The notes below the pieces were generated by a model. The model saw only the letters and a program-made list of their open reading frames with translations. It did not search any database and had not been told where the DNA came from. This document shows positions 1 to 64,000 of a DNA stretch of 64,000 nucleotides, piece by piece (position 1 is the stretch's first letter; the number at the start of each line of letters is the position of its first letter). The stretch is from Coriobacteriales bacterium (GTDB lineage Bacteria; Actinomycetota; Coriobacteriia; Coriobacteriales; UBA8131). The DNA lies in contig JAITRZ010000003.1 of the NCBI GenBank assembly GCA_031288185.1, positions 98 to 64,097 on the forward strand, in the 5' to 3' direction. A program made the position numbers and the translations under genes.

Positions 1-297
1 CAATCAACTCTACTAGCGTAAACCCCTTTCTATTCCCCCCTTGCAGTTGCTGCTTTCTTGCTTGAATCATACTTTCCATAACCGTTCCTTTCCCTTGCGC
101 GCGGAATCCGTCTGTGTCTGCCCAAACAAAGCAGTCCCTGTGTCCTGAAAACCACTCAGGGGCACAGCGCGCTTTTGGCGGCATTAACTCAAATAGCTTC
201 ACGGATCAGCCAGCCGATTTACGCGTGGCAGACAAACTTCATAACAAGAGACAATATACCAAACTTTTTTGCTGGTGTGAGCGGGAAATTCAAAAAA

Positions 298-341
298 GCC
301 CTTCACCAGCCCTTCACCAGCCCTTTACCAGCACTTCACCG
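298..341. repeat. 11-bp tandem repeat x4 (gcccttcacca / gcccttcacca / gccctttacca / gcacttcaccg)
   Basis: Read directly from the sequence, in the non-coding region 3' of the GT2 gene. Confidence 0.8.
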
Positions 342-442
342 CCTCAATCTCTCCATTCGCACCCAGTTACAGGAGCGCTTCGCTTATGCCCAGAGGGCGT
401 GAGGCCGGCGGTGTATGGCTGGCGTGTCTGTGGTGCCGCTCC

Positions 443-1543
443 TCAGTTAAACTTGAATAATCGTCGCGCCAATCGGTAGCCGCCCTTGATGGTGGCCTGG
501 CCGGCAGGACTGCTCATGTTAACGGTACGGCCCAAAAAACCACGACGGAGGCGCCGGTACATGCGAGGACTGCGCAAAAACAGGTACAGCCAGATGGCCT
601 CACGTTGCTTGAGGGCGTCGGGACGTCCTGACAGCAGCAAAAATACCGAGCAGATAATCAGCATCATCCGCAGATAATTACTCATGTAGCGCCGCAGGGC
701 CGGTTGGGGTACGTCGGTGTCCAGGTCATAGGCATCTATCATAATGCGCGTAATGCGCAGCTGCTGATCAATGCGCTCTGCCATAACCTTTTCATTAACT
801 GATTGACCCTCACGGCCAATGAAGTAGCGGTAAAAGTCAACGTTCATATAGTAGAGTGAGCGCACATGCGGCAGGGGCAGATACACAAAGATGTTGTCTA
901 CATAAAAGGTGTGTGCCGGCAGCGTTAACCCCATGTCTCTTAGCAGGTCACGCCGAAAGATAACCGAGTGCATCAGGATGTTTTGAGAGACCATGAAGCG
1001 GCCCACGTCACCCCAGGAAAACTGGCGACCAGACGGCAGGGCGCTGCCGTAGCTGATGGTTTGGCGCTTACCCTCAAAGACCTTTTCATAGACGTAGTTT
1101 GTGATAACCAGATCGATGGGAGCATGGCTGACAGCAAACTGATCCAGCTTAATCATGACCTGATGGGTGGCCTCCCTATCCAGCCAATCATCGGCGTCCA
1201 CAACCTTGAAGTAGATGCCGCGAGCCAGCGCCAGACCGGTGTTGACCGCCTGACCATGGCCGCCGTTGGCCTGATGCACGGCCCGGATAAGACCGGGCCA
1301 GGCGGTCTGCCAATTGTCAACTTTGGCGGCCGTAGCGTCTTTGTGTGAGCCGTCGTCAATCAAGATTATCTCTATGCGATCCAGGTAACGAGAACAACCG
1401 TCCAGGATAGAACGCACACAGTTATCAAGGTAGGGTTCCACGTTATAACAGGGCACGGCAAAACTTATCAGCGGCTGGCGCTGACCAAAGGCGACGGCGG
1501 TCACCTGGCTCTCACCCCCTGAGAGGGGCGCGGTCATGTCCAT
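443..1543 (-). CDS. Glycosyltransferase family 2
   Basis: 366-aa ORF. N-terminal 'ISFAVPCYNVEPYLDNCVRSILDG...IEIILIDDGSHKD' and 'KVVDADDW' are typical GT2 (GT-A fold) signatures. The ORF abuts the glf stop. Confidence 0.85.
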   Translation of the reverse strand: MDMTAPLSGGESQVTAVAFGQRQPLISFAVPCYNVEPYLDNCVRSILDGCSRYLDRIEIILIDDGSHKDATAAKVDNWQTAWPGLIRAVHQANGGHGQAVNTGLALARGIYFKVVDADDWLDREATHQVMIKLDQFAVSHAPIDLVITNYVYEKVFEGKRQTISYGSALPSGRQFSWGDVGRFMVSQNILMHSVIFRRDLLRDMGLTLPAHTFYVDNIFVYLPLPHVRSLYYMNVDFYRYFIGREGQSVNEKVMAERIDQQLRITRIMIDAYDLDTDVPQPALRRYMSNYLRMMLIICSVFLLLSGRPDALKQREAIWLYLFLRSPRMYRRLRRGFLGRTVNMSSPAGQATIKGGYRLARRLFKFN

Positions 1544-3186
1544 TACTTGCCTTTCTCTTTAGCACAGAGCCGGTCTGCCAATGTCAGGGCCCTTTCAACT
1601 ATTTGATCCATGTTGTAATAGCGATATTCAGCCAGCCGTCCCAGGGCAAAAAAGCCCGGCAGTGAGTTAAACAGGGCCAGGTAGCGGCGATACGCCGCCT
1701 CATTTTTGCTGCTAGAAATAGCATAATAGGGTATCTGTCCGGGCTGGTCGGTAAAGGCCAGCGGATATTCTTCCATCAGCGTTGTGTGGTTAAGGTTCTG
1801 GCCGGTTAGCCAGGTAAACTCCGTAATACGTGTATAGTCTTCACTCACCGTGTAATTAACGGTACCACAGGGAAGCACACGCTTTTGCTCTACGGTTTTG
1901 TAGACAAAATCTAGGCTGCGATACGGCAGCAGCCCAAAGCGCTGCGCGGCCAGAACGTCAAGGGGTCCGGTATAGATAAGGGTTCCGGTAAAGGGCCGGT
2001 TACTCGCCAGGATGCGCGTAAAGGGCTGGTCTGAGGCAGGTGCCGTATCTGCCAAGGTGCCCTGGGCGCGGCCTGTCGGCCCACCGCTGTTGCGGCTCGT
2101 CAACATGTCGGTGTCCCCATCGCCAACCTGGGACACGCCTGCTGCTGCGCCGCCGCTGCGGGTAGCCTTTAAGGTGTGCGGCACCCTGACAGCCGGAAGG
2201 GCAGTTGCGTTTTTGTTATCGGCACCAGTGTTCGCCCCATCGTCTGCCGTTAGAAAACCCAGGATACTCCGGGCGTCTATCCCAGTAAAGACGCTGATAT
2301 TTGGATGCGCAAGCAGGTTTTCAAACAGGGGCGTGTAACCAGCCGCTGGCATTCCCTGGTAGTGATCAGTAAAGTAGCGGTTGTCGCGGCCGCTGAAAAC
2401 AGGCACGCGGGCGGTTACCGCCGGGTCTATTTCTTCAGGGCGCAGCCCCCACTGCTTTTGCGTGTAGTATAAAAAGACGTTGCGGTACACAAAGTCGGCC
2501 AGTCGCTCCAACAGGGGATCGGCGCTCTTGCGCAACTCAATGATAGGGATTTTGGTATCGGGACCAAAGACCTCAAGCAGGCGCGCGATGATACGCTGGG
2601 CCTCATCGGCGGCAAAGTGCAGCTCGATAGAGTTAAAGTTAAAGGGCACGGGCGTGTAGATGCCATGAATATCAGCCAATACCTGGTGGTGGTAGGTATA
2701 CCAGCCGGTATAGCGGCTGAGGTAGTCAAAGACGCGACGGCTGTTTGTGTGAAAGATGTGCGGCCCATAGCGATGCACCAACACTCCGCTGGCATCGTAC
2801 TCATCATAGGCGTTGCCGCCGATATGGTGGCGCTGCTCCAGGAGCGTCACGCGCCGCCCGCCGCGCTCAGCCAATTCGCGCGCCACCACCGCTCCGGCAA
2901 AACCCGCGCCCACAACGATGACGTCGGCAGCCTGCAGGGCCTGTGCCAAGGCGGCGGGGGAGGGGTCTGGCCTCACGGCGCTTAGGATGGAGCCCTGAGC
3001 GAGGACAGCGGGGGAGGAAGCGCTGTGTTTTTGGGGCGCAGGCCCCAGAACGTCCGGGCCGCAAACCTGGGTTAGAGGAGTGGGAACATTGCTGGCCGGT
3101 AGCCGTTGTTTATCTTGAGCTGTCGCCGCCTGGGCAGGAAACAGGTTGTGAGCCAGACGGGCATTGGTAGTGGCAGGAGTTGTCAA
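1543..3186 (-). CDS. glf: UDP-galactopyranose mutase with N-terminal extension and an internal low-complexity insert
   Basis: FAD dinucleotide motif 'VIVVGAGFAGAVVARELAERG', then 'LLEQRHHIGGNAYD...HRYGPHIFHT' and C-terminal 'GRLAEYRYYNMDQ', all characteristic of Glf. The maximal ORF (to 3381) overlaps pta on the other strand, so the true start is internal. Candidates are TTG at 3186 (AAAGG about 10 nt upstream) or GTG at 2976. The start is uncertain. Confidence 0.8.
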   Translation of the reverse strand: MTTPATTNARLAHNLFPAQAATAQDKQRLPASNVPTPLTQVCGPDVLGPAPQKHSASSPAVLAQGSILSAVRPDPSPAALAQALQAADVIVVGAGFAGAVVARELAERGGRRVTLLEQRHHIGGNAYDEYDASGVLVHRYGPHIFHTNSRRVFDYLSRYTGWYTYHHQVLADIHGIYTPVPFNFNSIELHFAADEAQRIIARLLEVFGPDTKIPIIELRKSADPLLERLADFVYRNVFLYYTQKQWGLRPEEIDPAVTARVPVFSGRDNRYFTDHYQGMPAAGYTPLFENLLAHPNISVFTGIDARSILGFLTADDGANTGADNKNATALPAVRVPHTLKATRSGGAAAGVSQVGDGDTDMLTSRNSGGPTGRAQGTLADTAPASDQPFTRILASNRPFTGTLIYTGPLDVLAAQRFGLLPYRSLDFVYKTVEQKRVLPCGTVNYTVSEDYTRITEFTWLTGQNLNHTTLMEEYPLAFTDQPGQIPYYAISSSKNEAAYRRYLALFNSLPGFFALGRLAEYRYYNMDQIVERALTLADRLCAKEKGK

Positions 3187-3247
3187 GAGGACGTAACCTT
3201 TCTTAAAATATGGTACATTGTAACATCGTTTGATGAAAGGTGGGCTA

Positions 3248-4273
3248 ATGAGCGAGTTCTTATCCCGGATCATCGCCCGGGCAGCAGCCGACCGCCAGCG
3301 TCTGGTGCTACCGGAAGGCAGCGACCCGCGCGTGCTGGCGGCGGCGCGGCGCATCACTGATCTGGGCATCGCCGAGGTCACCGTATTGATACGTGAGGCG
3401 GATGCGGCGGCGAGTGGCTATGATTTTGACGGCATCAACCTGATTGATCCTACAAACAGTCCTCACAACGCTGACTTTGCCGCTTATCTCTACGCGTTGC
3501 GCCAAAATAAGGGCCTTAGCCAGGCTGAAGCTGCGGCTTTGGTTGGTGATGAACTCTATCACGGGGTATTGATGGTGGCAGAGGGCAGGGTGGACGGCAT
3601 GGTCGCCGGCGCGGCTCATGCCACCAGCGCGGTGTTGCGTCCCAGCTTGCAGATACTTAAGACGGCCCCTGGCGTTAAGCTGGTCTCAGCATTTTTTGTG
3701 ATAGTAGTGCCGGATCGGCACTTGGGCAAAGATGGGGCCTTTCTCTTTGCTGACTCTGGCCTGGTGCAGCACCCCGACGCTCAGGAACTAAGCGAGATTG
3801 CCCTGAGCTCCGCCGCCTCTTTTGCCAACCTGCTTGAGGCTGAGCCTGTGGTAGCCCTCCTGTCACATTCTACTAAAGGTTCGGCCACCAGCCCGGCTGT
3901 GGATAGGGTGGTTGAGGCTACGGCCCTGGCCCGTCAGAAAGCGCCACAGCTGGCTTTGGATGGCGAATTGCAGCTGGATGCGGCCCTGGTGCCAAAGATT
4001 GGAGCAGCCAAGGCTCCCGGCTCGACGGTGGCCGGCCGAGCCAATGTCCTGATCTTTCCTGACCTGGACTCAGGCAACATCGCTTATAAGTTGGCTCAGC
4101 GCGTGGCGGGTGCCGATGCCTACGGACCGATAACCCAGGGTCTGTCCAAGCCGGTTAACGACCTGTCCCGTGGTGCCAGCGTTGAGGACATCGTGGGTGT
4201 AGCGGCCATTACCTGCGTACAGGCCCAGGAACAAAATCTCAAACGGGAATTGGTGGGGAGATGTGAAACATGA
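3248..4273 (+). CDS. pta: Phosphate acetyltransferase
   Basis: '[30 protein letters not shown]' start, and '[21 protein letters not shown]...[19 protein letters not shown]', typical of the Pta (PTA_PTB) family. AAAGGTGGG RBS lies before the ATG at 3248. Confidence 0.9.
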
Positions 4274-5943
4274 CAGACACACCTGTAACCTCGCGCGCCA
4301 GGCTGCTTGCGGGTAAGGTATCGGCGGCCATTTTTCAGATGAACGCCTCGCGCGCCAGGCTGCTGATTGCCATTTTTTTGATTATTGTGGTTGCCGGCGT
4401 AATTACCGCCTTGGTGCTGCAGGCCGCCGGGTATCGACCGAAAAAAGAATTTACCCTTTATAAAAGCAATTTTTCCCCCACTGTGCTGCTGATAAACACG
4501 CGTCAAGGCGTGTATGCTGACCAAGATTACTATGTGGCCACCTCTGCCGATCTGGGCGCGCCGGAAAATGGTCAGGTGCTCATCAATCCCATCCGACAAC
4601 TGCCTGATGAACAGCGGACACCGCAGCTTGAGGCAGCTGCTTATAGTGTTACCAAAACGAGCGGACAGCCCCTTAAGCTGCGGCTGAGTAACTCGGCGCG
4701 GAGCGAGGTGCGCGCCGGCCAAAGCCCAGAAGTTGCCTACCTGGGCATTGCGTTGAACAACAGCTTCAGGGCCAGCTCGCAGCCGGCACTGCTCTACAAC
4801 AATAATTCAGAGGATGAATCAGTAGACAGCGCCCTACTTTTTGGCTCGGCCACGGGGAGTGCGCCCACCAACTGGAGCGCCGGCACCTCACTGTATATCT
4901 TAGATGGGGTGACAACCAATCACGCAGCGGCTCTGCTTCCCGGCCTCAACATCACGCAGGACACCCAGACCGGTGGTGCCGTTGCGGGTGTTATCTATTC
5001 TACTCGCTCCTTGGCCATTGGCAGCATTCCCAGCCCAGAACAGGACGCTGAGGCTGATGCCACGCTTACCCGGCTTTTGGCCCGTCCTAACCTGCCAACT
5101 GATGATGCGGTGGCCCAGGTGGGAGTGAGTGACCTGGATGTGATGGGGGCCCTCGCCATGAACACCGATCTCAGTATCATGAATACTGACATCCTGCTGG
5201 TGGCACCGCCGGGCAAACAAACCGTCTCTGTCTTTCGTTCGCCCGCCGCCTCACTGGGTGCAACCGCTGGCAACAGCCTGAGCATCGAGGGTGGCGTTAT
5301 TGCCGTGGGCGAGAGGTGCAGCTTAAGCATAGAGACTGACGCAGCCGGTCTAGGCAGTGTGTATCTGTCTCCCCGTGCACTGATTGTTGACGGCGGTGAG
5401 CTGAGTCTTACTTCTGCCAGCCAGGGCGCGGTTGTTATCAACAGCGACATCCAGGTGCGCAATGGTGGCCGCTTGCGGATTGGAGAAAACGTTACCATTA
5501 AAGGCAATATCTACGCCTTTGGCGGTGGACTTGTTGAGATTGCCGGCAGCTTCAGACTGGAGGGACGAAGTGTAAGCCTAGATGCCGCCTCTGTGCCGGG
5601 TGGCATTTTCATCCTGGCCAACAACAGCTTTGACAGTGCCGGCAACAGCCTGGGCAATGGCTATTTCACCGCTAATCGATTCTATATGATAGAAGGCAGC
5701 GATGGCCAATCTGATATTGAGATTATCAAATCACACGCTGTACACTTTCTCAGCACTGTTGGTCCCTTTGGTTATGGGGGAATGTACCAGGACTATGCCT
5801 GCCTGGACTCAACCACGTCACGCCACCTCTGTGAACATTTTGGTCCTGTTGAAAATCTGACCGCTCCGGACATCTCCGTGCATTTTTCTGCTGATTTTGC
5901 CCAGATACTGGGTTTTATGCCTGCCTCGATCAATGACAGCTGA
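4270..5943 (+). CDS. Hypothetical membrane-anchored protein with beta-helix-like repeats
   Basis: 557-aa ORF whose ATG overlaps the pta stop (ATGA). One N-terminal hydrophobic helix ('[20 protein letters not shown]'). The C-terminal half is rich in short G/N/S-beta-strand repeats ('[52 protein letters not shown]'). No family was recognised. Confidence 0.55.
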
Positions 5944-5989
5944 GGGGTAAAGACCCAAAGGAGGCATCTGAGCACGGCACCGATAATGC

Positions 5990-6029
5990 GTCTTTTGGCA
6001 GATTTTCGACAGATAATCTGCCAAAAGAC
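5990..6029 (+). terminator. Perfect 15-bp stem / 10-nt loop hairpin without a U-tract
   Basis: gtcttttggcagatt (5990-6004) is the exact reverse complement of aatctgccaaaagac (6015-6029). It lies 47 nt after the stop of the 557-aa ORF and upstream of the pilC promoter. Confidence 0.4.
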
Positions 6030-6059
6030 ACCGATCAGAATTGAGCAGAATAAATCTGG

Positions 6060-6087
6060 TTGACCAATCTGCTTCCTTTGTTATAAT
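6060..6087 (+). promoter_or_regulatory. Sigma-70-type promoter for the pilus operon
   Basis: TTGACC (6060-6065), a 16-nt spacer, then TATAAT (6082-6087), about 63 nt upstream of the pilC ATG. Confidence 0.55.
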
Positions 6088-6150
6088 TAACTAAAACGCA
6101 CGTGACTTTAAGCCCCACCATCAAAGCGTAAACGTATTCTTAGGGTTGCT

Positions 6151-7338
6151 ATGCCACAGTACAAGTATCATGCCGTTACTCTAAACGGTAGCCAACAGAG
6201 TGGACGATTGGAGGCTGCCACCGAGACACAGCTTTCGCAGCTGTTGTTTCAGCGCGGCCTTTATCTGACAAGTAGCCGTCTGATGGAACGCTCCCGCCGC
6301 CAACGCAAAATCAAACTTGGCCGGATAGCCGATTTCTGCCGACAGCTTGCCGCGATGCTCAGTTCTGGCATTACCCTGATTAGGGCCATCCAGATAATTG
6401 AGGCGCGAGACGAGTTGGCCTTCACCAAAAAAATCTACGCCAACCTGGTTGAAGAATTGCGTCGCGGCTCAACCCTTTCAGAGTCGATGGCCAAGCAGGG
6501 CAAAGCCTTTCCTGAACTGTTGGTAAACATGATGCGGGCCGGCGAAAACAGCGGCGGTATTGACACAACCGCGCTTAAAATGGCTGAAACGTATGATAAG
6601 CAAAACAGGCTTAACTCCAAAATACGCTCAGCGATGATCTATCCCATCATCCTACTGGTTTTAATTGTTCTGGTTATTATTGTGATGTTTGCCTTTGTGG
6701 TGCCAACCTTTGGCGAGATGTTTCCTGAAGAGAGCGAATTGCCGTTGCCCACGGTTATCATGATGAGCATCAGCAATTTTTTGCTCAACTACTGGTATGT
6801 GCTTGCGGGGGGCGTTGTGGCACTGGCGTTTATTTTGACCACCGTTTTCAGGCGACCCAAGCCCAAGTGGTTTTGGCATCGCCTGAAGCTGCACTCGCCG
6901 GTATTTGGTAAACTTTTGCGCATCATTTATACGGCGCGTTTTGCTCGGACCCTGTCCTCGCTGTACACCAGTGGCATTCCTATGATCCAGGCTTTAACCA
7001 TTGGCCGCAGCACCATTGGCAACACGTATATTGAAGGTCAATTTGACACCGTTTTGACAGAACTGGGTAACGGACGCGCGCTTTCTGATGCGCTATCCAA
7101 TGTGGAGGGTTTTGACACAAAGCTGTATGCTACTGTTGCCATTGGTGAGGAAAGCGGTCGTTTGGAAATGATGCTCGACAGCGTAGCTGATCAATTTGAT
7201 TACGAGTCTGAGATAGCAACTCAGCGTTTGGTGAGCATCCTGGAACCCGTGATGATTGTTATCATGGCCGTTGTTGTCCTGTTGGTTATTATTTCGGTGT
7301 TGCTGCCGATATTTTCGATGTATTCAAGTCTTGGTTAG
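6151..7338 (+). CDS. pilC: Type IV pilus platform protein PilC (T2SS F family)
   Basis: 395 aa. Start 'YKYHAVTLNGSQQSGRLEAATETQL', duplicated T2SSF-type domains ('LSSGITLIRAIQI', 'LYTSGIPMIQALTI'), and three hydrophobic segments. Confidence 0.9.
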   Translation: MPQYKYHAVTLNGSQQSGRLEAATETQLSQLLFQRGLYLTSSRLMERSRRQRKIKLGRIADFCRQLAAMLSSGITLIRAIQIIEARDELAFTKKIYANLVEELRRGSTLSESMAKQGKAFPELLVNMMRAGENSGGIDTTALKMAETYDKQNRLNSKIRSAMIYPIILLVLIVLVIIVMFAFVVPTFGEMFPEESELPLPTVIMMSISNFLLNYWYVLAGGVVALAFILTTVFRRPKPKWFWHRLKLHSPVFGKLLRIIYTARFARTLSSLYTSGIPMIQALTIGRSTIGNTYIEGQFDTVLTELGNGRALSDALSNVEGFDTKLYATVAIGEESGRLEMMLDSVADQFDYESEIATQRLVSILEPVMIVIMAVVVLLVIISVLLPIFSMYSSLG

Positions 7339-7348
7339 GAGGAACGCT

Positions 7349-8293
7349 TTGGAGAGCACATTTTACTGCTCACCAGGTTCGCTGTGTTTGCTGAGTGGTT
7401 TGGCCACCCGGCAGCAGATACAGGTAGATGAAGTCAGGCAGGTTCCTTTGCCTGAAGGTGCGATGATAAATGGCATTATTACCGATGTCGATCTGATGGT
7501 GGACTTTTTGGATTCCGTCGCCAAGGAATACGCGCTTAAAAAGCAGGCTGCCGCCGCCAACCCCCTCCTTGCCCAGCGCTCGGTTATTGTTATTCAGGCA
7601 AGCAATATTGTCACCAAGATCATGGAAGTGCCGCCGCTTGATGAATTTCATGTGCGTCAGTTTATCCAGCGCGAGTTCACTCAGTATGCCGATACCTCTA
7701 CCGCCGAGCCAAGCGAGCTGTATGATTACACGGTCTTAAACCAGGTTGGCCCTGAAGGCGGGGTACAGGTGTTGGCAGCCAGTGCTTCCAGAGAGATGAT
7801 AGCGGATTATCGTCAAGCCTTTGCCTTAGCTGGCTATAAGGTTGAGCAAATTGGCATTGGCGTAGAATCCCTGATAAAATTGGTTGGCCTTATACCGGAT
7901 CTGGTAGGGAAAACCTATCTTCTGGTGCAGGTCGAAGCCACAAGGCAGATTGTCACGATGTTTTTGGACGGAACGTTCAGGCTCTCTAATGGCTACCGAC
8001 TCATCTCTGAGCCAGGAAGCGATGAATGGGTTGCCGAGGTGGGCCAGAACCTGGCTTCGGTGATACAGTTTAATCGCGCTCAACGCGGCCAGACTGAGCT
8101 GGGTTCTGCCCTTTTTGCGGGCATGACCCCCACCAACCTGGAAAAGTTGAAGTCACGTTTTGATTACTTGAACATCACCATTGCCAACTTCGACCTTTCT
8201 CACGTCATTAAAGTGTCAGCCAATATTACCGCTGAGACCCATTTTGATCCCGGCAATTTCCTGTTTAATTTGGGCGCTTTGATAAAACGCTAG
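7349..8293 (+). CDS. pilM: PilM-like actin-fold pilus assembly protein
   Basis: The frame continues from AGGAGG (7337-7342) to TTG at 7349. 'VPLPEGAMINGIITDVDLMVDFL' matches the PilM N-terminal pattern (PxPxGxIxxGxIxD). Size and position between pilC and pilN fit. Confidence 0.7.
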   Translation: MESTFYCSPGSLCLLSGLATRQQIQVDEVRQVPLPEGAMINGIITDVDLMVDFLDSVAKEYALKKQAAAANPLLAQRSVIVIQASNIVTKIMEVPPLDEFHVRQFIQREFTQYADTSTAEPSELYDYTVLNQVGPEGGVQVLAASASREMIADYRQAFALAGYKVEQIGIGVESLIKLVGLIPDLVGKTYLLVQVEATRQIVTMFLDGTFRLSNGYRLISEPGSDEWVAEVGQNLASVIQFNRAQRGQTELGSALFAGMTPTNLEKLKSRFDYLNITIANFDLSHVIKVSANITAETHFDPGNFLFNLGALIKR

Positions 8294-8327
8294 GTTCAGG
8301 AGACGAAGGCCGCATGAAGGAGCAGAG

Positions 8328-9095
8328 ATGGCAAAGCCGCTAAAACAGAAGAGCATCAACTTTTTGGCAGTCCTGGAGGGGCGTCAGGCTCGATCCGGCC
8401 CAAAACCCACAACCTTTATCTTTCCGGGCGTACTGCTTGCGGTCGTCTGTGTTGGCATCAGTGTTTTCGCCTTCTTTCATATACAGGTTTTGGACTTTGA
8501 GCATCAGTATGCCGCTCTCTCAGAGTATCTGAACTCTCCCACCACCACCAGCCAATTTGCTGAGGCTCAGACGCTACAGAGTCAGGCCGACGCGCTGCAG
8601 CGAGAGGCTGATGGTATGGCCACTCCCATAGAAAATTTGTTGAGCTATCCTGACCTGCTTAGTACCGATTACCGGGAGCTGATGGCTCTGGCGGGAGCTA
8701 ACATTACCGTTAGCAACGCCAGTTTCAATCATGCCGCCGGTACTCTGAACCTCACCTGCACCACAGAATACCTGCCAGCTATTGACACCTTTGTGTCCCA
8801 ACTGCGCAACGCCGCCTTCCTGAGCGACGTTGAGTACACGGGTTATACCGGCAGCTCTTCACCGTTGAGCACACCAACGGTTCGTTCCGGCTCCACAACC
8901 AGTGGGACAACTACCGGCAACACTTCCGCCGGTGGACAAACCACAAGCAGTACCTCTACCAGTGGGCAAGCCGCAAGCGGGCAGGCCAGTACCAGCTCCA
9001 CAGGATCCCGCTACCAGTTTTCTTTGACCTGCACGTTAAGGTCGCCAACAGGCGGCAACACCCCTGACTCTGGACAGCTGACGGGAGGTCAGTGA
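8328..9095 (+). CDS. pilN: PilN-like bitopic pilus alignment protein with Ser/Thr-rich tail
   Basis: Short cytoplasmic N-terminus with 'INFLAV' (compare the PilN INLLP motif), a single TM ('FIFPGVLLAVVCVGISVFAFF'), then an extracytoplasmic domain. The C-terminal roughly 80 aa are S/T/G-rich. Confidence 0.55.
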   Translation: MAKPLKQKSINFLAVLEGRQARSGPKPTTFIFPGVLLAVVCVGISVFAFFHIQVLDFEHQYAALSEYLNSPTTTSQFAEAQTLQSQADALQREADGMATPIENLLSYPDLLSTDYRELMALAGANITVSNASFNHAAGTLNLTCTTEYLPAIDTFVSQLRNAAFLSDVEYTGYTGSSSPLSTPTVRSGSTTSGTTTGNTSAGGQTTSSTSTSGQAASGQASTSSTGSRYQFSLTCTLRSPTGGNTPDSGQLTGGQ

Positions 9096-10864
9096 TGTTG
9101 TTGTTTTCTCTCTCTGATACAGGCGACTCAGGCGCTGGCGATTCTGCTTCGCCTTCGCCCTTCTCCCAACCGTCTGCGCCTGGCTCAGCCACGCCTGCTA
9201 GCTCGGCTGCCACTGGCGCTATCCCCGCGCCAACATCGGTGAGCCCGGCTGCCACCAGCGCGCAAACATCGGTGAGCCCGTCGCCTGCGCCCGTCAGTTC
9301 TTCTCAGGAGCCCGCGCCCCAATCAGCTACAGACACCCTCTCGTCGCTCCTGTCCGCCAGCGCTGCTGCAGGCACCGCTTCTCCGGCCGCATCCTCATCA
9401 ATATCCGCCAGCCCGGCTACCGGCGCATCAACATCCGCCAGCCCGGCTGCATCTGCTGCTGTTCCCGCTGGTGCCACTCCTGCACCAACATCCGCCAGCC
9501 CGGCTGCATCTGCTGCTGTTCCCGCTGGTGCCACTCCTGCACCAACATCCGCCGGCCCGGCTACCGGCGCATCAACATCCGCCAGTTCGCCGCCAACGCC
9601 TGCCGCTTCTTCTCAAGCATCCGCGTCCGCCTCAGGCATACCCGTCACTTCGTCATCTGCGCCTGCGCCCCGACTCGCCACAGATAGCAGTCCGGCACCG
9701 AGCCCTGCCATCCGTGACCTCCCCCTGCCTTCCCCTGCACCACCCCCTCCCTCTGGCTCTCCAACATCTCTACCGCCGCTCGTTTCCCCGGCGCCTCTTT
9801 CTGCCCCTGCCGCTTCTTTGTCATCCCCTCGCCCTGCTGCGAGTGCCATCCCTGCGCCCACTCCTCAAGCTGCTCGGCCAGCGGCCGCGCTGGCTGCTGT
9901 GCGTCCCGCCAGTATCAAGGGCCAAAATGGGGCCAAAAAGGATGCGAAGGCGCCAGGTGCCTCAGCCGCACCCAAACGCCCTAGGCGCAAGCTCCGCCTG
10001 CGCGAGAAGCTGCTTATCTTTGCCGTTATCCTGATTGCCCTTGTGATGGCCTTGGTCTTTCTGCTGATTATGCCCACCTATACCCAGCTGGTTGTTGTTG
10101 AGCAAGAGTACAGCGACCTAGCCTCTCAAAGACAAACAACTGACACTACCATCGCCACCATACCTGGCAATCAGGAGCGCATTGGACGTGAACAGCTGCG
10201 CTATAACGATTTTTTGCAGAAATACCAGGCACCCATGTTGCCGGAGGATCTGGACAGAATGGTTACTGTCCTTTTAGAGGATTGTGGTTTTCGAGTGTCG
10301 TCACTCACGCTGAGCCCCCTGGCTACTGAAACCGTGGACAGTCGGCAGATTCTTCAGCCCAGCTGGCAGGTTCCCACAGCGGCCGATCCTCTGGCACAGC
10401 AGGCAACGTCGCCTTTGGGGGGCACGTTGGCGGGCAGCAGCCAGGATGCAGCCACGATAGCCGGCCTTGAGCCATCCACCGAGGGCAGCGCGGATCAATC
10501 TCCTGAATATGCGGCGCAAGCTAGCACTTATTCCGCCGATAGCGCTGCCGCCAGCGCGAGCAGTGCTACCGTAAGCTCCGGCTCCGGGGCTTCGGTGATG
10601 CTGTATAACGTCAACGCCTCAGTACAGGGTTCAAATGATAACTTCTATATCTTGCTGGACAGGAAAGCCTCTTCACCCTGGATCTCCATTGGCGATTACA
10701 CTCTTGTACTAAGCGCGCCAGCAACCTCCTCTTCCGCCACCACTACCACCACTACCACCACTACCCCTTCTTCTAATGGCGATACGGGTAGGAGCGATTT
10801 GACAACCTTTAGCCTCCAGCTCAAGATCTATGTACACCCCCTGGCCACTCTCAAGACCCCCTGA
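9092..10864 (+). CDS. pilO: PilO-like protein with a roughly 300-aa Pro/Ala/Ser-rich N-terminal extension
   Basis: The start overlaps the pilN stop (GTGATG). A TM ('LLIFAVILIALVMALVFLLIM') is followed by a coiled-coil and '...MLPEDLDRMVTVLLEDCGFRVSSLTLSPL', a PilO-like core. The N-terminal 300 aa are low complexity. There is a poly-Thr run near the C-terminus. Confidence 0.55.
   Translation: MMLLFSLSDTGDSGAGDSASPSPFSQPSAPGSATPASSAATGAIPAPTSVSPAATSAQTSVSPSPAPVSSSQEPAPQSATDTLSSLLSASAAAGTASPAASSSISASPATGASTSASPAASAAVPAGATPAPTSASPAASAAVPAGATPAPTSAGPATGASTSASSPPTPAASSQASASASGIPVTSSSAPAPRLATDSSPAPSPAIRDLPLPSPAPPPPSGSPTSLPPLVSPAPLSAPAASLSSPRPAASAIPAPTPQAARPAAALAAVRPASIKGQNGAKKDAKAPGASAAPKRPRRKLRLREKLLIFAVILIALVMALVFLLIMPTYTQLVVVEQEYSDLASQRQTTDTTIATIPGNQERIGREQLRYNDFLQKYQAPMLPEDLDRMVTVLLEDCGFRVSSLTLSPLATETVDSRQILQPSWQVPTAADPLAQQATSPLGGTLAGSSQDAATIAGLEPSTEGSADQSPEYAAQASTYSADSAAASASSATVSSGSGASVMLYNVNASVQGSNDNFYILLDRKASSPWISIGDYTLVLSAPATSSSATTTTTTTTTPSSNGDTGRSDLTTFSLQLKIYVHPLATLKTP
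9431..9544. repeat. Perfect 57-bp tandem duplication (2 copies) inside the pilO-like gene
   Basis: 9431-9487 is identical to 9488-9544. Each copy encodes TSASPAASAAVPAGATPAP. A partial third copy follows. Confidence 0.9.
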
Positions 10865-10964
10865 GCGTTGTTATGCGGTGTGCGCTTACAAGAATGCGCC
10901 TGAACAGGGCGATGTGGCTGTGGCGCATGGGGCCGCGGCACGCGTCAGTTAGGAGACGGACGAC

Positions 10965-12662
10965 ATGATAGACCCCCGGCAGGTTCGGATCGGCGACCTA
11001 CTTAAAGAATATGGTTATGTCAATGATGACCAGATAACTCAGGCTCTGGTGTACCAGAAGCAGCATGACGTGCGTCTGGGCCAGGCGGTTATCGATCTGG
11101 GTTTTGTCTCTGAGAAGGAGTTTTTGCAGGCCCTGTCGCATAAGACCGGATATCCTCTGGTTAACATGGATAGAATTCCGGTTGATGCCACGGTGGTAGG
11201 AGAACTGCCGCGAGAGCTGGCTGAAAACGCCACGGCCATAGCCATCAGCGAAGAGCAGGGCACTGTGTTGGTGGTGACCAACGACCCCCTTAACATGTTT
11301 GCGCTCAATGAGATAGAGCAGGTGTTGGGTCGACCCATGCAGTTGGGAATCGCTGATCAGGCTTCTATCAAACAGGCCATCAAAAATTACTACACTGAGG
11401 TTGAGGCCATGGCGGCCATCGGCAAAATGCACATCGCCTCCGGAGTGCCGGTTTTGCCTGAAATCGAGGAAATCAGCAGTGTGGATCTGGGCGATGATAC
11501 CACGCCAGTTGTTAATCTGCTTAATTCACTGATGATTCGTTCCTATGCGGCGGGTGCCTCGGATCTGCACTTGGAGCCCTTTACCCAAACCTGCAAAGTG
11601 CGAATGCGTGTGGACGGCGCGCTTATCCACTACGCGGATATTCCCCGCAACGTCCATCCCGCGCTTATCGTGCGCCTAAAGATAATGAGCAACCTGGACA
11701 TTGCTGAAAAACGCCTGCCTCAGGACGGTCACTATCGAGTACTCCTGGAAGGAGTAGACTTAAATGTGCGCCTGTCCGTGATTCCAACGGTGCATGGTGA
11801 AAAGGCGGTCATGCGTTTTCTCACTACCAACACCACCATTGACCATGCCGAGCACTACGGCATGATTGATGAAGATTACGAGAAGTTTCAAACAATACTG
11901 GCCAACCCCAACGGCATCATCTACATCACTGGCCCCACCGGTTCTGGTAAGACCACCACCATGTACATGGCACTGGAACATTATCTGCAAAAACCGGTGA
12001 ACATCTCCTCCATTGAAGACCCAGTGGAGCGCACCATCGAGGGCATCAATCAGGTGCAGGTTAACCAGATGGCCGACATGACCTTTGACCGTGGCCTGCG
12101 TTCGTTGCTGCGCCAGGATCCTGACATCATCATGGTGGGCGAGACCCGTGACGCTGAAACCGCCTCCATTTCTGTAAGCGCGGCTATTACGGGCCACCTA
12201 GTACTCTCAACGCTGCACACAAACGACGCTCTTACCTCTATTGTGCGCCTGGAAGATATGGGTATACCCAATTACCTGGTGGGCAACTCACTGGTTGGGT
12301 TGGTGGCTCAGCGCCTGGTGCGCAAGGTTTGCGATAACTGCCGCGATGAGTACCTGCCCTCTGAGTTGGATCTGCTGAACCTGCGCGTCACCGCAGCAGA
12401 AGTTCCCCGCCTGGCCATTGGCCGTGGCTGCCACCTGTGCAATAACACCGGTTACAAAGGACGCACGGCCGTTCATGAAATTGTCCCAATTGATAAAAGA
12501 TTTCAACGGATGATTGCCGAGGGAAAGACCCTGTCAGAACTCTCTGACTATGCCCGCAAGCGGCTGGGGATGAAAACACTGCGCGAGCGAGCTCAGTTGC
12601 TTGTACTGGATGGTATAACTACGATGGAAGAGTTCATGCGTATCGGCGAAACGGTAGACTAA
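10965..12662 (+). CDS. pilB: Type IV pilus extension ATPase PilB (GspE family) with an MshEN-type N-domain
   Basis: 565 aa. Walker A 'GPTGSGKTTT', 'RQDPDIIMVGETRD', 'TGHLVLSTLHTN', and a C-terminal tetracysteine 'CDNC...CHLCNNTGYKGR'. The N-terminus carries two RLGxx..G..L..L..Q motifs. Confidence 0.92.
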   Translation: MIDPRQVRIGDLLKEYGYVNDDQITQALVYQKQHDVRLGQAVIDLGFVSEKEFLQALSHKTGYPLVNMDRIPVDATVVGELPRELAENATAIAISEEQGTVLVVTNDPLNMFALNEIEQVLGRPMQLGIADQASIKQAIKNYYTEVEAMAAIGKMHIASGVPVLPEIEEISSVDLGDDTTPVVNLLNSLMIRSYAAGASDLHLEPFTQTCKVRMRVDGALIHYADIPRNVHPALIVRLKIMSNLDIAEKRLPQDGHYRVLLEGVDLNVRLSVIPTVHGEKAVMRFLTTNTTIDHAEHYGMIDEDYEKFQTILANPNGIIYITGPTGSGKTTTMYMALEHYLQKPVNISSIEDPVERTIEGINQVQVNQMADMTFDRGLRSLLRQDPDIIMVGETRDAETASISVSAAITGHLVLSTLHTNDALTSIVRLEDMGIPNYLVGNSLVGLVAQRLVRKVCDNCRDEYLPSELDLLNLRVTAAEVPRLAIGRGCHLCNNTGYKGRTAVHEIVPIDKRFQRMIAEGKTLSELSDYARKRLGMKTLRERAQLLVLDGITTMEEFMRIGETVD

Positions 12663-12696
12663 CCGTTTGGCAGCCAGTACAACCGTTTGGCAGCCA
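12661..12696. repeat. 16-bp direct repeat x2 (aaccgtttggcagcca), 20-bp period
   Basis: Copies at 12661-12676 and 12681-12696, between the pilB stop and the pilT RBS. Confidence 0.85.
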
Positions 12697-12712
12697 CTAA
12701 AGGAGGAAGCGC

Positions 12713-13783
12713 ATGCCCGCTATCAGCATTGAACAACTGACCAACTATGGCCGCGAGCACGCCTGTTCAGACTTGCACATCACCGCTCAGCAGCCACCGA
12801 CCTATCGTTATCTGGGCAAACTTATCCAAGGTCCCTTTACCGGCAGTAAGCAGGATTATCATGACACCATCTTGTCGCTGCTTAATAACCGGCAGAAGGA
12901 GCTGCTGGGGATGGGTGAGGATCTGGACTTTTCCTTTGCGGATGCCCTTGGCAATCGTTACCGCGCAAACGTCTTTCGCGCCCAAAACGAACTGGCCTGC
13001 GCCATCCGCCTTTTGCGTGACGACATCCCCTCGCTGCCCGATCTAAAGCTGCCCCCCGTCATCCAGCAGCTGTGTGAGGAGCCACGGGGTATCATACTGG
13101 TAACCGGTCCCACCGGCTCAGGCAAATCAACCACGTTGGCGGCAATGATCGACTACATCAACACCAACCGTCGGCAGCATATTATCACGATAGAAGACCC
13201 CATTGAGTATGTGCATCAGCACAAAAACTGTCTGGTACATCAGCGCGAGTTGCATCGTGACGTTGGCTCCTTTGCCGATGCCCTGCGCTCGGCCATGCGT
13301 GAAGATCCCGACGTTATCCTGGTGGGCGAGATGCGTGACTACGAGACCATTTCCGCTGCCGTAACTGCCGCTGAAACCGGGCACCTGGTGTTTTCTACCC
13401 TACATACTACCGGCGCCTCTCAAACTATCGACCGTATTGTTGACGTGTATCCGGCGCATTCCCAGGGCATGATTCGCTCCCAGCTATCCGGCGTGTTGCG
13501 GGCGGTTATTACCCAGACCCTGTTGCCCCTGGCAGACGACAGCGGGCGCATTGTGGCCACCGAGATACTGGTGGGTACCGATGCCGTGTTGGCCCAAATT
13601 CGTGAGGGCAAGTTCCATCAGTTGACCTCGGCGATGCAGGCTGGCGGTGCTCAGGGTATGCACACTCTTGCCGGCGATCTATCCGCGCTTGTTAAACAGC
13701 GCTTGATAACCCCGGAAGTGGCAGAAAATGCTGTGAGTGACAAGGCGGAGCTGGCGCAATACCTGGGGCTGTATGTGCAATAG
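12713..13783 (+). CDS. pilT: Type IV pilus retraction ATPase PilT
   Basis: 356 aa. 'ACSDLHITAQQPPTYR', Walker A 'GPTGSGKSTT', 'REDPDVILVGEMRD', 'TGHLVFSTLHT' and 'EILVGTDAVLAQIREGK' fit the PilT family. Confidence 0.9.
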   Translation: MPAISIEQLTNYGREHACSDLHITAQQPPTYRYLGKLIQGPFTGSKQDYHDTILSLLNNRQKELLGMGEDLDFSFADALGNRYRANVFRAQNELACAIRLLRDDIPSLPDLKLPPVIQQLCEEPRGIILVTGPTGSGKSTTLAAMIDYINTNRRQHIITIEDPIEYVHQHKNCLVHQRELHRDVGSFADALRSAMREDPDVILVGEMRDYETISAAVTAAETGHLVFSTLHTTGASQTIDRIVDVYPAHSQGMIRSQLSGVLRAVITQTLLPLADDSGRIVATEILVGTDAVLAQIREGKFHQLTSAMQAGGAQGMHTLAGDLSALVKQRLITPEVAENAVSDKAELAQYLGLYVQ

Positions 13784-13903
13784 CGCGCGGGCTGGTGCAG
13801 GCGACCTGCCCAGGCGCAGGCGTTGGTGTGCGAGCAAGTGACCAGCGTGTATGCCAGTGGTTTGTAGGCGCAAAAACGACAGGCAGGGGTGGCAGTAACA
13901 GGC

Positions 13904-14563
13904 ATGCCTTCTTATGGTGCCGAGGCCCTTGTCCTCAAGAAAACCAAACTGGGGGAAACCGATACTGTCTTTACCCTGCTAACCACCGATGGCCGGCAGA
14001 TACGTGCCGTGGCCAAGGCCGCCCGCAAGCCTGGCTCCAGTTTGGGGGCACGCCTGGAACCGGGTTATCTGGTTGAGGTGCGATTGCACACCGGCAGGTC
14101 ATTAGAGGTTATCAGTGAGGTGCGATTGAGGGAGCCCAACCGCGCCTCTTTTGTGGATTTGGAACATACTGCCGCCGTCTCAGTGGTGCTGGAGCTGGCT
14201 GAGAAATCAACCCGCGATTTTAATGCGGAACCGATGGTTTTTAACATGTCAGTAGAAGCGTTGCGTTGTATCGGCCTGGCACAGGGCGCAGCTTCGGCCC
14301 TGATTGCCGCCGCCGCCCTGCTCAAACTCTCTGCGGCCTTGGGCTTTAGACCCACCCTGGCCGAAGCCCCCCTGCCAGCTACCATTGATCCTGCCTGGCT
14401 TGAACGCTTGCTTACCACACATTTTGCTGATCTGGTGGACGCAAGCGCACAGCCTTACGACTCTGTTGCCGCCACCTTGCTGTGCTTCGCACGAAACTGG
14501 CTTGTACAGCATCTGGAAATTCGCCTGAAATCCCTTGATGTGTTGTTGAGCCTTTGGGAATAG
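13904..14563 (+). CDS. recO: DNA repair protein RecO
   Basis: 'MPSYGAEALVLKKTKLGETDTVFTLLTTDGRQIRAVAKAARK' is the RecO N-terminal OB-fold pattern. An alternative start lies at 13889. Confidence 0.8.
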   Translation: MPSYGAEALVLKKTKLGETDTVFTLLTTDGRQIRAVAKAARKPGSSLGARLEPGYLVEVRLHTGRSLEVISEVRLREPNRASFVDLEHTAAVSVVLELAEKSTRDFNAEPMVFNMSVEALRCIGLAQGAASALIAAAALLKLSAALGFRPTLAEAPLPATIDPAWLERLLTTHFADLVDASAQPYDSVAATLLCFARNWLVQHLEIRLKSLDVLLSLWE

Positions 14564-14677
14564 TGCTATCGTTATACTGCCAGAAACAGTGATCCCAGAA
14601 GTTGGAGGCGTGCGGCTGTGACGTTAGCGCCCTTTCCAATGATGCTGGAAAATAGATCTTAGAAGTTGGAGGTGTGT

Positions 14678-15049
14678 GTGACGGAAAGCCCAGAGTCCAA
14701 ACACCTGGCGTTGCTGGCGGCTGAGGCCGCTGAATCCAAGAAAGCCAGCGATGTGTTGATAATTGATGTGAAGCCTACCTTGGCGATAGTTGATTACTTT
14801 ATCATTGCCACGGCACCCACCGGCCGTCACTTGTCTGCCATTGCCGAGGCCATCGAGGAGCGCCTGCGCGAAGAAGCCGGCCGTAAACCTTTAGGAAGGG
14901 AGGGCATGGAATGGCTTAACTGGATACTCTTGGATTACGGAGACATTGTTGTTCATCTCTTCCTGCCGCAGGTGCGGGAGTTCTATCGCCTGGAAAATCT
15001 GTTTAATGATGCCACCTTCTTGCGCTTGCCCCATGGGGCGCACGAGTGA
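14678..15049 (+). CDS. rsfS: Ribosome silencing factor RsfS
   Basis: 'DYFIIATAPTGRHLSAIAEAIEE...WILLDYGDIVVHLFLPQVREFYRLENLF' fits the RsfS/Iojap family. GGAGG precedes GTG at 14678; the ORF track starts at TTG 14666. Confidence 0.85.
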   Translation: MTESPESKHLALLAAEAAESKKASDVLIIDVKPTLAIVDYFIIATAPTGRHLSAIAEAIEERLREEAGRKPLGREGMEWLNWILLDYGDIVVHLFLPQVREFYRLENLFNDATFLRLPHGAHE

Positions 15050-15091
15050 TCAGAGGGGTAAATGAAGGGCCACCCGTGCACCCCCATGGGG

Positions 15092-15130
15092 TGGGGGAGG
15101 CCAAAACGAATGGGGGAAGGCCAAAACAAG
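15092..15130. repeat. Roughly 19-bp tandem repeat x2 (tgggggaggccaaaacgaa / tgggggaaggccaaaacaag), flanked by copies of the palindrome CCCCATGGGG
   Basis: Read directly. CCCCATGGGG occurs at 15029, 15082 and 15170. Confidence 0.8.
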
Positions 15131-15257
15131 CCAGCCATCATTGAGGGGTCATTTGCGCGCCCCATGGGGTGAGGGCATTACCCGCGCGGCGTGTCCCAGT
15201 GCGGCTGTGCCCAACAAACCGAGTGTCGCTCGTATCTAGCCCGCGCGAGATAGTTTC

Positions 15258-16037
15258 TCAGTCGATCTGTTGGTAATATACGTCTAGCACCGTCTCATAG
15301 ACGGCATCTTCATCAAGGTAGTATTCTGCGTATATCTCACCCATAGCTATAATGCTAGTTAAGGTAACTATTTCTAGGCTCGGATCACCTTGGGCAATTT
15401 GTGGAGATAGATAGCTAAATTCACTGATGCTCAGATTGGTTAGGGAATAGGCGGCTGTTGTCTCCAAAAGACTCAACAACATGGCAGGGTTCTCTTTGGT
15501 GCGCTGAAAAGCCTGCGTGGCAAAGGCCCTGATGTACTGCATTTGACGCGCTTGACGGTCAAGCGAAGAGTTAATATCAAATTGATCACGCCGCCTAATG
15601 TATAAGTATGCGTGCTCGCCCAGAAGTACCGTATCCACTCCTTCAACAATGTCTGTTTCAGGAATGCTTTGCAGGGGTGTAAGGGTGACACCGCCAAGGA
15701 AATCGGCCAAAGGCACAAGACCGCTCATATTGAGCGTAAAGTAATAAGTGATGGGCATATTGTACAAGACACGGGAGACAGCCTTAACGGTATTTTCACA
15801 GCTCTATTCCCTGCCATCACCATAACTATATGAGAGGCAGAGCTGCATGACGCTCTGGCCAACAAAGGCGTCTCCCCCTTGCCAAGCCTTCTTTGCGCCA
15901 TCCTCAACAACTTTGATCCAGAAGCAATTTTGACCGTTCGCAGTGATATTCAAACCGTTCATTTCGCTGGAAAACGCACCTGCTGGGCGCGCAGAGCGTA
16001 CCACCACCGTGTTGACGATGTTAGCTGCCTGCGGCAC
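15258..16037 (-). pseudogene. LytR-CpsA-Psr (LCP) family gene interrupted by an in-frame TAG and lacking an N-terminal anchor
   Basis: ORFs 15258-15767 and 15804-16037 are in the same frame, separated by one TAG (15804-15806). The joined sequence reads '...LSYSYGDGRE*SCENTVKAVSRVLYNMPITYYFTLNMSGLVPLADFLGGV...RQARQMQ', an LCP-domain pattern. A second TAG closes the frame at 16038-16040, so no TM or N-terminus is left. Confidence 0.55.
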
Positions 16038-16143
16038 CTATCAGGTACGTCAATCAAGGGGATAAGGTTGCACTGGCACTGTTTAGGATTGTGAGGCGGG
16101 CAGGTATGGAGAGAGTGTGCCGCGACAGGGGCGCGCTCTTAGG

Positions 16144-17421
16144 TTATTGGAATAAGCAAAATCTTACATACAGGTAGATACCTGAAAGGATAATGGACAG
16201 CACCATCATCGGCGCGCCTATCTTGAGATAGGCAAGGTAGGAAAGGGGATAACCTTCGCGCGTGGAAATGCCTGAAAGCACAACGTTGGCGCTCGCGCCT
16301 ATCAAAGTGCCATTGCCCCCCAAACAGGCACCCAGGGAAAGCGCCCACCACAGCGGGTAGATGTCAACGCCGCTTGCGCCCATGCTTAACAGCACAGGGA
16401 TCATCGTGGCCACAAAGGGAATGTTATCCAGCACTGCGGAAATCAGTGCAGAGGCGCCCAGGATTAAGAGCAGGGCCGCCAGCGAGTTGCTGTGGGTAGC
16501 CTCAGCCAGAAACTGCGCGAATATCTCGATAACGCCGGTGGCCGCCATGCCGCCAACCACAATAAACAGTCCGGCAAAAAAGCCGATGGTCGTCCATTCC
16601 ACCCCCAAAAGAGCCTCTTCAATGTCCACCCGCCCAATCAGTAACATAATAGCTGCTGCGCTTAGCGCTATAACCGCCGAGTCTACGTGCAACAGGCCGT
16701 GCAGCGTAAAGGCTGCGGCCACCAGCACGATCATCACCACGCTCTTTACAAACAGGCTTTTTGAGGTGATGGCCTCGTGTTCATCTAGGTTAAGCAACGC
16801 CTGCATATCCTCAGCGTCAGCCGTGAGGTGGCGGGCATAGATAAACTTGAAACCGATGATGGTTGCTATCAGTATTAGCACTACTATCGGCCCGTCTATC
16901 AGCAAAAAGTCCAAAAAGCTCAGATCTGCCGCCGAGCCTATCATGATGTTGGGCGGATCGCCTATCAGCGTGGCGGTACCGCCAATGTTGGAGGCGAGTA
17001 TCTGGGTAATAAAGAAGGGCACTGGGTTGATACGCAGTTCGCGACAGATCATCAACGTCATCGGGCCAATGAGCAAGACCGTGGTCACATTGTCCAGAAG
17101 CGCTGAGAGCGCAGCGGTGATCAGCATCAAAAAGACCATGATTCTCCAGGGATCACCCCTGGCTGCCTTGGCCGCCTTGATGGCCAGATACTCAAAGAGC
17201 CCTGAGCGTTTGGCTACCGAGACAAACAGCATCATCCCTACAAGTACGCCAAGGGTATTGAAGTCGATGTGCTCAAGTCCCTCATCAAAGGGCATCAGTT
17301 GCAGCATAAACACCAACACCGCGCCCAACAGGGCCGCCAGCGCTCGGTGCACCTTCTCAGAGATTATCAGAATCAAGACGCCGGCAAAAATGGCGATAGA
17401 CAGTATCTGGGCAAGGGTCAT
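16144..17421 (-). CDS. ArsB/NhaD-superfamily anion permease (CitMHS-like)
   Basis: 425 aa and polytopic. 'AALLGAVLVFML...IDFNTLGVLVGMMLFV...SALLDNVTTVLLIGPMT' and 'SAVLDNIPFVATMIP' repeats are typical of this superfamily. The substrate is not inferable. Confidence 0.75.
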   Translation of the reverse strand: MTLAQILSIAIFAGVLILIISEKVHRALAALLGAVLVFMLQLMPFDEGLEHIDFNTLGVLVGMMLFVSVAKRSGLFEYLAIKAAKAARGDPWRIMVFLMLITAALSALLDNVTTVLLIGPMTLMICRELRINPVPFFITQILASNIGGTATLIGDPPNIMIGSAADLSFLDFLLIDGPIVVLILIATIIGFKFIYARHLTADAEDMQALLNLDEHEAITSKSLFVKSVVMIVLVAAAFTLHGLLHVDSAVIALSAAAIMLLIGRVDIEEALLGVEWTTIGFFAGLFIVVGGMAATGVIEIFAQFLAEATHSNSLAALLLILGASALISAVLDNIPFVATMIPVLLSMGASGVDIYPLWWALSLGACLGGNGTLIGASANVVLSGISTREGYPLSYLAYLKIGAPMMVLSIILSGIYLYVRFCLFQ

Positions 17422-17662
17422 GAGGCTTCTGCTCTCCAGGCCACTGTTTCCCTTTCGCCCCTCACTTTGTGCCAGTGCGCGCCCGTTGCATTGGCCAACC
17501 TCAACCTACTCACCACCAGAAATCTAGTTTGCACCAGTTTGTGCCCGGAGCATCGCCTCCCGCCCCTCCCTTTGTTCCGGCGTGTACTCGAAGTGCTCTT
17601 CCCCGTGCCCATAAGAACCATCCCCCGGCCGCCTTCCGCCCCGTTCCTGATCGCGCAGGACA

Positions 17663-18646
17663 CTAGACATCTACTCCCAAAACGGCCTTAGCAACCAGGC
17701 CAATGAGAAAGGAGATCACCGCAACGCCCAGGCTGATGGCGGCCATTCGTCCAAAACGGCTCCAGAAGGGTTGGTTTTGAGCCACAGAAATATAGAAATT
17801 AAAAAACATAATAACGGCTATGACCGCCCCCAACATAGTCACCAGCGCCCAGACATACATATCATTGGGAAACAGCAGGTAGGGTAGGATAAGAACCACT
17901 ACCGTTAGCAGATAGGCAACGCCCGTGTAAAGACTGGCCTTAAGAGCATTGGGGTTACCGTCCGCCTTTTCTGCCAAGTAATTGGAGGCGGCCATGCTCA
18001 GCGTTGCGGCTATGCCGGTCACAATACCCGCCAAAGCCACCAGCCGCGTATTGGTCAAAGCCAGGGTAAGGCCCGCTATGGTACCCGTCAGTTCGACCAG
18101 GGCATCATTGAGGCCCAGCACAATCGCGCCTACATATTTCAGGCGCTCCTCATCCAGGATGCCAATGAGCATCTCTTCATGTTCCAGCTCATTGTCAATG
18201 ATGGTTGCGACCTCGGGCAGGGCATGAGGCAGGCGAGCATAGCGCTTGCAGGTGCTCAGTTCGCCGCGCTCCATCAGTCTAAGCACAAAGGTGTAACCCA
18301 ATAGCACCAGCAAAAGGGTATACCAGGTGCTACGCAGATAATCCGGCCGTACGTCGCGCTGGGTATAGTATTTCCAGGTCTGATAGTGATCAAGTTCATC
18401 AGCGGCAATGCGCGCAAGCACGGTGGAGTGACTTTCATGCTTTTCAAAACGAGCCATGCGTGAGTAGACAATGTGGTCGGTAGCCTCAGCCCTCTGAAAG
18501 TTGAGCAGGACGCGCAGTGTTGTGGCGTCCAGTTGGCCGGGGATGGCAGGGGGGGAGGAGTCCGTGCGGGCAGAGATTACAGCGGCGGGAGCGGTGTCTG
18601 GCTCTGTGGCCCTGGGCATCTGTCCGGAATCTTTACGTGCTGTCAT
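17663..18646 (-). CDS. Ferritin-like domain fused to a VIT1/CCC1 iron/manganese transporter
   Basis: The N-terminal four-helix region has 'EATDHIVY' and 'AADELDHYQTW' (ExxH-type). The C-terminal part, 'YVGAIVLGLNDALVELTGTIAGLTLAL' plus 5 TM segments, fits the VIT family. Confidence 0.8.
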   Translation of the reverse strand: MTARKDSGQMPRATEPDTAPAAVISARTDSSPPAIPGQLDATTLRVLLNFQRAEATDHIVYSRMARFEKHESHSTVLARIAADELDHYQTWKYYTQRDVRPDYLRSTWYTLLLVLLGYTFVLRLMERGELSTCKRYARLPHALPEVATIIDNELEHEEMLIGILDEERLKYVGAIVLGLNDALVELTGTIAGLTLALTNTRLVALAGIVTGIAATLSMAASNYLAEKADGNPNALKASLYTGVAYLLTVVVLILPYLLFPNDMYVWALVTMLGAVIAVIMFFNFYISVAQNQPFWSRFGRMAAISLGVAVISFLIGLVAKAVLGVDV

Positions 18647-18670
18647 GGTTGATATCCTCGGTTGTTTGGC

Positions 18671-18774
18671 AGCCGCAACGTATCGTCAGCCGGCGTGTCA
18701 GTTGTTGGGCAATCATTAAGGATTACGCCACCAAATCTGAGCCGCAACGTATCGTCAGCCGGCGTGTCAGTTGT
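18671..18774. repeat. Perfect 35-bp direct repeat, 69-bp period
   Basis: agccgcaacgtatcgtcagccggcgtgtcagttgt occurs at 18671-18705 and again at 18740-18774, between the EF-G-paralog stop and the VIT1 start. Confidence 0.9.
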
Positions 18775-18777
18775 GCC

Positions 18778-20892
18778 TTACTTATGACCTTCCTCACGGC
18801 GACTCTGATAATCTGCTATCAGTTTTTTTGACACCTCTTTAGGAATTTCTTCATATCCCTCCACCTCTATCCGGTAAGAACCGGCCCCTCTGGTCATGGA
18901 GCGCAGATCCCTGGCATAGGTGATGACTTCCTTGTAGGGCACGCGGGCTTTTATAACGGTGCGGCCAGCAGAGCTGGTGTCCATGCCGCCCACCCTTCCA
19001 CGCCGGGTGGAAAAATCCCCCATGATAACGCCGGCGAACTCTTCGCTCACCGTGACCTCTAAATTTGCCATAGGTTCAAGCAAATATACGTCGGCCTTGC
19101 TGCAGCCGTCCCGAAAGGCCAATCGCGCCGCCTGTCGAAAAGCCATTTCGTTGGAATCTACCGAGTGATAAGAGCCGTCATAGACCACGGCCTTGACATC
19201 CACAAAGGGATCATCGGTTAGATAGCCTTCATTCAGGGCTTCGCGCAATCCCTTGTCCACCGCTGGAATCAGGCCACGGGGAATGCGTCCGCCCACAACC
19301 TCGTCGCCAAATTCATAACCGCCACCGGGGTTTGGCTCCAGACGCACCCAGCACTCGCCAAACTGACCGGCGCCACCGGTTTGTTTCTTATGACGGCCAT
19401 GGCCCTCAGCAACCTTACGGATGGTTTCCCGGTAGGGCACCTTTACCTCCAGAAGCCGCGCCTCTACACCGCTGCGCTCCTTCAGGCGCGACAATAGCAG
19501 GTCTACGGCACCTTCTCCCAGAGTAAACAACAGGGTTTGGTGGGTCTGATCATTGCGGGTGAGCCTGACGCAGGGGTCAATCTCGGCTGATTTAGCTAAA
19601 AAATCCCCCAGTTTATCGTCGTCGTTTTTGCTGGCGGCTTCAATGGCCACCGGATACAGCGGTTCAGGCAGGGGCAGGGGAGCGATCTGCGCCTTGCCGT
19701 CGCGTGACAGCGTGTCGCCGGTGCGTACCTCATTTAGCTTGGGGATGACAACGATGTCACCGGCCCGGGCCGACTTAACGTCTTCGGTCTCCTTGCCGCA
19801 CATCACAAAGATATGAGCAAAACGCTCCTTTTTGCCATTGCGAGCGCAAATAAACTCCTGACCCGGCTCAATGATGCCGCTGAGCACCTTTACAAAACTC
19901 AAGCGCCCCACAAATGCATCAGAAACCGTCTTGAATACATAAAAGGCCGGCTCGCCGCTCTCATCTATGTGCAGCTCGCTGCCATCGGCTGCCGGAAAGG
20001 GCCCGTGGGCATCAGGGGCGGGAAAGTAACTGATAATGTCGTCCATGATTCCAAGGATGCCCTGTTCTACCAGGGTTGAGCCCACAAACACCGGAATAAA
20101 CAGTTCTTCTACGATGGCCTTACTCAACAGGCTTTCCAGTTCTTCCTGAGTTAGTTGCTCCTCGCCATCCAGATACTTCATCATCAGCTCGTCATCGGCT
20201 TCCGCCACCAGGTCACAGAGTTTGTCGCGGGCCGCCTGGGCGGCCTGGGCATACTCAGCAGGGATTTCCTCAACACGTTCCCTGTCGCCTGAGTGATAGT
20301 GGGCTTGCATACGAATGACGTCAATAACGCCCTTGAAATCCTTGTCTACCCCAATGGGGATGGTAACCGCTCCCACTCGATGACCAAAGCGCTGGATTAA
20401 TCCTGCCAAGGCGGCATCAAAGTTGGCATGTTCCCGGTCGATATGATTGATGAAAAAGGCGCGGCAGAGGTGTTCGCGGTCAGCCTCTTCCCACAGTTTG
20501 ACGGCTCCCACCTGCGGCCCGGCCACCGCGTCGATCACAAATAGGGCCAATTCTGCGGCGCTTAATGCCGCTATGGTCTCGCCTATGAAATCATCAGAGC
20601 CGGAGGTATCCAGGAGGTTGATCTTAAAACCCTTGTAATGGATGGGAGCTAACGAAGTTGTGATTGTAAAACCACGCTTGATCTCCTCAGGATCATAATC
20701 CAGGTTAGACTTGCCATCGTGGGTGGTGCCCAGCCGCGAAGTGCGTCCCGAAAGATGCAGCATCGCCTCGGCAAACGAGGTCTTGCCGGCGCCATCCTGG
20801 CCAACCAATACGATGTTGCGAACCTGCTCAGTAGCTGGTGCTGCCAATTTGATCACCCTTTCCTTGATACCCGCAGTTGCCACGGGTGTCAA
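18778..20892 (-). CDS. Elongation factor G paralog with non-canonical GTPase motifs
   Basis: 704 aa with EF-G five-domain architecture throughout. G1 is 'GQDGAGKTS'. G3 is 'DTSGSDDF' instead of DTPGHVDF. G4 is 'NHID' instead of NKxD. Confidence 0.85.
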   Translation of the reverse strand: MTPVATAGIKERVIKLAAPATEQVRNIVLVGQDGAGKTSFAEAMLHLSGRTSRLGTTHDGKSNLDYDPEEIKRGFTITTSLAPIHYKGFKINLLDTSGSDDFIGETIAALSAAELALFVIDAVAGPQVGAVKLWEEADREHLCRAFFINHIDREHANFDAALAGLIQRFGHRVGAVTIPIGVDKDFKGVIDVIRMQAHYHSGDRERVEEIPAEYAQAAQAARDKLCDLVAEADDELMMKYLDGEEQLTQEELESLLSKAIVEELFIPVFVGSTLVEQGILGIMDDIISYFPAPDAHGPFPAADGSELHIDESGEPAFYVFKTVSDAFVGRLSFVKVLSGIIEPGQEFICARNGKKERFAHIFVMCGKETEDVKSARAGDIVVIPKLNEVRTGDTLSRDGKAQIAPLPLPEPLYPVAIEAASKNDDDKLGDFLAKSAEIDPCVRLTRNDQTHQTLLFTLGEGAVDLLLSRLKERSGVEARLLEVKVPYRETIRKVAEGHGRHKKQTGGAGQFGECWVRLEPNPGGGYEFGDEVVGGRIPRGLIPAVDKGLREALNEGYLTDDPFVDVKAVVYDGSYHSVDSNEMAFRQAARLAFRDGCSKADVYLLEPMANLEVTVSEEFAGVIMGDFSTRRGRVGGMDTSSAGRTVIKARVPYKEVITYARDLRSMTRGAGSYRIEVEGYEEIPKEVSKKLIADYQSRREEGHK

Positions 20893-21117
20893 TGAGCACG
20901 GCGGTTGCCTGCTCTATCCGCGAACCTGTCCAATCCTGGCAAGAGCCACTCACGCACGCAAACCACTATAGCAAATCTGCCCCTGCCAGGGAGCAGCCAC
21001 CAGAAAACATGACCACCCTTGCCATTGAGCGGTGCTTTTTCAAGGCGAGACACGAAAAGCGCGAGCATCCGATTGATGGTTTTAGGCCGTGAGGTGAAAA
21101 ACGCCGGCGGGTAATGG

Positions 21118-21151
21118 GTGGATGATGCCTGCCGAGTGGATGATGCCTGCC
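21118..21151. repeat. 16-bp direct repeat x2 (gtggatgatgcctgcc), 18-bp period
   Basis: Copies at 21118-21133 and 21136-21151, followed by the hairpin CCTGCC-N9-GGCAGG. Confidence 0.85.
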
Positions 21152-21177
21152 TCACCCCTGGGCAGGACACAGGGCTC

Positions 21178-21255
21178 AATGCCAGGCCCCATCCTTATCC
21201 ACACCGCCCTCAGTGTGGGGCCCCGCCATCCTAATGCCAGGCCCTATCCTTATCC
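21178..21255. repeat. 23-bp direct repeat x2 (aatgccaggcccYatccttatcc), 55-bp period, abutting a TATAAT box
   Basis: Copies at 21178-21200 and 21233-21255, with one mismatch. TATAAT lies at 21258-21263, 45 nt upstream of the ileS start. Confidence 0.85.
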
Positions 21256-21307
21256 TTTATAATGAGCGTTTGAGTAAACAAACGTTTCCAGGAAAGGAAC
21301 ACCGGGT

Positions 21308-24300
21308 TTGTCACAGGACTACAAATCAACCATGAATCTGCCCCAAACCGCCTTTCCAATGCGCGCGGGGCTGGCCAAAAGCGAGCCGCTACGCTTGCGC
21401 AAATGGCAAGAGCTGGACGTCTATCACCAGCTTCTGGCCCAAAACCAGGGCCAGCCCAGCTACATCCTGCATGACGGGCCGCCCTACGCCAATGGACCCC
21501 TACATATGGGCCATGCCTTTAACAAGGTGCTCAAGGACATCATTGTTCGCTACAAATCTCAATGTGGTTTTTATGCGCCCTTTGTGCCCGGCTGGGACTG
21601 TCATGGGCAGCCCATTGAGCATATGGTTGAGGCTACCTTGGGCCCGAAAAAGACGGCGGCCATCGATCAGGTAACCCTGCGGCGCCTCTGCCGCGAGTGG
21701 GCGGAAAAATACGTTAATATACAACGCGCCGGTTTTGTGCGCTTGGGTGTGATGGGAGAGTGGGATGATCCCTACTTAACCTATGCGCCCACCTATGAAG
21801 CCGGTAATGTACAAGTTTTTCAGCAACTTTATGAAGCCGGCGCCATCTATCACGGACGCAAGCCCATCCACTGGTGCCCCCATTGCCACACCGCCCTGGC
21901 CGAAGCCGAGATCGAGTATGCAGACATCGAATCACCGGCTATCTATGTGGCGTTCAAGATTGTCTCAGACGACGCGCTGGCAGCGCGGCTGCTGGCCTCA
22001 CAACCGGCATCAGGCGCTGACATTCTGGCCAATCTTTCCATCCTCATCTGGACTACCACACCCTGGACCCTGCCTGCCAACAGCGCTGTGGCCCTGTCCG
22101 CCACGGCTGACTACCTCCTCATCAAGGCAGCAGGCAGGTATCTGTTTTTGGCTGAAGAGCTGCTTGAGCAGGTCTTTCAGGACATTGAGCTGCCTGATTA
22201 TCAACTGGTGCGCGATGCCAAAGGCGAGCCACTGAGCTTTAAGGGTGGCGATCTGGTGGGGATGCGCTACCATCATCCGATCCTTGCGGGGCTCTTTGGC
22301 CAGGTGGTAACCGGAGCCCATGTGGATTTGTCAACGGGTACCGGAGCAGTACATACCGCCCCTGGCCACGGGCTGGAAGACTACCAGGTAGGGTTGGAGT
22401 ATGACCTACCGCTGCTGATGCCTGTTGACGATAACGGCGTGTTTGATGCGGGCGGCGGGCCCTTTGCGGGCATGGATGTACGCTCGGCAAACCCTCACAT
22501 CATCAAATGGTTGTCTCAGCGTGGCACCCTGCTGGGTTATCGGCCGCTGACGCATGCCTATCCCCATTGCTGGCGCTGCCACCATCCGGTTATCTTTCGC
22601 GCCACCTTTCAGTGGTTTGTGTCCATGGACGCTACGGGGCTACTGGCCAAGGCACTGGCGGCGACTGGCACCATTGGATGGTATCCTAGCTGGGCCGTTA
22701 ATCGTATGCGAGCCATGCTGGAGGGCAGGCCGGATTGGTGTATATCGCGGCAGCGCTCCTGGGGTGTACCCATTCCGGTTTTTACCTGCTCGCATTGTGG
22801 GCAGACGGTGGCTGACAGCACGACCTTTGCCGCTGTTATCGCCCTGTTTGAGCGCGAAGGCTCAGACGGTTGGTTTAAGTACGCTCCCTATGAGTATCTG
22901 CCTGCCAGCGTGCATTGCCAAAACTGCGGCGCTGACGCGCGCGCCCTTACGCCCGACAAGGATATCCTAGACGTTTGGTGGGAAAGCGGTGTGTCACATA
23001 CCAGCGTCCTGCGCGAGCGCGACTATCTTAGCGCACCCGCCGATCTGTACCTGGAGGGCTCTGATCAGCATCGCGGCTGGTTTCAAAGCGCGCTCCTAAC
23101 CAGTGTGGGGGCCTATGGGGTGGCCCCGTATCACGCTATCATGAGCTGTGGATTCATCGTTGATGGCCAGGGCTATAAAATGTCCAAATCTCGCGGCAAT
23201 ATAATTGCCCCTGACCAGATCATTGAGGAGTTTGGCGCTGACGTGCTGCGCCTGTGGGTGGGCTCTATCGATTATGGTACCGACGCGAGTATAGACGCAG
23301 AGATACTGCAGCGCAGCGCTGAAGCCTACCGTCGGATTCGCAATAGCTTCAGATTTTTACTCTCCAACCTGTATGATTTTGACAGTAATATTAACACTTT
23401 AGACTATGACGACCTGCTGGCCCTGGATCGCTGGGCCCTGGCACGGCTTGCCGAGTTGCTCACCAAGGTCAACGATGCCTACGCCTCCTTCCGCTTTCAT
23501 GTGGCCTATCACGCCATCTACGACTATATCGTTAAGGATCTTTCCGCCATCTATCTGGACGCCTTAAAAGACCGTTTGTATTCAGAGGCTGCGGCCTCGC
23601 CGCGCCGGCGCAGCGCACAAACCGTGCTAGCAAACATCCTGGAGGCCCTGGCGCGGGTATTGGCACCCATCCTCTGTTTTACCTGTGATGAGGTCTGGGA
23701 AAACTATCCCTTGGGTATGCGCAACGGTGGTCAGCTCCAGGCAGACAGTCAAATGTCAGCAAACAGCCACGCTCCTATCGCCGGCGACCAAACGCTGGCA
23801 GACCGGCGGGCGCAGGCGGTGGTGCTGGCAGGCTGGTGTACGCCTGAGCAACTGCGGCCCGCTGTGTCTGTGGACAATGCCGAGGCCCTGAGCGCGGATT
23901 TTGTCCTGGTTCTGGCCGCGCGTGAAGCAGTCAATCGCGCCCTGGAACAGGCCCGTGGTGCTGGCGTCATTGGCAAAAGCCAGGAGGCGTGTGTACTGAT
24001 AAGCGCCGCTGATGAGGTCATCCAGACACTGAAAAAGCAAGAAGCCGGACTTTTGGAAGAATTGCTCATTGTGGCTGAGGTCAAACTGAGGCCCTTTGAC
24101 GCAGCTGAGAGCATGCAGGCTGCCCATGACGATGCCCCTCCCGCGTGTTCGTGTGCCGCACCGTCGCAAGACGCGGGCGCTGACACCGAGAAGCCGCGCG
24201 ACTTGGGCGCTGACACGACACCGTCGCAAGACGCGGGCACCGACACGTATAGTGACAGCAGCGCTGTTATCGGCGCTCATACTGCGGTACTCACCGTTAG

Positions 24301-24412
24301 TCGGGCGCCCGGTCAAAAGTGCGCGCGCTGCTGGAATATCCGCACATTGGGATCAGACCCTGATTATCCTGACCTCTGCGCGCGTTGCGTCGCAGTGCTC
24401 AGACAGTTGTAA
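21308..24412 (+). CDS. ileS: Isoleucine--tRNA ligase
   Basis: 'DYKSTMNLPQTAFPMRAGL' start, HIGH motif 'PYANGPLHMGHAFN', KMSKS motif 'YKMSKSRGN', and a C-terminal zinc motif 'CARCWN...CARC'. 1034 aa. Confidence 0.95.
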   Translation: MSQDYKSTMNLPQTAFPMRAGLAKSEPLRLRKWQELDVYHQLLAQNQGQPSYILHDGPPYANGPLHMGHAFNKVLKDIIVRYKSQCGFYAPFVPGWDCHGQPIEHMVEATLGPKKTAAIDQVTLRRLCREWAEKYVNIQRAGFVRLGVMGEWDDPYLTYAPTYEAGNVQVFQQLYEAGAIYHGRKPIHWCPHCHTALAEAEIEYADIESPAIYVAFKIVSDDALAARLLASQPASGADILANLSILIWTTTPWTLPANSAVALSATADYLLIKAAGRYLFLAEELLEQVFQDIELPDYQLVRDAKGEPLSFKGGDLVGMRYHHPILAGLFGQVVTGAHVDLSTGTGAVHTAPGHGLEDYQVGLEYDLPLLMPVDDNGVFDAGGGPFAGMDVRSANPHIIKWLSQRGTLLGYRPLTHAYPHCWRCHHPVIFRATFQWFVSMDATGLLAKALAATGTIGWYPSWAVNRMRAMLEGRPDWCISRQRSWGVPIPVFTCSHCGQTVADSTTFAAVIALFEREGSDGWFKYAPYEYLPASVHCQNCGADARALTPDKDILDVWWESGVSHTSVLRERDYLSAPADLYLEGSDQHRGWFQSALLTSVGAYGVAPYHAIMSCGFIVDGQGYKMSKSRGNIIAPDQIIEEFGADVLRLWVGSIDYGTDASIDAEILQRSAEAYRRIRNSFRFLLSNLYDFDSNINTLDYDDLLALDRWALARLAELLTKVNDAYASFRFHVAYHAIYDYIVKDLSAIYLDALKDRLYSEAAASPRRRSAQTVLANILEALARVLAPILCFTCDEVWENYPLGMRNGGQLQADSQMSANSHAPIAGDQTLADRRAQAVVLAGWCTPEQLRPAVSVDNAEALSADFVLVLAAREAVNRALEQARGAGVIGKSQEACVLISAADEVIQTLKKQEAGLLEELLIVAEVKLRPFDAAESMQAAHDDAPPACSCAAPSQDAGADTEKPRDLGADTTPSQDAGTDTYSDSSAVIGAHTAVLTVSRAPGQKCARCWNIRTLGSDPDYPDLCARCVAVLRQL
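24159..24246. repeat. 28-bp direct repeat x2 within the ileS C-terminal insert, 60-bp period
   Basis: caccgtcgcaagacgcgggcgctgacac at 24159-24186 and caccgtcgcaagacgcgggcaccgacac at 24219-24246. They encode the repeated 'PSQDAG(A/T)DT'. Confidence 0.85.
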
Positions 24413-24418
24413 ACCACC

Positions 24419-25018
24419 GTGTTGTCCCAACAAACGCCTCTCCCCAAGCCAAATAGTGGCGACCCTTCGCCTGATGATGTATCGGCCGGTCTTGCTACCA
24501 CATCTGCAGACAGTCCCTCCTCTCTGTCCACCCGCCGGCGCAATCTGCTTATATTTGTGGTGTTTACCGGGGTATTGATAGCAGCGGATCGTGCAAGTAA
24601 GCTGGCGGCCCTGGCCGCTTTTGGCAACGGACAGTCGCTTGTTGTTATTCCGGGCATTTTGGAATGTACCCTGGTTTGGAACCGTGGCGCCGCCTTTGGC
24701 CTGTTTGAGGGCGCTGGCCCGCTGTTTCTGGCAGTAGCGCTGTTTGTCGTGGGCATGGCGCTGGTGTATCTGTTAAAAAGTCGCCAACCGCGCTTGCTTG
24801 TTGCGCTGTCTCTGGCCCTGATTGTGGCCGGCGCCGTGGGTAACGCCTATGACCGTCTGGCCAGTGGCGCAGTGCCTGACTTCCTGCACCTGTTGTTTGT
24901 GGAGTTTCCGGTTTTCAATCTGGCAGACTGCTGCCTGACGATGGGCGAAGCTGGAATCCTCCTGTATATCCTGTTGGGTTTAAGGCAACCAACACGCTCA
25001 AAGACAAACCAGGACTGA
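24419..25018 (+). CDS. lspA: Lipoprotein signal peptidase II
   Basis: 'VWNRGAAFGLF', 'GNAYDRL' and 'VPDFL...FPVFNLADCCLTMG' are LspA signatures. The ileS-lspA synteny is conserved. Confidence 0.9.
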   Translation: MLSQQTPLPKPNSGDPSPDDVSAGLATTSADSPSSLSTRRRNLLIFVVFTGVLIAADRASKLAALAAFGNGQSLVVIPGILECTLVWNRGAAFGLFEGAGPLFLAVALFVVGMALVYLLKSRQPRLLVALSLALIVAGAVGNAYDRLASGAVPDFLHLLFVEFPVFNLADCCLTMGEAGILLYILLGLRQPTRSKTNQD

Positions 25019-25995
25019 TGGCACTGCTTGAGCATATAGTCACCGGTCTTGAGCAGGGTATGCGCCTGGACGCGCTGCTTGCAGAACTACCGGATGTTCC
25101 CAGTCGCGCCGCAGCCGTTCGCCTGCTGGAGTCTGGCTCCGTAAGTCTCAACGGTGAGACAACCGCCGCCAAAAGAAGGATTGTCATGTCGGGCGATCTT
25201 ATCGCCTATCGAGCCCATGAGCAGGTTCCCTTCTTGGTGCGGGGCGAGCAGATTCCCTTGGATATACGCTATGAGGACGAGCATCTTATTGTGCTTAGTA
25301 AACCAGCAGGTATGGTGGTGCACCCCGCTCAGGGCCATGCCAGTGGCACCTTGGTAAATGCGCTGATAGCCCGCTATGGTCTGGATAATCTGGCCCAGTT
25401 GCAGGGCCCTGATCGTCCGGGTATCGTTCACCGGCTAGACAAGGGTAGTTCTGGTTTGATGCTGGCGGCCAAAAGTGATCAGGCTGGCGAGCTGTTGCAG
25501 CAGGATATTCGCACGCGCAACGTTGACCGTCGCTACCTAAGCCTGGTGCATGGCGTTATCGCGCCAGAGAGCGGCCTGATAGACGCTCCTATCGCCCGGG
25601 GTGATGTGGATCGCAAGCGGATGTTTGCTTCTGACAAGCCCTTCGCCCGCGCCGCTTTTACCAGCTTCAAGGTGCTGGAACGCTTTGAGGCTGCTCCCGG
25701 CGACGAAGGTTTTACCTATCTGGAATGCAAGCTCCATACAGGCCGCACCCATCAAATCAGGGTGCACATGAGTTACATTAAACATCCCATCATTGGTGAC
25801 CCGCTCTACGGCCGCCAAAATCCCAAGGCTCAGCGGGGTCTCAGGCGTCAGTTTCTGCATTCCTGGAGCCTGGCTTTTACCCACCCCATTACTGAAGCCC
25901 CTCTGTGCTTTACCGACAATCTGCCCGATGATCTGGCCCAGACCCTGTCTGAGCTCGCGCCCCGTTCTCTGGGTCGTGTTGCAGAAGGGGCATGA
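25018..25995 (+). CDS. rluD: RluA-family 23S rRNA pseudouridine synthase (RluD-like)
   Basis: S4-like N-terminus ('RLDALLAE...SRAAAVRLLESGSVSLNG'), catalytic 'HRLDKGSSGLMLAAK', and 'GRTHQIRVHM'. Confidence 0.88.
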   Translation: MALLEHIVTGLEQGMRLDALLAELPDVPSRAAAVRLLESGSVSLNGETTAAKRRIVMSGDLIAYRAHEQVPFLVRGEQIPLDIRYEDEHLIVLSKPAGMVVHPAQGHASGTLVNALIARYGLDNLAQLQGPDRPGIVHRLDKGSSGLMLAAKSDQAGELLQQDIRTRNVDRRYLSLVHGVIAPESGLIDAPIARGDVDRKRMFASDKPFARAAFTSFKVLERFEAAPGDEGFTYLECKLHTGRTHQIRVHMSYIKHPIIGDPLYGRQNPKAQRGLRRQFLHSWSLAFTHPITEAPLCFTDNLPDDLAQTLSELAPRSLGRVAEGA

Positions 25996-26309
25996 GACGG
26001 GCACCAACCACGCCGCACAGACGGTACAGGCACGCACCGTGCGTGACGCGCGCCAGTGCGATAGATTTTTCCGTGAGCGCAAACCGCGCAACGCAAATAC
26101 TGCGCGCCCATACGGCGTCCATCCGCATCACCGGTGCCCATCTCTGCTACAATTGTTGATTCCGGTGTGTCAGGTTTCACAGGCGACTGAAGCCACAGGC
26201 CCTGTGGAAAGGGCTGAGCTGTCCTGTGGCGGCGTAGGCGTTGCAAGAGCGGCCCGTGGTCGCTCAAGGTGAAACGGGCGCGCGTTACAAGACAACTTTC
26301 GGAGGCAGC

Positions 26310-26861
26310 ATGAGCGATCTCTATACCCCAGAATATCAGCCTCGTGGTACAGAACAGGCGATTTTTCACACAAATAAGGGCGACATTCGCGTACAACTGG
26401 CCGGCGCTGACGCGCCTCTTCATGTTGGCAATTTTGTGGAATTGGTACAGCAGGGTTTTTATAACGGCTGCCGTTTTCATCGCCTGGAGCCGGGCTTTGT
26501 GGTTCAGGGTGGCTGCCCTCACTCCAAACAGTATTCCAGCGAGGAACTCCAACGCGGCGTGCAAGACCCCAGCCGGGGCATTCCCGGCACGGGCGGGCCA
26601 GGCCATCACATCAAGGGTGAGTGGAGAAGTAATCCCAACAACCATCACAAAGACGGCAGTCTGGCAATGGCGCGCTCTCAGGCCCCGGACTCGGCGGGCT
26701 CGCAGTTCTATTTTTGTTTGGGACCACAGTCATTTTTGGATAGCAACTATACAGTTTTTGGCGATACCCTGGACGCGGACAGCCTGAAGGTTATCCATGA
26801 CCTGGAAAAGGGCGATGTTATTGAGTCCGTTGAGATAGTTGGGGATGCCGCAGACGCGTAG
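26310..26861 (+). CDS. Cyclophilin-type peptidyl-prolyl cis-trans isomerase
   Basis: GGAGG precedes the ATG at 26310. 'FHTNKGDIRVQL...APLHVGNFVELVQQGFYNGCRFHRLEPGFVVQGG...SAGSQFYFCL...VFG'. Confidence 0.9.
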   Translation: MSDLYTPEYQPRGTEQAIFHTNKGDIRVQLAGADAPLHVGNFVELVQQGFYNGCRFHRLEPGFVVQGGCPHSKQYSSEELQRGVQDPSRGIPGTGGPGHHIKGEWRSNPNNHHKDGSLAMARSQAPDSAGSQFYFCLGPQSFLDSNYTVFGDTLDADSLKVIHDLEKGDVIESVEIVGDAADA

Positions 26862-26954
26862 CCTGACAGGGATCGGCAGACGTACATCCCAGCGGCCACA
26901 TGAGCCAACGTATCACAGCGGCGCAGACCGCAGTTCAGCAGAGAGGGTCGACAT

Positions 26955-28280
26955 TTGAACAGCATCAATTATGAACAAGCGCAGGTTGCTTATCAAGCTG
27001 GCAATTATATCGACGCCCTGAAATCCTATTATGCGGCGCTCAAAGACGACCATGTCACCTTTGGCCCCGGCGATCTGGGGCTGGTTTACTACCGGGTAGG
27101 TAACTGCCTACTTAAGATGCACAGCTTTAATGAGGCTGCCATCAGTTATAAGAAGGCGCTGGAGGACACTATCTTTGCACAGCGCGGGGCCACCAATGTC
27201 AACCTGGGAAAATCGCTCCTGGGAGAGGGGCGTTTTCAGGAGGCGATAGAGGCTTTTAACAGCGCCCTGGCTGATCCTGCCTATGTCAAGGGTTATCAGG
27301 CGCAGATGGGGTTGGGCAATGCTTACAGCAAACTGGGGATGATAGTAGAAGCCGGAACCGCCTATCGCAACGCCGCTCTGGATGAGCGCAATCCCAACCC
27401 CTCCAAAGCCCTGTTGAGCCTGGGTGCCTGCTTTGTAGCCCTGGGTCGGCCGGCGGATGCCATTGAATCCTACACAGCTGTTTTTGACTTTGCCCCCTCG
27501 GTGCCGCTCCAGCAAAAGACCTATGAAAATCTGGGCTTGGCGTACGCGGCGGCAGAGCGCTATCCAGAGGCGGTGCAGGCTTTCAACCAGGCCCTGGAGC
27601 CGGGTGGTTTTGTGCTTTCGACACCTGCCCTGGCCGCTTACCAAAAAGCGCTGGTGGCAATTGGAGCTGAGCCTGACCTTATTGCCCAGGCTGCGGGTCT
27701 TGGCACGATGCAAGACGGAAGCCAGATATACCGCTCGTCTCCCGCCCTTGAACCCACCGCACGCGCCGATGGCAGCGTCAGTTACGGAGCCGGCAATGTG
27801 CCTACTACGCAGGACACCGGTTTTTTTGATGCCGTAGAATCTGACCTGGTTAAGATGAGCAAAGACCAGATCAAGGGCGAGCGCAAACTCAGGCATACGG
27901 GCCTTAAGATTACACTGGGCATTGTTATTTTTCTGGTTTTGCTGCTGGGCCTGGGTGTCTTTGCCTTTACGCAGGGTTACGGTTATCCAACGCAAGAAGC
28001 TGTTGTCCAGGATCTGTTTGACGCCAACGCCGATGGTCGCGACCCCACGCCGTATTGGGTTGGTGCCAGTACTGAAGAAGAGCAGGCCATTCGGCGCGTC
28101 ATGGATATGGTGGCGCCTACCAAGACCATCGAGATAGTCTATTTGGAGCGCGCCATGACTACATCTGAGGTGGTAGTGGCGGCGCGCCTGCAAAACGGTG
28201 GCACACTAAACTATGACATCAGTTTGACGCGCTCTGGTTTGGGATGGAAGATAGACAACCTGAGCCTTTACTTTGGGTAG
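26955..28280 (+). CDS. TPR-repeat protein with a C-proximal transmembrane helix
   Basis: 441 aa. Multiple TPR-like A-x-x-Y/A-L repeats ('AYQAGNYIDALKSYYAAL', 'GNAYSKLGMIVEAGTAYRNAL', 'LGLAYAAAERYPEAVQAFNQAL'), and a TM 'ITLGIVIFLVLLLGLGVFAF'. Confidence 0.65.
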   Translation: MNSINYEQAQVAYQAGNYIDALKSYYAALKDDHVTFGPGDLGLVYYRVGNCLLKMHSFNEAAISYKKALEDTIFAQRGATNVNLGKSLLGEGRFQEAIEAFNSALADPAYVKGYQAQMGLGNAYSKLGMIVEAGTAYRNAALDERNPNPSKALLSLGACFVALGRPADAIESYTAVFDFAPSVPLQQKTYENLGLAYAAAERYPEAVQAFNQALEPGGFVLSTPALAAYQKALVAIGAEPDLIAQAAGLGTMQDGSQIYRSSPALEPTARADGSVSYGAGNVPTTQDTGFFDAVESDLVKMSKDQIKGERKLRHTGLKITLGIVIFLVLLLGLGVFAFTQGYGYPTQEAVVQDLFDANADGRDPTPYWVGASTEEEQAIRRVMDMVAPTKTIEIVYLERAMTTSEVVVAARLQNGGTLNYDISLTRSGLGWKIDNLSLYFG

Positions 28281-28286
28281 GGGTCT

Positions 28287-28334
28287 TGCGCAGGTTTATG
28301 AGCAATGATTCGGGCTGGCCTGCTCACCTGCGCA
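28287..28334 (+). terminator. 9-bp inverted repeat (tgcgcaggt ... acctgcgca) followed by a T-rich tract
   Basis: The arms at 28287-28295 and 28326-28334 are perfectly complementary, with a 30-nt loop, then ttggatttt. It lies just after the stop of the TPR gene. Confidence 0.3.
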
Positions 28335-28399
28335 TTGGATTTTAGGCTCACCTGCAGGGAGCGACAGCGCGCGACGTACTACCCAAAGAAAGGGAGACC

Positions 28400-28801
28400 A
28401 TGTTAGAGAGCACCTACGTGATGTTAAAGCCGGATGCCATCAAGGCTCGACACATCGGCGCGATCATCAGCCGTTTTGAAACAGTGGGCCTGAACATTGA
28501 GCGCCTGGAACTGGGTGAGGTTACGCTTCAGCAGGCCCAGGCCAATTATGCCGAGCATCAGGGTAAGCCCTTCTATGATGGCCTGATTTGTTATATCACC
28601 TCGGGCCCGGTGGTTAAGATGGTGCTTTCTGGCGAAAATGCCGTGAATACAGCGCGTAAGCTGATGGGCCCCACCAACCCGGCTGAAGCCCCTGCCGGTA
28701 CCATCCGTGGTGACTTTGGGCTTATACTGGATGCCAACGTCATTCATGGTTCTGACAGCCGGGAATCGGCCGCTCGTGAAATTGATATTTTCTTTGGATG
28801 A
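28400..28801 (+). CDS. ndk: Nucleoside diphosphate kinase
   Basis: 'ESTYVMLKPDAIKARHIGAIISRFE...GPTNPAEAPAGTIRGDFG...NVIHGSDS', with the catalytic His in 'NVIHGSD'. Confidence 0.95.
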   Translation: MLESTYVMLKPDAIKARHIGAIISRFETVGLNIERLELGEVTLQQAQANYAEHQGKPFYDGLICYITSGPVVKMVLSGENAVNTARKLMGPTNPAEAPAGTIRGDFGLILDANVIHGSDSRESAAREIDIFFG

Positions 28802-28841
28802 TTTTAATTTTATTTGCTCGACCAGGTTTGCCCGTCTGACC

Positions 28842-28859
28842 TTGTTGTCGCGACAACAA
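28842..28859. repeat. Perfect 18-bp palindrome TTGTTGTCGCGACAACAA
   Basis: Read directly, in the ndk-mreB spacer about 70 nt upstream of the mreB ATG. Confidence 0.85.
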
Positions 28860-28929
28860 CAGTAACCGTCAGAGCCGTGATGTCAGGGTAGTATGAGCGT
28901 GATGAAAACAAAAAGGAGAAAGCACGACC

Positions 28930-29970
28930 ATGTCGTTTTTCGATAACCTGTTTAGCCAGTGGAGCTGCGATATGGCCATAGACCTGGGCACTGCCAACAC
29001 GCTGGTAGCGATTGCCGGTGAAGGCATCGTCTTAGACGAGCCTTCGGTTGTAGCCATCGACAATGAGGTTAACCGGGTGCTTTCGGTGGGCACCGAGGCT
29101 CGCGAAATGATCGGCAGAAATCCCGGCAACATCTCGGTAGAAAGGCCGCTGGCTGATGGCGTGATAGCTGACTACGACGTCACCGAGGCGATGCTCTCCT
29201 ATTTCATCAACAAGGCCAACCCCAAAACGCGCTTTTGGCAACCTAAACCCCGTATCGTTATCTGCATACCCTGTGGAGTAACCTCCGTGGAAAAACGTGC
29301 GGTGTATGAGGCCACTATCCAGGCTGGTGCCCGCACCGCCTATCTTATTGAAGAACCGATGGCGGCTGCCATAGGGGCTGGGCTGCCGGTAGAAGAGCCC
29401 ACCGGCTCTATGGTGGTAGACATCGGTGGCGGCACCACAGAGATAGCCGTCATTTCCTTGGGCGGTATTGTTACCTCCCGATCCCTGCGTACCGCAGGCA
29501 ATGAGTTTGATGAGGCGGTCGCTCGCCATGTGCGCGAGGTCTACGGCCTCAATATTGGTGTGCGCACCGCTGAGGACATCAAAATTGCCATCGGATCGGC
29601 CATGCCCATCAGCGCCGGTGAGATGGATATGGAAATATCCGGCCGCGATCTGTCCACAAACCTGCCACGTAGCGAGAACATCCAATCTGAAGACGTGCGC
29701 GAAGGTATCAAAAGTCCGTTGCAGGAGATATTGATCGCCATCAAAGAAACCTTTCTTGAAACCGATCCGGATCTGGCCGCTGACATTATTGTCAATGGTA
29801 TCCTGCTAACCGGCGGCGGCGCGCTGCTAAAAGAGATGGATCGTTTCTTAACCAACAACCTTGAAGTGCCCGTCTATGTTTCGCCCACCGCCTTCACTAA
29901 CGTGGTTGTTGGCTGCTCAATGGCCCTGGAAAATCCTGCAGCCCTGCAACGCTCCTACACACAAAGGTAG
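28930..29970 (+). CDS. mreB: Rod shape-determining actin homolog MreB
   Basis: 'DMAIDLGTANTLV...EPSVVAI', 'MVVDIGGGTTEIAVISLGGIV' and 'GILLTGGGALL' fit MreB. Confidence 0.95.
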   Translation: MSFFDNLFSQWSCDMAIDLGTANTLVAIAGEGIVLDEPSVVAIDNEVNRVLSVGTEAREMIGRNPGNISVERPLADGVIADYDVTEAMLSYFINKANPKTRFWQPKPRIVICIPCGVTSVEKRAVYEATIQAGARTAYLIEEPMAAAIGAGLPVEEPTGSMVVDIGGGTTEIAVISLGGIVTSRSLRTAGNEFDEAVARHVREVYGLNIGVRTAEDIKIAIGSAMPISAGEMDMEISGRDLSTNLPRSENIQSEDVREGIKSPLQEILIAIKETFLETDPDLAADIIVNGILLTGGGALLKEMDRFLTNNLEVPVYVSPTAFTNVVVGCSMALENPAALQRSYTQR

Positions 29971-29985
29971 AAAGGACGCCGCGCT

Positions 29986-31086
29986 TTGGCGCTCTCCTCG
30001 CACAAACCGCGCAAGGTTCCTGGTGGCCTTGCGGCCCTTTTTCTCAGTCTGATAGCGGTGGTGCTGCTCTCGGTCTGGTCATATGAAGGCGGCAGCGCGC
30101 CCGGTTCCTCCGGTATCCTGCACAATTTGCGCTCTGCCACTTCCCTCCTTACTACACCACTGGATCATCTGGCTTCATTTATTGGTGCTCCTGGTAAGGC
30201 TGTGGGTAATGCCCTTACCAACCTGAGCGCTTCTTCTGAGAGTTTGTTGGAACTTCAAAACCAAAACGATGAGCTGGTGGCTACGGTAGCTCGCTTAGAA
30301 GAATATCGTTTGGAAAATGAGCGGCTTTCCAAACTGCTTGAACTGGCGGACGCCTACAGTCTGGAAGCCGTGGGCGCTCGTATCCTTAAGCCTGCCAGTG
30401 ATTCTTGGAACCAGTCATTAACCATCTCTAAGGGCGCTTCAGACGGCATCGCGGTGGGGATGCCAGTGATGAGCCCCAATGGCCTGATTGGACAGGTCGA
30501 GCAGACGGGCCCCTTTACATCGGTGGTGCGCCTGCTTACCGATCTTGATTCAGGAGTTGCGGTGTTTTTGCAGGCTAACCGCTCCGAGGGCGTTGTGAGT
30601 GGTTCTGTCGAGGGGTTGCTGTATCTGCGCTATATCTCCCTTGATGTAAATGTGGTACCGGGTGATGTTGTGGTGACATCTGGGGCCGGCGGCGTTTACC
30701 CCAAGGGTATTGTTGTTGGCGAGGTCACCTCGGCCAGCTATGCCCCCTCTGACGTGTATCAGACTGTCGTGGTTAAGCCGCTGGCCAGGGTTTCTCGCTA
30801 TGAGGAGATACTGGTGTTGACCGGCCGACAAACTGAGGTCATTCCCAAACAGGAAGCTGCCACCAATGACCTTGAGGCCGATGAAGGACATCAGTCTGGT
30901 GAAACCACGGAGGACGCGAAAGCCGCAGAAACAGAAACAACCGGCGTGGCGGAGACCACCACGGCTCCTGCGGCGACTGGGGTGTCTTTCGCCGCCAAGG
31001 CTTTCGCGCGGGCTTCTGCATTTGCGCAACGCGCAGTTGCGTCGCCCGTGCCGCCTGTCGCAGTGGCAGCCCGCATGAACGGTTAG
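29986..31086 (+). CDS. mreC: Rod shape-determining protein MreC
   Basis: N-terminal TM, a coiled coil ('LLELQNQNDELVATVARLEEYRLENERL'), and beta-barrel repeats ('GMPVMSPNGLIGQVEQ', 'VVTSGAGGVYPKGIVVGEV'). Positioned after mreB. Confidence 0.85.
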   Translation: MALSSHKPRKVPGGLAALFLSLIAVVLLSVWSYEGGSAPGSSGILHNLRSATSLLTTPLDHLASFIGAPGKAVGNALTNLSASSESLLELQNQNDELVATVARLEEYRLENERLSKLLELADAYSLEAVGARILKPASDSWNQSLTISKGASDGIAVGMPVMSPNGLIGQVEQTGPFTSVVRLLTDLDSGVAVFLQANRSEGVVSGSVEGLLYLRYISLDVNVVPGDVVVTSGAGGVYPKGIVVGEVTSASYAPSDVYQTVVVKPLARVSRYEEILVLTGRQTEVIPKQEAATNDLEADEGHQSGETTEDAKAAETETTGVAETTTAPAATGVSFAAKAFARASAFAQRAVASPVPPVAVAARMNG

Positions 31087-31103
31087 CGAGGTCTACCCCT
31101 GTC

Positions 31104-31649
31104 ATGGATCACACCCAGCCCAGAATCCGGATAATGGTAGTGGTGGCCGTAGTGGCCGTGCTGCTGCAGGCGGCCGTAGCGCCCAGTATGGCCGTCATGA
31201 GCGTCGTGCCCAATTTTATGCTTATTATATTAGCTATTTTAGCCCTGCACAACGATCTCCTACGTTCAACAATCTGTGGCTTCGCGCTGGGGTTGGTCTT
31301 TGACTTACTATCGTCAGGCCCGTTAGGCGCCATGACCCTGGTGTTGACTCTGCTTGGATACATCATCAGCTCGCTTAATAAATATATTGCCCGCGGCGGG
31401 CTTTTGGTAGAGGCGTTTATCCTGTTTCTGGCGATGCTAAGCGGGGAGTTTTTGAACAGCGTGCTGTATGCAATAACAGGAAGCGATACGGAGTTTCTGC
31501 TCTCTTTGGCAGTCAAAGTTCTGCCTGCCACGCTCTATGATACGGTGATGGGTCTGCTGCTTCTGTGGGTGTACCTGCGGCTGTTTACCGATAGCGGCCG
31601 CCCTAATCGTCCCGGTCCCGGCCGGCCTCTACAAAGAAAGCTGAACTGA
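31104..31649 (+). CDS. mreD: Rod shape-determining protein MreD
   Basis: 181-aa polytopic membrane protein immediately after mreC. Called from position and hydrophobicity pattern. Confidence 0.7.
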   Translation: MDHTQPRIRIMVVVAVVAVLLQAAVAPSMAVMSVVPNFMLIILAILALHNDLLRSTICGFALGLVFDLLSSGPLGAMTLVLTLLGYIISSLNKYIARGGLLVEAFILFLAMLSGEFLNSVLYAITGSDTEFLLSLAVKVLPATLYDTVMGLLLLWVYLRLFTDSGRPNRPGPGRPLQRKLN

Positions 31650-31651
31650 GC

Positions 31652-33736
31652 ATGAGTGCTTATGTTGTAGGGCTTTCTGTGGGCATAGCGGTGTTTGTCC
31701 TAGTCGTGGCCGGCTTTTTTGTAGGTCGCGCCTTCCTGCGCAACCGCCGCCGCAGGAACGTCTACTCGCCCTCCTTTGGCCGAGCTGACAGGGGCCGGAT
31801 ACGAGATGGCGAGCAACTGCGTCCGGCCGGTGCCTTAAAGGATCGCGCCAACAAGGAAGGCCGAAGTCGCTTCTACGCCTTTGGTGCTTTAATTGCTATT
31901 ATGTTTGGCACATTAGCGGTCAAACTCTGGAGCTTGCAGATATTTGGTCATGGCCGTTACGTTGAGCTGGCCAATGAAAATATGAGCGCAGAGGTGCTGG
32001 TGCCGGCCGCTCGTGGCCGCATTCTGGATAGAAACGGCATTGAGCTGGTGGGAAATCGCCCTTCCATCACGATAACCGGCAAGCGGTCTCTGGCTGAAGA
32101 CGGTCCGTTGCTGCGGCGCCTATCACTGGTTTTGGGCATTCCCCGAGGTATCATTCGCCGCAATCTGTTAAATGACGCTGAGGGGGTGCAGTCTGACCAC
32201 ACCATCGCCACCGACGTGCCCATGACGGTTGTTGGCTTCATTCGCGAGCATCCCACGCTGTTTGCGGGCGTCAACGTTGAGTCGCGGACGATTCGCTACT
32301 ATCCCTATGGATCCTTGGGAGCCCATGTATTGGGCTACACAGGACCGGTGACCGAGGATTTTCTGGCCACCCAAACGGGTGAGGAATCCATTCCCTATCA
32401 CCGGGGCGACAGTATCGGCAAAGACGGAGCCGAGCTAACTTTTGAAAAGATATTACAGGGTATGCCCGGCAGCCGAACCTATAAGGTTGACGCTAACGGC
32501 AATCCCACCGAGGTCATCTCTGAGGCTGTGCCGGTGAGCGGCGATGACGTAAAGCTCACCATCGACGCTGAGTTGCAACGCGCGTGTGATCAGATACTCA
32601 TGGAGGTTGTCCTGGAGGCGCGCAACGTGGGCGGCCATGAGGACTGTAGTGCCGGCGCGCTTATCTGTATTGACATAGAGGATGGCGGCATTCTGGCCTC
32701 GTCCAGTTATCCTACTTTTTTTCCCGCTGAGCTGTCACGGGGTATCTCTGAGGAATTGTGGTCGCAGTTGACCAATGACCATTCTGATTATCCGCTTACC
32801 AACCGGGCCATATCCGGCCTGTATCCAGCGGCTTCTACCTTTAAGGCCTTCACCTCTCTGGCCGGTTTGCACAATGACATCATCGTTGGGGATACCACCC
32901 ACTACTGCAATGGTTACTGGGATGAGTATGGCGAGCAATGGGGACAACGCTGCTGGATATATCCGGGCGGACACGGTTATGTCAACCTAGAAGAAGCCAT
33001 TGATGTGTCGTGCGACATCTTCTTTTACTCGGTGGGTGCGGCCTTCTATGAGCGCTGGCGAATCCTGCCGGAGCCGGATACAGAACGCCAGAACAGCCTG
33101 CAGGATTACATCCGCAGCTGGGGATTTGGCGCTGCCACCGGCATTGATCTGCCCGGTGAGGGTTTAGGCCGTATACCGGATGCCGCCTGGAAGCGGCAGG
33201 CGTTTTCTGACACCCCTGAAGAAGCGCTGTGGCAGCCTGGAGACATGACCAATATGTGCATTGGCCAGGGCGACATCCTGGTGACCCCGCTGCAGTTGTG
33301 TAACGGTTATTGTTCCATCGCCCGCCGCGCCATCAAAAAACCGCATATTTTTCACAGTGTTTCTGATGCGGAGGGAAGAGTGGTGGTTTCTCACCAGGAG
33401 GAGGCTATCTTGGAGCAGCCCCGTTTTGAACCTGCCCAAATGGATCGCGTGGTAGACGGGCTCAAACGGGTCATCAACCGCGCATCAGCCTTTGCTGACC
33501 TGCCAGTGCAGGCAGCCGGTAAGTCCGGCACGGCCGAAGTCGCGGGTAAGGATGATTATTCCTGGTATGTGGCCTACGCGCCGGTTGAAAACCCCCGGTT
33601 CTGTGTGGCCTGTGTTATCGAGCAGGGCGGTGGCGGTTCTTCAGCGGCAATCAATGGTGTTGCCCAAACCCTGGCCAAACTCTATGACAGCAATATTGGT
33701 GCCATTACCATTTATCAGGAAACTGGGGAGCGCTGA
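31652..33736 (+). CDS. mrdA: Penicillin-binding protein 2 (elongasome transpeptidase)
   Basis: N-terminal TM, dimerisation domain ('RGRILDRNGIELV'), active-site 'STFK' in 'YPAASTFKAF', and 'KSGTAEV'. Positioned between mreD and rodA. Confidence 0.9.
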   Translation: MSAYVVGLSVGIAVFVLVVAGFFVGRAFLRNRRRRNVYSPSFGRADRGRIRDGEQLRPAGALKDRANKEGRSRFYAFGALIAIMFGTLAVKLWSLQIFGHGRYVELANENMSAEVLVPAARGRILDRNGIELVGNRPSITITGKRSLAEDGPLLRRLSLVLGIPRGIIRRNLLNDAEGVQSDHTIATDVPMTVVGFIREHPTLFAGVNVESRTIRYYPYGSLGAHVLGYTGPVTEDFLATQTGEESIPYHRGDSIGKDGAELTFEKILQGMPGSRTYKVDANGNPTEVISEAVPVSGDDVKLTIDAELQRACDQILMEVVLEARNVGGHEDCSAGALICIDIEDGGILASSSYPTFFPAELSRGISEELWSQLTNDHSDYPLTNRAISGLYPAASTFKAFTSLAGLHNDIIVGDTTHYCNGYWDEYGEQWGQRCWIYPGGHGYVNLEEAIDVSCDIFFYSVGAAFYERWRILPEPDTERQNSLQDYIRSWGFGAATGIDLPGEGLGRIPDAAWKRQAFSDTPEEALWQPGDMTNMCIGQGDILVTPLQLCNGYCSIARRAIKKPHIFHSVSDAEGRVVVSHQEEAILEQPRFEPAQMDRVVDGLKRVINRASAFADLPVQAAGKSGTAEVAGKDDYSWYVAYAPVENPRFCVACVIEQGGGGSSAAINGVAQTLAKLYDSNIGAITIYQETGER

Positions 33737-33740
33737 GGGT

Positions 33741-34949
33741 ATGCCCGTAGCTCCCAAAATGCAAACACAGGCCCTCGACAGGCGACGCATCAACCAGGCA
33801 TCGTTACTGTCCACCCTGCGCCGGGTTATAAATTTGCCTTTACTATTAACAGTTTGTGTCCTGGTTGCCTATGGTCTGCTGGTGGTATGGTCAGCTACCG
33901 CTAACTCCAGCACCTACACTTTCAGCCGCCAGTTGATTGGTGTGGGTATTGGGGCAGTCTTGATGATAGTTATCTGGCGTTTTGACTACCGCAAACTCTC
34001 CAATTGGATGGTGCCGTTGCTGGCGGCCTGTCTGCTGTTGGTACTGCTGCCACTGCTGCCAGGTATTGGTGTAACCGTTAATGAGGCGCGCAGTTGGATT
34101 TCCATCGCCGGACAGCAATTTCAACCCGGAGAACTGGCAAAGGTTCTGGACATACTGTACCTGGCATCGCTGCTGGCTCGCTATCGGGGGCGCATTGATT
34201 CTGGCCGTGAGTATCTCAAATGCTTTTGCTTGATGATGCTGCCGGTAGTGGCTATCATGGCCCAACCGGATATGGGCACGGGTCTCGTGTTGTTTGTGGT
34301 TGGCATGGTGATGCTCTTTGCCGCCGGCGCTCATCGCAAATGGCTGCTTATCACCATAGGGATAATAGCGCTGGCGGTGGTGGCGGCCTTGTGTTTGGAC
34401 GGGGTGCTGGATGCCTGGTTTGGCCGTGACGTTTTTATCAGGGACTACCAAAAAAACCGTTTGTTGGTGTTTGTCAATGCAGATCTGGATCCAACCGGCG
34501 CCGGCTATAACCTCAAGCAAGCCCAGATAGCCATCGGTTCCGGCGGTGTTTTGGGTAAGGGTCTGGGCAACGCAACTCAGTCCAGCCTGGGTTTTTTGCC
34601 CGAGGCACCTACTGACTTTATCTTTTGCGTCCTGGCTGAGGAATTTGGTTTTCTGGGCTCCCTGGCCCTGATAGGCATCTACACCGTGTTGATGTTTCTA
34701 GCGCTCAGGGTAGCTTTTCAGTCCTTTGACCTCTATGGTACGCTGATCATCGCTGGCATACTGGGAATGTGGATCTTTCAAATTCTGGAGAGTATAGGCA
34801 TGACCTGCGGTTTGATGCCGATAACGGGCATCCCCCTGCCCTTTGTAAGTTACGGCTCTTCTTTCATGCTCGCTAACTTCATTTCGTTAGGTCTGGTATT
34901 CTCTATCTGGGCCCACCGCGATAACAAGACAACTGCCGGTATCCGATGA
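33741..34949 (+). CDS. rodA: SEDS-family peptidoglycan polymerase RodA
   Basis: The ATG at 33741 follows the mrdA stop. 'SWISIAGQQFQPGELAKV', 'QPDMGTGLV' and 'GLMPITGIPLPFVSYGSS' are FtsW/RodA/SpoVE motifs. The longer ORF from 33492 overlaps mrdA. Confidence 0.9.
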   Translation: MPVAPKMQTQALDRRRINQASLLSTLRRVINLPLLLTVCVLVAYGLLVVWSATANSSTYTFSRQLIGVGIGAVLMIVIWRFDYRKLSNWMVPLLAACLLLVLLPLLPGIGVTVNEARSWISIAGQQFQPGELAKVLDILYLASLLARYRGRIDSGREYLKCFCLMMLPVVAIMAQPDMGTGLVLFVVGMVMLFAAGAHRKWLLITIGIIALAVVAALCLDGVLDAWFGRDVFIRDYQKNRLLVFVNADLDPTGAGYNLKQAQIAIGSGGVLGKGLGNATQSSLGFLPEAPTDFIFCVLAEEFGFLGSLALIGIYTVLMFLALRVAFQSFDLYGTLIIAGILGMWIFQILESIGMTCGLMPITGIPLPFVSYGSSFMLANFISLGLVFSIWAHRDNKTTAGIR

Positions 34950-35085
34950 TGCCGATGCGCTGGATCGTTAACCCAAACTGCATGACCTATCAGTATGCTA
35001 ACGGGCAGTGCCGCGCTGCGTCGTATCCCCACCGTGGTTTTCTGTGTCGCATTTTGGCCTGCATGTAACCAGGAAAGGAGGCTTG

Positions 35086-36168
35086 ATGACCCCTCTACCC
35101 AAAATCCCCCTCAACCGCAAGGCGCTGGCCCGTGCGGGCAGAGCTTTTATCGGCGCCAGCCAAACCAATAGCGTGGTGCGGGTGCTGGTGGATGAGAGTG
35201 CTGATGCGCGTCTGATAGAGGCCGGCAGGCTGTTTTTGATTCCAGAACAGGACTGTGTGGACTTTACGGTGCAGAGTTTTAGCAAAAAACCGCCCGAAGT
35301 GACATCGGCAGCCGACCTAACCATTGTCCTGGCTGGCTCCTCGCCCGATCTGGGCCGTTTGCTGGAAATTGCTCTATGGACCAAACAGACGCTGGTCATC
35401 TTGAGCCCAGAGCCACAAAACCTGTTGGCACAGGTGCACGATGCGGATACGGCTGCTGCTGCGGCTCATATCCTTAAGTTTGATGGGGAGTATCCAGACA
35501 GAGAGGAGGCCATCCGGCACCTGCAGGATGACCTGGCGCGCTGGATAGTCACCCGCCTGCCCAATCAGCGGCTTAATCTGGGCCGAGCCTTTGCCTTTGT
35601 GCGCCCGGTGGTTATACAGGATCTTGGCCAGCAGGCTGCTTTGGAAAATGCGGTTATCGCGGCGGTGTTCTTTTTGCCTGGTGCGGACATGCCGGCCCTC
35701 ACTCTTAATCAGTTAAAACTGCTTTATCAGATAGCACTATTGAACGGTCTGCCTCTGGGCCGCGAGCGCCTGCCGGCGGTGGTGTCAGTGGTAGTCGCTG
35801 GTTTTGTTTTCAGGGCCCTCAGCCGTCTGCTCACCCGGCGAAGCGGTTTGGTTAACTGGCTTGTGCGCGCGGCGGTAGCCGCGTTGGCCACCCTGGCCAT
35901 CGGCCGCCTGGGAGCCGCGTTTTATGCGCCGGGGGGTCTGCTTAACCAATCAACCGCCCAGGATAAAGCCGCTACGAGCGATGCTGCCGGCGCGTCTCGT
36001 GGCCTGCTGCCAGCAGGCGCGCGGCAGAAAAGCCCCGGCAGGCCGTCTAGCAAGGCAGAAGCCTCCAACGTGTCGGTAGGCAAGGCAGAGGCTCGCGCCA
36101 CACTGCCTGATGGTGCAGAAACCCCGCATGTGCCGGCAGACAGAGACCCCTCCTCGTCTCCAACCTGA
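35086..36168 (+). CDS. Hypothetical protein: degenerate alpha/beta N-domain plus a C-terminal membrane-associated region, possibly DUF697-like
   Basis: AAAGGAGG RBS before the ATG at 35086. The C-terminal half has hydrophobic helices ('AVIAAVFFLPGADMP...LNQLKLLYQIALLNG'). The family assignment is tentative. Confidence 0.45.
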   Translation: MTPLPKIPLNRKALARAGRAFIGASQTNSVVRVLVDESADARLIEAGRLFLIPEQDCVDFTVQSFSKKPPEVTSAADLTIVLAGSSPDLGRLLEIALWTKQTLVILSPEPQNLLAQVHDADTAAAAAHILKFDGEYPDREEAIRHLQDDLARWIVTRLPNQRLNLGRAFAFVRPVVIQDLGQQAALENAVIAAVFFLPGADMPALTLNQLKLLYQIALLNGLPLGRERLPAVVSVVVAGFVFRALSRLLTRRSGLVNWLVRAAVAALATLAIGRLGAAFYAPGGLLNQSTAQDKAATSDAAGASRGLLPAGARQKSPGRPSSKAEASNVSVGKAEARATLPDGAETPHVPADRDPSSSPT

Positions 36169-36175
36169 CATTTCC

Positions 36176-38209
36176 TTGAGCAAGAGAAAACGAGAATCGC
36201 TGCGCCCTGCGCTCAGTAGGCTGCTGCCTCAGGTAGAAAAGCCTGTTCGCTACATTGGCGGCGAGTTGTATGCCAGCCCGTCCACGGCTGCCAAAAGCCC
36301 GCTGGATGTGGCTCTGGTCTATCCTGACCTCTATGATGTTGGTGGTTCTAATCTGGCCCTGGTTATCCTCTATGACATCGCCCGGCGGCTGCCCGGCGTT
36401 CAGGTAGAGCGCGCCTATCTACCCTGGGTAGATATGATCTCTCTGATGCGCGCACACGATCTTGAGCTATTTAGCCTGGAGAGCTGCGTGCCGCTGGCCA
36501 GCTTTGACCTTATCGGTATCACCTTGCCTCATGAACTGGCGGGCACAAACATTCTGGAATTGTTAGACCTTGCCAGGATTCCCCTGCACGCGGATCAGCG
36601 CGGCGAGGACGCGCCGCTGGTTATCGCGGGCGGGCCAGTGGCCTATAATCCAGAGCCGTTTGTGGAATTTTTCGATGCCCTGTGCATAGGAGATGGGGAG
36701 GAGGTTTTTGCCGAGGTACTCACGCTGGTGCGCGACCTCAAGCAAGAGGGGGTTGGTCGCCGTCAGATTTTACAGGCGCTGGCCAAACTGCCGGGTGTGT
36801 ATGTGGGCAGTCAGCCAAAACCGTGCATTGAGCGGCGGGTACTGGCAGATCTGGATGGCTATCCTGTTGTCACCCAACCCTGTCTTCCCTTTGTAGAAAC
36901 GGCGCAGGATCGTTTTTCTGTGGAAATACTGCGGGGCTGCGCGCGCGGTTGTCGTTTCTGTTCTGCTGGTATGCTCAACCGGCCGGTACGTGAGCGCTCA
37001 GCTACCACTATCGTGCGGGCTGTTATATCCGGTCTATCCAAAACCGGATATAACGAAGCGGCCCTGGCATCACTTTCCAGTTCAGACCACTCCCAGATAG
37101 CCCAGATAGTGCGCCGTCTCAATGGGCGTTATGCAGAAAGTGACGTCAAGATAAGTCTGCCTTCCCAGCGCTTGGATGTCTTTGGCAGCGTTCTGGCCCA
37201 ATTGACCTCAGCCCATCAGAAAAAGGGCACGCTGACCTTTGCTCCGGAAGCCGGCTCACAGCGTTTGCGCGATGTAATAAACAAAAACGTCAGCGAACAG
37301 GATCTTATCCAGGCGATCAGCGCGGCCTACCGCGGTGGTTGGCGTCGCTGCAAGCTGTATTTTATGATTGGGCTGCCCACAGAAACCGATGCCGACATTA
37401 TCGCCATCGCCAGGCTGGCCAATCTGGCCTACGACACCGCCCAGGAAGCCGTGCCAGAAAAACAACGCTCGCAGGTACGCTTGAGCCTTTCCTGTGCCGT
37501 ATTTGTGCCCAAGGCACACACCCCCTTTCAGTGGTGTGGCCAACCAAGCCGCCTTGAATTGGATCGCCGCGTGAGGCTCCTTAGAAGCAGCGGCCTGAAA
37601 AAGCGGATAGACCTGAAGTGGCATGATCCCGCCGCCTCGCAGATAGAGGCGGTGGTATCGCGGGGCGGGCGGCCGATAGGTCAACTGATTGAGCAGGCCT
37701 GGCGGCGGGGAGCCCGTTTTGATGCCTGGTCTGAGCAGTTTGTACCGGCGGCCTGGCATGAAGCGGCCCAGGCACTGGGCCTGGATTTGGAGCAGCTGGC
37801 TGGCGCTACCCTGTCTTTGGACTCACCTTTGCCCTGGGACTTCATCGACAGTGGCGTAACAAAGAACTTCCTGGTTGCAGAATACCAACGAGCCTTCCAT
37901 GAACAAACAAGGGCGGACTGTACGTTGACATCCTGTAGCTCCTGTGGTGTCTGCCAGCGGCCGACCATCCGTACCCGTTTGGCCCAAAGCCGCCGGGATC
38001 GGCAGGAACACACACGTCAGCTTGCTGGCGATAGCGCCAGGACGGCGCGTGCCCAGGAAGCAGCGTTGGAACCCGTGAAGCTAGGGCCGCCACAAGCACA
38101 TCTCATGAAGGCGAATTTTGTGGAGACGGGCTTCGCGGCATCAGATTTTGTGGAACCTTCTACGGAGCCAAAACCCGCAAAGTCAGATTTTGCGGAGCCG
38201 CTCTCATGA
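36176..38209 (+). CDS. Radical SAM protein of the uncharacterised TIGR03960-like family
   Basis: 'VEKPVRYIGGELYA' N-terminus. CxxxCxxC cluster motif 'GCARGCRFCSAG' at nt 36938-36961. 'TLTFAPEAGSQRLRDVINK'. The start is uncertain: TTG at 36176, or the ORF track start at 36110, which overlaps the previous gene. Confidence 0.8.
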   Translation: MSKRKRESLRPALSRLLPQVEKPVRYIGGELYASPSTAAKSPLDVALVYPDLYDVGGSNLALVILYDIARRLPGVQVERAYLPWVDMISLMRAHDLELFSLESCVPLASFDLIGITLPHELAGTNILELLDLARIPLHADQRGEDAPLVIAGGPVAYNPEPFVEFFDALCIGDGEEVFAEVLTLVRDLKQEGVGRRQILQALAKLPGVYVGSQPKPCIERRVLADLDGYPVVTQPCLPFVETAQDRFSVEILRGCARGCRFCSAGMLNRPVRERSATTIVRAVISGLSKTGYNEAALASLSSSDHSQIAQIVRRLNGRYAESDVKISLPSQRLDVFGSVLAQLTSAHQKKGTLTFAPEAGSQRLRDVINKNVSEQDLIQAISAAYRGGWRRCKLYFMIGLPTETDADIIAIARLANLAYDTAQEAVPEKQRSQVRLSLSCAVFVPKAHTPFQWCGQPSRLELDRRVRLLRSSGLKKRIDLKWHDPAASQIEAVVSRGGRPIGQLIEQAWRRGARFDAWSEQFVPAAWHEAAQALGLDLEQLAGATLSLDSPLPWDFIDSGVTKNFLVAEYQRAFHEQTRADCTLTSCSSCGVCQRPTIRTRLAQSRRDRQEHTRQLAGDSARTARAQEAALEPVKLGPPQAHLMKANFVETGFAASDFVEPSTEPKPAKSDFAEPLS

Positions 38210-38895
38210 GCGATTTTCGCCTGCGTATCAATTTTCAAAAACTGGGAAAACTGCGCCAGCTTTCACACCTAGAATTGGCGCGGGCACTGGAGCGTTGTGT
38301 GCGCCGATCCGGTTTACCCTATGCTATCTCACAGGGATTTTCAGCGCATATGCGGCATTCTTTCAGCGCCGCGCTGCCCGTGGGTACGGCCAGTCTGGAT
38401 GAGTATATGGATCTCGAACTAACAAGCTTTGTGCCCCCAAAAGCCGCCGTCAGCGCGCTACAACAGGTCGCGGTTTTTGGGCTCCCCATTCTTGGGGCAT
38501 GCTATGTTTCCCCAAACGAGCCGGCCTTGCAGGCAACACGATGCCTGGCCAACTACGAGGTTGAACTGTGCGATCCTGAACATGATTTGGCTGACCAGTT
38601 GCTTGCGGCACTGCGCTCAACGTTAGAGATTATTGTACGAAAAAAGGGCCGGCCGCGCAGCTACCACCTGCCCGATCTGCTGGAGGTGACCCAGACGCGC
38701 CGGCTTGTGGCCAGCGCTCCTGACCTCTGCCGCTTGTTTATGCCTATTACGTTGACAGAAGGCGGTTCTCTGCGTCCAGAATTGATTTTGGAGGCGGTTG
38801 CTCCCGCTGGGCGCTCGCTTGAGATAGTTGACATCATCAGAATTAGTTTGCGCGCGCAGCCTGACCTTCTCGAGCACAAGGGAGAGCATCGCTGA
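38206..38895 (+). CDS. DUF2344 / TIGR03936-like protein (partner of the upstream radical SAM protein)
   Basis: 'FRLRINFQKLGKLRQLSHLELARALERCVRRSGLPYAISQGFSAHMRHSFSAALPVGTAS'. The start overlaps the upstream stop (ATGA). Confidence 0.75.
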   Translation: MSDFRLRINFQKLGKLRQLSHLELARALERCVRRSGLPYAISQGFSAHMRHSFSAALPVGTASLDEYMDLELTSFVPPKAAVSALQQVAVFGLPILGACYVSPNEPALQATRCLANYEVELCDPEHDLADQLLAALRSTLEIIVRKKGRPRSYHLPDLLEVTQTRRLVASAPDLCRLFMPITLTEGGSLRPELILEAVAPAGRSLEIVDIIRISLRAQPDLLEHKGEHR

Positions 38896-39383
38896 TGTCC
38901 CTCTTTGTCTGCCTGGCTGCTGTAGGGCGGCTTAAAGAGGAATACTGGCGCAAGGCGGCCGCTGAATACACCCGCCGTTTGGGTGGCTACCTCCGCCTTG
39001 AGCTGCTGGAGGTTGACGATGTCGCACCTGCACGGGTAGGTAGCCTTACTAAAGCCCTGGCGACTGAAGCCCGATCACTCCGGCGCGCGCTGGCCGTTTT
39101 ACCTCAAGCCCAAAAATCCTGTTCAGTAGCCCTTGATATATCCGGCACGCCCTTTTCCAGCGAAGAGATAGCAACCTTGCTCCAAGAAAACGCTCGCGTT
39201 GGTACCGCGCTGGTCTTTTATATTGGCGGGCCCTGCGGTCTGGATGCCGACATCCGTCACTCGGCTAATGTGCGACTTTCCTTTGGCCCCCTGACCCTTC
39301 CCCATAACCTGGCGCGGGTGGTCTTGTTAGAGCAGCTATACCGAGCCTGTAAGATCAATCGCGCGGAACCCTACCATAGATAG
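38895..39383 (+). CDS. rlmH: 23S rRNA (pseudouridine1915-N3)-methyltransferase RlmH
   Basis: SPOUT-family pattern 'FYIGGPCGLDADIRHSANVRLSFGPLTLPHNLARVVLLEQLYRA'. Confidence 0.88.
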   Translation: MSLFVCLAAVGRLKEEYWRKAAAEYTRRLGGYLRLELLEVDDVAPARVGSLTKALATEARSLRRALAVLPQAQKSCSVALDISGTPFSSEEIATLLQENARVGTALVFYIGGPCGLDADIRHSANVRLSFGPLTLPHNLARVVLLEQLYRACKINRAEPYHR

Positions 39384-39585
39384 CTGTGCTATGCTTGATG
39401 GGCACTATGCGCCTGACAGGCTGCCTAACGCAGGCACCGCAGATGCTGGTGCTCCAAAAAGTGTACCTGAGAGAACAAAGTGATGTCTGGCGGGTCGCCT
39501 GGCGCGCAAGCGCCGATGGTGCTTGCCGCCACACGGTTTTGCCGCGATTTCGCGCCTCAAGATTTGGTTGTAAGGAGATGCTCAT

Positions 39586-40455
39586 TTGCGCTATTCTGAC
39601 TTTCACCTTCCTGACACGGTTAGATTGTTTGTTGGGACGCGACGGATTCAGGACTATGAACAGTTACAAAAACTGGCAGTTTGCTTAGAGCGCAACGGCC
39701 TGTCCTGGCTTTGGGCAGATGCGCCCGGATCTGCACTTGGTGCGCACAGGGCGGCTGAACCAGATTTTGAGGCCTTGGATACGCTGAGGGCCGTCGCCCG
39801 TTCCTTTGAGCTCAAAACGTTAAGCTCGGTCTTTGGCCTGAGCCAGCTGTCTCACCTAGCCCAGCAGGTTGACGCCCTGCTTATATGCGGCGATGATATG
39901 GACAATACTGAACTGCTGGCAGCTGTTGGCCAACAAAGCGCTCCTGACCAACAGCCCGTTTTGTTGGTGCGCAACAAGGCGGCAATGTTGGAAGAATTAC
40001 TGGTCGCTGCAGATCTGCTCACGGCCTGGCATAATCCCAACGTTATGTTCTGTGAGAGCGGTATCCGCAGCTTTGAGACGGCCTATCCCCTAACCTTGGA
40101 TATTACGGCCGTGCCCCTGCTGCAACAGCGTTCATTGTTGCCCGTGGCCGTGGAGGTAAGCGCGGCCGCTCAGGTCGCCTTGCAGCCGGCCCTGGCGCGC
40201 GCGGCCCTGGCGGCTGGCGCTGATGCCCTGTTGATTACTGTTGAGCCAACGACAGGTTTGGACGCAGAACAAGAACAAGCCGGTGAGCGCTGGGATGGTG
40301 CTAGCAAGAAGGTTGAGCCAACACCAGGTTTGCCGCAACAACAGTTGGGTCAGGCGCATCCAAGCGCCGCCGGGGCGTTGAGCATCCGCGAGTTTGAAGA
40401 GATACTGCCCGGTTTGCGCCATCTCGCCGCCCAACTAGGCAAAAAGATAATCTGA
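39586..40455 (+). CDS. DAHP-synthase (type I-beta / KDO8PS) fold homolog with degenerate active site
   Basis: AAGGAG RBS before TTG at 39586. 'NPNVMFCESGIRSFETAYPLTLDITAVPLLQQRSLLPVAVEVSAAA...AAGADALLITVEP' aligns by eye to 'ILCERGIRTFE..TRxTLDISAVP....HLPvIVDPSH....AiGADGlmVEVHP'. Confidence 0.55.
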   Translation: MRYSDFHLPDTVRLFVGTRRIQDYEQLQKLAVCLERNGLSWLWADAPGSALGAHRAAEPDFEALDTLRAVARSFELKTLSSVFGLSQLSHLAQQVDALLICGDDMDNTELLAAVGQQSAPDQQPVLLVRNKAAMLEELLVAADLLTAWHNPNVMFCESGIRSFETAYPLTLDITAVPLLQQRSLLPVAVEVSAAAQVALQPALARAALAAGADALLITVEPTTGLDAEQEQAGERWDGASKKVEPTPGLPQQQLGQAHPSAAGALSIREFEEILPGLRHLAAQLGKKII

Positions 40456-40463
40456 GGGTGCCC

Positions 40464-42815
40464 ATGTCACTGGATCTCTCTGACCTCAATGCCGAGCAAC
40501 TGGCTGCGGTTCGCCACACCGAAGGCCCACTCTTGCTGCTGGCTGGCGCCGGTACGGGAAAAACGCGCGCGTTGACCTACCGAATTGCCTATATGATCTG
40601 TGAGCGTAACATATCGCCCTACCAGATACTGGCCATCACCTTTACCAACAAGGCAGCTACCGAGATGCGCGAGCGTCTGTTTGGGCTACTGGGGGCACAG
40701 GCCAGAGGTATCTGGATGATGACCTTTCACGCCTTTTGCGCGCGACTGTTGCGCCAGGACGCAGAGCTTCTGGGCTACGGCCGCGATTTTACCATCTATG
40801 ACGATGCCGATTCAAAACGTTTGTATAAGGAAATACTTGCTCAGCTTGCTATCGACACGGAACAGGCCCCTCAGGCATCTATCGCCAGTCTGATTTCTCA
40901 GGCCAAAAGCGAGCTTGTAGGGCCGGTTGAATATGCCGCTTTGGCCCACGGCTATCGCCAGCAGCGCGCGGCCGAGGTCTACCTAGAACTGGAACAACGT
41001 TTGAAGCTGGCCAATGCTCTTGATTTTGATGACCTGTTGATGCAGGCTTACCTGCTCCTCAGACAAAACCCTGCGTTGCTTGTCGCTTATCAACAGCGTT
41101 TTCGTTACCTTTTGATTGATGAATATCAGGACACAAACCACGCTCAGTATCAGATCAGCAAACTTTTAGCTGCCGCGTCTCGCAATATTATGGTAGTAGG
41201 GGACGACGACCAATCCATCTACTCCTGGCGGGGGGCCGATATTCGCAATATACTGGATTTTGAGAAGGACTATCCGGAGGCGACCGTGCTCAAGTTAGAG
41301 CAGAACTATCGCTCCACCTCCACCATCCTGGGTGCCGCCAACGCCGTTATCGCCAACAACCTGGGCCGCAAGTCCAAACAGCTTTACAGTAAGGGGCAAA
41401 AAGGACAGCGGCTTTTGTATTACCTGGCCAGTGATGAGCGTGATGAAGGACGCTGGATAGCCGCTGAAATACTGCGCCTGCGTGCCTCCGGTCATGGCTT
41501 TGGTGATTTTGCTTTATTCTATCGCACTAATGCTCAGTCACGGGTGCTGGAGGACATGTTGTTGCGCGCAGGTGTGCCTTACCGCATCTACGGAGGCACC
41601 CGCTTTTTTGATCGTCAGGAGATTCGCGATGTAGTTGCCTATCTCAAGCTGATTGTTAATCCGGCAGACGACGTTTCTGCCAAGCGTATCATCAATCAAC
41701 CCCGTCGTGGCCTGGGTCAAACCACGGTGCGAGCGATTGAGCAGGTGGCCCGGACGGAACGGTGCAGTTTCATGGATGCCTGCGAACTGGCGTTGGCCTT
41801 AGAGGAGTTGCCGGCGCAAAGCCGCAGGAAGCTTGGGGCCTTTGTGCAGTTGATTAAAGACCTGCGCCAGCTTAACGGCGAGTTGCGCATAGTGGTGGAG
41901 ATGATTGTGGAAAAAAGCGGTCTGCTTGATGCCCTGCGCACTCAGCATACAGACGAGGCCCTTGCGCGCGTCGAAAATGTCCAAGAATTCTTTACGGTGG
42001 CTGCGGAGTTTGAGACCGGGCTGCAGGATGATCTGGGGCTTATGGGGCCTGAGACCAGGTTGCAGGATGAACGGGAGATGGTAGAGTCTGAGGCTGGATG
42101 GCAGGATGATACGCAAGCGGTAAAGCGCGCGGATGATTTCTCCCCACGCACCAAGGACGACCCGTCTGAAACCACGGCTTCTGCTATGCTACCTCGCTTC
42201 ATGGAGTGGCTGGCGCTTCGTTCTGATCTGGACACCATTGAGGCAAGCGGTCAGCACGTCACGCTGATGACCGTTCATTCTGCCAAGGGCCTGGAATTTA
42301 AGGTAGTCTTTTTAGCGGGCATGGAAGAGGCGCTTTTTCCGCACCAGATGTCGCTTCTTGACAAAAAGGACATGGAGGAGGAGCGTCGGCTGGCTTATGT
42401 GGCGATCACACGTGCCCGCGAGTTGCTCTATATCAGCCGAACCCAGCGACGCACGCTGTTTGGCTATGTATCCCAAAACCCGGAATCTCGGTTTGTGCGA
42501 GAAATACCAGCCAAATTGATCGAATCTGCGGGACTGGGTTCTCAGGGCCTTGAGGGCAGTGGCTTTGAAAAGCGTGGCAGTCGTCGGGGTATCTTTGGTT
42601 CCGGCCAGCATTCTGGTGAACCGGATGACGGCTTGGCCGGAAACCTCAGCCCGGTTGTTAGGTTGGATCCCGGCGATCTGGTGGATCACCGGATATTTGG
42701 CCGTGGCCGGGTTATTGCCGTGCGTGATGACATCGTAGAAGTTAGTTTTGAGAAGGGCGACAGAACGCGTAAGCTGGTACTAAAACTGGCGCCCCTGGTA
42801 AAGATCGGCGGTTAA
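40464..42815 (+). CDS. pcrA: ATP-dependent DNA helicase PcrA/UvrD
   Basis: 'LNAEQLAAVRHTEGPLLLLAGAGTGKTRALTYRIA', 'LLIDEYQDTNHAQY', 'VGDDDQSIYSWRGA', 'LEQNYRST', 'TVHSAKGLEF' and 'RRLAYVAITRAR' are SF1 helicase motifs. An alternative GTG start lies at 40458. Confidence 0.92.
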   Translation: MSLDLSDLNAEQLAAVRHTEGPLLLLAGAGTGKTRALTYRIAYMICERNISPYQILAITFTNKAATEMRERLFGLLGAQARGIWMMTFHAFCARLLRQDAELLGYGRDFTIYDDADSKRLYKEILAQLAIDTEQAPQASIASLISQAKSELVGPVEYAALAHGYRQQRAAEVYLELEQRLKLANALDFDDLLMQAYLLLRQNPALLVAYQQRFRYLLIDEYQDTNHAQYQISKLLAAASRNIMVVGDDDQSIYSWRGADIRNILDFEKDYPEATVLKLEQNYRSTSTILGAANAVIANNLGRKSKQLYSKGQKGQRLLYYLASDERDEGRWIAAEILRLRASGHGFGDFALFYRTNAQSRVLEDMLLRAGVPYRIYGGTRFFDRQEIRDVVAYLKLIVNPADDVSAKRIINQPRRGLGQTTVRAIEQVARTERCSFMDACELALALEELPAQSRRKLGAFVQLIKDLRQLNGELRIVVEMIVEKSGLLDALRTQHTDEALARVENVQEFFTVAAEFETGLQDDLGLMGPETRLQDEREMVESEAGWQDDTQAVKRADDFSPRTKDDPSETTASAMLPRFMEWLALRSDLDTIEASGQHVTLMTVHSAKGLEFKVVFLAGMEEALFPHQMSLLDKKDMEEERRLAYVAITRARELLYISRTQRRTLFGYVSQNPESRFVREIPAKLIESAGLGSQGLEGSGFEKRGSRRGIFGSGQHSGEPDDGLAGNLSPVVRLDPGDLVDHRIFGRGRVIAVRDDIVEVSFEKGDRTRKLVLKLAPLVKIGG

Positions 42816-43874
42816 GTGTCTATGACTATGAGCAATAGAGGGGTACGTGCCAGGCTAATTAGCCGCGATATCCGTCGCGACATTCGTTTGGTCTGCCTGT
42901 GCCTGGGAGCCTTCCTGCTCACCATCGTTGTGGTACAGCTCCTGTCTATGACGGTGATGGCTGTTATCGTTCTGCTCTCAGATCCTGAAATACTTCCAGA
43001 GATGGGAGTTGCACAGGACACTATGAACCTGAACATCTCCCCCTACCTTGACGCACAGGCGTTTCCAGAAATGGAAGCATTTGAGGATCGCCTGCTTGAT
43101 CTCTTTAAGAACTACAGCGGCCTTCTCTCAATACTTGGCATGGTGTGTGGTCTGCCCTGGTTTTTCCTGTTACGCGGAAAACGCTTTGTAACCAGTGACG
43201 TTACGCGTCGCAACGCATCGCCAAAAGCCGCTACCCTGGCTGTGCTGTTTATCCTGATCCTGGCCGCTCAGGGTCTGATGATACTGTTGCTAGCGGCCCT
43301 GGAGCCGTTGCTCAATCAGGGCGGCGGCTCGCTTGTGGACACCCTGGAAGAAGCCACGTCAGCTCTGACACAGGATCCCTGGGGGTTACTCTACGTCATG
43401 GTACTGGGACCTGTCTGCGAAGAATTGGTTTTTCGCGGGGCCATTATGCGTCGCCTGGAGAAACACGGCGCTAACTTTGCGATTGTCATTTCTGCGTTGC
43501 TGTTTGGCCTGTATCATATGCTGCTGTTTCAGGTTGTATTTGCCTTTTTTGTTGGTTTGATTCTGGCTTACACGGCCGGACGCTTCTCGCTTAAGTGGGC
43601 GATGCTTTTGCATATTGCCAATAATTCCCTGGCCGTGCTCACTGAAAGCCTCAACAGCCAGGTTGCGGAAGTGTTTTTTACCGCGCTGTTTCTCTGCGCG
43701 CTGATAGCGGCGCCCTTCATCCTGTTTACCCAGCGCAAACTGCTGGCCGCGCAGCGCCAGGCTGGCGCGCCGCTGTTTACCAAAACTTATGCCTACGCTT
43801 TTTCCAGCCCCTGGATATGGATACTAATGGTGATTCTGACTGGCAGCGGAGTGGCCATGCTGGGCGTGTTCTGA
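42816..43874 (+). CDS. CPBP-family intramembrane glutamic endopeptidase (CAAX/Abi)
   Basis: Polytopic. 'GPVCEELVFRG', 'LLFGLYHM' and 'LHIANNS' are the three CPBP motifs. Confidence 0.8.
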   Translation: MSMTMSNRGVRARLISRDIRRDIRLVCLCLGAFLLTIVVVQLLSMTVMAVIVLLSDPEILPEMGVAQDTMNLNISPYLDAQAFPEMEAFEDRLLDLFKNYSGLLSILGMVCGLPWFFLLRGKRFVTSDVTRRNASPKAATLAVLFILILAAQGLMILLLAALEPLLNQGGGSLVDTLEEATSALTQDPWGLLYVMVLGPVCEELVFRGAIMRRLEKHGANFAIVISALLFGLYHMLLFQVVFAFFVGLILAYTAGRFSLKWAMLLHIANNSLAVLTESLNSQVAEVFFTALFLCALIAAPFILFTQRKLLAAQRQAGAPLFTKTYAYAFSSPWIWILMVILTGSGVAMLGVF

Positions 43875-46151
43875 TTGATCCTGAGAGCAGAAAGGCTGGG
43901 CAAGTCCTTTGGCGCGCGCTGGCTGTTCAAAGACGTCAGCTTTTTATTAAATGACGGTGATCGCGTGGCCTTGGTGGGTGCCAACGGCAGTGGTAAAACA
44001 ACCCTGCTGCGCATCATTGCCGGTGAAGAAAGGGCCGATGAGGGACAGGCACTTTTGGCCAAAAACGTTCGTGTGGGTTATCTGCAACAGGATATAGGCG
44101 GTCAGTTGGGTCAGATGAACCTGATGGAAGCAGTGCTGAGCGCTCGCCCTGACCTGTCCCGCATGGCGCGGCGTCTCACCGAGTTGGAAAGACAGTTGGC
44201 TTTAGATGCTGGCGGTCTTTCTTCAGCGGAGAAAACCCAAACAGGCAAGGGCGGGTCACCGGAAAAAACCATAATTGATAGCACAATAATAACGGAAGAC
44301 GATGTGTCTTGCGCGCACGTTCAGCCCACGCAAGAAGCCCTACTTAATGAGTACGGGCACCTACAGGAATTGTTTGAACTGGAAGATGGCTGGAACCTGG
44401 AGGCTGAAGCTCGCGCCGTGTTGATAGGACTTGGTTTTGCGCCTGCAAACTTTGAGCGTTCTGTGAGCGAGTTTAGCGGCGGTTGGCAAACGCGCATTGC
44501 TCTCGCCCGCTTGCTCCTGGCCAGGCCACAGTTGCTTCTCTTAGATGAGCCAACCAACCACCTCGACCTGGCCAGCGTACGTTGGTTGGAAGACTTTTTG
44601 CGCGGTTACAACGGCGCCCTATTAATAGTTAGCCATGATCGAGATTTTATGGATGCCCTGGTCAGTCGAGTACTGTCCCTGGACCATGAGCGCCTGACCG
44701 TCTATAAGGGTGGCTACCACAGCTTTGAGCGCCAGCGCGAGCAGGCCCAGGAGCAGCGTCAGCAAGCCTATCAGCAGCAGCGCGCGCAGATTGAGCGCAC
44801 AGAAGCCTTTATCCAGCGCTTTCGCTCCAAAGCCTCCAAGGCCAGGCAGGTACAGGAACGGGTGCGTCAGCTGGAAAAGCTGGAGCGCGTCCAACCGCCC
44901 ATGTCGCGTCGTACCATTAATTTTCGCTTTGCCCAGCCGCCGCGCAGTGGGGATAAGGTTATCAAACTTGAGGGAATAGCAAAGGCATATGGCCATCACC
45001 AGGTTTACGGTGGCGACCGGCCGCTGCTGGATCTTGAGCTGTATCGTGGCGATAAGGTGGCTCTGGTTGGGCCCAATGGATCTGGTAAGTCAACCCTGTT
45101 AAAACTCATAGCCGGCGTGCTTAAGCCTGACGCGGGCCAACGGCGGTTGGGCAGTAAGGTTACAACAGCTTACTATGCCCAGCACCAGCTTGAACAACTA
45201 AACGCTCAAAACAGTGTGCTAAGCGAACTTGCCTCTGCGGCCCCTAACTGGACAATGAGCGAGCTGCGCGGCCTTCTGGGGGTGTTTCTTTTTAGCGGTG
45301 CTGCCGTTGACAAGCTGGTGGCGGTGCTGTCAGGAGGAGAGAAAAGCCGTCTGGCCCTGGCCAAGTTGCTGGTGCGTCCGGCGCCTCTGCTTTGCCTGGA
45401 TGAACCAACCAACCATCTGGACATTACCGCGTCAGACGTACTGGAACAGGCCCTTGTTAACTTTGCTGGCACCCTGGTAGTGATAACCCATGATCGCCAT
45501 CTAATACGACGGGTGGCCAATCGTATTATCGAGGTAAAAGAAGGCCAGTTGCGCTGCTTTGCTGGGGACTATCACTATTACCTCAGCCAGATTCAAGCTA
45601 GTGAGGGCGAAAACGTCCCTTCGTCTTTGGCCGGCTCAACGGCAACGCGTAGCGCAGCCCCTTCTGCTGGCTTTTTGGGCGGAGTCGGCTCAAGGCAGGC
45701 GCGCCCATCGGCACCGCCCACCAAACGTTCCGTCTCAAACAAGCGTTCTGCCCCAGGCGCTCATCGCGCCAGCGCTCAGCCTGATAAGACCACGGCCGCC
45801 GCTTCAGCCCAGAGCTCAACTGGGCCAAAGAGCAGGGAACAAAAGCGGCGCGAGGCCCAGGCTCGTAATCGCAGCTACCGGTTGCTTAAATCTGATCGAG
45901 CCCAACTTAAGGCCCTGGATGCCGAGATGGAAACCAGCCAGGCGCGCCTGAAAGAATTGATGCAGGCAATGGCCGACGTTGAACTCTATAATGACAAGCT
46001 GCGGTTTACGCAGACACTGGACGAATATAATCAACTACAGAGTCGTCTGCCCCAGTTGGAGGCGGAATGGTTGAGCGTCAACCAGCGCATCGAAACCGAA
46101 CTGCTTGCTGCTGATGCCAACGATTCGCCCGATACAAAGCGCGCGTTATGA
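43875..46151 (+). CDS. ABC-F family ATPase (two ABC domains, no TMD) with inserts and a long basic/coiled-coil tail
   Basis: Two Walker A motifs ('GANGSGKTT', 'GPNGSGKST'), two signature motifs ('[11 protein letters not shown]', '[11 protein letters not shown]'), an inter-domain linker '[32 protein letters not shown]', and a C-terminal coiled coil. Confidence 0.85.
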
Positions 46152-46231
46152 ATGGCGCAGGGCGACAGACAGGCAGACCAACCCTGCGCGCCGCCGACCT
46201 CTGCGCGCTCCTTTCAGTAAGGTAGGTTCAC

Positions 46232-48917
<2,686 letters not shown>

Positions 48918-48921
<4 letters not shown>

Positions 48922-49679
48922 AGGAACAGGAACTGATGGGGGCTTTAGAGGCCCTGCTGTTTGTGTCCGATGAGCCGGTTAGCGCGGCGCAGTTGGCTCG
49001 TATCCTGGAGGTGGGTCCGGGCAAGGTGGATTCTGCCCTGGCCTTTTTGGCTACCCGATTTGCTGAAGAAGAACGCGGCATTCAGCTGAGGGAGGTCGCT
49101 GGTGGCTGGCGACTGTACAGTCATCCAGCCTACCACGAGCTGATTGAACACTACGTCGCCTCCTGGGATACCCGCGCCCTGTCCACGGCGGCTTTGGAGA
49201 CGTTGGCGGTGGTGGCCTACCACCAGCCGGTAACCCGCGCTGAAATCAACAGTATTCGCGGTGTCAACTCAGAAGGTGTTGTGCTGTCGTTGGTTGAAAA
49301 GGGGCTGTTGCGCGAGATGGGTCGCTCAGGCGCGCCGGGCAATGCCATTATCTACGGCACCAGTCGAGCCTTTTTAGAACGGTTTGGTCTGGCGAGCCTT
49401 AAGGATTTGCCACCACTGGCCGATTTTGCTCCCGACGCAGTCAGCCGCGACTACATTCGCCAACAGCTTATCGGTGGCGCTTCGGCTATCGATGCGGGCG
49501 AGAGTGGGCAAGATGACCTGACGGACGCTCGCTTGATTCTTGAGGCAGGCGACCTGGCGAACGTCCCTTCAGACTTTCCGGCAGATGAACTGGCGGATGT
49601 CCCGTTAGCTTCTCAGAAGGATAACGGGGCTTGTGAGCAGAAGGCTGCTAGCGCATCAGCACGTGATCTGTCGGTCTGA
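48918..49679 (+). CDS. scpB: Segregation and condensation protein B
   Basis: 'ALEALLFVSDEPVSAAQLARIL', 'GGWRLYS' and 'AALETLAVVAYHQPVTRAEINSIRGV' fit ScpB. Confidence 0.85.
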
Positions 49680-50726
49680 ATGATGGCTGCCTTCCCCCCA
49701 GCCTGCCCTCCTGTGACAGGCGATCCCTCAAGCCCTGACCTGCCATTGTCACAACGTGCGCCAGCAGACAGGGGCATAAAGGACACGGGCGCTTCATGCC
49801 CTGATCCCAGCAGTGAGACTTGTCCTTTTGATGAGTCCTGCTCCGTTACCGAGTTACCTACCCAGCGTTTGCAGAAGTTTCTGGCCCGGGCGGGGATTGG
49901 CTCACGGCGTAGTTGCGAGCATTTGATCAGCATGGGTCGGGTTACGGTCAACGGTCAGCCGGTCAGTCAACCGGGTACGAGGGTCTGCCCGCGCGGTGAT
50001 ACGGTTTGCGTGGACGGACGACCTGTTGTGTGCACGGATCATCAGGCCTATCTGATGTTGAACAAACCTTCCGGCTGCCTTACCACCATGTCTGATCCCC
50101 AGGGCCGACCAATAGTCGCCGACCTGCTGCCCAAGCCACGGCCGCCGGGCCTGTTTCCTGCTGGCCGTCTTGATCTTGATACTACCGGGCTTCTGCTGTT
50201 TTTGACGGACGGCAGTCTGGCTTACCGCCTGTTGCATCCCAGCCGCCATGTTCCCAAGCGCTACATCGCTGTGGTCGATGGGGTGTGCACTGAAAAAGAT
50301 GCCCAATTGCTGCGTCGCGGCGTGCTGCTTGCTGATGGCATGACCAAGCCGGCGACCGTAAACTTACTCTCGCCCCGCCGTGACGCCCATCTCAATGACC
50401 GACGCCTCCGTCAACTCAAAAAGCCAAGCACCCGCGAACGCGTCCTTGCCGCTCAGGGTCAACTGCCAACGGTTCAGAGCACGGTTGCCATCACCATCAG
50501 CGAAGGCAGAAAGCGACAGGTTAAACGCATGTTTGCGCATATTGGCCGTCCGGTGCTGAAGCTGCACCGCCAGACCTTTGGCCCTCTGCAGTTGGGCGAT
50601 TTGCCGGTAGGGGAGTGCCGTCCCTTGACGGCTGCTGAGATTGGCGCCCTGTATGAGGCCGTCGGCGCAGAGGCACCCGTTGCGCCCCGTGTCCAGCGCC
50701 CAGCTCCTGCCAACTCATCTGAGTAA
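49680..50726 (+). CDS. rluB: RsuA/RluB-family rRNA pseudouridine synthase with N-terminal extension
   Basis: S4 domain 'RLQKFLARAGIGSRRSCEHLISMGRVTVNG', catalytic 'GRLDLDTTGLLLFTDG', and 'EGRKRQVKRMF'. Confidence 0.82.
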   Translation: MMAAFPPACPPVTGDPSSPDLPLSQRAPADRGIKDTGASCPDPSSETCPFDESCSVTELPTQRLQKFLARAGIGSRRSCEHLISMGRVTVNGQPVSQPGTRVCPRGDTVCVDGRPVVCTDHQAYLMLNKPSGCLTTMSDPQGRPIVADLLPKPRPPGLFPAGRLDLDTTGLLLFLTDGSLAYRLLHPSRHVPKRYIAVVDGVCTEKDAQLLRRGVLLADGMTKPATVNLLSPRRDAHLNDRRLRQLKKPSTRERVLAAQGQLPTVQSTVAITISEGRKRQVKRMFAHIGRPVLKLHRQTFGPLQLGDLPVGECRPLTAAEIGALYEAVGAEAPVAPRVQRPAPANSSE

Positions 50727-50840
50727 GCGTCCAGCCTCGTTGTCCTGTTCCGCTGGGCAGGTAACTGGACAGCGCAGATCGTCTCTACTATAGTTTGAGG
50801 CCAATGTTCTTATTACCGATCATATCGATAGGAGAAAGAA

Positions 50841-51827
50841 GTGATAGAGCCAAAGCAGCCGACAACCCCCCCGGATTCTCTCGCTAGCTCAGAGGTTGGT
50901 TTATCATCAGGCACCGTCCCTGCCGTCCCTCGTTCGTCCAGCGCCACGCTTGCCCCCTTCCGTCAAAAGCGTGTCATCACCATCCAGGATGTCAGCTGCG
51001 TTGGCAAATGTTCGCTCACGGTTGCCTTGCCGATACTGTCCGCAGCCGGCATTGAAACCTCCATTTTGCCTACGGCTATCCTTTCTACGCATACAGGCGG
51101 CTTTACTGGCTACACTTTTCGTGATCTAACTGAAGACGTCAGGCCGATCTGCCAGCACTGGCAGACCCTGGATCTTGCTGTTGATGCCATCTATACGGGC
51201 TATCTGGGCAGCCAGGAACAGCAGCGTTTAATCGCGGACATCTTTGCTAACTTTGGCGCTGCCGATACCCTTATCATGGTAGATCCGGCTATGGCCGATG
51301 AAGGCAGGTTGTACCCGGCGTTTGATAATGAATTTGCTCTTGGAATGCGCGATTTGGTCACGACGGCCGATCTGATAGTGCCTAATCTTACTGAGGCGGC
51401 GCTGCTGTTGCAAAAACCTTATCAGGGTAGCGATTATACCCAGGGCTACCTTGAGCAGACCTTACGTGAGCTGGCAGCGTTAGGCCCGCGCCAGGTTGTC
51501 GTCACCGGTGTCAGCTTTGCTCCGGATAGGCTGGGCGCAGCCGCCTATGACCGCGAAACGGGCCATTTTGATTATTACTTCACTGAGCGCGTTGAGGGTT
51601 ACTATCACGGCACGGGAGACATCTATTCCAGCGTGCTTTTGGCCGCGCTGCTTAATGATCGCGGTTTGGGAGAGGCCATTGGTGTGGCCTGTGAGTTTAC
51701 GGTTGGCGCTATTCGCCGGACGGCTCAGGCGGGCACTGACCCCAAATACGGTGTTGATTTTGAGCATCAGCTGGGTCAACTGCTTACATTGTTGAACCCT
51801 GCACCGGTGCCTGCTATGCTACACTAA
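50841..51827 (+). CDS. pdxK: Pyridoxal/pyridoxamine kinase
   Basis: AGGAGA RBS before GTG at 50841. 'VITIQDVSCVGKCSLTVALPILSAAGIE...LPTAILSTHTGGF', 'DAIYTGYLGS', 'DPAMAD' and 'GTGDIYSSVLLAAL' fit the ribokinase-fold PdxK/PdxY family. Confidence 0.8.
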   Translation: MIEPKQPTTPPDSLASSEVGLSSGTVPAVPRSSSATLAPFRQKRVITIQDVSCVGKCSLTVALPILSAAGIETSILPTAILSTHTGGFTGYTFRDLTEDVRPICQHWQTLDLAVDAIYTGYLGSQEQQRLIADIFANFGAADTLIMVDPAMADEGRLYPAFDNEFALGMRDLVTTADLIVPNLTEAALLLQKPYQGSDYTQGYLEQTLRELAALGPRQVVVTGVSFAPDRLGAAAYDRETGHFDYYFTERVEGYYHGTGDIYSSVLLAALLNDRGLGEAIGVACEFTVGAIRRTAQAGTDPKYGVDFEHQLGQLLTLLNPAPVPAMLH

Positions 51828-51860
51828 ACGCGCCAATAAACACGCTGTTAGGAGATGATC

Positions 51861-52235
51861 ATGAGCGATTCTGTAGAATTTGAAAATGCGGTTACCGAGG
51901 TCAACGATGGCCTTGAGCAAGATGTCCATTCTGTCGAGGACATCGATACCGCGTCAGATTTTGAGCTGAAACACACCCCCGCCATTGAACTGGAAGAACT
52001 CAAGTCCGGGCAGCTTATCAAGGTTTCCATTGGTCTTAAAGGCATTGAGCACCCGCAAACCGAGGAGCATTTCATTGAATGGATTCGCCTGTTTGTTGGT
52101 ACAGAACCGGTGGGTGAGCGCGCTTTTGGTCCTGGCGATGATGTTCAAGCCAGCTTTGAGATCGAGCGCTCCAGTGCTCAGGTCATAGCCCAGGCCCTCT
52201 GCAACCTGCACGGTCTTTGGGAAGCGCGTATCTAG
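51861..52235 (+). CDS. Superoxide reductase (neelaredoxin / class II-III SOR domain)
   Basis: 'KHTPAIE...IEHPQTEEHFIEWIRLF...ALCNLHGLWE' gives the His/His/His/Cys/His ligand pattern of the desulfoferrodoxin Fe-binding domain. Confidence 0.8.
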   Translation: MSDSVEFENAVTEVNDGLEQDVHSVEDIDTASDFELKHTPAIELEELKSGQLIKVSIGLKGIEHPQTEEHFIEWIRLFVGTEPVGERAFGPGDDVQASFEIERSSAQVIAQALCNLHGLWEARI

Positions 52236-52266
52236 TTGTTCCTCACGCGCTCTTTGTGCCCTCCGC

Positions 52267-52680
52267 CTAGTCCTTGGCCTCACCTGCCTGCTGGTCAAGA
52301 AACTCGGCAAGGGTCTCGCCCCCTTGCTCAGCAACAGTTATTCGCAGGTCAAAGCGCGTAGCGATAGCATCGGCCTGTCGGCGGCGCAGGTCGGCCTTGG
52401 TCAGCTGACCGTCGTTTTCAAGCAAATCTGACTCATAGTACAAAGAACGAACCACCCAGGCGGCCAGCTGGGGGTCAAAGTTGCCTAGTTCCAGCACCTC
52501 AACCAGTGACTGAGGCTCAAGCGCGAACATCAGCCGGGGGTCTAAGTCCACCGCCTCGGCCACCGCTCCCTCAATCTCTTCCAATTCAGCCCTGCGGGTG
52601 GGAAACTGACGGGCCAGGGAACGGCGCAATACGCGCACCAACTGTAAGATCATGCGCATGATATAGTCGTTTTCAAACAC
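52267..52680 (-). CDS. Hypothetical protein co-oriented with and abutting ruvB
   Basis: 137-aa ORF starting one nt after the ruvB stop. Predicted helical. No family confidently recognised. Confidence 0.45.
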   Translation of the reverse strand: MFENDYIMRMILQLVRVLRRSLARQFPTRRAELEEIEGAVAEAVDLDPRLMFALEPQSLVEVLELGNFDPQLAAWVVRSLYYESDLLENDGQLTKADLRRRQADAIATRFDLRITVAEQGGETLAEFLDQQAGEAKD

Positions 52681-53823
52681 TTACAGGCCCTCGATACGCG
52701 TTTGTCGGTCTGCGGAAGCCTCATCGCTGCGAATGCGGGCGGTTTCCTGTGCCTCTGCGGTATCATACAAAGCCATGTCGCTGGGATAGGGCAGGCCACG
52801 GTGCTCAAAGGCTCGTTGTGTTGCTATACGACCCCTGGGCGTGCGCTGTATCAACCCCTGCTGCAACAGGTAGGGCTCGTACACATCCTCCAGGGTATCC
52901 GGATCCTCGCCCAGGGCGCTGGACAGGGTGTTGAGACCTACCGGCGCGCCAGCAAAGGTCAGGGTCAGGATATCCAAAATCTTATTATCCATACTATCCA
53001 AACCAAGCGTATCCACTTCAAAAAAAGACAGAGCCCGACGGGTAACCTCCAGATTTATCTCTCCCTGGGCCTTCACCTCGGCAAAATCGCGAACCCGTTT
53101 AAGGAGGCGGTTTGCCAGGCGTGGGGTGCCGCGGCTACGGCCTGCTATCTCTAAAGCGGCGTCTGGGCTGGTTGTGACATTTAAGATGCGCGCCGAGCGC
53201 TCAACAATATCCCTGAGCTCTGCGGTTGCGTAGTAATCAAGGCGAAAGGCAATGCCAAATCGGTCGCGCAAAGGTCCGGTTAAAAGGCCGGTGCGGGTGG
53301 TGGCACCAATCAGGGTAAAAGGCAGAATATCCAGACGGAGTGAACGAGCGGCCGGTCCTTTGCCTATGACAATATCAAGCGCAAAATCCTCCATCGCCGG
53401 GTAGAGAACCTCTTCAACCGCGCGATTCAGGCGATGGATTTCATCAATGAACAGCACATCACCGCTCTCCAGATTGGTGAGGATGGCCGCTAAATCCCCA
53501 GCCCGTTCAATAGCCGGGCCGCTGGTTATCTTGATGCCTACGCCCATCTCACCTGCGACTATGCCGGCCAGGGTCGTCTTTCCAAGTCCGGGAGGGCCGC
53601 TTAGTAGCAGGTGATCCAGGGCCTCATTTCTGGCCTTGGCCGCAGCAATCAATACGGCCAGATTCTCCTTGACCCGTAGCTGGCCCAGGTAGTCGTCCAG
53701 GCATTGGGGCCTGAGCGAACGATCCAGGCCGGCATCATCCTCGGTCGCGCGCGGTGTTACGCTCCGTGCCAAAGCACCGTTTTGTGACGGGTTGTCTATC
53801 CTGTCCGCTTCCCAGATCGCCAT
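52681..53823 (-). CDS. ruvB: Holliday junction branch migration helicase RuvB
   Basis: '[19 protein letters not shown]', Walker A '[11 protein letters not shown]', '[11 protein letters not shown]', '[19 protein letters not shown]' and '[17 protein letters not shown]'. Confidence 0.95.
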
Positions 53824-53869
53824 ATCTCATGTGCTCCCTTTATGTGCGTTGGTGGGTCTGCGCGCCCAC

Positions 53870-54445
53870 TCAACCCAGATACCGCAATGCCGCACGCACG
53901 GCCGCGCCGGTGTCCTCTGGATCGCCGCCAGCGGCCGCCAGGGCGTTTTTTGCCTCGGTGGCTGAAAAACCCATTGCCTCTAACGCCGCCATCGCCTCAA
54001 CGTACACGCCGTTGGTCACCGGGCCGTCTTTCGACCCAAATTCGTCCGTTATAACACCCTTTAACTCCAGGATGATACGCTGGGCGGTTTTCTTGCCGAT
54101 ACCGCTGACCTGGGTTAGACGAGCGCTGTCACCGCCGGCGATGATGGCGGTGAGTTCACTCGGCGCATAGGCCGAAAGAATGGCCAGCGCATATTTGGCC
54201 CCAACACCTGAAACCGATGTTAGTTGCTCAAACAGCTGTCGCTCAGCAACAGAGCCAAAGCCGTACAGGGTCAGGCTGTCAGCGCGTACCTGCAATAAGG
54301 TGGGCACCTGCACCAGCGAACCGATGGCGCCCAGGCCGGCCAAGGCACCGGTGGGCATCAGCAGCAGAAAACCAACACCGCCAACGTCCACAACGGCACT
54401 GTTCTCGTCGCGCGCTATCAACTCACCCTGAATTGAAGCTATCAT
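53870..54445 (-). CDS. ruvA: Holliday junction DNA-binding protein RuvA
   Basis: 'MIASIQGELIARDENSAVVDVGGVGF', helix-hairpin-helix 'LTSVSGVGAKYALAIL' and 'LTQVSGIGKKTAQRIILELK'. Confidence 0.9.
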   Translation of the reverse strand: MIASIQGELIARDENSAVVDVGGVGFLLLMPTGALAGLGAIGSLVQVPTLLQVRADSLTLYGFGSVAERQLFEQLTSVSGVGAKYALAILSAYAPSELTAIIAGGDSARLTQVSGIGKKTAQRIILELKGVITDEFGSKDGPVTNGVYVEAMAALEAMGFSATEAKNALAAAGGDPEDTGAAVRAALRYLG

Positions 54446-54530
54446 CTCATGCTCATTTCCTCTTGTGCGGCCCTGCGCGTGTCATCTGAGGGTCGTCTGA
54501 TAGGTCTCACCCTATCACTTTCTCCCGTTA

Positions 54531-54681
54531 CCGTCCGGGCAGACGCGTAGGGGCGTGATCGCCTTTGTGCAATGGGGGCACCCATGCAATGCCGTCTGGG
54601 GCAGACGCATAGGGGCGCAACGCTGACTTTCCGAGCGAACAAGCTCAGGTCTGCCGTCCGGGCAGACGTGTATGGGCGTGA
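54531..54681. repeat. Roughly 28-bp motif x3 (ccgtcYggggcagacgYRtaKgggcgYRa), about 61-bp period
   Basis: Copies at 54531-54558, 54592-54620 and 54654-54681. The third lies inside the last 12 codons of ruvC. Confidence 0.8.
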
Positions 54682-55142
54682 CAGACTGCCGCCGCCAGGG
54701 CATCGGCCGCATGATCCGGGGCGGGTAGGTGATCCAGCCTCAACAGCGCCTTGACCATGTATTGAACCTGCGCCTTGTCTGCTCCCCCGCTGCCCACAAC
54801 GGCCTTTTTGATAGCGGCGGGAGCATATTCTGCCACCTCCAGCCGGCTTTCCGCAGCCGCAATTAAAGCCACTCCTCGTGCCTGTGCGGTAGCAATGGCG
54901 CTCTTTGAATTGCCCTTATGGTAGACCGTTTCGATGCTCAGCTCCAGCGGTTGATAGCGACGAATCACCGCCAGCAATTCAAAATAGATGGTTGCCAGGC
55001 GCTGTGATTCTGCCACGCCTGCCTGGGTAGAAATACAGCCGTAGGCCACCGGCTCCAGCCGAGAGGCCACAAGCGCAACCACTCCCCAGCCGCAATTTGC
55101 CAGGCCGGGATCAACACCCAGGATGGTTATCTGTCTGCTCAC
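54645..55142 (-). CDS. ruvC: Holliday junction resolvase RuvC
   Basis: 'ILGVDPGLANCGWGVV' (catalytic Asp), 'LSIETVYHKGNSKSA' (Glu), and 'PDHAADALAAAVCHA' (His/Asp). Confidence 0.9.
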   Translation of the reverse strand: MSRQITILGVDPGLANCGWGVVALVASRLEPVAYGCISTQAGVAESQRLATIYFELLAVIRRYQPLELSIETVYHKGNSKSAIATAQARGVALIAAAESRLEVAEYAPAAIKKAVVGSGGADKAQVQYMVKALLRLDHLPAPDHAADALAAAVCHAHTRLPGRQT

Positions 55143-55290
55143 CTCAAGTCCTCGCTTTGGAATTGTGCTGCTATACTCAGGCCAACAACAGCAAGGCCCA
55201 GGCCAGCAACGTTCAGTCAGATTATAGCGGCAATGGGCGCCTTCGCTGTTGGCAAAAAATGCCAGGCCAGATTACGTGAGGAGTAAAGCT

Positions 55291-55773
55291 ATGCTAAGGA
55301 TACAGGATAGCTGTTTCAAGCAGCTTCGCTGGTACTTTCTGGCACAGTCCGGCGCAGCGATGCTCATTGTGATACTGCTGATGTCACTTGCGAGCATCAT
55401 CGATTCTGAAGTGGTTGTGGCCTCCATTGGCGCGTCGGTGTTTATCGCCATGAGCATGCCCCAGGCAAAAACCAGTCGCGCGCGCTACTTCATTGGTGGG
55501 TATGCGTGCGGCATCCTGGCTGGCGCTGCGGGCTTTGCGTTGATGACGGCTGTCCCCTTCATGCCTCATGCTCTGGTGGCTGGCCTGGCTGTTGGTTTGG
55601 CCGTGATGTTGATGGTTTGCCTAAACTGTGAACATCCGCCTGCGGCCGCCCTGGCACTGGGATTGGTACTAACACCGCATACGCTGGCCGCTATGGCCAT
55701 TGCGCTGGGCTTTGTGACGCTGCTGTCACTGGCGCTGCACTTCCTGCGTCCCTGGATGCGTAATCTGCTTTAG
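55291..55773 (+). CDS. HPP-family membrane protein
   Basis: GAGGAG RBS before the ATG at 55291. Four hydrophobic helices and the eponymous 'CEHPPAAALALG' motif. Confidence 0.75.
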   Translation: MLRIQDSCFKQLRWYFLAQSGAAMLIVILLMSLASIIDSEVVVASIGASVFIAMSMPQAKTSRARYFIGGYACGILAGAAGFALMTAVPFMPHALVAGLAVGLAVMLMVCLNCEHPPAAALALGLVLTPHTLAAMAIALGFVTLLSLALHFLRPWMRNLL

Positions 55774-55952
55774 GAAACGCCGGCCCCAGACCCGGCCTTG
55801 TGCCCCTGGTGCCGGCCCTGGCTGGCAGCGGTTCGGCTGATGCTGGCTGATGCTGGTAACGGTCTGGCTGGCAGTAAATCGGGGATGGTGCGCTTGGCCT
55901 TTGGCCTGAAGCCGGCCCTTGTCTCCTCGTGACTGTTTTGGGCACTGCGCTA

Positions 55953-56669
55953 TCAGCGGTACAGCACAGAAAGGTCAATGTCAAAGCGCTTGACCAGGAG
56001 GTTTTTGAAGAAGTAGATAGCGGCCAGCATTCCCAGTATCAGGGCTATGAGCGACCCTGCCCCAATAAGTACCACCCCCTGGGTGGCGCTACCCATGCTG
56101 CTGGTTACGGCTGCGGTACCGGCCCCAAAGGCACGCCCCACAAAAAGGGCAATGATGAGAATCACGATAATAGTCCCAAAGGCAACCGTGCGAGAGGATC
56201 CTGAACTCTGCGTCTTAAGGCGCGAATGGCACACCAGATGGCTTACAAAAAAGCTCAAGGCAAACACGATCCAGGGAATGAGATAAAACGGCAGCGCCAT
56301 GTTTGGGTTTAGAAAATGTGCCCCCTGCATAAGTAGGGCTAACAAGATGCCGGCAATCTCCAACAACAGTCCCGTCCAGGTTAAGTAGGTGTTCTGCACG
56401 GCACTGTCCCGTGTTTCAGTGCTCCAGATAGCAAAAGCCAGGCCCGCCAGAGCAAAGGCAGCCTGCACAAAGGCCAGCACTTCGCCCACCAGATCGTCCT
56501 GCAACAGGCCGAGAGCAAAGCCCGCTGCTGCTAATATGAGGCCAACGATGGCGACCGAAAAAAGGTTGAAGGTGCTAAACACCTGGCTTTGCTGCGCGTT
56601 GTTGGCAAACACAAAGTGCTCGGCCTGTTCTCTTTCAGAGGAAGTCATCATGCTTCTTGTGCCTTTCAT
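55953..56669 (-). CDS. Hypothetical polytopic membrane protein (about 6 TM)
   Basis: 238-aa ORF with regularly spaced hydrophobic segments. No recognised family. The start is uncertain, as several Met codons lie near the N-terminus. Confidence 0.45.
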   Translation of the reverse strand: MKGTRSMMTSSEREQAEHFVFANNAQQSQVFSTFNLFSVAIVGLILAAAGFALGLLQDDLVGEVLAFVQAAFALAGLAFAIWSTETRDSAVQNTYLTWTGLLLEIAGILLALLMQGAHFLNPNMALPFYLIPWIVFALSFFVSHLVCHSRLKTQSSGSSRTVAFGTIIVILIIALFVGRAFGAGTAAVTSSMGSATQGVVLIGAGSLIALILGMLAAIYFFKNLLVKRFDIDLSVLYR

Positions 56670-57100
56670 CTGGCGCGTCGTGCGCGGTTCATGTGCTAGA
56701 AGGGCTTAGGCCCTTGGCCGTATCTGCGCTTCTTTCATCTGGTGTGTCGCATGCGGTTTGTACGCGCTGTACCCTATCGTGCGTGCAATGATAGAACAAC
56801 CCCCTCATCAAGGCAAGGCTTTTGAGTGCCGGTAAGGTCATAGGTGAGGTTATACCGGTGAGGTTTGTTTTGGCAGGGCTTCCCAAGCGCCAAGGCCAAC
56901 GTGAGATCTGCTCCGGCAGGCTGTCAGACAGGTGAGGACTTCAAACGGGCAGGGCTTTTGGGAAGGTAAGGTTTTCAGGCAGGTGAGACCAGTCAGGAAA
57001 CTGAAAGCAAAAACGCAACCATTCGCTAACGGCGCGCTAACGGCGGCGGCTTTGTGCTTGACGGTCTAGGCATGATTCACCTACCATACAAGCAGGCATT

Positions 57101-57130
57101 TTGATCCCGTCGCTTTGGCGTGTCTATAGT
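57101..57130 (+). promoter_or_regulatory. Candidate promoter of a short leader/sRNA upstream of rny
   Basis: TTGATC (57101-57106), an 18-nt spacer, then TATAGT (57125-57130). A second candidate (TTGACG at 57058-57063, then TACCAT 18 nt downstream) lies further upstream. Confidence 0.4.
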
Positions 57131-57180
57131 ATAAAACCAGTAATACCCGCTTAATTTTGGTTTGCGCATATGATCATCAT

Positions 57181-57203
57181 GCCGGATGTATGTCCGGCTT
57201 TTT
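57181..57203 (+). terminator. Intrinsic terminator: GCCGGA-tgtatg-TCCGGC followed by TTTTT
   Basis: Perfect 6-bp GC-rich stem, 6-nt loop and a 5-T run, 49 nt upstream of the rny ATG. No upstream plus-strand gene exists for it to terminate. Confidence 0.6.
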
Positions 57204-57251
57204 GTCGGATAGGGCATCTCAAACAACTAAAAATATAAATGAGGTGTAAAA

Positions 57252-58811
57252 ATGGGAATCGAAGTCATCATTGTTGGCTTGGTGGCCTTGGTGGTAGGTG
57301 TGGCTATTGGTTTTGCGCTCCAGCGTACCATGCTCAAAAACGATACAAAAAACGCTTGGGACAACGCCGGGCGCATCAAGGACGACGCTGAAAAGCAGGC
57401 TGACATCATCAGGCGTGAGGCTCGTGCTGAGGCCAAGGACGCAGCCTATCAACTTAAACAGGCCGTTGAGCATGAGGTAGACGAACGCCGTCAAGAACTT
57501 AAAGCCTCTGAAAACCGGCTTTTGCAGCGTGAGGAAATACTGGATAAACGCGAAGAAAGCCTGGAGAAGCGCTCCGCAACTCTGGACGGTCGCGAACACC
57601 AGCTTTCGTCATTGGCTGGTCAAGTAGAGAAGAAAGAACGGGAGGTCGCCGAGAACCTGGACGAGGCCAGTCGCCGCCTGCGAGAGATTGCCGGCATGAG
57701 CACCGAGCAGGCCAGGGAAGCCCTCCTTGCGAGTGTGCGCAACGATGTGACTCGTGAGGCCGCCGCCATCATTCGTGAACGTGAGCAGCAAACCAGAAAT
57801 GAGGCCGATAAGAAGGCCCGGGAGATACTGTCCCTGGCTATTCAGCGGGTCGCCTCTGACCACACGGCTGAACTAACGGTAACCTCCGTTTCCATACCTT
57901 CAGACGACATCAAGGGACGCATTATCGGCAAGGAAGGCCGCAATATCCGCACCTTTGAGCAGATTACCGGCATTAATCTGATCATTGATGACACGCCAGA
58001 GACCGTGATCATCTCCAGCTTTGACCCGGTACGTCGCGAAATTGGCCGCATCACGTTGGAAAATCTGATTGCTGATGGTCGTATCCACCCAGCGCGCATT
58101 GAGGAGATGTTTAACAAGGCCACAAAGTTGGTTCATCGCGAAGTGCAGGAGGCTGGCGACCGAGCGGTATTTGACATTGGCATCATCGACTTGCACCCTG
58201 AGTTAGTCAAAACCCTGGGCGCCTTGCGCTACCGTACCTCTTTTGGCCAAAATGTACTTCAACATTCGCTGGAAGTTGCCTATTTAGCTGGTGTGATGGC
58301 CGCTGAACTAGGGCTTGATCCTACTGCCCCTCGTCGTGCTGGGCTGTTACATGATCTGGGCAAGGCGCTTGATCACGAGGTGGGTGGCTCCCATGCTGTT
58401 AGTGGCGCCGATCTTGCCAGACGTTTTGGCGAAAAGCAAGAGATCGTCCACGCCATCGAAGCCCACCACGGCGACATCGAACCCTCCAGCGTACTGGCGG
58501 TGCTGGTGCAGGCTGCCGATGCCATCTCTGGAGCCCGCCCGGGTGCCCGGAGAGAATCGGTGGAAACCTATATCAAGCGCCTAGAACAGCTTGAAAGCAT
58601 CGCAAATTCCTACACCGGCGTTGAAAAAACCTATGTCATGCAGGCTGGCCGTGAAATCAGGGTGATGGTAGAACCCCAGCGTATTGATGATGACCAGGCC
58701 ACCATAATGGCGCGTGACATCGCGCACCAGATTGAAAGCGAGATGCAATATCCTGGTCAGGTCAAGGTACTGGTAATCCGCGAGAGCCGAGCTGTCAGCG
58801 TGGCAAAATAA
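57252..58811 (+). CDS. rny: Ribonuclease Y
   Basis: N-terminal TM, a long coiled coil, KH domain '[19 protein letters not shown]', and HD domain '[15 protein letters not shown]...LLHDLGKA'. GAGGTG RBS. Confidence 0.95.
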
Positions 58812-58842
58812 GTGGCGGTGGGTTTTTCATAACTCGCCTTAG

Positions 58843-59946
58843 ATGACCGGCCGGGAAGCAATCATGGACGACAGGAACCTGATAGATTTTGTAGAACAGA
58901 TCTCCGGTGGCGTACATGCGCGCGTGGAGGAAAATCTGGGTGAGGGCTTTGTGCGTTTGCGTAGCGCTGAGGCTGAACGCCGTCAGGCCAAACATGACAT
59001 CCGCCATGTTGAGGATATGGTCATAGAGCTCCTGCGTAACGCCCGTGATGCCGGTGCCAGTCATATCTTTGTGGCCAGCCAGCGCGAGGAGGATATGCGC
59101 CTGCTCACTGTCCTTGACGACGGTAGCGGCATTCCCGCGCCGCTGCATCAAAAGATATTTGAACCACGGGTAACTTCCAAGCTGGACACCATGGTCATCG
59201 ACAACTGGGGCGTACATGGACGCGGCATGGCCCTTTACTCCATTGCCAGTAATGCGCTAGCCGTACAGGTAGCCGCCTCCGCCCCTCGTCTGGGAACGGC
59301 AATTGCCCTGCAGGTTGATACCACGGTACTGCCGGAGCGTCGAGACCAATCCACCCATCCCAGCCTAGCTCGCGATGAGGCCGGACAGATGGTTGTGGTT
59401 AGAGGGCCCCACAATATTCAGCGGTGCGTGGCCGAGTTTGCGCTGGCAACCAGCCAGACCATTGATGTCTACCTGGGCACCGCAGCCCAGGTAGCCGCCA
59501 CCTTGCTTGACACTGGTCAGCGCAGTCTTAGCCGTGAGGAACTGCTTCTGTGCAAAGACGTTCAGACTTTGCCGCTTAGTCAGCGGCTGGCGGTGTGCGG
59601 CGATGCCGCCGATTTGACGTGTTGCTGCGCAAGCCTGGGTCTCGCGATTTCAGAACGCACCGCACATCGCATCCTGGCAGGGCAGATTCAAGCACAGCAA
59701 CCCTACCTGCGCGCCCGCATGGCCACACCCCATCGTTCTGCGTCCGTCGCCACTGGCGTTTCTTTGAGCAAGGACAGTCGTGGCCTCAAACTGGCCCCTG
59801 ATGACCTCGCGGCTTTTTCCCGTGCCCTGGAACAGGCCTTTGAGACACTGGCTGAACGCTACTATCTCAATCTTGCTGATCTCCCCAAGATCAGCGTACG
59901 CGCTGATAGTATCAGCGTGAGGTTTCCCATCGAAAAAGAACTGTAA
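58843..59946 (+). CDS. GHKL-superfamily (HATPase_c-like) ATP-binding protein of unknown role
   Basis: N-box 'ELLRNARDAGA', G1 'LDDGSGIP' and G2 'GVHGRGMALYS'. No His-kinase dimerisation/phosphoacceptor region, MutL domain or gyrase domain was recognised. An alternative start is 58864. Confidence 0.6.
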   Translation: MTGREAIMDDRNLIDFVEQISGGVHARVEENLGEGFVRLRSAEAERRQAKHDIRHVEDMVIELLRNARDAGASHIFVASQREEDMRLLTVLDDGSGIPAPLHQKIFEPRVTSKLDTMVIDNWGVHGRGMALYSIASNALAVQVAASAPRLGTAIALQVDTTVLPERRDQSTHPSLARDEAGQMVVVRGPHNIQRCVAEFALATSQTIDVYLGTAAQVAATLLDTGQRSLSREELLLCKDVQTLPLSQRLAVCGDAADLTCCCASLGLAISERTAHRILAGQIQAQQPYLRARMATPHRSASVATGVSLSKDSRGLKLAPDDLAAFSRALEQAFETLAERYYLNLADLPKISVRADSISVRFPIEKEL

Positions 59947-60196
59947 GCATAAAGGGGATGGCACGTGTTGCGGGTTGTAAGATACAACGTCGCCGGAGGA
60001 TACCGGAGAGGCTAAAGGATGAGTGGCCAAAGGATGAGCCAAAGGATGCTCGCGCAGGATTACGAAGGATTGTGAAGGATGCCCGCGCAGGTGGCGATGA
60101 ACAGGGTAGATGTGTTACACTGTGCCGTTGTTATCTGCCCGTTGGTTGCGGCTTGATAGAGCGTCTCAGCAGGCTTGGATTGTGAAAGGATTCATA

Positions 60197-60661
60197 ATGA
60201 ATGAAACCAGTGTGTTGGGTTTAATAGATGAATTGTCCGACCTGATCGAGGATGGCAAACCTGTTTTGGGCAACAAGGAGCGCCGCTCCATTGTGATTGG
60301 CGAGGCCCTGGAGATTCTTGACGACATTCGCCGGCAGTTTCCGGCAGAATTTGCCCAGGCTCGCCAGGTTGTGCGCGAACAGCAAAATATCCTGGAAGAT
60401 GCCGAAGTTGAGGCCAATCGTATCCTGGAAGATGCCCGTAACCAGGCACTGATCGTAGCGAGCGAGCAGGAGATCGTGCGCATCGCTCAGCAACAGGCTG
60501 AAAACGTCCTGGCCGACGCTCGCGAGATGGAACGCGAGATTCGCGCGGGCGCTGAGGATTACGCTGACACGGTATTCTCACACATCGAGAGCACCGTCAA
60601 TCAAATCAATGAAAACGTTCGACGCTGCCGGGAGCGCCTCAATAACAAAGCCACGCGTTAG
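60197..60661 (+). CDS. Hypothetical coiled-coil protein (ATP-synthase subunit b/E-like heptads)
   Basis: GAAAGGA RBS before the ATG at 60197. The 154-aa product is highly charged and helical ('EQQNILEDAEVEANRILEDARNQALIVASEQEIVRIAQQQAENVLADAREMEREIRAG'). Confidence 0.5.
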   Translation: MNETSVLGLIDELSDLIEDGKPVLGNKERRSIVIGEALEILDDIRRQFPAEFAQARQVVREQQNILEDAEVEANRILEDARNQALIVASEQEIVRIAQQQAENVLADAREMEREIRAGAEDYADTVFSHIESTVNQINENVRRCRERLNNKATR

Positions 60662-60746
60662 GTTCCTGTCCCCAGGGTCTTATCTGGGGGGAACCTGACC
60701 CAGGATGGCGTCCTTTCGCTAACATTCGATGAGAACCTGTCACACC

Positions 60747-61316
60747 ATGGAACTTACTTCACTGCCGGTGCGGGTTTTACCCAAGCTGGCCCACACGACA
60801 TCCTCAATCACTCGCTCTGGCACCTATCCGCTCAAGCAACTGGTGCTGGGCTGCCGGGATCTTAAGTTGCCCGGTGGCATTGATTATCAATTTCGTTTGA
60901 CCAATACCGGAGAGGCCGTTCTGCTGACTGGCCGGGCTTGTGCCACGGTGCTGGGTAGTTGCGAGCGTTGCTTGGGTTCCGCTCAACAAACACTTGAAGG
61001 GGAAATAGAGGGATATTATCTGTTTGCGCCGCCGGACAGAAAAGCAGGCAGGGATGACCACGCGCAGGGACATGTGAGCGCCGAGGGCTTTATTGATGTC
61101 GCTCCGGAGATAGTGGCCGCTATCGTAGTGGAGTTGCCACCCGTCCTGTTATGTGCCACGGATTGCACCGGGGTCATGGAGGGGCCGGATGCCGATTTCA
61201 TCCAGGGTGCGGCAGATGACGCGGGCGACTCCTGTTCTGAGGCTGACCACGGGCAAGCCGCGCCTATCAACCCTCAATTTGCCGCCCTGGAGCAATTGCG
61301 CAACAAACTGTCCTGA
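60747..61316 (+). CDS. yceD: DUF177 / YceD-family protein (large-subunit rRNA accumulation protein)
   Basis: 'GRACATVLGSCERCLGSAQQTLEGEIEGYYLF' matches the YceD Cys-x2-Cys region. Acidic C-terminus. The start is either 60747 or 60729. Confidence 0.7.
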   Translation: MELTSLPVRVLPKLAHTTSSITRSGTYPLKQLVLGCRDLKLPGGIDYQFRLTNTGEAVLLTGRACATVLGSCERCLGSAQQTLEGEIEGYYLFAPPDRKAGRDDHAQGHVSAEGFIDVAPEIVAAIVVELPPVLLCATDCTGVMEGPDADFIQGAADDAGDSCSEADHGQAAPINPQFAALEQLRNKLS

Positions 61317-61473
61317 GCACAGCAGCTCGCCGCCAGCGAGATGCCCTGCCAAAGTTCCACCAAAATTGCCATCGTACGGATTGCTTCTTTGGCGCTTGCG
61401 ACAAGGGGGATGGGCACAGCACGCCTGAACGGTAAAACCGTGCTTCCAATCGACGCGTTGATGCCGTGTCGCA

Positions 61474-61502
61474 TTGGTTCTACGCGTTTATTCTGTTACA
61501 AT
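61474..61502 (+). promoter_or_regulatory. Candidate rpsB promoter
   Basis: TTGGTT (61474-61479), a 17-nt spacer, then TACAAT (61497-61502). This would give a 5' UTR of about 205 nt. Confidence 0.4.
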
Positions 61503-61712
61503 CAAACAACAACCCCCGGCGCAGGTCGCTTTTGCCGACAGGCGCATTGTTCCCATCAAGGAGGCGCAAGCCTCAATCACACATGTTCGCAGACTGCTTA
61601 TCGGCGGTGGCCGCTCAGGCGGTTACGAAGGCAGGTTGAAGCGGACAGAGGGAAGGCCGCTGGCTCCAGGTACGAGCAAGCGCGATCTTCAGACAACTGC
61701 AAAGGAGTAAGA

Positions 61713-62765
61713 ATGGCCACACGAGTTACCATTGCCTCACTGGTTGATGCCGGAGTGCATTTTGGGCACCAGACCCGACGCTGGAATCCCAAGATGAAGC
61801 CCTACATTTTTACGGCGCGCAAAGGCATTTACATCATCGACCTTAAACAGACCCTGGTTAGCCTTGACAAGGCCTATAGTTTTGTCAGCTCCCTCGCTGC
61901 CAAGGGGGGCGCTGTTTTGTTTGTTGGCACCAAGAAGCAAGCACAGGAACCAATTGCTGTCGCCGCTGAGCGCTGCGGAATGCCCTACGTCAATCATCGC
62001 TGGCTGGGTGGTACACTTACTAACTTTATCACTATCCGCTCCCGCGTGACCCACATGGAGGATTTAGAAGCCATGGAGGCTGACGGCCGGATGGCCGCCC
62101 TGCCCAAAAAGGAGCAGATTACGCTGCGCAAGGAACTAAGCAAGCTACAGGACAACCTAAACGGTGTTCGCGCCATGACGGCAGTTCCCCAGGCACTGTT
62201 TGTGGTTGACACCTTGCGCGAGGAAATCGCCATTCGCGAAGCCAAGCGTCTGCGGATTCCAGTAATTGCTATTCTTGATACCAATTCTGATCCCGACGAA
62301 ATAGAATTTGGCATTCCCGGCAATGATGATGCCATTCGTTCAGTAACGCTGCTTGCTGAGGTCATCACTGACGCCGTGGTGGCTGGAGCAAGCGCGGAGG
62401 TATTAAACGAGGCAGAGATGATCATCACCGAGGCAGCTCATCAAAAAAATGCGGCTGACGCTCAGGTAGGGGCGGATGACACGGGCGTTGCGGCAGATGA
62501 AGGAGAGCCCGGTGACGCGTGGGCGACCAGCGACCAAGGAGCCGCCGGGATGGCGCAGGACACGGAGCCCGGGCTACCGGCCATCACGCTTTCAACATCC
62601 TCAACGGAACAGGACATGGATCGAGAATCCCTGGCCCCTGTTGAGCCGGGTGTCATTGTTGAGTCCTCTGTTAAAACCGCCGCTGATGCCGCCTTAGATG
62701 TAGCTGCCGAGCATATCAGCCCCGCTGAGACCATTGCCGTCAGCACCGTGGAAGCCGAGGAATAA
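61713..62765 (+). CDS. rpsB: 30S ribosomal protein S2 with acidic C-terminal extension
   Basis: AAAGGAG RBS. '[33 protein letters not shown]' and '[32 protein letters not shown]'. About 100 extra acidic residues at the C-terminus. Confidence 0.95.
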
Positions 62766-62857
62766 ATCCAACAAGCAGCCTGACCCTATCCGGGCCGGGC
62801 CTCAGGCAGCCTGACCTCATCCGGTTCGGGCTGAAACATCAGCAGAGAGGAAGCACA

Positions 62858-63730
62858 ATGGCAGAGATCAAAGCCCAACTGGTCAAAGAACTGCGCGAGA
62901 TGACCGGGGCCGGCATGATGGAATGCAAGAAGGCCCTAACCGAGGCTCAAGGTGAAATCAACCGAGCCGTAGACGTGCTGCGCACGCGTGGCCTGGCTGC
63001 CGCCGCCAAAAAAGCCGGTCGTGTTACCAATGAGGGCCTGATCGTGTGCAAAGTAGCGCCCCAGCCAACAAGCGCCGCTATGATAGAGATTAACTGCGAA
63101 ACCGATTTTGTGGCCAGAAACGACGTGTTTGCCCGGCTGGCTGAGGATATAGCCGATGCGATTTTGGTAAATGCGCCTGGTGATCTGGATGCCTTAAAGG
63201 AGTTGAGTGTTGGCAGCCAAACGGTTGGTGAACTGCTGACAGCAGGCATCCATACCCTGGGCGAAAACATTCAGGTCAGCCGCTTTGTACGCCTCACCGC
63301 TGAGGAGGGCTCTATTGCCTCTTATGTTCACGGCGGCGGTCGTCTGGGAATTTTGGCGCAGCTTGACTTCAATGAGCCCAAAACGGGCCAAAACAAGCAG
63401 TTCATTCAACTTGCCAGGGATATAGCCATGCAAATTGCCGCTACCAATCCCCTGGAGGTATCCCGCGATAGCATTGCTGCGGAGGTTATCCAGCGCGAAC
63501 TGGACATCTACCGCGCCCAGGCCGCCGAGTCTGGAAAGTCCGCTGATGTTCAGGAAAAGATGGTTCAGGGCCGCCTTGAAAAGTTCTATAAGGAAAACAC
63601 CCTGCTTGAACAGCCCTTCATCAAAGATACCGCTATCAGTGTTCGCCAGTACCTAAAAAACACCGCCAAGATCCTTGGCGACCAGATTAGCGTTGTGGGT
63701 TTTCGCCGTTATGAGATCGGTGGCCAGTAG
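62858..63730 (+). CDS. tsf: Elongation factor Ts
   Basis: 'VKELREMTGAGMMECKKALTEAQGEINRAVDVLRTRG', 'INCETDFVARND' and 'EKFYKENTLLEQPFIKD'. Confidence 0.95.
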   Translation: MAEIKAQLVKELREMTGAGMMECKKALTEAQGEINRAVDVLRTRGLAAAAKKAGRVTNEGLIVCKVAPQPTSAAMIEINCETDFVARNDVFARLAEDIADAILVNAPGDLDALKELSVGSQTVGELLTAGIHTLGENIQVSRFVRLTAEEGSIASYVHGGGRLGILAQLDFNEPKTGQNKQFIQLARDIAMQIAATNPLEVSRDSIAAEVIQRELDIYRAQAAESGKSADVQEKMVQGRLEKFYKENTLLEQPFIKDTAISVRQYLKNTAKILGDQISVVGFRRYEIGGQ

Positions 63731-63760
63731 GAGCGCATTCGCCTGCTTTTCAGGCGATAG

Positions 63761-63848
63761 GTATCCGCTTGCTAACTGAGGTGAGGCGTTTGGTTATCGC
63801 GTTATCGTGTGCGTTGGTGATATACCCGCTCGCTACCTAAGGTGAAGG
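63761..63848. repeat. Imperfect roughly 26-bp direct repeat x2, each ending in an SD-like GGTGA(A)GG
   Basis: gtatccgcttgctaactgaggtgagg at 63761-63786 and atacccgctcgctacctaaggtgaagg at 63822-63848, about 80% identical. Confidence 0.7.
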
Positions 63849-63854
63849 AAAGTC

Positions 63855-64000
63855 GTGTCCCAGTTTGTATACTCCAGAGTGTTGCTTAAACTGTCCGGTG
63901 AACAGTTGGCCGGTGGCCAGGGCTATGGCATTGATCCCACGGTTATCAGCGGGCTAGCCGCACAACTTCAAGACATCATGGCTACTGGTTCCTTGCAGTT
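63855..64000 (+). CDS. pyrH: UMP kinase (5' part, runs off the window)
   Basis: The GTG start is preceded by GGTGAAGGA. '[26 protein letters not shown]' is the PyrH N-terminal signature. The rpsB-tsf-pyrH synteny is conserved. Confidence 0.85.

Follow-up and report, generated by a model that had tools for sequence, protein, structure and literature searches.

The pil genes of Streptococcus sanguinis all lie in one locus, which encodes two major pilins and modular minor pilins. The type IV pilus of this species is reported to be retractile and to drive twitching (PMC4832360). Type IVa pili (T4aP) in monoderm Firmicutes and Actinobacteria were noted by Denise et al. in 2019 (PMC6668835), and a 2026 paper on Bifidobacterium linked a pilT-pilB-pilA-pilC-pilD-pilMNO locus to twitching-like motility (PMC13091076). 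Since T4aP of Gram-positive bacteria have already been described, the locus analysed here belongs to a known kind of machine and is an ordinary instance of it; the preliminary description of this DNA, which had presented a poorly described system, was overstated in this respect.

The window, by which we mean the whole 64-kb stretch of DNA that was analysed, comes from an uncultured Coriobacteriales bacterium of the termite gut. Because NCBI labels the source as a Coriobacteriales MAG (locus tags LBU07_), the earlier reading of the host as actinobacterial-type is upheld; Coriobacteriales are monoderm. Positions 6151-13783 hold six co-oriented genes in the previously proposed order pilC-pilM-pilN-pilO-pilB-pilT, all of them with full-length ORFs and conserved motifs, and the operon for a retractile type IV pilus motor and platform is genuine and intact. 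The start of pilM at 7256 in the ORF list was an artefact of first-start-codon choice, and the TTG codon was used instead. The gene directly downstream of pilT is recO.

Table 1. Features of the pilus locus and its surroundings (positions within the window).
Feature	Position	Strand	Description
pilA 5' end	1..79	-	first 26 codons, MESMIQARKQQLQGGNRKG followed by FTLVELI; six-frame motif scan
Promoter-like site for pilA	253..281	-	CTCACA-17-TATATT with TG; weak consensus match
p557	4339..5943	+	membrane-anchored beta-rich protein; ORF opens at 4270, likely start M24 at 4339
18-bp inverted repeat	5990..6029	+	GTCTTTTGGCAGATTTTC / GATAATCTGCCAAAAGAC; between p557 and the operon promoter
Sigma-70-type promoter-like site	6060..6087	+	TTGACC-16-(TG)TATAAT, for the operon
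pilC	6151..7338	+	inner-membrane platform protein, two T2SSF domains
pilM	7349..8293	+	actin-like cytoplasmic alignment protein (divergent PilM), 314 aa, TTG start
pilN	8328..9095	+	bitopic alignment protein (indirectly supported)
pilO	9092..10864	+	bitopic alignment protein (indirectly supported)
pilB	10965..12662	+	extension ATPase, N-terminal MshEN-type c-di-GMP-binding motif
pilT	12713..13783	+	retraction ATPase

The identities of PilC, PilB and PilT are unambiguous. PilC matched the Pfam family PF00482 in two stretches (E=5e-54, 181.9 bits) as well as T2SSF_N in precomputed results, and the GspF/PilC models of NCBIfam align with it end to end. For PilB, Pfam returned PF00437 (E=3e-118, 395 bits) and MshEN (E=1e-14, 54.7 bits), and the protein exceeded the cut-off of the c-di-GMP motif model NF053729 (56 bits, cut-off 38); TIGR02538 covered residues 2-561 of 564 with 503.9 bits, which is below its equivalog cut-off of 675. 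An MshEN-type c-di-GMP domain has also been reported for clostridial PilB. The best PDB matches of PilB were PilF/PilB of Thermus, Geobacter and Myxococcus, with GspE ranking behind. PilT surpassed the cut-off of TIGR01420 (417.5 bits, cut-off 319.1), found its best PDB matches in PilT of Geobacter, Pseudomonas and Aquifex (E=8e-96), and is named PilT by NCBI as well. These profile and PDB matches bear out the proposal that the locus encodes a platform together with both an extension and a retraction ATPase.

The assignment of the three middle genes to PilM/N/O has indirect support: none of the products reached a curated family cut-off in Pfam or NCBIfam, and what speaks for them is a profile match of PilM, the distant homologues of PilN and structural matches of PilO. 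PilM aligned with TIGR01175 at E=7e-13 (48 bits, cut-off 133) and with PF11104 at E=1.6e-5 (24.5 bits, cut-off 27), its top three PDB sequence matches were PilM (E 0.18-0.35), and it is homologous to the N-terminal part of Lachnospiraceae PilMN fusions. Its exact NCBI protein, LBU07_00165, is annotated as 'hypothetical'; it is a divergent member of the PilM family. PilN begins with a KSINFL motif, followed by a TM helix, a coiled coil and an alpha/beta domain, and its last strand is preceded by an insert rich in Ser, Thr and Gly. Direct searches of Pfam, NCBIfam and the PDB with PilN gave no match. Among 1.84 billion representatives, 214 homologues were found (E<=1e-3), and of 71 distant homologues, 12 matched the Pfam PilN family PF05137 (best 1.8e-5), 14 were fused to PilM and three matched GspL_C. 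The topology is conserved, as is the INFL/INLL motif, which reads EINLLP in the PilMN fusions. The identity of PilN is supported indirectly, by this transitive link via distant homologues in combination with motif and topology.

The third protein is predicted to comprise a TM helix near residue 320, a coiled coil and a split ferredoxin-like domain, and faint GspM/T2SSM matches were seen in it and in three orthologues. A profile search of the PDB turned up neither PilN nor PilO. When the AF2 model of the protein, with a pLDDT of only 51.6, was compared using Foldseek, the four best matches were PilO (prob 0.99-0.33), among them 3jc8_Oa (prob 0.99, E 4.6e-3), 2rjz and 5uvr; position and topology fit as well, and its identification as PilO is supported indirectly by this predicted fold. 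The unusual low-complexity parts ascribed earlier to PilN and PilO were recovered as the insert of PilN and as about 300 Ala/Ser/Pro-rich residues at the N-terminus of PilO. This extension occurs in this genome only, PilO of the relatives being 285-311 aa long, and it has no in-frame stops versus 2-11 in the other frames. It includes a 57-nt tandem repeat at 9425-9562, and JGI called a 321-aa version of the protein. The extension is a small novelty of the locus.

With PilC, PilM/N/O, PilB and PilT present, we agree with the earlier classification as a dynamic type IVa-like pilus and not a Tad/Flp or ComG system. Tad/Flp (type IVc) was rejected on the TadA-family model TIGR03819, which scored only 37-52 bits versus a cut-off of 373, and on the platform, which is a two-domain PilC. 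A type II secretion system was discarded with GspE at 513.7 (cut-off 630) and GspF at 335.5 (cut-off 424), and a ComG competence pilus with ComGA at 249.6 (cut-off 300) and ComGB at 155.3 (cut-off 240), PilT and PilM/N/O being present. No secretin, GspC, GspD, GspL or comEA/comEC was noted among the ORFs of the window, and type II secretion systems belong to diderms, whereas the host carries the label of a monoderm order. The preliminary description had named findings that would speak against its reading, namely middle genes lacking profile support, grouping with ComG or type II secretion systems, routinely pseudogenised orthologous loci, or a genome devoid of pilin and peptidase; none of these is what we found.

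Several relatives (L003, L005, L011/L093, L012, L091 and L092) have the same operon, conserved and without damage, with identities of 68-86% for PilB and 73-88% for PilT; versus the closest one, L091, identity is 68-88% for PilC, PilM, PilB and PilT. Lachnospiraceae loci that combine pilC with a pilMN fusion, pilO, pilB and pilins are more distantly related. The first group of relatives carries pilA, and several of its members have pilD or minor pilins adjoining the operon. L091 also has no adjacent pilA, and there recO follows pilT, so this layout has been maintained in a sub-clade.

It had been stated that the window contains no class III signal peptide and that the filament subunit is either encoded elsewhere or non-canonical. 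Both statements have to be withdrawn. Our six-frame scan revealed a canonical prepilin N-terminus, NRKG/FTLVELI, on the minus strand at 79..1; the RBS aagggaaaggaa precedes its ATG at 79. This pilA lies in cis, about 6 kb from pilC, and leaves through the left edge of the window; the 26 residues visible here align with PilA of the relatives in tblastn, the full-length orthologues of which are 151-155 aa as called. The relatives closest in synteny have the order glf-GT2-pilA-p55x-pilCMNOBT, with pilA two genes upstream of pilC, so the pta-glf-GT2-pilA block is inverted in the window. Along with the pilA start and its RBS, the inverted block retains 364 nt of DNA further upstream. The promoter-like sequence upstream of pilA, which is not conserved among the relatives, may act as its promoter.

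As had been claimed, no PilD-type (A24) prepilin peptidase was found in the window, either by Pfam on all long ORFs or by tblastn with PilD of three relatives. The 64-kb window also has no minor pilins; these genes follow pilT in L092, L093 and L012, and in L091 an N_methyl gene follows recO. A PilD candidate with PF01478 and PF06750, P0101 (MDR3137023.1), is encoded on another contig. Its accession number comes 1,178 after that of p557 (MDR3135845.1), it was found in the same sequencing run as the window proteins (SRR14710895), and its DNA has 56.0% GC versus 55.9% for the window. On the grounds of accession proximity, shared run and GC, rather than of a shared assembly record, this PilD very probably comes from the same genome.

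The consensus promoter reported ahead of the operon was confirmed as a predicted, promoter-like site that matches 11 of 12 consensus positions with TG upstream and has no counterpart elsewhere in 15.2 kb; of three aligned relatives, two (L012 and L091) show a TATAAT-like -10 element at about the same place. The 18-bp inverted repeat, which was not found in the intergenic regions of the relatives, probably forms a hairpin that acts as a terminator or insulator. A gap of only 10 nt separates pilC from pilM, with AGGAGG spanning the stop codon, and pilN and pilO overlap by 4 nt (GTGA). These tight junctions allow translational coupling, in line with the partial coupling suggested before; the remaining gaps in the operon are 34, 100 and 49 nt.

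The gene p557 occupies the place between pilA and pilC in the relatives, where the order pilA-p55x-pilC is found in L011, L012, L013 and L092. Its family has only nine members, and all five with a source name are from Coriobacteriia/-ales MAGs. The protein starts with a signal anchor and not with a class III peptide, and its AF2 model (pLDDT 67, pTM 0.76) is beta-rich and resembles a beta-helix at 295-412; there was no significant match in the PDB or Pfam. As a conserved, lineage-restricted, membrane-anchored beta-rich protein, p557 is a small novelty and a candidate pilus-associated surface protein. An analogy, and only that, can be drawn to the tapirins of Caldicellulosiruptor, which like p557 are beta-helix-like extracellular proteins beside T4P genes; the tapirin C-terminal domain 6n2b_B is among the weak Foldseek matches to p557 and is not significant (TMt 0.32, E 2.8). 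The two differ in the N-terminal membrane anchor of p557, which shares no sequence similarity with tapirins.

We consider it probable, with good confidence, that these genes supply the cytoplasmic-membrane machinery for a type IVa pilus of the monoderm, secretin-less kind, working as follows. The prepilin PilA would be cleaved and methylated by a PilD whose gene lies elsewhere in the genome. On the platform PilC, PilB would drive polymerisation, probably activated by c-di-GMP via MshEN, and PilT would drive retraction; PilM is predicted to bind the INFL motif in the cytoplasmic N-terminus of PilN, and PilN would pair with PilO as the bitopic alignment complex. Such a machine would build a dynamic fibre that serves adhesion and/or twitching. 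All six of its genes would be transcribed together from the 6060-6087 promoter, and pilA would be expressed separately, since the inversion turned it away from the operon.

It is unlikely that the machine serves mainly to take up DNA, like a competence pilus, or to export proteins with a piston similar to that of type II secretion, rather than for adhesion or twitching. In NCBIfam, the GspE/GspF models do give PilB and PilC marginally higher scores than the PilB/PilC models do, PMC11580942 proposes T4P-associated secretion for a second system of Clostridium perfringens, and recO lies immediately downstream. However, the ComGA and ComGB scores stay below the equivalog cut-offs, the locus has PilT and PilM/N/O, which are absent from ComG systems, the PDB ranking places PilF/PilB ahead of GspE, comEA/comEC, GspC/D/L and a secretin were not noted among the window ORFs, and the recO adjacency is housekeeping synteny. 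We regard it as somewhat less likely still that the operon is a decaying remnant that builds no pilus, with pilA parted from it by the inversion and minor pilins and pilD lost from the locus. The displaced pilA, the 64 kb lacking minor pilin and pilD genes that are adjacent in relatives, and the odd PilO extension would fit such decay, but six full-length ORFs, the high identity of PilC, PilM, PilB and PilT to those of L091, a retained near-consensus promoter and the intact start region of pilA would not; in addition, PilD is very probably present elsewhere in the genome and the layout is shared with L091.

Lowest in our estimation, and very improbable, is the idea that the middle three genes encode unrelated small membrane proteins and that the locus is a type IV filament system of a 'generic' type whose alignment module is novel. 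It draws on the curated cut-offs that were not reached and on the PDB profile search that gave neither PilN nor PilO. Against this stand the TIGR01175 match of PilM, the PilN homologues that include Pfam PilN matches, GspL_C matches and PilM-PilN fusions, the PilO structures heading the Foldseek matches of the third protein, and a gene order, bitopic topology and INFL/INLLP motif that all fit PilM/N/O.

Read as a secretin-less type IVa pilus, the locus resembles known systems in its component set. With the monoderm T4aP of S. sanguinis (PMC4832360) it shares PilB, PilC, PilT and the PilM/N/O set, PilO being putative here, and with the T4aP of Clostridium perfringens and C. difficile, encoded by pilA-pilB-pilC-pilD-pilM-pilN-pilO-pilT loci, it shares PilB, PilC, PilM, PilN, the putative PilO, PilT and a class III pilin without a secretin. 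The nearest loci outside the termite-gut group are those of Lachnospiraceae MAGs (PilC 40-45%, PilB 48-50%; order pilC-pilMN-pilO-pilB), in which PilM and PilN are fused, whereas they are separate here. In contrast to the clostridial and Lachnospiraceae loci, pilT is part of the operon, no pilD or minor pilin gene adjoins it, the conserved extra gene p557 accompanies pilC, and the host is labelled Actinomycetota (Coriobacteriales). The Bifidobacterium locus differs in that pilB-pilT diverges from pilA...pilC-pilD-pilMNO, whereas pilD and minor pilins are unlinked here and the class is Coriobacteriia. The two are alike in that each is a PilT-containing, T4aP-like system of an Actinomycetota host alongside the better-known Tad pili.

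Six co-oriented open reading frames, pilC, pilM, pilN, pilO, pilB and pilT, occupy the interval between the promoter-like site and the end of pilT (Table), and the same pilC-M-N-O-B-T order is intact in each relative whose fetched DNA covers the whole operon. A sigma-70-type scan identified TTGACC-16-TATAAT with an upstream TG in front of pilC, matching at 11 of 12 positions; no second site of this quality was found within 15.2 kb, and two of three relatives have a TATAAT-like -10 element about as far from pilC. In the gene call for a metagenomic contig of identical sequence, pilM starts at a TTG behind an AGGAGG and 10 nt past the pilC stop, and the NCBI entry LBU07_00165 is exactly the same 314-aa protein. 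The gap of 10 nt at pilC/pilM is followed by gaps of 34 nt at pilM/pilN, 100 nt at pilO/pilB and 49 nt at pilB/pilT, with a 4-nt overlap (GTGA) at pilN/pilO; given these distances, "partly translationally coupled", as the operon had been characterized in the preliminary description, is fair wording. Between p557, the protein-coding gene upstream of the operon, and the pilC promoter lies an almost perfect inverted repeat whose 18-bp arms enclose a 4-nt loop. It lacks a T-run, is not present in relatives, and may act as terminator or operator. No riboswitch, whether for c-di-GMP or another ligand, was found in the leaders of pilA and pilC: Rfam gave no hit at the gathering score in the whole window, and no match even at E<=1 over positions 1-6200.

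Table. Coordinates of the features discussed, in the window unless another sequence is named.
Feature	Position	Strand	Remark
pilA start codon	79	-	26 codons to the window edge
Tandem repeats	300-345	-	three copies of GGGCTGGTGAA(G), then a T-run
glf	1543-3381	-	insert of ~80 residues relative to homologues
Right breakpoint of the inversion	4273 to 4339		between pta stop and p557 start
p557 open reading frame	4270-5943	+	534-557 aa; likely start 4339
Inverted repeat	5990-6029		
Promoter-like site	6060-6087	+	
pilC-M-N-O-B-T	6151-13783	+	with promoter, 6060-13783
pilM start	7349	+	TTG
PilO N-terminal extension	9092-9990	+	~300 residues
Repeat within the PilO extension	9425-9562	+	57-nt unit, 2.4 copies, 97% identical
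mreC	29986-31086	+	
scpB	48918-49679	+	
S2 gene	61341-62765	+	
Giant protein, L008	143-6832		Lachnospiraceae MAG
Giant protein, L010	1463-7498		Lachnospiraceae MAG
P0101 gene, L095	10001-10888		PilD candidate

The motor and platform proteins were readily assigned. PilC carries two T2SSF domains (E=5e-54), PilB combines T2SSE (E=3e-118) with an MshEN domain and scores above threshold for the MshE-type c-di-GMP-binding motif NF053729 (56 bits, threshold 38), and PilT scores 417.5 bits with the PilT/PilU model, above its cut-off of 319.1. Among solved structures, those nearest to PilB are Thermus PilF and the PilB proteins of Geobacter and Myxococcus, with GspE ranking behind, and those nearest to PilT are the PilT proteins of Geobacter, Pseudomonas and Aquifex. 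Membership tests with the family models for ComG, T2SS and Tad systems all failed for the window system.

The three middle genes are divergent. PilM matches TIGR01175 (E=7e-13) and PF11104 (E=1.6e-5), both under the curated cut-offs, and its best three sequence matches in the PDB are PilM proteins. For PilN, neither Pfam nor NCBIfam nor the PDB gave a direct match; when its residues 1-182 were used as a phmmer query, exhaustive searching of 1.84 billion representatives returned 214 homologues. When 71 distant homologues were inspected, 12 were found to match Pfam PilN (best 1.8e-5), 14 to be C-terminal portions of PilM-PilN fusions and three to match GspL_C. The N-terminal KxINFL motif of PilN is kept family-wide and reads EINLLP, the canonical PilM-binding motif, in the Lachnospiraceae PilMN fusions. 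For PilO, faint GspM/T2SSM matches recurred with the window protein and three orthologues. An AlphaFold model built on a three-sequence alignment is of low confidence (pLDDT 51.6) and shows a transmembrane (TM) helix, a coiled coil and an alpha-beta-beta...beta-alpha-beta-beta arrangement; when this low-confidence model was compared with 350,542 PDB chains using Foldseek, the best four matches were all PilO (3jc8_Oa with probability 0.99, 2rjz A and B, and 5uvr). PDB profile searches with the PilN and PilO alignments gave chance matches only, and a joint PilN+PilO profile, made by concatenation and used in a word-indexed search, recovered only six proteins, too few for deep alignments. We accept PilM, PilN and PilO as divergent homologues of their namesakes, the weakest link being the predicted-structure support for PilO.

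PilO of this genome carries an Ala/Ser/Pro-rich N-terminal extension, which is open in the pilO frame only (no stops, against 2-11 in the other frames) and contains a tandem repeat. It is absent from all relatives, whose PilO proteins measure 285-311 aa, and the version called at JGI measures 321 aa. Since the KRPRRK-TM segment comes after the extension, the latter is predicted to be cytoplasmic. The low-complexity inserts of PilN and PilO occupy the same loop positions as in relatives. Long acidic or low-complexity C-terminal tails are also found on S2, MreC and ScpB, and Glf has a low-complexity insert; such additions therefore seem to be partly a genome-wide habit, which tempers the view of the PilN and PilO tails as a pilus-specific oddity.

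The preliminary description had found neither a class III signal peptide nor a PilD-type peptidase in the window. The former claim is wrong, because a six-frame motif scan revealed ...NRKG|FTLVELI right where the window begins, encoded on the minus strand. This pilA N-terminus is preceded by a purine-rich ribosome-binding site, matches the PilA N-termini of relatives and runs off the window edge; the pilin is thus canonical and lies ~6 kb from pilC. Of the short Logan contigs retrieved with window proteins, none extended past the left edge, and one ends ~100 nt inside it. Minor pilins were not found in the window, and the region upstream of pilA is poorly conserved among relatives. Tandem repeats sit between the stop of the glycosyltransferase gene (GT2) and the pilA promoter-like site. 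The claim about the peptidase held: neither Pfam searches of all ORFs of at least 150 aa nor tblastn with the PilD proteins of three relatives detected one in the window. Among the 3,052 peptidases returned with a relative's PilD as query was P0101 (MDR3137023.1, 295 aa, A24_N_bact + Peptidase_A24), which very probably belongs to the same genome. This strong inference draws on the proximity of its accession, 1,178 numbers after that of p557, on its occurrence in SRR14710895, the sequencing run that also contains the window proteins, and on the GC content of its DNA (56.0% against 55.9% for the window). The P0101 gene lies among housekeeping genes: ispG and proS precede it, a gene for an M42 peptidase follows, and no pil gene is found within 10 kb upstream.

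The closest relative, L091, shares 68% identity with the window in PilC, 69% in PilM, 86% in PilB and 88% in PilT; PilB is 78-79% identical in termite-type metagenome contigs (L011/L093, L092, L012) and 68% identical in two GTDB MAGs labelled Family XIII (L003, L005). The order pta(-) glf GT2 pilA p55x pilC M N O B T, in which p55x denotes the counterpart of p557, was found in L011, L012, L013 and L092, and the window has pilA(-) GT2(-) glf(-) pta(+) p557(+) pilC. The window order is exactly the arrangement of these closest syntenic relatives with the block pta-glf-GT2-pilA inverted, the left breakpoint lying beyond the window. The annotated start of p557 and the stop of pta share an ATGA, an overlap that the inversion junction probably produced as a by-product. 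In L091, pilA is not beside p55x, the region upstream of p55x shows yet another arrangement, and recO follows pilT as in the window. L003, L004 (a Coriobacteriales MAG whose contig stops inside pilM) and L006 have pilD and pilA beside pilC, and L092 and L093 encode three small N_methyl pilins and a 585-aa protein downstream of the operon. Near-identical system types carry both 'Eubacteriales Family XIII' and 'Coriobacteriales' labels at NCBI (L003-L006 and others); either the classification of these termite-gut MAGs is inconsistent, or the locus has been transferred between the Firmicutes and the Actinomycetota. The more distantly related loci come from Lachnospiraceae and combine pilins, pilC, a pilMN fusion, pilO and pilB; the system therefore belongs with the monoderm, Clostridia-type type IVa pili (T4aP). 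Upstream of pilC, two of these distant Lachnospiraceae MAGs encode giant proteins that start with a class III prepilin N-terminus, measure 2,011-2,229 aa and resemble modular pilin-like adhesins.

In relatives, glf and GT2 invariably precede pilA, but a pilin-glycosylation module formed by the pair is unsupported: dozens of gut contigs conserve the pta(-)-(glf)-GT2 backbone without nearby pil genes, and the two genes are for this reason not pilus-specific. p557 is identical to MDR3135845.1, which NCBI lists as 'hypothetical protein LBU07_00155 [Coriobacteriales bacterium]' and which lies on a contig of 74,430 nt; PilM, PilN and PilT have accessions and locus tags adjacent to it. As a giant or non-canonical pilin, p557 has a GspH match (E=0.046) that covers the TM helix only; we rejected this reading, as all nine N-termini of the family are basic and hydrophobic signal anchors, and none has G-1 or E+5. 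The family comprises nine proteins among 5.8 billion, and the five with a source name all come from Coriobacteriia or Coriobacteriales MAGs; in relatives, p55x is placed between pilA and pilC. The N-terminus of p557 is a signal anchor, cysteines in its C-terminal part are conserved, and its model (pLDDT 67, pTM 0.76) is beta-rich and in part a beta-helix; searches of the PDB and Pfam gave no significant match, the weak ones being generic beta-helix proteins including tapirins. That p557 is a new accessory component of Coriobacteriia T4aP, perhaps a surface adhesin presented together with the pilus, or else a partner that spans the cell wall and stands in for functions of diderm secretin-associated proteins, is in our estimate rather unlikely; if true, p557 and the PilN/PilO low-complexity extensions would mark a distinct Coriobacteriia-type T4aP variant. 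We regard p557 as a candidate pilus-associated protein that would be new, and as the sole lead worth following.

Most likely, the system runs the T4aP cycle in its standard form, within a Gram-positive envelope. PilD would mature PilA, PilC with PilM-PilN-PilO would form the membrane assembly platform, PilB would polymerise the fibre, probably stimulated by c-di-GMP via MshEN, and PilT would retract it. The present analysis shows which genes these are, their order and that they are intact. From established knowledge of these families we infer co-transcription, c-di-GMP control, retraction and a role in adhesion or twitching, with support from precedents in S. sanguinis and C. perfringens and in Bifidobacterium (PMC13091076). 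If expressed, the pilus could attach to lignocellulose particles, other microbes or the termite gut wall, and could mediate c-di-GMP-controlled surface motility.

The practical value of the locus lies in annotation: the divergent monoderm PilM, PilN and PilO of this system escape existing profiles, and in the public annotation of this MAG PilM, PilN and p557 are 'hypothetical' and PilO is 'FtsL' at JGI. Discussion of pili in Coriobacteriia, gut Actinomycetota, usually concerns Tad and sortase pili, and a full-text literature search returned just two papers that name type IV pili, Coriobacteria and PilT together, neither of them about this system, as judged by titles and abstracts. The observation in the preliminary description is real except for the missed pilin and was read correctly in kind, with its novelty overstated. 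At class level the example is little documented; its kind is already known, T4aP of Gram-positive Firmicutes and Actinobacteria having been noted by Denise et al. 2019 (PMC6668835) and a pilT/pilB/pilA/pilC/pilD/pilMNO locus with twitching-like motility having been described in 2026 in 13 Bifidobacterium species (PMC13091076). The window locus does not amount to a new kind of system and adds a well-resolved example of a PilT-containing T4aP in Coriobacteriia.

What the first reader, a model, noticed from the sequence alone, without database searches (positions are those of the whole stretch)
18778..20892. EF-G paralog lacking the catalytic histidine and with an altered G4 box (likely non-canonical or inactive GTPase)
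The protein aligns over its whole length with EF-G. However, G3 reads DTSGSDDF where translational GTPases have DTPGHxDF, so the His that activates the hydrolytic water is replaced by Ser. G4 reads NHID instead of NKxD, so the Lys that contributes to guanine specificity is replaced by His. G1 (GQDGAGKTS) is also atypical. The gene is not in the str operon context. It sits alone between ileS (divergent) and a metal transporter. It could be a ribosome-binding factor that works without ribosome-stimulated GTP hydrolysis, or one with altered nucleotide preference.
Basis: partly seen in the sequence, partly recalled or inferred. Interest (0 to 1): 0.55.

Follow-up and report, generated by a model that had tools for sequence, protein, structure and literature searches.

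The report
EFG II-type second EF-G, Coriobacteriales variant
This gene is an intact second copy of the ribosome-moving factor EF-G from the already described "EFG II / EF-G2" family, in which the GTP-splitting histidine is normally missing, so it is an ordinary though locally unusual member of a known group.

Summary
The minus-strand gene at 18778-20892 (likely start TTG at 20847, 689 aa) encodes a five-domain EF-G homologue. Its motifs are G1 GQDGAGKTS, G2 RGFTI, G3 DTSGSDDF (Ser at the catalytic His position), G4 NHID and G5 GST. The same genome, an uncultured Coriobacteriales MAG, has a canonical fusA in rpsL-rpsG-fusA-rpsJ.

The interpretation needs one correction. The gene belongs to the known EFG II / EF-G2 subfamily (Margus 2011). 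In that subfamily only 3 of 134 representatives keep the His (Tyr or Phe is usual), and the G4 Lys also varies. A maximum-likelihood tree puts it on the EFG II side (100/100). An AU test rejects a class-specific duplication of fusA (p = 9e-39).

The paralog occurs in about 112 of 121 Coriobacteriia genomes sampled. Specific to the window's clade are the GQDG P-loop, Pro to Ser in DxPG, and NHID. These are fixed in about 110 homologues, and the G domain has the lowest dN together with domain IV.

By analogy with M. smegmatis and Bacteroides EF-G2, it most likely binds GTP and the ribosome but hydrolyses GTP poorly.

First readers of this scan noted the same motifs in several other genomes (e.g. 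e1-4845118). Interest is low to moderate.

The parts
18778..20892 (-). Open reading frame of the EF-G paralog as listed (704 codons from the first TTG). The likely translated gene is 18778-20847 (689 aa).
   Evidence: For the start.
20845..20847 (-). Most likely start codon (TTG, residue 16 of the ORF). The Shine-Dalgarno-like AAGGAAAGG lies at 20857-20865, 9 nt upstream.
   Evidence: Sequence read and coordinates checked. The Slackia-type homologue P0122 aligns from query residue 16. Residues 1-15 have pLDDT below 50. In several relatives there are stop codons upstream of about residue 10.
20776..20802 (-). G1 / P-loop GQDGAGKTS (canonical AHIDAGKTT). It has the Gly at position 1 typical of EFG II. 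Gln-Asp at positions 2-3 is specific to this clade.
20662..20676 (-). G2 / switch I RGFTI (canonical RGITI). Arg, Gly and the Mg-binding Thr are kept.
20587..20610 (-). G3 / switch II DTSGSDDF. Pro is replaced by Ser within DxPG, and Ser99 (20596-20598) stands at the catalytic His position.
20437..20448 (-). G4 NHID (canonical NKxD). The Asn and the guanine-specifying Asp are kept, and Lys is replaced by His.
20074..20082 (-). G5 G-S-T (canonical G-S-A).
19357..19398 (-). Domain IV tip loop 1, GRHKKQTGGAGQFG. It is near-invariant across all Coriobacteriia paralogs and EF-G-like.
19141..19173 (-). Domain IV tip loop 2, SYHSVDSNEMA. It carries the conserved His of the EF-G domain IV tip.
20965..20973 (-). 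Candidate extended -10 promoter element TGcTATAGT, about 118 nt upstream of the likely start. This is a consensus resemblance only.
   Evidence: Read by eye. It is not among the two-hexamer matches. Inference only.

Best explanation
The gene encodes an EFG II (EF-G2-type) paralog of elongation factor G. It was inherited vertically within the class Coriobacteriia and sits alongside the canonical, str-operon fusA.

Shown: it has the complete five-domain EF-G fold, including the G' subdomain and the domain IV tip loops. It keeps the residues that bind nucleotide and Mg2+: the P-loop GKT/S, the switch I Thr, the G3 Asp and Gly, and the G4 Asn and Asp. It lacks the switch II His and the P-loop His-Ile-Asp, which in canonical EF-G are reported to contact the sarcin-ricin loop.

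Inferred: it still binds GTP and docks into the ribosomal factor site with domain IV in the A site, but the ribosome activates its GTP hydrolysis poorly or not at all. It would then act as an auxiliary, slow or energy-sparing translocase, or as a factor that holds ribosomes, during nutrient limitation or stress. This follows what is reported for Bacteroides and mycobacterial EF-G2. It is not the housekeeping translocase.
For: - **Family placement.** In the careful ML tree (LG+G4, 54 rows), EFG I is monophyletic at 100/100 and includes the Coriobacteriia's own fusA. The window protein lies on the other side with all EFG II sequences, inside a 100/100 Coriobacteriia clade (quick tree). The AU test rejects joining Coriobacteriia fusA with the paralogs (lnL difference 284, p = 9e-39).
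- **Shared EFG II characters.** It has Gly at P-loop position 1 and a hydrophobic residue after GKT[ST]. Other Coriobacteriia orders keep GHGGAGKTSL and DTPGYADF, identical to the general EFG II consensus. Margus 2011 (PMC3150367) defines these traits.
- **Canonical fusA elsewhere.** TIGR00484 scores 1134 bits on contig C66, in the order rpsL-rpsG-fusA-rpsJ-rplC-rplD, with AHIDAGKTT, DTPGHVDF and NKMD.
- **Distribution.** The paralog was found in about 112 of 121 Coriobacteriia genomes sampled and in 31 of 34 genomes of the window's own family.
- **Selection.** dN against family relatives is lowest in the G domain (0.085-0.24) and domain IV (0.08-0.16). Omega is 0.04-0.2 per domain (0.045-0.075 over the whole gene), where dS is not saturated.
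- **Fold.** The AlphaFold model has mean pLDDT 89.4 and pTM 0.83. TM-scores are 0.90 to ribosome-bound EF-G (7N2V), 0.86 to M. smegmatis EF-G2 (9K0Z) and 0.84 to B. thetaiotaomicron EF-G2 (8DMF).
- **Function by analogy.** M. smegmatis EF-G2 has Tyr at the His position and an altered P-loop. It shows minimal ribosome-dependent GTPase and has a stress-related role, and H88Y in EF-G1 abolishes GTPase (bioRxiv 10.64898/2026.05.25.727771). Bacteroides EF-G2 translocates without GTP hydrolysis (Han 2023, cited in PMC12775393 and PMC12172202). E. coli EF-G H92A still translocates but is released very slowly (PMC12775393).
Against: - There is no biochemical data for any Coriobacteriia member. None was found in the papers searched.
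- T. thermophilus EF-G-2, also an EFG II member, is reported to have ribosome-dependent and intrinsic GTPase and translocation activity. Family membership alone therefore does not prove an inactive GTPase.
- The G2 motif here (RGFTI) is closer to canonical than in most EFG II proteins.
- About half of the sister family's sequences carry His or Gln at the catalytic position, which could support hydrolysis there.
- The curated EF-G2 models are not met (NF009377 591 against a cut-off of 890; NF058620 517 against 1000).
- The base of EFG II is an unresolved polytomy, so the nearest sister group is unknown.
Confidence: 0.8

Rival explanations
1. It is a catalytically competent GTPase that uses a different route to hydrolysis. 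This could be intrinsic hydrolysis, or help from the clade-specific P-loop Asp33 or His150. It would then work as a true alternative translocase or recycling factor that consumes GTP.
For: T. thermophilus EF-G-2 (EFG II) is reported to have ribosome-dependent and higher intrinsic GTPase plus poly(Phe) activity. The G domain here is under strong purifying selection. All nucleotide and Mg ligands are kept, along with a near-canonical RGFTI. The C-terminal helix is full length, unlike the shortened one described for M. smegmatis EF-G2.
Against: The catalytic position is Ser, Ala or Val in the window's family and His or Gln in the sister family. It is therefore not held to one chemistry. The P-loop His-Ile-Asp, reported to contact the sarcin-ricin loop, is replaced. 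H-to-A or H-to-Y mutants of canonical EF-G are severely impaired.
Confidence: 0.2
2. The remodelled pocket (NHID, GST, GQDG) changes nucleotide preference, for example towards ATP, XTP or (p)ppGpp. The factor would then read a different metabolic signal.
For: The G4 Lys is His in all clade members. A sub-lineage has NHIN, NQIN or NHIE, in which the guanine-specifying Asp is also changed. G5 Ala is replaced by Thr.
Against: The window protein keeps the G4 Asn and Asp that specify guanine. Lys to His, Arg, Gln or Gly at this position occurs sporadically across EFG II and in high-scoring actinobacterial EF-G2 (THLE/THLD).
Confidence: 0.1
3. It is a recent, lineage-specific duplicate of fusA that is losing function, that is, a decaying or pseudo-GTPase copy.
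For: It scores higher to T. thermophilus EF-G (492 bits) than to EF-G-2 1WDT (412 bits). The first constrained search did not reject a position next to EFG I.
Against: EFG I monophyly, including Coriobacteriia fusA, has 100/100 support. The AU test rejects the class-specific duplication (p = 9e-39). The frame is intact in nearly every genome of the class. dN is low throughout. The result is explained by the basal polytomy of EFG II and the short quick search.
Confidence: 0.01
4. It is a ribosomal protection protein of the Tet(M)/Tet(O)/Otr(A) kind that confers antibiotic resistance.
For: It has the same overall domain architecture. There are weak hits to tet_protect models.
Against: NF012153 scores 250 bits against a cut-off of 775, and the other Tet models score lower still. 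The domain IV loops are EF-G-like. The gene is inherited vertically across a whole class, with native base composition (55.3% against 55.9% G+C) and no mobile-element context.
Confidence: 0.03

Closest known systems
EFG II subfamily of EF-G paralogs (Margus, Remm & Tenson 2011, PMC3150367; 'EFGII' in Atkinson 2015, PMC4342817)
   Same: It falls on the EFG II side of the EFG I / EFG II split (100/100). It is always accompanied by an EFG I. It has Gly at P-loop position 1, a hydrophobic residue after GKT[ST], no catalytic His, a divergent G domain, and conserved domain IV and G'.
   Different: The G3 Pro is Ser (133 of 134 other EFG II representatives keep Pro). The P-loop reads GQDG rather than GHGG. 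G4 is NHID. G2 keeps Thr and is almost canonical (RGFTI), where EFG II usually has xxxSx. The residue after GKTS is Phe rather than the 99%-conserved Leu.
Mycobacterium smegmatis EF-G2 (fusA2; PDB 9K0Z/9K10; NCBIfam NF009377)
   Same: It comes from the same phylum and the same subfamily. The catalytic His is replaced, the SRL-contacting P-loop residues are replaced, and G4 is altered. The model superposes at TM 0.86.
   Different: NF009377 scores 591 bits against a cut-off of 890. It forms a separate clade from the other Actinomycetota EF-G2. The mycobacterial protein has Tyr, QQRSV in G2 and TKLD in G4, and a shorter C-terminal helix. The window protein has Ser, RGFTI, NHID and a full-length C-terminus.
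Bacteroides thetaiotaomicron EF-G2 (PDB 7UVP/8DMF; NCBIfam NF058620; Han et al. 2023)
   Same: It is a second EF-G of a gut anaerobe. It is reported to translocate slowly without GTP hydrolysis and to be induced by carbon starvation. TM is 0.84.
   Different: NF058620 scores 517 bits against a cut-off of 1000, and the match covers only residues 21-521 in its best stretch. The window protein is shorter, about 689 aa against 718. It comes from a different phylum and a different EFG II subgroup.
Canonical EF-G (EFG I; TIGR00484), e.g. T. thermophilus EF-G
   Same: The length and five-domain fold are the same. Identity is 35-39%. It has EF-G-type domain IV loops and an acidic G' helix.
   Different: TIGR00484 scores 569 bits against a cut-off of 659. 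It has no AHIDAGKTT, DTPGH or NKxD motif. It is not in the str operon. The true fusA is elsewhere in the genome.

Membership tests
EFG II / EF-G2 subfamily (Margus 2011) | Branches with EFG II, apart from a monophyletic EFG I, in a phylogeny of EF-G homologues | tested here: met
   The EFG I | rest split has 100/100 support, and 100% of bootstrap trees keep EFG I as one group. The quick tree gives 100. The AU test rejects joining the paralogs with Coriobacteriia fusA (p = 9e-39).
EFG II / EF-G2 subfamily (Margus 2011) | Always accompanied by another EF-G (EFG I) in the same genome | tested here: met
   Canonical fusA lies on contig C66 in the order rpsL-rpsG-fusA-rpsJ. Most Coriobacteriia genomes give two matches.
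EFG II / EF-G2 subfamily (Margus 2011) | Type I position 16 (1WDT numbering): Gly instead of Ala as the first P-loop residue | tested here: met
   G31 of GQDGAGKTS aligns with the Ala of AHIDAGKTT. 114 of 134 EFG II representatives have Gly here.
EFG II / EF-G2 subfamily (Margus 2011) | Type I position 25: Leu directly after GKT[TS] (99% conserved) | tested here: inconclusive
   The window has Phe (GKTSF). Most of its clade has Leu. Among 134 representatives the counts are L 110, V 8, I 7, F 6, M 3. The residue is hydrophobic as required, but it is not Leu.
EFG II / EF-G2 subfamily (Margus 2011) | Loss of the trGTPase RGITI consensus in G2, with Ser in place of Thr | tested here: not met
   The window reads RGFTI, with Arg, Gly and Thr kept. 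28 of 134 EFG II representatives also keep Thr. So this is a majority trait of the subfamily rather than a strict one.
EFG II / EF-G2 subfamily (Margus 2011) | The remaining type I/II signature positions (291, 333, 352, loop 469-472, Leu264 in 1WDT numbering) | not tested
   No residue-level alignment to 1WDT could be obtained. It ranked too low to be printed.
Canonical EF-G (EFG I; TIGR00484 equivalog) | Score above the curated cut-off, plus AHIDAGKTT, DTPGHxDF and NKxD | tested here: not met
   The score is 569 bits against a cut-off of 659.4. The motifs differ. The genome's other copy scores 1134 bits.
Actinobacterial EF-G2 equivalog (NCBIfam NF009377) | Score above the curated cut-off of 890 bits | tested here: not met
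   The score is 591 bits. Only 10 of 81 Actinomycetota genomes sampled exceed the cut-off. The scores fall in a continuum from 1235 down to about 590. That tally includes three unpublished genomes.
Bacteroidota EF-G2 (NCBIfam NF058620) | Score above the curated cut-off of 1000 bits | tested here: not met
   The score is 517 bits. The best stretch covers only residues 21-521.
Tetracycline ribosomal protection proteins (NF012153 and relatives) | Score above the curated cut-off of 775 bits | tested here: not met
   The score is 250 bits.

The most novel reading that the evidence does not exclude
In the order Coriobacteriales the EF-G2 nucleotide pocket has been rebuilt, not merely relaxed, and then frozen by selection. 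One branch has the GQDG P-loop, DTSG and NHID. The sister branch has DAPC (the DxxG Gly replaced by Cys) and a G5 Cys. On this reading the proteins no longer work as GTP-hydrolysing switches. They would act as ribosome factors that are locked in one nucleotide state, or use a different nucleotide, or respond to redox state. That would be a mechanism not yet described for translational GTPases.
Probability: 0.12. Interest if true: 0.6.

Novelty: new member of a known kind. Interest (0 to 1): 0.27.

Why it matters
It matters mainly for annotation. Public records call these proteins simply "elongation factor G", because the broad NCBIfam model NF009381 is passed by both the true fusA and this paralog. 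A reader of the raw sequence is therefore repeatedly surprised by a "His-less EF-G".

Placing the gene in EFG II removes the surprise. It also shows that nearly all Coriobacteriia, including common human-gut genera such as Slackia and Raoultibacter (named), carry an EF-G2.

The remodelling of G1, G3 and G4 across the order, under purifying selection, offers a natural series of variants at the catalytic position (Tyr, His, Gln, Ser, Ala, and Gly to Cys). This series could be used to ask what EF-G2 proteins need their nucleotide pocket for. Transformation and shuttle-vector tools have been reported for Eggerthella lenta (PMC9734109 abstract).

Tried and rejected
1. **Conserved partner gene.** Other EF-G2 lineages noted in this scan have Fic, ankyrin or kinase partners, so I looked for one here. 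Loci of the sister family and other orders share none of the window's neighbours within 1.5 kb. The recurrent 'ORFs' were shadow frames of the EF-G2 gene itself. The ileS <-> EFG2 -> VIT1 -> CitMHS order is largely kept within the window's own family (ileS adjacent in 5 of 8 genomes, VIT1 in 4, CitMHS in 4). I read this as vertical inheritance, not as a functional link.
2. **96-codon ORF at 20889-21179 (-).** It has no Pfam hit and lies over the promoter and 5' region. I treat it as spurious.
3. **Alignment to 1WDT.** I tried an EFG II-only profile (alignment A2) to obtain a printed alignment to T. thermophilus EF-G-2. Canonical EF-G still ranked first. I therefore make no claim about the residue at the His position in 1WDT.
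4. **First AU test.** The constrained tree scored better than the quick free tree. This came from the short search and the basal polytomy. It was replaced by the careful tree and a sharper test.
5. **Spacer fold.** The 131-nt spacer after the stop codon does not fold better than shuffles (z = -0.62) and shows no minus-strand terminator.
6. **Closed or missing resources.** Han et al. 2023 (PMC9841332) is not held, so it is cited only through papers that cite it.
7. **Literature.** No paper on a Coriobacteriia EF-G2 was found in the library.
Full report
**1. What is there**

The finding's coordinates hold a 704-codon open frame on the minus strand, 18778-20892. Pfam finds the complete EF-G architecture: GTP_EFTU, EF-G_D2 / GTP_EFTU_D2, EFG_III, EFG_IV and EFG_C.

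A HMMER alignment to T. thermophilus EF-G runs from end to end (492 bits) and fixes the register of the G motifs:

| Motif | This protein | Canonical EF-G |
|---|---|---|
| G1 | GQDGAGKTS | AHIDAGKTT |
| G2 | RGFTI | RGITI |
| G3 | DTSGSDDF | DTPGHVDF |
| G4 | INHID | ANKMD |

All motif coordinates were verified by translation.

The translated gene probably starts at the TTG at 20847, giving 689 aa. Four points support this:
- An AAGGAAAGG Shine-Dalgarno sequence lies 9 nt upstream.
- The closest 50%-cluster representative aligns from query residue 16.
- AlphaFold gives residues 1-15 a pLDDT below 50.
- Several relatives have a stop codon upstream of about residue 10.

G+C content is native: 55.3% for the gene against 55.9% for the window.

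**2. Context**

ileS lies divergently upstream (21308-24412, +). A VIT1-family protein and a CitMHS transporter follow downstream on the same strand.

The genome is a 1.8-Mb, 89%-complete MAG. Its best protein hits carry the names Coriobacteriales and Coriobacteriia.

The genome has a second, canonical EF-G on contig C66. That copy scores 1134 bits to TIGR00484 and has AHIDAGKTT, DTPGHVDF and NKMD. It sits in the order rpsL-rpsG-fusA-rpsJ-rplC-rplD. The refutation condition 'this is the only EF-G gene' therefore fails.

**3. Which family**

The curated models for canonical EF-G, actinobacterial EF-G2, Bacteroidota EF-G2 and Tet proteins are all missed. The only model passed is the broad NF009381 'elongation factor G', which the true fusA passes as well.

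An exhaustive search of 1.84 billion cluster representatives shows a discrete clade. It has one full-length representative at 65% identity. After that there is a drop to proteins of 43% identity or less.

Those next proteins carry GHxGxGKT[ST]L, a G2 ending in Ser, and DTPG[Y/F]xDF. These are the signature of the EFG II subfamily of Margus et al. 2011: Gly16, Leu25, a relaxed RGITI with Ser, and a divergent G domain (PMC3150367). Atkinson 2015 (PMC4342817) lists the same subfamily as EFGII.

Counts among 134 EFG II representatives:

| Position | Residues found |
|---|---|
| Catalytic His | Y 58, F 30, D 10, L 6, N 5, S 5, A 5, H 3 |
| G4 Lys | K 80, R 20, G 12, Q 9, M 5, H 3 |

**4. Phylogeny**

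A quick tree of 82 sequences and a careful IQ-TREE analysis of 54 sequences (LG+G4, ultrafast bootstrap / SH-aLRT) agree on three points:
- EFG I is monophyletic (100/100) and contains the Coriobacteriia's own fusA.
- Everything else, including the window protein, lies on the other side.
- The Coriobacteriia paralogs form one clade (100/100).

The base of EFG II is a polytomy. This explains why a first constrained search did not reject a position next to the EFG I branch.

The relevant alternative is a class-specific duplication of fusA. The AU test rejects it (lnL difference 284, p-AU = 9e-39).

Loci from three unpublished genomes (G121, G137, G165) were left out of all alignments and trees. 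These genomes enter only the tally.

**5. Distribution and evolution of the motifs**

The paralog was found in about 112 of 121 Coriobacteriia genomes sampled. Six near-complete genomes gave only the canonical copy. It was found in 31 of 34 genomes of the window's own family, and the three misses are 57-72% complete.

| Group | G1 | G3 | G4 | G5 |
|---|---|---|---|---|
| Other Coriobacteriia orders | GHGGAGKTSL | DTPGYADF | NR[ML]D (one NKLD, one NRVD) | GSA (one GSS, one ASA) |
| Window's family | GQDGAGKT[ST] | DTSG + Ser 52, Ala 9, Val 1 | NH[IV]D | GST |
| Sister family f2 (hits named Eggerthellaceae/Raoultibacter) | GQDGAGKT[ST] | DTSG + His 49, Gln 8 | NH[IV]D | GST |
| Families f3 and f4, same order | GQGGVGKT | DAPCYPDF | NRxD | GSC (three of 17 differ at the first two positions; Cys invariant) |

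The motifs in other Coriobacteriia orders are ordinary EFG II motifs.

The domain IV tip loops (HKKQTGGAGQFG and SYHxVDSNEMA) stay almost invariant throughout. Within the family, dN is lowest in the G domain and in domain IV. Where dS is not saturated, omega is about 0.04-0.2 per domain and 0.045-0.075 over the whole gene. The derived G domain is therefore conserved and is not decaying.

**6. Structure**

An AlphaFold model built on a 67-sequence alignment is confident (mean pLDDT 89.4, pTM 0.83). It superposes on full-length EF-G structures:

| Structure | TM-score |
|---|---|
| Ribosome-bound E. coli EF-G, 7N2V | 0.90 |
| M. smegmatis EF-G2, 9K0Z | 0.86 |
| B. thetaiotaomicron EF-G2, 8DMF | 0.84 |
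| T. thermophilus EF-G-2, 1WDT | 0.77-0.82 |

The fold confirms the family. It does not separate EFG I from EFG II.

**7. How it probably works**

Shown by the sequence:
- The nucleotide and Mg ligands are kept: the P-loop Lys and Thr/Ser, the switch I Thr, the G3 Asp and Gly, the G4 Asn and Asp, and the G5 Ser.
- The acidic G' helix and the domain IV tips are kept.
- The switch II His is replaced.
- The P-loop His-Ile-Asp is replaced. A recent preprint describes these residues as contacting the sarcin-ricin loop.

From the literature:
- M. smegmatis EF-G2 (Tyr at the His position, altered P-loop) has minimal ribosome-dependent GTPase and cannot recycle ribosomes. It is proposed to trap post-translocation ribosomes under stress. 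H88Y in EF-G1 nearly abolishes GTPase (10.64898/2026.05.25.727771).
- Bacteroides EF-G2 is induced by carbon starvation and is cited as translocating without GTP hydrolysis.
- E. coli EF-G H92A still translocates but is released very slowly (PMC12775393).

Inference: the window protein binds GTP and the ribosome and is poorly activated for hydrolysis. It serves as an auxiliary, slow or energy-sparing translocase, or as a ribosome-holding factor.

Caveat: T. thermophilus EF-G-2, also EFG II, is reported to be an active GTPase. Activity must therefore be measured and cannot be assumed.

**8. Comparison and novelty**

This is a member of a known kind. What I did not find described is the Coriobacteriales-specific set of changes: the GQDG P-loop, Pro to Ser in DxPG (133 of 134 other representatives keep Pro), and a fixed NHID. 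The sister clade's Gly to Cys in DxxG is also undescribed as far as I could find.

First readers of this scan had already noted the same motif set in other genomes (e1-4845118, e1-5508528, e1-3881334, e1-2004390, e1-2189014). Follow-up agents on other EFG II genes reached the same family assignment (e1-1416523, e1-2733368, e1-5204548). I reached that assignment here from my own searches and trees.

**9. Verdict**

- Observation: confirmed.
- Interpretation: partly supported.
- Novelty: new member of a known kind.
- Interest: low to moderate.

Noticed in passing
Loci L072-L075, L081, L098-L105, L107-L109 (families f3 and f4 of the window's order): All 17 EF-G2 sequences examined in the sister clade read DAPCYPDF at G3, so the near-universal Gly of the DxxG motif is Cys. 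They also have Cys in place of the G5 Ala (G-S-C in 14 of 17), with G1 GQGGVGKT and G4 NRxD. The domain IV loops stay conserved. Two pocket cysteines in a translational GTPase paralog may deserve their own look.
   Followed up: partly
Homologues of P0001 (motif classes): A sub-lineage of about 8 sequences within the window's clade has G4 NHIN or NQIN. Three others have NHIE or NHVE. In these the guanine-specifying Asp is also changed, mostly together with G5 GSA or GSV instead of GST.
   Followed up: no
window 18671-18705 and 18740-18774: A perfect 35-bp direct repeat (69-bp period) fills the 131-bp spacer between the EF-G2 stop and the VIT1 gene start. The spacer RNA folds no better than shuffles, and no minus-strand terminator was found. 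EF-G2, VIT1 and CitMHS may therefore be co-transcribed.
   Followed up: partly
window 20889-21179 (-): This 96-codon ORF overlaps the listed TTG start by 4 nt. It has no Pfam hit and lies over the likely promoter and 5' leader of the EF-G2 gene. It is probably not a gene.
   Followed up: partly
window 14666-15049 (+): An rsfS (ribosomal silencing factor) gene lies about 4 kb from the EF-G2 gene. It is also within a few kb of it in two of eight family relatives (L092, L097). This is probably coincidental synteny.
   Followed up: no
Loci L042, L044, L045 (Actinomycetota genomes with the highest NF009377 scores): These EF-G2 proteins have G4 THLE or THLD and an insertion in G5. So Lys to His at G4 has arisen independently in other actinobacterial EF-G2.
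   Followed up: no
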